From positions 1-28,199 of the forward strand of contig JAKMXF010000090.1 of the NCBI GenBank assembly GCA_024704765.1: a DNA stretch of 28,199 nucleotides, read 5' to 3'. Position numbers and translations under genes: made by a program. Below, one piece after another: positions 1-28,199 of this stretch (positions within the stretch are counted from its first letter, which is position 1; the number at the start of each line of letters is the position of its first letter). This stretch comes from Oopsacas minuta (Eukaryota; Animalia; Porifera). Under the pieces are notes generated by a model. That model was not told where the DNA came from and made no database searches. It saw only the letters and a program-made list of their open reading frames with translations.

Positions 1-420
1 AGCCAGATCTTGCTTCGCTGCAGCATCCCGAGGTTGCGTTGTGTCCCGAAGATGAGGAATCTGTGTACATCGTCTGCACCAGAGTCGTAGAGTAAGAACG
101 GCTCTCCCTTGGCTGTCTGCTGGTATACAGTTAGTAAAGCTAGCTTTGCTAGAGTGGTAGGCTGTACTGGCGCTGCAAGTACACTAGAACGTTGGCGTTG
201 TATTGTCTGCTTCAGGCTGTCCAGCTTGGGTAATTTAGCAGCAGTACCCTCTGATGCTGTCAGCAAACTCTCGCCCACTATGTGGTGTGCGCTATCCTCT
301 TGATACCCACCTCCTCTTGCAGCAGCTCACAGCCTGCTGGTCAAGCGCATGAGTTTGTTCAATCGTGCGCTTTACAATCTCTGTACCTTTGGTGTGAAGT
401 CTTGCCCTTCATTTTCTTCT
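1..420 (-). pseudogene. MULE (Mutator-like) transposase N-terminal part, degraded, cut by the window edge
   Basis: Manual minus-strand translation gives K*RARLHTKG (FLYWCH-like end with a stop), then ...LPKLDSLKQTIQRQR...KGEPFLLYDSGADDVHRFLIFGTQRNLGMLQRSKIWL. This is the typical MULE segment just before the first catalytic DGTF. A stop and a frameshift are present. Confidence 0.75.
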
Positions 421-940
421 TAAATCCACTGCCATGCCCCCCATCTCTAATTCTCCTCCTCCTCCTCTCCAATGCAGCTACTAAGGATTAAGGACAGATG
501 TCAAAATGTGGTAGCTGGCTGACTAAAACCTCCAACAACTAAATGTATGTCTTTATATTTTGTAAAATCTATGTTTATCTACTAGTATGTGTTGTTAATA
601 TCCCAGTGGCATGTAATGTACAGTATTTGTTGATTAAACTATAGAAGACCGCAATCCGAAAATGCAGGGTTAAGGAAATTAAATCAATCGTGGATAATCC
701 ACGGATCAAATGTTTCGGGATATATGTATCACCCAAAAATTCAGGTGTGTTTCGTATACGGTATGTCATGTATACAAGATCAATACATTTCGAATATATC
801 CGAAGGTTGGTGCTGGAGTTATGAAGGTATACAGAAGTATCGTCAACTCCAGCGGCAATTGGCCTCGTCACGTCACCAGTTTATAGTAAGCGACCCTTGA
901 ATTTCAAGAAAATATTGCGGTCGTTTGGAATTTTGAAATA

Positions 941-1074
941 CAGTAAATGCTCTGACTAGGATGGATGAAACGTCGTAAAAATGTTTCATCATGAACAGTA
1001 TTATATTGCTCATGAAGAAATATTTGTAGGAATCCTAAAATAACTTTCATCTATCCTAGTCAGAGCATTTTACT
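941..1074. mobile_element. MITE with ~30-bp terminal inverted repeats (Tc1/mariner-like TA-CAGT end)
   Basis: AGTAAATGCTCTGACTAGGATGGATGAAA (942-970) is nearly the reverse complement of TTTCATCTATCCTAGTCAGAGCATTTTACT (1045-1074). The left end is preceded by TA-C. There is no ORF inside. Confidence 0.7.
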
Positions 1075-1329
1075 TATCTGGGAAACTATAAAAGTTTGAT
1101 CTTTGAAATTCATTATTGATACATTGAAATTCCTATATTATATCGAATCCTTATTGTTTCAAGAACAATTTAGGAGTAGTACTTACTCTAATTATAATTG
1201 ATGTTGAAATCGAGTACTTTATATATTTTCAACCCGTTAACTACTTTAAAATTTAATTTTAAATAATATTTAAAATTGACCAATCAAATAAGTACGACAT
1301 GTCTGTAGTGAAATATCGTGTAGCAAGAT

Positions 1330-1720
1330 GTCGGACTTCCTAGTTCTTCACATAACAATTTGATATAATTAAGTTGAAATTCTGAGGCTCGACTATTGAG
1401 TGATCATTCATGACACACAAACGAGTCATCCCACTTTGATGATAAGTAATTCAGAATATTCTGTGTCAATAATTTAGAGGGGACAACTACTTCAGGAATC
1501 CTTTCTTCCAAATGATCGAGTACTGAGAACGCACATCGTGTGTATTCAGTGAAGAAGTTGGTGATTTGAGTCCGCCTTTATTATGATCATCGAGGTATGC
1601 ACTGGATACAGGATCATTTGAGTGCTATTCTGCATGCTTCACACTCAATATTCTTCAGTAAAGAACGAGATACGATCCAATAAACGACAATGAGAGGCAT
1701 AGTTTAGCTTAGAGTGAAAA
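1330..1720 (-). pseudogene. Probable P-element/THAP9-type transposase C-terminal remnant
   Basis: Frameshifted minus-strand pieces FIGSYLV / LKNIECEACRIALK / SSAYLDDHNKGGLKSPTSSL resemble the YIAGY...CxxC...L..RGGL..PS signature of P-element transposase C-termini. Recognised by eye only. Confidence 0.45.
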
Positions 1721-1861
1721 TTCTCAGGTCAGCCAGGACAAATGCTATTGAAAATCAATATTCTGTGAAGTATAATGATGCAGACAAACACATATAAACA
1801 CATAATTTCCCCATCAATCATAATATATTAACGAATCTCGATTACCTTCCTTATTTTAGAT

Positions 1862-1900
1862 AAGGGGTCGGCAAACCTTTTAGGTTGAGGACTGCATTCA
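1862..1900 (+). mobile_element. hAT-like terminal sequence (orphan end)
   Basis: AAGGGGTCGGCAAACCTTTT resembles the CAGGGGTCGGCAAAC termini of hAT elements. I found no partner end. Confidence 0.3.
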
Positions 1901-2288
1901 CGATTTCAAGAATTTCATCGGGACATTAAATTTCAAAATTGTATCTCATCGTTGCAGGCCATAGAAAGCTGAAATTAATGCCATGTACAGTAAACTTTAG
2001 CTAAAAACGGAATGCTAGGTACCTCAGTTTAATTTCGTTATTTTCTTGTCTAACATGTTCTGACATTCTCCATTCCTTTAATGTGGAATATCTCACTGGA
2101 AAATATGATATTTTGAAATTTTACCTTATTTTCAATTGTATTTTTAACTCATGGTGACCAATATTAATAAATTATTAATCCAATGGTAGCATTTTAGTTA
2201 AATAGTCTTAAAATCAAGCTAAACTATTCAAATTCGACTCGTGATTGATTGTTTACAACTAATTTACTATAGACAAATATATTCATTA

Positions 2289-2504
2289 CCGTAAACTGGG
2301 GCTACTTTGGACCACTGGGTTTGCTTTAGCCCATATTTCAAAGCTCCAAAGAAACTAGATTGGATTCAGCATTGTACTTGAAAATAACTTTCCAAATTTT
2401 TAACGAATTTTCAAATATCGGTAGACAATTTCGAAGACAAATACAATATCTATTCAATAAGTAAGAAATTTCAATATTTGGGCCAAAGTAGCCCGAGTTT
2501 ACGG
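2289..2504. mobile_element. MITE with ~25-bp TIRs and TA target duplication (pogo/Tc1-mariner type)
   Basis: Left end TA|CCGTAAACTGGGGCTACTTTGGACC; right end GGCCAAAGTAGCCCGAGTTTACGG|TA. TA flanks both ends (2287-88, 2505-06). Confidence 0.78.
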
Positions 2505-2927
2505 TAACATACATTAAAGCTACTTGACTTTTTCACTGCCTAATCCTGAAAATCGTGTACAACAGGTTAAGCAATGATTGTGAGCTAATTGCTCTAAATG
2601 ATTAATTATAGATTTATGGCAGCAATTACGATTGTCTATGGTCTGAAGTGAAGCGGATAAAAAAAAGCAAAACCTTACTAAATGACATTCCAACTTAAGA
2701 CTAAATATTTTAAAGTTATTAACAACATCAGAACAACATATATAATCTCAACATAATAGAATTATCATGGGTATGGAGGGGGTAAAACTGTTGAAATGTT
2801 AATACTCCAATTTTCGGGGAAAATGTATTGATTTAATATATCGTAGTTAAACCAATCCATAAAGACTCGATATACATTCAAAATGGACATGGTATTTTGA
2901 ATGTGCAATTGCAATTTGACATTATCT

Positions 2928-4865
2928 TCAGTACTTACTCAACCTGTTATTCTTACATTGGCTACATATTAGAATAAGGCTCTTTAAATAATGGAGAGAG
3001 GAATCAATTGTTAAACATTTGAGACAGTATATATTTCCACAGAGTAGACATGGATATCTAGGATCCCCCTGGAAATATAGAAAATTATTACAATTACAAA
3101 AAATAGTATTAGAGAGACTCTGATGTAAAATAACAGGTAGATTCATTCTCAATCTAATCTGGCTAGACCTTACTTTATACACTTCCTCCAATTGTTTTAC
3201 AAAAGGAGGATTCCAAAGATTATTCAAACTTTCTAACTGATTGATCTCTTTTGTTAAATATATTATGTAATCGGCTAGCAGTTTGTTTTGTATATTTAAG
3301 CTGGAAAGTGTCTCAGCAGGAACTTCAGTCGGGTTTTTATAACAACAATACTGACAGTATAGTTTACTCCAGATTCTGAGATAGCATTGTTCTATACGGA
3401 TCTTTAAACACTTTACATTAGATGATCTAGCCTGATCGAAAGAAGGATTCCTGTAAATTTCTACATGAGAGTACAACTGCCCCCAAAGAGAGTTGGTACG
3501 AAATGGAAGAAATAGCTCAAAACGGTGTTTATCACTTTCCGAAATAAATGTCCCATATTTACAGCGATAAACTTCATTAGCTATAAATAATAGGAGGGAC
3601 TCCCCAAATTCGAAAAGAGTTGGAAATTGCACAATAATTTGCCAAACTGCATCCAAAAATTGTATGAAGATTGGTGAATAATCCTTAGTATCACCTTGGA
3701 TATGTGCGCAGCGTTTTGTGAAAGGATGACCAAATGATATCCAATCTTTTTCTATAAGGATGATGAATCCGTGGATTGTTCGATAAAAAGGTTCAACCAA
3801 TATCTGGGTTATGGAAGAGACCTGAGAAGTTCGGTCCCACCCGTCCGAACAGTGTACTAATACATTTGCCTTTTCGATTACTAATGCGTGTCCACACAAT
3901 TGAGAGGCCTCAAGAAGTTTCCTTATTAAGGATAACCATTCACAATTCTCTAATAGCGGAGATTGTTCATACTCCTTAAAGTCGTAACGGTGAAGTACTT
4001 CTTGAAAATTCTTGAAACTATCGCGTACAACATGTATGTTTGGAATGTGTCCCCAAACAAATTTAACATTTGGATAAAAATCCAAACACTCATAACCTTT
4101 GCCAGCGGCCCTCTGAGCAATAGCATTAATAGTGGGTCGAAGGTCAACTACATACATATATGAACAATTATCATTGCAATCTCGAATGCAACGAATTAGC
4201 TCCTCATCTTGTATACTACGTTTTGAAATAAACCTTAAAGGTTGACTACTCCTGCAAAGAGCTGTTCCATAGAGGTCATGAAAATATGTAAGGGTAGGGA
4301 GTCTGGCCTTAGAACGAAACCCTGCACTTTCGTGGATCAAATTTCGAATTATTGCTTCTTTTGGAAAGCTAAGGTACCGAGGATAAGTCTCGCATAATTC
4401 GAATCCCAAATTCAGATAAGAGATAGTCCAATGTCTGGTAGGTAGGCCCATACGAGCAAATTCAGACAAGGCTTCATAAGTATTCCAACCAATTTTAGGG
4501 GTAGTAAAGTCAAGCTTAAATTGCGGGCAAGAACTAAAAGCACTAAGTTCTTCAATGTTTCTAGGGTATACGAAATGTCTAAGTGTTTCGTAGAAAGATT
4601 GAGAATCTTGTTCGCTGGAAAATAATATCAGTAAAGAACGAAAATTCTTACATTTTATAGAGAGAGGAATACCTTTATGTGAGAGTTGGAGACGGACAAA
4701 ATCTAGAATGAATGAATATTCAATCCAAAGTTCATTATCATTAAAATCCTCTGAGAATATAATATGAGTAGTTGTTAAGGCTAATCTACCAGGTATATAT
4801 TTAAGTTTTTCATAAGGTGAAGAAATAAACACGCCATCAACACGTGAAATCTTGATAAATTCCAT
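2928..4865 (-). CDS. MTMR6/7/8: Myotubularin-related phosphoinositide 3-phosphatase (MTMR6/7/8 subfamily), 645 aa, single exon
   Basis: The N-terminus MEFIKISRVDGV resembles MTMR6/7, followed by a PH-GRAM region. Myotubularin motifs CETYP, FRSKARLP and LCRSSQP are present, the catalytic VHCSDGWDRT is intact, and IEKDWISFGHPF and SPIFIQFLDAVWQ follow. It ends with a coiled-coil-like segment and a Cys-rich FYVE-like domain. Confidence 0.95.
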   Translation of the reverse strand: MEFIKISRVDGVFISSPYEKLKYIPGRLALTTTHIIFSEDFNDNELWIEYSFILDFVRLQLSHKGIPLSIKCKNFRSLLILFSSEQDSQSFYETLRHFVYPRNIEELSAFSSCPQFKLDFTTPKIGWNTYEALSEFARMGLPTRHWTISYLNLGFELCETYPRYLSFPKEAIIRNLIHESAGFRSKARLPTLTYFHDLYGTALCRSSQPLRFISKRSIQDEELIRCIRDCNDNCSYMYVVDLRPTINAIAQRAAGKGYECLDFYPNVKFVWGHIPNIHVVRDSFKNFQEVLHRYDFKEYEQSPLLENCEWLSLIRKLLEASQLCGHALVIEKANVLVHCSDGWDRTSQVSSITQILVEPFYRTIHGFIILIEKDWISFGHPFTKRCAHIQGDTKDYSPIFIQFLDAVWQIIVQFPTLFEFGESLLLFIANEVYRCKYGTFISESDKHRFELFLPFRTNSLWGQLYSHVEIYRNPSFDQARSSNVKCLKIRIEQCYLRIWSKLYCQYCCYKNPTEVPAETLSSLNIQNKLLADYIIYLTKEINQLESLNNLWNPPFVKQLEEVYKVRSSQIRLRMNLPVILHQSLSNTIFCNCNNFLYFQGDPRYPCLLCGNIYCLKCLTIDSSLHYLKSLILICSQCKNNRLSKY

Positions 4866-6272
4866 ATATCGAAACTAATGAATAAATTATCCAATAAAAG
4901 TTAGATAAACTATATAACAATGAATTGATAATCGTAATAAAATCGGATACATATATAATTTAAGAGATATTCTTTAGAATTGTCCAAGGGTAATTGCCAT
5001 CCATTTAATGTGGACGGAATTGTAACAAATTAGGGTTCGCATATAATTATTTAGAAGGGAGTGTTTTAACTTTTTGGAAAGCATAGCCATGCCCAAACTG
5101 AATTGAATAGTAGACTAGATTAGTCGGAAGATACCTCAATTAAAATAGATAGAGTCATTAAAAGGAATATGGCATCGAGTTTCACACTGACTTTAATATC
5201 ACTAGCGCGCTTCGCTTGCTAGGAAAGCTGCGCAACAGCTAAGTGCCTCAGGTTATCGTAAGTATTAAATAGCTAAATATCTTGATTGTTTGGGTCGCTG
5301 CACGATCTGCTATTATATCGGCACTACGTGCCTCGAGCAAAACTTTTGGTAATAATTTATACATGGTCAATCCAATTTCCATTTAATTGCCTTCTGTCAT
5401 AATATTGCATGTCTTACGTGCTTAGGTTGGGAATTTTGGCACTTGTGGTTCTAAGATAATAAATTTCTCAAAACATTGAAATTCAGGAAATTTGGTCCAT
5501 TTGTACAGTAATGATGACGTCACAATGTCCGATTTTCTACACAATTTGGTGAAAAATGATGTCCATTCATGGCTGGAGATGTGAAAAACTAGAATTGTGT
5601 AGTTTAGGGGTGGTTTATCTCGGTCAATAAAATACTGAAAATCGCTTCAATCGATGATAAGTATCATACCAGCGCCGACACCAACTATTTTCGCTAATTT
5701 CTCCTAAACTATACAAGAATGGTTATCGAATAATGTTATTCACTGACATGAACCCCAAACTACTGAATATCAAAGTTTTCAGAAATCTAGACATGATGGA
5801 ACTACATTTTTCATCAAAATTGGACCAAAACAGGACCAAAAGCACAAAAATAGGGAAAATTGCAAAAAATATATTGTGGTACTACTAAATCTTCATGGAT
5901 TTCAATAAATTGTACATGATGAATCAATGACTCATACATAACATAAAAAGTAGTAAGTGAGGTTTATTGTTTTACGAAAGGGGCAACTGATGCGCCTTGT
6001 TTGTTTATACATGTATACAATACATAAATATACAGTCTGTTACATAATTATTTAAAATGGAGATGTTTTGTTACAAAACCTCAGTACTTTGTCTTATTTC
6101 ACTCAGGCTACTTGCGTTTCGCATGTCCATAATGGTTTAATGATATATTTTGCTAAATTCCCTGAACCAAGTCATCTTATTTTTCCGGAAATTTTACTCT
6201 TTAATATTAATTATGACCTCCATTACTATTAATTACCCTAATTATTTCCCTACTTGACAATTAGCTCTGAAA

Positions 6273-7244
6273 ATGACTCAATACAATGAGAGGGAAATTG
6301 TGAAGACACTTCTACAATCCAGAAAGCTTTTGCCCAGGAAATATCTGTTAATTATGGAATTTCCTTAGGTACAGTTTACAATGTTAAACGCCGATTAGAT
6401 GAAGGAGTACCGCTATCTCACCAAAAGGGCGTAGGGAGGCCCAATAGCTTGCGATCTTCCATCAAATTGTCTATTCTTTACCAGGTATGATGTAAACCAT
6501 ACCTCTCTTTGCGAACATTAGCAAGTCGTACAGGTAATAAGGCTTCTTATCAGACTGTCCGGAGAGTATGAAGGACGAATTTTACAACAAATCTTACCCT
6601 GTTCAGATGTCTATGCTGAGTGAAAAAATCGCATGTACAGGATAGAATGGGCAAAAAAGTACAAATACCCGAAGACACAATGGGCCCAAACAATATTTCT
6701 TGACGAGATGTCAATCTGGCTCTCAAGGGGAAGATTAAGGATGTGGACAAAATCCAACAAAAAAAGGATCGCCCCAACAACGAAGCATGTCATAAAGATA
6801 CACGTGTGGGCTGCATTCTCATCTATGGGTACATTCACATTGTGCGTTATGACTAACAATATAAACAGTGAAACGTTTTTAGATATAATGGAAGGATATT
6901 TGATTACTCAGTCACAGGTATATCATGAAAGTCACTGGCGATTACTGATGGATAATGATCCAAAACACACCTCGCAAAAGGTCCGCACCTGGTTGGCACA
7001 AAATGTACCAAATCAGATTCCATGGCCTTCACAAAGTCCAGATCTTAACCTCATTGAAAATTTATTCCCATGGGTGAAGCAAGAGATACTTAAGCTAGGT
7101 CCAAGGACAATTCCAAAACTGAAACTCAATTTAGAAGGGGTCTGGAATCGTATTCAACCAGATTTTCTCAAACCTTACTGGAAATCAATGCCCAGAAGAT
7201 GCCAACTAGTAGTAGAGGGGAACGGATATCCTATTAATTATTAA
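6273..7244 (+). pseudogene. Tc1-family DD34E transposase, frameshifted N-terminus
   Basis: ORF 6633-7244 has IFLDE, VWAAFS, LMDNDPKH and WPSQSPDLNLIENL, with 34 residues between the second D and the E. The HTH region starting at ATG 6273 (MTQYNEREIV...GRP) is broken by frameshifts and stops. TIRs were not resolved. Confidence 0.9.
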
Positions 7245-7738
7245 GATCTATTACTTCACTCTCAATTTGGAGCATATATGGCAATGTATACTGTAACTCT
7301 AATAATTTTCGGCTTAAGTAGCTATTCTAAATAAATAAGTATGTCCAAATTGATCGAAGAACCTGGAACACCCCATGGCTGAAGTGCACTATGGCTGATC
7401 CTAACTACCAATAACTCATGTAATTACCAAATAGGTAATATATTTGATATGAAACATCTAAAGATTATTGCGCAATCTTGATATGACTATAAATGGGCAT
7501 ATTCAGGATTACTGCACAAATGTTCGAGATATAATTTCAATAAGTATCATCTGGGATAGGATGTTGGGTAGGTATTACAAATCAGTTAGCATGATTTGAC
7601 TATAATTGTAACAATTATAGAGTCCTAAGTGAATATTGACATACAAGGGAAATACATCATTTTAGCGATAACCCAAGAACTAGCAAACTATATAATGACA
7701 TTGTAATTTTATGTCAATCAATAAATAAGTTATATGTA

Positions 7739-9079
7739 CAGTATTTTCAGAAATTATTGAAAGTATTTTTAATTAAGTAGATCAATTGGTTGTTAATATG
7801 TATTGAATTGTTCATATATCATGGGGTAAGATTAGCTTAGTTACCACATAAGATACAGTCAAATGAATCAAACAGCTTAATATTAAATTTTCCTACGCAT
7901 ATTCTTTAGGCATTCTGAAATTCTCTGGTCCATTGATAGGCAAAAATGTCTCAAAAAATAGGATCAAACGTTTCCTATATCTCTAAAATCGCTTCCCTTA
8001 GTTCACCAACCGTTCTAATAGAACGCTTTAATAGTCTCTTCTATAAAACTGTCCAAACATTCTCTATTGGTGCCAAATCAGGGCTGTTAGGGGGCCAATC
8101 AATATATTCGGGAACAAAATCCATCTTCCAGGCCTTTGTCGCCTTCCCTTGTGTACTGGACTATTGTCGTCTTGTAGTACCCATTCATCTTCGAATAGTG
8201 CGTTTGCTTGTGTTATTAGTTGTCCATTTAGTGTGCCAATGTAACCCATCTGATTGAAATTTTCCGTAAAAATTGAGAGCGGCATTGCCCTAGAAATTCC
8301 ATCCCATAAATGAAATTTTGGTGGCTGTTTGAATAATGGGAGGAAATAGGCTGTCCAGTTTTTGTCCATACTTTTACTGTATCAGAATCAAGCTACACTG
8401 AGCACTCGTTGGTAAAGACCGATGGGCTCCAATCGAATCCCTTCATGCTCTTGCACCATGCATTTCTCTTGGCCAAAATGATCGTCGATTATGGCTGTGA
8501 CTCTAACAACTGATGAGTAATGAAGGTTCCGCCGCTTCATCTCAGTATGTAAAGTCCTCATTGCAACTTCCGCTGTCAATTTTGGGACTATTTCGCTCAG
8601 TGTTATCCTGGGATGAGCCTTGACCAAATTTACAATCCTCCTTTTGTCATTTGCTCGAATTTTCCTAGGCCTTTCTGCTCCACTTCCATTTTGAATGCTC
8701 AAATTGATATATTTTCTTGAGTACCCGGTACACAGTTCGCTCTGGAATCTTATTTTTCCTGGAGATATTACTTGCTTGAGTTATCCGGCTTCATATAATG
8801 TTTCAATCTTGTTTCTCTGCATTTCTTGGAATTTCATTCTGAGAAAGGAAATTTTGATAGATGTCGGAAGTCAGAATAGGGGGACTAAAACCGCATTGCA
8901 ATAATATGGTATCCAATACAATACATTTTCAAAAATTTCACGATGTGAAATGTAATCTTATTGGTATCCAATTTTTTCTCCAAATTGTGGTTGAACAGTA
9001 ATCAATTCGAATAAATAGCTGCTGATATTTAGCTCCAAACAGTCTATTAAATTACTGACAATAAGTTCTGAAAATACTG
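7739..9079 (-). mobile_element. Full-length degenerate Tc1 element with TIRs and TA TSD
   Basis: TIRs CAGTATTTTCAGAAATTATTG (from 7739) and the reverse complement CAGTATTTTCAGAACTTATTG (ending 9079) match 20/21. TA flanks both ends (7737-38, 9080-81). Confidence 0.88.
7878..8837 (-). pseudogene. Tc1 transposase pseudogene
   Basis: Pieces read MKFQEMQRNKIETLY / KIPERTVYRVLKK / GAERPRKIRANDKRRI / VFTNECSV (first catalytic D changed to N) / WVLQDDNSPVH / PDLAPIENVW. There are multiple frameshifts and stops. Confidence 0.88.
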
Positions 9080-9439
9080 TACATACAGCTGAAACCGTAT
9101 TCCTGACCAATTCTGTGCAGAGAATATTGTCAGGAAAAATCGATTACTTATACTATGAAATTCCTATGAAAACAATTTTGGACCAAAATATGGTAAAAAA
9201 TCCAATAATTTACTTTGATGGAGATTGTAGGACAATGACTGCTTAGAGACATCGAACATTCTAGATAAATCCCCCAGGGTTTTGGGCTCAGTGGCCGTGG
9301 TTAGTGGAGAAAGACCTTAAGATACTTCTCGGGTACTGAGACGCTTCTCGTTTGCGGAGGGCATTGTTAGGTCAGAAAACAAATTCTGTTCAGAAAATAT
9401 CCAATTACGTCATTCTCATGATAATTGTAGTCGCTGGTG

Positions 9440-10035
9440 CCCATACTATGTTAATCTCGTAGAAATTGGCATCACCGGTTACCACATTCTGTCGAGATAA
9501 TTTGTCAAAAGGTGTTGACCAGTGATATCAGTTTCTATTAACTAGCCAGTGTCAGAACCAGTTTCCCCAACTTCCATGGTTATCACACTTCCTAAGTTCG
9601 TGAGGATTGGGTTCACTGTTGATACCAGCCAGAAAGCCACATATTAAGGTAGGTAGTGAGTCAGTTATGATCGTACTGCTTGGTGTTACAGGTAACTAAA
9701 CTCAGTGAAGTTCATTGAAATTTGCATCACTGTTCGACCAGCTCCTATGTTCATAGAAATTGGAGAACCACTGCTAGTACAGCTGGTGACAACACTACTT
9801 CAAGTTAGTTGAAATTGGGATTACCTGTTACCACACTCCGTCAAGATCCTATCTTGACGGAATGTGGTAATAGATGATGCTCATTTCCACGAGCATTAAG
9901 TACTAGTGTAGCTAGTGACTCTAATCTCTATGAATTTCACCGAGTGTAGTAACCAGTCCATTTCAACCAACTTGACTTAGTGGTGTGACTAATTGTTTCA
10001 GATGTCGATGAATATACGAGTGAGTCTAACATTGC
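9440..10035 (-). pseudogene. Decayed repeat-protein coding remnant (VVT-G/S-D/N-P/A-NF motif)
   Basis: An imperfect nucleotide motif recurs near 9463, 9605, 9718, 9758 and 9812. On the minus strand it translates to VVTGDANFYEINIV, VVTGNPNFN*LEVV and SDANFNEL. There are many stops and the family is not identified. Confidence 0.35.
9828..9870. repeat. Near-perfect inverted repeat (20-bp arms, 3-nt loop)
   Basis: TTACCACACTCCGTCAAGAT-CCT-ATCTTGACGGAATGTGGTAA; 19 of 20 positions pair. Confidence 0.9.
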
Positions 10036-10832
10036 AACAAGTGTTTTGATCGATGAGGGAGGTTACTTTGGAGGGGGGAGTTACGTTCTGAATCCTGTAT
10101 CTAAATCAAACTTTCACCTACTGACAAATTAGGTTAAATGAAAATTCATTTATTTTGTGGGCGAAATTGATTGAAAATATTGCCATTAATACTTCCAGAC
10201 ATCCGGGCATCTGTGCGAGGCACATCAGCCGGAATTGTGTAATTTGTGAATGCTTTTGGATTCCACTGTTCCTGTGTTTCTAGGAATATTCATTAGAAAA
10301 GCTCTGAGGTCAGATTTGAAATGCTTGGAAATTGTGGAAGATGGAGTGTTTGAGTGGGTCCTGGAACAATTTTCGGACAAAGGTCTGTCCCAAACTTTTA
10401 GAAAATATGTGTGTGAGTTTGTTTTGAGCACAATTATGTCATTTTTAGCCTGTTTCCGGGCAAAAACTGTTACACATTTGTTTACATTCAGTGCAATGTG
10501 AGATTGAATCAATAATTATTAGAGACAAGGAAACAACAAATAGTCAAGGTTTTTGTTCTTTGGGACTTTTGCAAATTTGTTTAACTAGAAAGCATGTGAT
10601 TGTAGAATCTGAAAGCGCTTTACCAAGTGTCAACTTCCTGCAGAAGACACTCGATTAGATACATGTTTGTCTTGAAGTTATATTAGTAACATTTTCAATC
10701 CATTTCGCCCTCTAAATCCTCAACGAAATATCATTTGGCAAAATAATTCAGGATTTGAACAGTACCTCCTCCTATAATGTACCCTATCTCTACGATAAAA
10801 AAATCTATTAAACTGTCAGACCCACTCGTATA

Positions 10833-10865
10833 CACAGTACCTTAAAATGGGAGTTAGCAAAGAAT
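10833..10865 (+). repeat. Copy 1 3' end signal: heptamer CACAGTA + 17-bp spacer + GCAAAGAAT
   Basis: Read directly: CACAGTA (10833-39), CCTTAAAATGGGAGTTA (10840-56), GCAAAGAAT (10857-65). Confidence 0.88.
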
Positions 10866-11331
10866 GGGTATTTTCATTTGAAATAGACATATACAGTGTA
10901 TTATCAGTATATAGGTTATTATATGCTAGGAATCATTTGGTGCATTCAAAATTTTTATAAGGTTTCTATATCTCATATTCTGACGTCATAGCTTTATGCT
11001 GAATTTTGTTTTTCTTTAATATCTGACTGTATAACAATTTTAGCCCTATAAATTCTATTATTTGGCTATAGTATATCATATCCATGGAACCAATTACAAC
11101 TGTTAGAAATACAAAATTACTCATAATTTTTATAAAATGACGTCATACACATGTTTTTCATAATTTTTACTTTTCTACTTCATACTTTTAAATGCGTTTT
11201 TAGAATTTAATAATATCTTTTTTGCTAATATATATCAATTCTGACAATTTCTGAATAAAAACAATAAGCAATGATATTAAGGGATGCTTTGTTTTTATTA
11301 TTCATTCACTAATATTCTGTAAACTACGTTG

Positions 11332-12765
11332 TTACAATATCATATCAATAATAAGGCCCTTAACGATATTATCAACAAATGATTCCAATAATTCTGTTGC
11401 ATTATCTCGACAGCACTTAGCTTTTCGGGTATGACCGTGTTCTCTGCACTTTTCGCACACCACTGTCGACCGATATTTCAGTAACACAGGATCGCTTTTA
11501 GATGAGAGTCTGACATATATACCGGCGATATTTCCCTCGAAGAAGTTTTCTTTGCTAGATTTTCCCAATATTCCCTGGTTAATTTGTTGCAGGCTTCGGA
11601 TCCTTCTTCGCTAATGCATTTCAATCCATACCCCAATTCATCTCTCTCATTATTCTTCAGAATGGCCTAGATATTTATGTAAAGTCAGTGTAATGTTCAC
11701 CCAGGGGAAGGATTGAAGAATAAGGAGATAGGTGCCTGCACAAAGGTTGCCCAATTTTTCTGTTTTGATCTTTCTGTCTGAATTTATGATTCTCAGAATG
11801 ACAGATAATTGTGTGTGCAATTTATAAAGTGAGTCCCCATAATCAATCTTAACCAAAGACATTGCGCATTCAATAAACTTGGAATCATTTGAAAAAGCTC
11901 TTCGAGCCACACCACCAGTGGAAGTAGTGCCTCCTTTGGGGTCTGGTTGGTCAATTCTTAGACCTGTTACTTCTTGAACTATGGTTCGCACATCCATCAT
12001 AGAGTCTTTAATTTCTTTTGATGATGGTGACAATGTGAGCTTGTTATAATTCAGGTGGTACACAAGTAAATTAAACCATCTAAAAATGCAGGTATGGGAA
12101 TGTAAGGGAGAAGCAGGTAGAATATCTATTGTTAATAATGGTTGGTGAGTCAGGTTAAATCTTTGATTTGTTGGTAATGAAAAGAAAGCATCAATGTCTT
12201 CCAGTTCTCCAAATAATTGAATTGCGTCTGAAATGTTTCTATTAATGGGATAGCCTTGCAAAATTAAATCACGATCTTTTTAGTTCTTTCTGCTTTGCAG
12301 TACATAGTTGGCAACTCGCACCTCCTGCTCCTGAGAGAATACTTGCCATTTTACCATCAAGTATTGATCCAACAACATCGACAAATATATGTTTATCATC
12401 GGCAAAATAGAAACCTTGGTCCTTAATTTGATCTGTTTCGGGATTGATGATATCTTCCATAAATTGGCGAATATTGCATGATTTTCTGTGGCAGCAAGAA
12501 GTAAATTTGGACGTTGGGAGAATGGAGAATTCGGACACTCGTTTTTCCAAAGTTCCTTTCCACAAGAATTGACAATGTGTACTACTTTGAAGCAAAATAG
12601 GATGAATGATTTGGTAGACGTATTCGTATTTGGTTGATAATATACGGTATTTTGCTTTCCAGATCCATCTAAACCATCAGCAATCTGAAATCGGAGAGGA
12701 AAATCCTCATTTGAAGGAGACGGTAGAGTGGACATAATTCTACAAAATGTATGGTAGACAAATTG

Positions 12766-12841
<76 letters not shown>

Positions 12842-13551
12842 AACTGGGGCTGTAGGAATCGGGTACAGTTAAATGATACTTCGTAGTACTAAATTATTTC
12901 TATGATCGGCCACCCTCTGATATGTAGGAAAGTGAATTTCATTAGATAACAAAAGTTGTCGTAGTAGAGTATACTTCCTCTTGCCAATCTCTAGTAGATC
13001 CAAAAGAAATAATGCCTTGTCCACATCCAATTCTTTGCTTTTGGATGCACGCCTGAAATGACCAGTGAATTATCCCTGCACAATTGATTTAGATACCCTT
13101 GCAACTTCTCGATTGTCTTCTTCATTGCACAACAATTGCAAAGCAAGAGCTGCAATTGTAATTTCAGAAGTTTTTTCGATTACCGAGATGGACCCAATAG
13201 ACTCAAGGACACTAGAGATCCGGGAACGCTGATGTTGCAATGAAAGATTGATAAGTTCTTTCTTTTGGCGCACCGACTTAGTTTTTTGGGGGGCTTGTGA
13301 AGCTATAAATAATTCTGAGCAAATTTCAGAATGTCACCAATCTCTATGCAAAGATTCAAGTGATTTCTTTGAAGTTCTAATCACATCTCGTATTCTACGT
13401 AGAATCAATTCAAGTTTAGCCTGCTTCGCATGGCCTATCTATGGAGATCACTAAGCAGAGTTGTTTGGACGCGATTGCCATTTGCTTTCAGGATTCTCGC
13501 TAAATCGAGAAGGAATTTGGGGGAAGTCATCGGAGCAATTGGTTCAGCCAT
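11332..13551 (-). pseudogene. RAG1-like/Transib transposase, copy 1 (frameshifted)
   Basis: Starts at ATG 13551 (MAEPIAPMTSPKFLLDLARILK). It contains an NBD-like RQKKELINLSLQHQRSRI, catalytic D1 in IADGLDGSG and D2 in SILDGKM. ZnC2 CQLC, SPLHSHTC, GGVARRAF and ZnH2 LHKYLGH follow. The catalytic E lies in SEEGSEACNK, then SDPVL and the tail CEKCREHGHTRKAKCC. Confidence 0.92.
12768..12840. repeat. (CA)36 microsatellite inside the transposase coding region
   Basis: Uninterrupted CA run, 12768-12840. Confidence 0.97.
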
Positions 13552-14240
13552 TGATCACGGATAAATTATCTATGAGAAAATAGAGGTGTATGATTGAAAA
13601 CATAAGTACACGTATATACACACATTTATATGTTTAATTTTGTGCAATAATTTCCAAGAAGAATTAGAATTAGACGGGTATTCAATTACATAGTTACAGA
13701 TATCACTTTAGGAATTTCTATAACAACGATTACAGACGATGTAATGTGACTAAAAATCAAAGTTGCGCACCGTGTCGGGGCCTGTCATCTTCATATAACA
13801 TAGCATAAATTGTAAACAACAACTGGAATTATTTTCGCTTTGACGTTCCTAGACGATCTCTTTTCAGACACTTTCAAAATGTTATGCATGGAAAAATGGG
13901 GTTCATTTTTCACCCTGGGTACAACAATCCTTCACATGAAAGGCACACAGTTTAACATCTGATAGAAATTTGAAATCAGCATACAAAATTGTCTAGAATA
14001 GATGAAACAATAGATCCCTAATATATTCCATAAAGAATCAGAATCAATGTGAAAATCTTTGATATTTTGAATTCTCTGAAATGATAATTTCAGCATCAAA
14101 AAACCCACAAAGTTACGATTCAAATTTACATTACTAATAGGCCCCCAAATGATTAGAAAATTGGAATGGATGCTCTTAGAATGTTTAGAAACACAATGAA
14201 ACCATAAAGGAATGAAAACATTACTATAAAAAATTTCTTA

Positions 14241-14264
14241 ATTCTTTACTACTAAGCTACTGAG
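14241..14264 (-). repeat. Copy 1 5' end signal: heptamer CTCAGTA + 8-bp spacer + GTAAAGAAT
   Basis: The reverse complement of 14241-14264 is CTCAGTA GCTTAGTA GTAAAGAAT, and it abuts the TSD. Confidence 0.85.
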
Positions 14265-14269
14265 GTATA

Positions 14270-14560
14270 TTCGTGATGGAGTTTGTTGTCCAGTGATCCG
14301 AATTTCTATTGATTTCCCTGAAGCGACATCAATAGATGAACTTGCTGGATTGTGGTAACCAGCGATCCCAACTTCTATGGACCTGATAGAATAGGGACAC
14401 CAGAACACTAATAAGAATCTATTATATTCATTGGAACAACAGTGATGCCCATATTGAAGTCCTTGATCATGTGGCAGCCTCAATTTAATTTACATTGACA
14501 AAGTATTGTAACCAATTTTCCCAAATTCAATGGTTACAACAGTTCCTATCGTTCGTGAAA
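14270..14560 (+). pseudogene. Second decayed copy of the VVT-S-DPNF repeat coding remnant
   Basis: Plus-strand pieces LSSDPNFY, VVTSDPNFYG and VTNFPKFNG carry the same motif as 9440-10035, in the opposite orientation. Confidence 0.35.
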
Positions 14561-17500
14561 ATTGAGCTCACTATTGATACCTGCCAGAAAAGTTCATATA
14601 AAGTTCGGTCATCAGTAGGGGTGTATTGGGGGGAAAGGAGGGGGACGCTAACGCCCTTCTTATGGAAATATTTGGATTATTTTTACTAGAATCTTTGTTC
14701 AGATAATTGAGTTCAACATTACAATCGGCATTTTCGGCGAAAGCAAAAAGATATTCACCTTGATTTCACTATTAATATCTACTGACCAGCAACGACAGCT
14801 CTAGGACATATAATCTACTTATAATTGCTCCTACATGGACCCGTTTACATCTTTGGTAGCTATTTGAATAATTCTTATAATAAACAAGTGCCTCATGGGT
14901 TGAATTGGCACCGTCGGCCAGCGAAAAATCTCCACAGAACAGATTAAAAGTTCCCAGACCCGTGGGCCCCCAGTTGAAGAACACTGACTTAGACGCTACA
15001 AATTCTGTGTAGTCTTCTACTGGTAAATCAGAAACAATCATTGACTAATATTTATACCAAATAATTATAAATAATTATTAGAGACTTTAAGAATCGGGTC
15101 AGAATTGAGGATCAGTTTGATACAAAGTCTGTGGATAGTAAATTTTGAAGTAAATAGGTTACTAAATCTCCCCGATGAGAACTTGGCTTTTCTCTATATC
15201 ACGTTCATGTTATCTATGGGATTTTCGAGTTCAAATATTAATGAAATTGTTCATCCCAATATGCATGATGGTTGAAATTTGAATCGCAATAAAAGATCAG
15301 TATTATATTGATTAAAAATGGTTTCCTATAAGTTATAGGAAATTAACCATGAATGATGGATTTCGCATAATATAAATTTTATAGAAACCTTTCCTATCGC
15401 GAATGAAAAAATCCTTGAAAAACATCCATGCATGTATAGCCAATAATTCATGAGAAATTTCAAATCGAACAAAGGAAGGAGTACGTGAAAATAACTTAGA
15501 ACAAGATTAAAGTAAGTATGCGAATCACTTCAATGGATATATAATTTATAAGGGAGGAATTTGTAATAGCATCATGCAAAATGGATAATGCAAACTCATC
15601 ATGGAATAATTCATCAATCCAGTACAAAATTTGAAATCTCAAAGTGTGGCAAAATTTTGGAAATTCTTAGTGTGGATGGCCTCAGGGAGGAAGTCACGCG
15701 ATTACGACTCAAATTCACGTAGGAGCTTCACTATCACCACAGTAGGGCATTTATTAACCCCCGTCGTGGAACGACAATAATCTAAGAAAGTTAACAAATG
15801 TCACTTAAACTAATTCCAAGGAAAGTTTATAGCCATCTGTAGAGCAGCGACTTAGCGAACGAAGCCCGAAAGATTTATCACTTTTGCGTGGACTATGGAT
15901 AATAATTTCATATAATTAGCCAATTAATCTGAATTCGGCACATCAATTACGGAGCATACTGAATCGTAGAGAATGATTTTCTAGCGAGGCCCTGGGTGCA
16001 GCTGATTTATAACCGAAGCTCTCAAATATGGTATAATATGAATGAAAATAATACTCCATAATTATGAATATATCATAGAGCTAACTGTTTATAAGTTTTT
16101 CAGGAGTATTTAAGACAGTTGAGATCAATTTATATTCTGAAGGAAGTAAACACACAGAGTAACAGAAATTTGGAAAGAGTCATAATCGAAAAAGTCGTAT
16201 ATGAGTCCCAGGTTTCTGATATTATCAAGCTGTTTTCGGACTCGAACAGTTTATTGGTCGAATACACGAATAATTTTATCGTGGTGAATGAATTAAGTGG
16301 GCTTAGAAGTCTTACAAATTCACATGACGAGGATCCCAAAATGCAAATCAATTATGAAATATAGAATTTGTTTTCATTAATTTAGTTATATATTCGTTGT
16401 AGAAAATCAAGACAAATTTATTGCAATTTTTGAGAAGAATGAATTCTCAAATCCTGAATTATGATTTGTAATTTATAAGATATAGCAGATATTGTTGAAA
16501 ACGAAACAAAATCTATGATAATCTTTTCGTTGATAATCTTTCTTGCAATTTGATTGCTAAATTTCTCAAAGTAGAGTTCTCCTGCTTGAGTTCTGTTAAC
16601 TCTCGTCGGACTACAGAAAAAAATAATGAATACAAGAGCAGAGTTAGAATAGATAACAACCAAATAGAAAGTTGGGCCACATCTTACATAACTCACGGAG
16701 AAAATTTGGAATATTCAACTTTGCTCTAGCCAAAATTATAGTTCTATCGATTAGTCATAGTATGCCTTCAAGTTCTACATACTGTGCAACCTCAAATACC
16801 TGAACTCGATAGAACCTTTCAAAGCGTCTGGAAAATCAAAAATTCGGTCGAGGTAAATTATACCTAGTGGAATAGGAACTAGGACCAGGGGGGCATATCA
16901 TGATAATTGAGGTTGCAATGTAAAAGTTTTCATATATCGAGAATATTCAAAATTATTGAACCCGTAGGTATTTTAACGCATAGAAAACGCCTCCAAATAA
17001 TAAAAACATGCCCAGATTTAAGTGCAAACCAAAATACACGATTAACAAAGAGACACACAGACCCGAGAAGTATGGTCTTAGGACCAATGGTAATATATAG
17101 TAGTATCTTTTATTTCTAGTGTTGCTCAAAATATTTCTTGTACATATAACCACCAAATGATCCTCAATGCGTAAATCACAAGAACTAATTTACATAGCTA
17201 TCCACATTACATTTTAGAGCGCACTTAAATTGGTTTACAGTACTGCCTCCATCGCAATATACATGTACTCAGTATAATGCCATGCCTCATGCTGAGACTC
17301 CAAATGAACGCTTATACTACGAGTGTTCGATAAGTTCTGATTAGTATCCCCTAAATCTTTTGAAATACAGATTACACACACTCTATTAATGATATAATTT
17401 TCAAAATACTCCCCTTTTTGCAATAAAATATTGTTACGATTGAGCACTCAAAAAAATACATATTCAAGCCTTCAGGATCGCTAAGTTGTAGATACTGGAA

Positions 17501-17756
17501 AATAGCCGTTCCAAGTGCTACACTGTAATTATTCTTAAAAGCCGAGAGGTGATTCTTCAGCATAGGATATGGGTAGAAGTCACAGGGGGCTAAGTGTGAA
17601 ATGGATGGTGGATGTTCCAGCTTAACCATCTCCTTCCGATCTAATTTTGATTTGGCCAGCATGGGCATGTGAGGGCAGACATTTTCATGTTGACTTAGGG
17701 ATAACAACTGTAACTCGGGCTACAGATCGAGGGTCATTTTCGACAGCCTGCGATAC

Positions 17757-17780
17757 TACAGTGGTTTGAATGCAAAGAAT
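17757..17780 (+). repeat. Copy 2 5' end signal: heptamer TACAGTG + 8-bp spacer + GCAAAGAAT
   Basis: Read directly: TACAGTG GTTTGAAT GCAAAGAAT. Confidence 0.82.
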
Positions 17781-18446
17781 AGACAAAAAATATATTTCAT
17801 TTTTAATGGCTTAAACTCGTTCTTGGTTGTTTGAATAATGTTAATTTCAAATTTGAATTTGATCGAATACATATAGCTCTCACAATTTGAATTTGAAGAA
17901 TCAACCAAAAATAGTTCCATTTGTGGTTTCATTGATGCTCATATTAACACCAATTTAAGTTTACTTGATGCCATCACAGAATACTCCGAATCAAATACGT
18001 ATATTTAATTTTCTCAACACAATTCAGCTATGCTAAATTTGATTTTCTCATTTCATCACAGTATCTTCACTACATTTTGATTCAAAGTTGATTTGATTAA
18101 TGGTACTTTAGAGGTACAATATTTTGTAATAGAGAACTTCCAAATGACCGCACAAAAAACACCACTTAAAATTAATTCCAAATGGCATTATAATATCAAG
18201 AAAGACATTAAAATGATACGCCCGAAACAGTGCGTAACATAAAAATTTCAGCGAATTCCATTGTCACCTTTTTGTTGCTATGCAATTTGCATAATGATTA
18301 ATTATGACAAAGTATTTCAATATGCTGAATTTATATACTCGATTGCTGCATTCCAATTACCAATAAATATAATACATAAATACATGATTAATATGACATT
18401 AACAAATTGAACTGCTGATAATCAACCATTTTCTACGCTATTTTCA

Positions 18447-20630
18447 ATGGCCCAAGAACTAACTTTCCCTAACTCTCATCTTGAATTTGCGAAGATTTTG
18501 AAAGACAACAACAACTGTATCTCGACGACACTCAGTTTCTTTGAGCAGAACTCTCAAATGGACTTCGAAGAAAGGAAACAATTGGAAGCAATGGTCCTCC
18601 GAGTATTAAGCAGGATTAGGAAGGCAAAGAAATCGCCTAATTGCTTAGAGGGAGACTGGTGGCATTGTGGTATATCCATAGAACCAGACTTGAAGAGGAA
18701 CCGTATTTAAGATACCGTTGAGCTGTCCTCAGATGATGAAGAAGTCATATCCACGCTCTCTGCAAACCATAGGAAGAGTATTGACAATCTCACGATGCAA
18801 CAACAACGCTCACGACTTTCAAATGTCCTGGAATCTATCAAAGCACTCTCAATCGTTAAGAATACTTCAGAAATCAACTTGCCTTGCAACTACAATCGAA
18901 CCAAGCAAAACAGCGTGAAATAGCTAAAGTTTCAAAATCTGTAGTCTATGACAAGTTTTCGGGTCAATTCGGTAAGATGTTGAAGAAAGAGCTCGATGTT
19001 ACCAAGACAGTGTTCCTTATAGATCTCCTAGAAATTGAGAGGAGGATACACACACAACTCCGACATCACTTGCTATTTAGCGATATTCGTTTTCCGGCAT
19101 ACTATAGGGTAGTAGAAGAAAGAGATAGCATAATTTTACGGTCGGATATCCAGATGTACCCCAATCCTGAAACTCCACTTGGTGTATATATGCCATATGC
19201 CTACCACGTCCGCCATACTTTTTGCAGGCTTATGTCCACGCTACCGCCACCTCCAGCTCAAGATTTTCCCCTGCAACTCCAGATAGTAGACGAACTAGAT
19301 GGCTCTGGAAGTCACACTGTATATAATCAATCAAACACGAATACAGATACTAAGTCGTTTATCATATTCTGTTTATGTTTGTAAAGATAATAAGCAATAG
19401 CGACCGCGAACTCTGGAAAAATAACTCTTCCAATTCTCCTTTTGCTCAACGTCCGATTTTCCTTCTCGCTGCGAAAAAGAAAACGAAGTTAATATCAAGC
19501 GATTTATGGACGATCTAATCAATACTGATACTGATCTGATGAGAAGTGAAGGATTTACTCTTGGCCCTGATCAGCAAGTACGAGTCGACATTGTTCGATC
19601 AATGCTTGATGGGAAAATGGCAGGAATTCTATCTGGGGCAGGTGGGGCAAGTTGTCAATTATGCACAGCAACACATAAGGAACTCAGTGATCGTGAGTTG
19701 ATAATACAGGGATTTCCTATCAACAGGCACTTTACTGATGCAAATCAACTTTTCGGCGAAATGGAAGACAGCCACTCGTTTTTCTTACTTCCTTCAAACC
19801 AACGTTGTAACATAACGCACGAACCAACCTCAATAATAAACATCCTTCCAGCATCTCCGTTACACTCGTACACCTGTATTTTCAGGTGGTTCAATCTACT
19901 AATTTATCATTTGAATTGTGGAAAACGTACATGGTCACCAACATCTTTGGCAATAAAAAATTCTCTGATATTTGTCAGAAATCTGATTGAAGGAAACAGG
20001 AATGAGGATAGGTCAGCCAAATGCAAGTGGAAATACTAGCTCTATTGGTAGTGTAGCTCGTCGAGCATTTTCCTGTGATTCGAAATACATTGAGTGTGTA
20101 TTGTCAGTTGTTGAAACAGAACACAAAGAAACACTTTCAAAACTACATACACACTTGTCAGCTATTCTTCGAATAATCAATTCAGACAGGGTCATTAACA
20201 CCGAGGTCTTTGGTGATCTATGCACCGATACATATCTCTTGAACGTTGATTCATTACCTTGGTTGAGCATTACCCAACATCACACAGGGCATTAGCTCAC
20301 TCAGAAGAAATTTTGAAATAGTTCAACCTTGGGCGAGATCTGAAAAGTTTCTCTGAAGAGTAATCCGAGGCATGCAACAAGTTGCTAAGAAAGTATAGGG
20401 AGAATCTTGCGAGGAAGTCTTCATTTGAAGATAATGCAATAGACATTTTCGTGAGACTGGCCTCTGGAACTGACCCTGTATTGAATCAATTTCGTTCAAG
20501 TTTAGTTTGTGTAAGGTGTGGGGAACACGGCCACACAAAAAGAGCAAAGTGTTGGAGGGATAATACCGAAAATAGATTACTAGCTTCTTCCATAGACGAA
20601 ATTGTTGATTCATTTATAATTAATTCATAA
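18447..20630 (+). pseudogene. RAG1-like/Transib transposase, copy 2 (frameshifted)
   Basis: Starts MAQELTFPNSHLEFAKILK, with an NBD-like HRKSIDNLTMQQQRSRLSNVLESI. The core has IVDELDGSG (D1), SMLDGKM (D2), CQLC, SPLHSYTC, GSVARRAF, HRALAHSEE and SEE*SEACNK (E). It ends with TDPVL and the tail CVRCGEHGHTKRAKC. Confidence 0.92.
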
Positions 20631-20903
20631 ATTCATTAAAATGTTAAATCTATATCACTCTTATTCAAATACTATACATGTTAATAGTATATATACAGGG
20701 TAGGAGATTATTCTTATGAAGTGTAATTTTCAATGAGTTTTATTAAATAATTTTAAAATGTGACGTCATCATAATATGTGATGACGTCATATCCAGAAAT
20801 CTAGAAGCCATAGAAGAAATTTGATTACCCATTCGATTCCTCGGATACGATAGCCTATTCGCAAATAATACACTGAATATGGCTATCTGGTACTAGAATA
20901 CCT

Positions 20904-20936
20904 ATTCTTTACAAACTCCCATTTTAAACCACTGTG
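20904..20936 (-). repeat. Copy 2 3' end signal: canonical heptamer CACAGTG + 17-bp spacer + GTAAAGAAT
   Basis: The reverse complement of 20904-20936 is CACAGTG GTTTAAAATGGGAGTTT GTAAAGAAT. Confidence 0.9.
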
Positions 20937-23409
20937 CTTATAGACCACAACGCTGAGCCCATCTTCTAACTCCAGGATAAGATAGGACACACATCATACT
21001 ATAAACGTGCACTCAATCAAGTTGTATTTAATGTGCAGTTTTCCGAAAGAGCGTACGTATCTTGAAGTATGCCCTTTGTTCAATTTTGAAATTCTTGTCT
21101 GATGACATAAGAATTATTCAGTATATAAATCAGCTGATCGAAATGCATGATAACTTGGGAAATACTTAATTTATTGCAATGAATGAAAACAAACTAGCAA
21201 ACAACGAATAACATAACATAATAAAGTGGAGATTTATGGAACTAATACAATGTTTCTCTAATAACTTATTGAACACCAGTGGTATTTAGGATAATTGTAC
21301 AATCCGATTGGAAATTTCAATCTGGGGTAACTCGCCTACTTAGAATTCAAATATCAAGTCAGAAATTATAGATTTTTAATAGGCTTTGAATTACCACATA
21401 TTTTGAATATCAATAATTATCTAATAATTAGCACCTTCAAAAAGTGCAAATCCAAAATATTTTTTTGAAATTCGTGAGAAACATATGTTATTCTATGCAA
21501 ATTACTAGATTGCGGCTACGAATATAGACTATACAATATATAGGAGCGGGAAAGAGTATACAATTTATGACAATATATTTGTGTGTTGAAATACTTTTGT
21601 CCACTTAGTGTATACACTAATGCAATGGTGGTCAGCAGGCCATATGAGGGGAGGGCCAGCAGGGCCATTTTCCCCGAGCTTCCTGTTCCAAGGTGGTTCC
21701 TCACCCTCCAAGGTCTTATAATATTACAGGATTCATGTTAATAATTTATAATATATTTATCTATTCACAATATTTTGATTAAGTAATGTTCCTGTTAATC
21801 CATAACAATAATATACTTTCAAAATTTAGTTAAAACCCAGGACGATTTTATTATATTGAGCATATCGGTGGAACTCGGTTAGTACGTACTCCGGTACTCG
21901 GAGAATGCGTTCTTTGGTTTAGGTCTTTGAACTAAAATCTATCTATAACATAGATCTTTATGTAGTACAAAATCTTTTGGTGCCTACTCACGGATAGTAC
22001 ATACTAATAATTCCTTCCGGAAGGGGTACGTCTTATCTGAATTATAATGTATTATATTTGATATGAAAAGGAAATTTAAAAGTGGTGCTACTCATTAATT
22101 GATGCATTATCACAAAAAAGGTTAGAAAAGCAATTTTATACTACAGCTCGTTATTCACATTATTACTCTTTTAATAACAAATAATATTATCACTTCTTCT
22201 CATCTTTTCTTTAATTGGAATTGTAGTCCAATTTACAGCACTTGCCCGCCCCTTTGTAACCCTCTCAGAGACCCTAGTGGTCACAAAAACCTTGGACTAG
22301 GGATTGAATGCATACCTCAATACAAACATTTGGAAATTATATTTGTATCGATACAATTTTGATGGCACATTTTAACCCGAATAAATAAATAAATAATTTT
22401 GCATTTGACAATGCTAGCATTCTATCTCTACAAAGTACTTCCAGGCCGAAGTGACATCATCTGCTTGCTTACTCTTTAATTATGTCAAAGAATGCTCCAA
22501 TGTTTCACTATGTAATGATTTACTTGTTATACTTATCATTTCAAATTCTATCACTTGGAATCTACAGATTTTGCATCATAAAATATCAAATGTTGTCATT
22601 ATATGGTTCGCGGATTCAAGAGGTATAGTTGTGGCCATAATTTGCATATATTTGCCAATATGCACCCATAACTTCACCCATGACCAAATCATCTTACAAA
22701 CGTATAGTATAAACCCAGGATTTCATGTAGTAATTCGGAATCATACACCTAAAAATTCTCCCCTCATATATACGCGTGTCTAGAGTGTACATATAGTATC
22801 ATGGTATGGGGGTCTTGCTCCAATTTACATTAACTCAAATTCATCAAATTTTGTCAACTAACTAGCAGTTCACTAGCGACCGAATTTTATCATTTTTGTT
22901 TCTATATTGTAAATGTGTAAATTTCAATGAAACCTTTGTTGAATTTTAGTTAACAAGGTTTTCGAGTAAATAAATTTTAGGTATAACTTCTCTATAATTT
23001 TGATTTGAGAAGTAATTTTCCACCAAACTAATAGGATGAAGCTCTTCAGCTTAAAAACATGGCAGGAGCCTCTCTTCGCTATGGCAACTACCCGAAAATG
23101 GTCCATAAATTGGTCCACTGCTTCATGACACAGCAATAATTAAAATTACTGTACTATGACCAACACAGTCGAAGTGTTGAGTTCGTAACGAAAAGAGAGA
23201 CAAAATATTCGACTACTTTTAGCCAATTCCTTCACCAAATACAAGAATTTGGCACCTTTCTTATTCCATAAAATCACCCATTTCCCAGCCGTATTTGGCT
23301 AAGTTCGAACTTAAATTCTTTGTGGATGCGGTTCCTGCTCTGAAAAGTAGCTCCACCAATTTCAAAGATTATTCCAAAATTGTTGTCCTTTTTGATATTG
23401 CATTGTAAA

Positions 23410-23573
23410 TGTGATGCACCCAAATTTCTTAAAGTTCATAAACTACAATAATTGATAGATATAACCAGCAAAAGCTCATGACAATTTACTAATAAATATA
23501 TATAGCTATTACTGCATAATCTCCAATAGAGAGTAACTTATGTCAGTTAATTTACTCAATCAACTCTGTTACA
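23410..23573 (-). repeat. 3' LTR
   Basis: Aligns with 26773-26940 (shared GCTCATGACAATTTACTA, ATATATAGCTATTAC, CATAATCTCCAATAGAGA, GTTAATTTACTCAATCA). It starts TGTAAC on the minus strand and is preceded by the purine tract AGAAGTAGAGAGGGAG (about 23577-23592). Confidence 0.85.
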
Positions 23574-24049
23574 ATACTCCCTCTCTACTTCTAAGCTCGT
23601 CCCTGAGCTTATCAGGTGATATAATCTTCCAGATAACATGGCTTCTTTCTAATTCTGGCTGATCTTCTTAATTCTTTATTACTACCCAGTTAACATCTTC
23701 GGTGTTCACTGATCTTGGCGTGGATGTCATGTTTGGAACAAATTCAATTTACTCTTGCTTCTTGTCCTTGTTACTATTATTAAGTTCCAATCTTGTATTT
23801 GCTGTTGTTCACTGTGAACATTTGATTGCTAGACAAATCTTCAACTTAGTTTGATCTTGGGCTACTGTTGAATGAACTATTTATTTGGTTTAATTGCTCA
23901 ATCGCACTCTTGTCCATATCATCTTGATCTCTGATTTACCCTCGATTCGCAAATTTCCTTCTTGTACCTCTGTTAGAGGTGGTGATAAAATTTTAGGGCA
24001 CATATATTTGTGTCTTAATCTGTTTACATGCACTAGCTTCCTTTTGACC

Positions 24050-24700
24050 ATTCGAATTACTCATGTCTCAAGTAACCATGATAGGCGAACCTCTTACCGT
24101 CCAGTTTCCATCCCACCATGTGTTCAATTTGCCTGAACCTCCATTTGTAATACTAGATAACTACACTGGTTGACCAATAGAGAAAGGGAACCTTATATCA
24201 TTTAGTACAATGGTGTTGTGCCATCTTAGCATCAACATATCCTCTTGCTTCTGCTATGTTCTTCCGGATTAGCTCATGATATGTATCTGTATTTATGTTA
24301 GTAGTTGTTAAGTTTTTGTTATATGGGGATAACTAATTGGGTTCTCGACATACATTAAGAATTATGGAGATAAACCAGTGGATTGATAGATGTTCTGTAA
24401 CCATAGAAAACTAACGGAAGGTGTTCTTCCCAATCACTTCGGCTCTCCACAAATGCCTGTAGTTTGGATAATACTTCTATTTGCTTGCTCATTTCCCCAT
24501 TTCCTGATGGATGATAGGCAGTAGTTCTACTTTTATCTATTCCCCATGCTTTACAGATCCCTCTGATAAAGACAAACTCAAATTTTGTACCCTGATCAGA
24601 GTGTAAATATTGAGGATGCCAGAGTGTGGAAAACATATCAACTAATATGTTAACTACTCGCTAGAAGTATTGATCTGGCATTCTAACCATCTACTAAAGC
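24050..24700 (-). pseudogene. Gypsy integrase remnant
   Basis: PQYLHSDQGTKF...WGIDKSRTTAYHPSGNG...DWEEHLPLVFYGYRTS; the downstream pieces are GKLNTWWDGNW and KLVHVNRL. Confidence 0.88.
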
Positions 24701-24849
24701 CATCAACGCACACTAGCAAATACCAATTTCGAAAATTCGACAGGGGTCCATCATTCTTTGAAAAATTCCAAGAGCATCGGTAACTCTAAATGGCATTACA
24801 TTAAACTGATACAATCATATTCCTCTACCTGCAGAGAACGCTGACATTT

Positions 24850-25300
24850 CACGATCATTACAATGTAGTGGAACCTGCCAGTATCAGCTATTAAGATCCA
24901 ATTTTGAGAATACTTCACTACCCTCGATCCTTTCTTGTACTTCGTCTGGTATTGGCAAAGGATAAGAATCCTTGTAGGATTTGGCATTTAGTCGACGATA
25001 ATCGATGCAGATTCTCAAATCTCCACTCTTTCTTTACAAATACAGCTGGGGAACAATATGGACTGCTCGATTCTGTTTTGATACCTCTCCCCAAGATTTC
25101 AGAAATTTGCTTCCCTATCTCGGCCCAAAAATTCTGAGGAATAGGTCGAGCAGGTGATCCTACAGGTGACTTGCCAGTGACAGGAAATCTGTGAGTAGTG
25201 ACTTCTGTAGTTCTTGGAATGGATGAAAATTCCTCCATATAGTAGGACAATATGTCACAGTAATCTACAGAATCGGGGGGGTATCTCATAAGCTGCAATC
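24850..25300 (-). pseudogene. Gypsy reverse transcriptase N-terminal remnant
   Basis: HRFPVTGKSPV..PARPIP...SSSPYCSPAVFVKK, followed by frameshifted DSYPLP and SKLDLNS-like pieces. The rest of RT and RNase H were not found. Confidence 0.82.
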
Positions 25301-25699
25301 TTGGTATACATCGGAACCGTGCAATCTTTCTCTAGTTAATCGTCATCAGTAGTTGAATAGACAATTACAGTGTCCTGATCCTCTTCCGTAGAAACGCATA
25401 CAAATTCTCTATCCCTCTCACTTGCTCTTAGCATCTTGACCTTGTACAGTTGGTTACTCTGTATGCAGCTCTTGTTGAAGTCCAATTCTAATTTATTTTC
25501 CATCTTATAATCTACTCCCAATAATATGTCACAAATTAAAGTTGGGGGTTATAAAAAATCTTGATAATCCTCCAGTAATCCCATGGTTACTTGAAGCTTG
25601 ACTCTTCCTAGAATAGGTAAATTATCTCCATTTTCTGGGCCAATACTAGGAAATGTTTGTGAGTAGAATGGCCACTTCTTGTTAACAATGCTGGATTCT

Positions 25700-26745
25700 T
25701 GGTTATCAAACTAACTGATAATCCTGAATCCAGCATAAGGGTGTATTGATTGAGTTGTCTTTACCAGAATCCAGGAGCGATTGATGGAACTTCTTCCCCA
25801 ATCGCCCTTTCATTTCTTTCTTGAGCCGAATATATTGATTGCGGATCGGAATGCCGTCATGATATTTCGATCCTCTCATGTTCAAAGGAATGTGTGAGCA
25901 ATCTTTGACTAGATGAGAACTACCGGAAGCTAAGCATGTAGCACTTGAGCTAGCACCTTGCACCATCCTTGTACTATAGTTGCGTGCGATATGACTCTTC
26001 CTTACACATTTGAAACTACGATTGATTTCCTGTTATTTAATTCAGTTATAGCTGCTGTGCACATTGTCCCTATGACTGCAGACGAGCATTCGGCCTCAAA
26101 AGGTGCTAATTGATGAGATAGTTCTAAATAAAATGTTCTAAACTGGCAATTCATGTCTCAGGACTCTGTATTTCTAATGCTTTTTGCATTAACTGTACTT
26201 CCTGAATTTTTGATTCTTTAATCGTTGATCATATGCTCTCTGATTGTTTGCTCTCATAAGTTCTTAATACTTTCGCTTTTCTAACTGCATCTTCAAGAGT
26301 CTTTATCGAGGTGTCAACTGAATTTTCTGGACATTTGTTCCGGCAATCCGTGATAAATCAATTGAATGAGAATTGGTATTCGGATTCTGCTGCCAAATCA
26401 TGGAGTGCCTGATTAATCAATTTTTTCGATTCATAAACATATACTTGTGCTCACTCTCTGAGAAATAAATATCTCTTGTGACACGAGTCGATTGCAATGA
26501 ATTTCTCTGCTTTGGCACTAGAGCTTTTTGAAGAGCAGCAGTGACTAATCCGTAATCATTTCTATCAACCATTAGAATGTCCTTATACGCAATTAATACT
26601 CACCCTGAAGCCTAGTTGGTAATTTGAGTGACCTTTGTTCCTATGTCCACCTATTAGCCCCTGAACATATTCCGAAGCGTTCTAACTATTCGCCAAAATC
26701 TCCTGACTCGGAGATACTGGGTATTGCTGTCTGATTCTCTGCCAT
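25700..26745 (-). pseudogene. Gypsy gag-protease remnant
   Basis: ATG 26745 gives MAENQTAIPSISESGDFGE*LERFGICSGANRWT. Two decayed zinc knuckles (SFKCVRKSHIARNY; CLASGSSHLVKDC) and a protease-like SLLDSG follow. Confidence 0.72.
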
Positions 26746-26772
26746 TTCTAAATAACCACTCTCTGGTACCAA

Positions 26773-26940
26773 TATTATGTACCCAAGTTACTTAACGTTA
26801 CTGAACTACAATATTTTATACATGTGATCAAAAAACGCTCATGACAATTTACTACATGAATATATATATATAGCTATTACACCATAATCTCCAATAGAGA
26901 ATAACTTTGCTAGTTAATTTACTCAATCATCTCTCTTACA
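26773..26940 (-). repeat. 5' LTR followed by PBS-like TGGTACCAGAG (26761-26771)
   Basis: Homologous to 23410-23573 and starts TGTAAG on the minus strand. The PBS resembles the tRNAi-Met type TGGTATCAGAG. Confidence 0.85.
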
Positions 26941-28100
26941 GAGATATGACTTTCAAATTCTAACATATAAATAGTGTGATGCTAATGAGATGGATGTTGC
27001 CCTACCTTAGATAATGTCTCTGTGTCCGGTTTTATGTTATAGGTTGTCAATCCGTAGTACACTGTCCATGTTATTCCTGTTAAACCGTGTACACAACTTT
27101 TATTTCGTGTATTTATCTTTGAAATAAAGTTGTACACAACTGTGTACTCTCAAAGAGAACTGAAACTTCCTTTGCAAATTTTATTCATGAAGAAAATATT
27201 TCAGGATTTATATAGTGTTGTCAGAATTCTAGTATAGGCTGCTCTCGATATCATGTTTTGAGTTAAATAAGTTCCATTGGTAAATTTCTGGAGCGTCACC
27301 AATTTAGACACATTAAATACGTTGGCAAGGTAGCTAGAACAATTACGATGCTTATCCACATCTGTGAATCGTGTTGAATTGATTGTTGGTCAGTAATGAA
27401 TTCGGCGAAGTAAGAAACTTCACATGGTTGGTGTGAGTAAAGTGTTGAAAAACGAATAATATTACTCTCTTTTAATTGGAAACTCCCATAGTTATAATTT
27501 AACTTCGAAAGCATAATGTGTTCATAGAGGACGTGATGAATTGATTCATCCTTTTACTACCAATTTAGCATATATAGATTACTTGTGATGTCCACCAGAG
27601 AGGCAAAATCTCTAATCCATTTCGCATCACTGAGCTCTGGAACTTCCATCCCTTCCTGTCTCATAAAGGTGCCCAATTCCGCTCTCAGCTGGTAAAATCT
27701 TAGCAAAATTCAACATCTACCTAACAAACCGTCTATGCTAAAATATTTGAATCGCCATACTGATTATCGATCTCTTCTCACATATGCTGAAATTTAGTAT
27801 GATTTAAGCCTTTTGCACGCACAAAGTTCATAATCTTTATGACTACACTTCTTGTATCTTCGGAGTTCTTGCGGATAAGGCCTCGAGATTGCGGATACAA
27901 TGCTTTCTTACCAGTTTTCTTTCAATGCCAGCATTTCTCATTTCCGACCATAGTATAGGACTATCTGTAGTTACCACACAACTACAGTGAACCCTCGCTA
28001 ATCCAAACAGTAGAAAATAAAGAATTTTTGGTTTAAAAATAATAATTTTCAATCGGAATTTGAAATTTAATATGTACATAGCACATAATTGCAGTAGTAA

Positions 28101-28199
<99 letters not shown>
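28101..28199. repeat. (TAG)33 microsatellite running off the window end
   Basis: Uninterrupted TAG run to the last base. Confidence 0.97.

Follow-up and report, generated by a model that had tools for sequence, protein, structure and literature searches.

Two decayed transposons and their ends

The window, that is, the whole 28,199-nucleotide stretch of DNA analysed here, from the glass sponge Oopsacas minuta, contains two decayed single-gene Transib transposons that lie in mutually opposite orientation. They are independent insertions and both are dead. Copy 1 belongs to family A and is 3,432 bp long (10833-14264, reverse strand). It is flanked by a perfect 5-bp TSD, GTATA, with the left copy at 10828-10832 and the identical right copy at 14265-14269. 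Over its span the depth, which stems from other genomic copies, is 30-100 times that of the flanks; at 10833 and at 14262-14264 this depth breaks off and the flanks diverge. The termini of copy 1 are thus fixed by the perfect TSD together with the breaks seen in other genomic copies. Two other O. minuta copies are 89-92% identical to it, and self-BLAST within the window did not reveal a clear empty-site paralogue of its insertion site. Copy 2 is 3,180 bp long (17757-20936, forward strand) and represents a third family (C), which shares approximately 66% DNA identity with the family of copy 1. Comparison of its flanks (GATAC and CTTAT) showed no matching TSD. A Pfam search with the ORFs located between the two copies gave no match, and the reading of 17372-17707 as a mariner remnant is unsupported.

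All four ends consist of a heptamer, a spacer of 8 or 17 bp and an inner box of the form GYAAAGAAT. They lie where the earlier note had placed them, and their coordinates were found again. The 3′ end of copy 1 (10833-10865, forward strand) is composed of CACAGTA (10833-10839), a 17-bp spacer and GCAAAGAAT (10857-10865); its 5′ end (14241-14264, reverse strand) is composed of CTCAGTA (14264-14258), an 8-bp spacer and GTAAAGAAT (14249-14241). In copy 2 the 5′ end (17757-17780, forward strand) carries TACAGTG (17757-17763), an 8-bp spacer and GCAAAGAAT (17772-17780), and the 3′ end (20904-20936, reverse strand) carries CACAGTG (20936-20930), a 17-bp spacer and GTAAAGAAT (20912-20904). Both copies thus have bipartite, length-asymmetric ends, as had been claimed, the distance between heptamer and inner box being 8 bp at the end that precedes the gene and 17 bp at the end that follows it.

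The heptamer of the family consensus is CACAGTG, from which copies 1 and 2 depart by one or two point changes. The 5′ end is built from CACAGTG, GYTTA, 3 bp and GYAAAGAAT, the 3′ end from CACAGTG, GYTTA, 12 bp and GYAAAGAAT. Two details proposed earlier have to be given up. Heptamer position 7, said to be common to both ends of each element, is not a family trait, because the A is private to copy 1. A drift of the spacer sequence does not apply to the 3′ spacer: 14 of its 17 positions are identical between copies 1 and 2, and it holds an AAATGGG... block whose conservation between families is similar to that of the nonamer.

The motif arrangement might be a chance resemblance, since short A-rich words are frequent in the window, whose G+C content is approximately 35%. 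CAGTR-N8-GYAAAGAAT and CAGTR-N17-GYAAAGAAT each match twice in the window, however, against 0.00 expected from 100 shuffles, and eight further genomic ends outside the window are in the same register. The shuffles and the ends of these other elements already refute chance, the probability of which is negligible. GYAAAGAAT alone has six matches in the window (1.19 expected); the two extra ones, at 6473 and 13030, are without a heptamer.

The region 10833-20936 could also be taken for a single 10.1-kb composite with symmetric 17/17 outer ends, the inner 8-bp ends being internal debris. The outer ends do form a 102-nt inverted repeat with 75% complementarity. However, copy 1 owns a perfect TSD, the outer flanks (GTATA and CTTAT) differ, and the depth of other copies drops at 14262-14264. 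Moreover, single 3.3-kb elements with one 8-bp and one 17-bp end and their own TSDs are found elsewhere in the genome. The composite is highly improbable and was rejected on the TSD and depth evidence in favour of two separate Transib insertions.

The transposase and its domains

The transposase remnant of copy 1, traced through ORF pieces, extends over 11335-13542 (reverse strand; limits approximate) and contains several frame disruptions. The remnant of copy 2 (18447-20630, forward strand) is likewise disrupted in frame. The elements are 3.2-3.4 kb long and have one coding region each; they contain no RAG2-like gene and offer no space for a second gene.

Searched directly against Pfam and PDB, the ORF pieces of the window gave no match. 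Homology was reached only via a representative search from the copy 1 ORF, a 203-aa piece (11650-12261), which yielded 560 relatives; for 16 of these E is 1e-30 or lower. Long relatives pass the Pfam RAG1 model (PF12940) with 47.7 bits (cut-off 25) and match HzTransib (6pqn, E 3e-22) and BbRAG1L (6b40, E 3e-12), the PDB scores favouring HzTransib. The AF2 model of the relative P0177 (pLDDT 84.8), a member of the 10/19 family described below and not of the 8/17 families, agrees with this result (Z 33.8 to HzTransib, Z 32 to RAG1). The RAG1-type transposase lineage suggested by the earlier note is supported through these relatives.

At the N-terminus, ahead of the dimerisation/DNA-binding domain, the relatives have an NBD-type domain with the predicted three-helix fold of the RAG1 NBD. 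Their N-terminal profile matches the crystal structure of the RAG1 NBD (3GNA, E 1.9e-4) and the N-terminus of BbRAG1L (E 1.3e-4). In NBD-containing structures, RAG1 389-459 is the aligned counterpart of residues 91-165 of the P0177 model, whereas the alignments to HzTransib begin at residue 165. The window copies are assigned to this domain type by homology to that region. In copy 1, 12839-13261 (reverse strand) corresponds to P0177 residues 96-230, which comprise the NBD-like domain and the start of the core (tblastn, 37% identity, E 6.5e-19); in copy 2, 18729-18869 (forward strand) corresponds to residues 80-127, the region of the first helix. The GRPR/K motif is absent from copies 1 and 2; the only hit of a search there was a G[KR]RK that lies in a later helix and is unrelated. 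Among the relatives, P0177 is without the motif, P0118 has GRPRK, and P0040 and P0048 have GRPP. The C-terminal tails of copy 1 (11410-11496, reverse strand) and copy 2 (20469-20552, forward strand) contain a CX2CX3GHX5C zinc-knuckle motif, which is also present in L005_A, L005_B and L003 and resembles CCGHC-type tails in a comparison at motif level.

With a RAG1-core-like transposase (seen via the relatives), a 5-bp TSD, a heptamer starting with CAC and no RAG2-like gene, the window elements are single-gene Transib DNA transposons coding for a RAG1-core-like DDE transposase. The convergent pair of a RAG1-like and a RAG2-like gene that marks RAGL (ProtoRAG-type) elements is absent.

Spacing across families and a proposed reading of the ends

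Four more O. minuta elements have a 5′ spacer of 8 bp (4/4) and 3′ spacers of 17, 17, 17 and 16 bp, and their TSDs match at 5/5 or 4/5 positions. Together with the window copies they make six elements in three families with about 66-68% identical DNA. All six have the asymmetric ends of Subgroup I Transibs, one of them, a B-family copy, as 8/16. The claim that the asymmetric spacing is kept between diverged elements thus holds for three O. minuta families. Strict invariance of the spacers in further copies holds for the 5′ end and for three of the four 3′ ends, the 16-bp spacer being the exception. TSDs beyond that of copy 1 are perfect over 5 bp in six other elements and match at 4/5 positions in two. 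At the 5′ end of copy 1, no indel reaches a share of at least 5% among the 23-27 contigs per run that represent other genomic copies, and 5′ spacer indels were found in none of dozens of genomic copies. When the 5′ end of family A is compared with that of the other three elements, identity falls from approximately 0.7 to 0.1-0.3 directly past the inner box.

Related families show other boxes and spacings. L004 has the inner box TGGAAATTTG at 10/19 and L010 has TGGAAATAG at 10/20, both with a perfect TSD. The L002/L003 family keeps the 3′ layout (17 bp and GCAAACWTT), and a clear inner box was not found at its 5′ end. L002-L004 are loci from ENA assemblies; a search with the NDUFS3 gene of the organism behind them shows it to be an animal, the best named hits, among them the demosponge Halichondria, being about 65-70% identical. 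No pair of ends could be used from the loci L006-L008, which are long relatives found in metagenomes (Tara and others), the ends being unrecognisable or cut by the contig edge.

The 9-bp length difference might be a historical indel that was tolerated, with the 3′ block having another role, as part of a 3′ UTR or as the site of another factor, and with asymmetry existing apart from any pairing rule. The conservation of the 3′-specific AAATGGG... block across families would fit such a history, as would the 16-bp variant and the absence of a 5′ box in the L002/L003 family. In addition, end asymmetry is largely without effect in the published BbeRAGL, and HzTransib, an enzyme without most of the NBD, is active on symmetric 12/12 RSS substrates (PMC4840297). 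However, an offset of 9-10 bp recurs with different boxes (GYAAAGAAT, TGGAAATTT, TGGAAATAG) in families with approximately 35-40% protein identity, its polarity is constant with the short end always 5′, and the NBD-like domain of the proteins is of the kind by which RAG enforces 12/23. We regard a tolerated indel as unlikely, if far from negligible.

Taken together, the locus holds two dead Transib insertions with 8/17 bipartite ends, which are likely to be read by a transposase dimer through three of its parts. The catalytic core of such a dimer would cut at the heptamer, the CCGHC-type C-terminal zinc knuckle probably grips the bases adjoining the heptamer, and the N-terminal domain homologous to the RAG1 NBD probably binds the inner box. 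The two ends would stay distinguishable, as with a 12/23 RSS pair. Since the offset of 9-10 bp is approximately one helical turn, the inner box of either end would face the same side of the helix. Because its sequence is conserved, the 3′ spacer may serve as a binding site instead of measuring length.

It is conceivable, though rather doubtful, that the RAG2-less sponge Transib enzyme enforces pairing of 8 with 17 via its NBD-like domain, and that sister families of the same genome avoid cross-mobilisation by their different boxes and spacings (10/19-20). If true, an obligatory rule of asymmetric synapsis would be older than the capture of RAG2 and would exist in an animal lineage that was among the first to branch off.

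Relation to known Transib, RAGL and V(D)J systems

The 8/17 layout is real and conserved, yet asymmetric ends have already been published for both Transib and RAGL elements. [quoted passage not shown] As early as 2005, Kapitonov and Jurka (PMC1131882) described length-asymmetric, 12/23-like ends in Transib elements and derived the 12/23 rule from such ends. Transib5 (Drosophila melanogaster) as well as Transib2_AG and TransibN1-3_AG (Anopheles gambiae) resemble the sponge copies in having a single RAG1-core-like gene, a 5-bp TSD, a CAC heptamer and the same polarity, with a short-spaced 5′ end and a long-spaced 3′ end (PMC1131882). They differ in their hosts, insects instead of a sponge, and in their spacers of approximately 12 and 23 bp (difference 11), compared to 8 and 17 bp (difference 9) in the sponge. 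Their inner box is A-rich and AAAAAAATC-like, whereas that of the sponge is GYAAAGAAT (PMC1131882).

According to Tao et al. (2022, PMC9435367), the ends of all Subgroup I Transibs are asymmetric, and these elements have an NBD-equivalent and a CTT1 tail of the CCGHC type; sponges are not mentioned in that paper or in the supplementary files searched. By sequence scores, the core of the relatives lies closer to that of HzTransib, a Subgroup II element, than to that of BbRAG1L. HzTransib of Helicoverpa zea is the best match for the catalytic core in both structure and sequence; it is without the approximately 160 N-terminal residues that hold the NBD-like domain and without the zinc-knuckle tail, and its ends show little nonamer similarity (PMC4840297).

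The principle is not new and the locus has dead copies only. What the sponge adds is a further case, with several families, an NBD-like domain and a tail of CCGHC type, in support of the view that bipartite, length-asymmetric ends go far back in the Transib/RAG lineage and did not first arise with V(D)J recombination in vertebrates. The O. minuta families with their different spacings and boxes could be a natural panel for RAG2-free spacer measurement by a RAG1-type enzyme.

The sponge ends share with V(D)J RSSs the consensus heptamer CACAGTG, the bipartite structure, two spacer classes approximately one helical turn apart and an enzyme with an NBD-fold domain. They are not RSSs of the V(D)J type, which have 12/23 spacing, the nonamer ACAAAAACC and spacers weakly conserved in sequence, and which require RAG2. 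PflRAGL-A of the hemichordate Ptychodera flava has a 10-bp end asymmetry (Martin et al. 2023, PMC10462144). Like the sponge elements, it has a heptamer, a conserved adjoining stretch, an asymmetric spacer and a nonamer-like box; its protein has both an NBD and a CCGHC tail, to which the NBD-like domain and the CX2CX3GHX5C motif of the sponge proteins would correspond. Unlike them, it has a RAG2-like gene, an NBD with the GRPR/K motif that the window copies are without, and an AT-rich nonamer-like box. In AanRAGL of the alga Aureococcus anophagefferens two conserved end elements are 4 or 13 bp apart (PMC9435367); this element differs from those of the sponge in having a RAG2-like gene, and its 4/13 spacing shows the same 9-bp difference as the 8/17 spacing of the sponge.

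Four ends and two dead Transib elements

Each of the four ends consists of a heptamer, a spacer and an inner box (GYAAAGAAT, the nonamer). In copy 1 (10833-14264), whose gene lies on the minus strand, the 3′ end is CACAGTA, 17 bp, GCAAAGAAT at 10833-10865 and the 5′ end is CTCAGTA, 8 bp, GTAAAGAAT at 14264-14241 (minus strand). In copy 2 (17757-20936), whose gene lies on the plus strand, the 5′ end is TACAGTG, 8 bp, GCAAAGAAT at 17757-17780 and the 3′ end is CACAGTG, 17 bp, GTAAAGAAT at 20936-20904 (minus strand). All four end positions claimed in the earlier note match the sequence exactly. The patterns CAGTR-N8-GYAAAGAAT and CAGTR-N17-GYAAAGAAT were each found twice in the window, with 0.00 matches expected from shuffles in both cases. 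The window's only other two GYAAAGAAT matches (6473 and 13030) lack a heptamer and reflect either chance or coding sequence.

The 5′ ends of the two copies point toward each other and are separated by 3.5 kb of unrelated sequence, and the outer 3′ ends appear as a 102-nt inverted repeat in a repeat search of the window. Copy 1 is flanked by its own perfect 5-bp target duplication, GTATA (10828-10832 and 14265-14269), which rules out a single 10-kb composite element. The flanks of copy 2, GATAC and CTTAT, contain no matching 5-bp duplication. The copies are about 66% identical across the coding part and 73% identical over 157 nt at the 3′ ends. At the protein level they have a reading frame in common from approximately element position 700 to 2880. 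In each copy frame shifts and stops interrupt this frame, and both copies are dead. A (GT)n microsatellite (12760-12848) lies within the coding remnant of copy 1 and reads as VCVCVC... in one ORF.

The ORF pieces of the window alone had no matches in Pfam and PDB. A representative library search with a 203-aa ORF piece of copy 1 yielded 560 relatives, and close relatives named in NCBI and UniRef are encoded on contigs of the glass sponge Oopsacas minuta (GCA_024704765.1). Long relatives exceed the threshold of Pfam RAG1 PF12940 (47.7 bits, cut-off 25) and match the HzTransib transposase (6pqn, E 3e-22), amphioxus RAG1L (6b40, E 3e-12) and also vertebrate RAG1. P0177, an intact relative, was modeled with AlphaFold2 (mean pLDDT 84.8), and the model aligns structurally with HzTransib (Z 33.8) and RAG1 (Z about 32). 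The proposed RAG1-type transposase lineage is borne out by these matches of the relatives and by the model. Since each element is 3.2-3.4 kb long with a single gene, and no Pfam family matched the ORFs lying between the copies, both are Transib elements and not RAGL elements.

Spacer lengths in the Oopsacas minuta genome and in relatives

Retrieving other loci via their encoded proteins added four O. minuta elements, each of which has a target duplication. Locus L001 carries elements at 4520-7886 (CTTGG/CTTGA) and 644-8620 (GACAA/AACAA), both with spacers of 8/17 bp (5′/3′); locus L005 carries an 8/17 element at 12867-16239 (perfect CCCTA) and an 8/16 element at 9040-12314 (perfect TAATA). Together with the window copies, the 5′ spacer is 8 bp in all six elements, and the 3′ spacer is 17 bp in five of six and 16 bp in one. 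The elements group into family A (copy 1 and two others, 89-93% mutual identity), family B (two elements, 90% identity) and family C (copy 2 only), with just ~66-68% identity between families. At L001 the 4520-7886 element, a member of family A, is nested in the 644-8620 element of family B; Transib elements insert into one another in this genome. A DDE_3 transposase gene was also called at 1404-2432, inside the bounds of the outer element.

Logan contigs from three O. minuta runs were placed on copy 1, with the 12760-12848 microsatellite left out as a repeat. Summed contig depth is 1000-5000 within copy 1 vs 30-80 outside, with change points at 10833 and 14262-14264, where contigs continue into mutually differing flanks. 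In the 5′ heptamer-spacer-box of copy 1 (23-27 contigs per run) no indel reached a share of at least 5%. The 8/17 layout is real, multi-copy and conserved. Internally deleted derivatives also occur among the contigs. Two contigs of run X3 join 10749-10751 to 14351-14451, linking sequence ~80 bp left of copy 1 with sequence 90-190 bp right. This junction was rejected as a clean empty site because its breakpoints differ from the copy 1 ends; the flanks may themselves be repeated.

Further relatives have other spacings. The O. minuta element L010 (8401-11377, TATAG duplication) has 10 bp and TGGAAATAG at the 5′ end and 20 bp and TGGAAATAG at the 3′ end; L004, from an animal (ENA assembly ERZ25071281; 1173-4237, AAATC), has 10 bp and TGGAAATTTG, and 19 bp and TGGAAATTTG, respectively. 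The 9-10 bp offset therefore recurs with differing boxes, and the short end is always upstream of the gene. Its details are not shared by all relatives: two elements from ENA assemblies, L002 (4290-7372, GTGTA) and L003 (9328-12064, GATAA), have 17 bp and GCAAACWTT at the 3′ end and no convincing inner box at the 5′ end, with at most GCAnnnnTT at +7.

Conserved spacer blocks and putative recognition by the transposase

The spacer sequence had been described as drifting, which does not hold. GYTTA directly follows the heptamer in all ends. In 5′ ends it is followed by 3 bp and the box, in 3′ ends by 12 bp containing the block AAATGGGAG or a close variant, then the box; between families this block is about as conserved as the box itself. 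The block, AAATGGG(A/C)(G/A), sits 13-21 bp inside the 3′ ends (10845-10853 and 20916-20924), is present also in the 3′ ends of L002, L003 and L004, and is kept across Transib families whose proteins are just ~40-65% identical. More distant families carry the variants AAATGGCAG, AAATGGAAT and AAATGGGCA in their 3′ ends. The block is absent from 5′ ends and could be a binding site instead of a length ruler. In the first 30 columns of the 5′ end, family A has identities of 0.78, 0.66 and 0.67 to three other elements, namely both B copies and copy 2. Immediately past the box these values fall to 0.12-0.26, so that conservation of the 5′ end reaches inward as far as the box. The A at heptamer position 7 does occur at both copy 1 ends, as the earlier note stated, and is private to this copy; the family itself has CACAGTG as its consensus at either end.

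Compared with HzTransib, relatives are extended at the N-terminus by about 160 residues (P0177 residue 165 aligns with HzTransib residue 5). A profile of this N-terminal region, built with 11 proteins, two being translations of L010 and L002, matches the RAG1 nonamer-binding domain (NBD) crystal structure (3GNA, E 1.9e-4) and the BbRAG1L N-terminus (E 1.3e-4), and every one of its top 18 matches is a RAG1, RAG1L or Transib chain. Residues 91-165 of the P0177 model form three helices that align with mouse RAG1 389-459 in NBD-containing structures. The NBD-like region is kept in both window copies. Copies 1 and 2 and P0177 lack the GRPR/K motif; some relatives have it as GRPRK or GRPP. A CX2CX3GHX5C zinc knuckle terminates both copies and three relatives, and resembles the CCGHC tail of amphioxus RAG1L, which clamps bases adjoining the heptamer (PMC10462144). 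The NBD-like region and the tail suggest a division of recognition, based on sequence and modeling, in which the transposase core would read the heptamer, the C-terminal tail GYTTA, and a dimeric NBD-like domain both boxes, which lie approximately one helical turn apart.

Transib families with RSS12-like and RSS23-like 5′ and 3′ ends were described previously by Kapitonov and Jurka (2005; PMC1131882), who regarded the 12/23 rule as derivable from them, and were reviewed by Yakovenko et al. (2021). Asymmetric ends, a CTT1 tail and an NBD-equivalent were reported for all Subgroup I Transibs, together with AanRAGL ends spaced 4/13 bp (Tao et al., 2022; PMC9435367), the same 9-bp difference as in the sponge 8/17 ends. 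PflRAGL-A ends consist of heptamer, TR2, asymmetric spacer and nonamer with a 10-bp difference, and asymmetric ends, CCGHC tail and NBD are all known in Transibs (Martin et al., 2023; PMC10462144). Thus, the central idea of the earlier note, an asymmetric-end lineage as a model for the 12/23 rule, had already been published in 2005 and extended in 2022 and 2023; its observation is confirmed and its interpretation partly supported. The host phylum, the particular 8/17 spacing and the GYAAAGAAT box appear to be new: a literature search found no paper linking Transib with sponges or Oopsacas, and the searched supplements of Tao et al. (2022) do not mention sponges. The window copies are dead. What is of value is the natural panel that O. 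minuta offers, with Transib families differing in end geometry.

Other features of the window

An uninterrupted 645-aa ORF (2928-4865, minus strand) codes for a phosphatase of the myotubularin-related type (Pfam Myotub-related, 383.8 bits, and a GRAM domain) and looks like a single-exon host gene. The 203-aa ORF at 6633-7244 (plus strand) contains a DDE_3 (Tc1/mariner-type) transposase domain and is therefore a further DNA transposon remnant. Three short units, palindromic or TIR-bounded, are MITE-like: 945-1070 (26-nt arms, 96%), 2286-2507 (29-nt arms, 93%) and 9789-9909 (59-nt arms, 75%). A direct repeat of ~170 nt, with units at 23408-23573 and 26771-26940 that lie 3.36 kb from each other and are 81% identical, may represent an LTR-like feature or a segmental duplicate. 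A (TAG)n microsatellite occupies 28086-28199 and continues past the window end.
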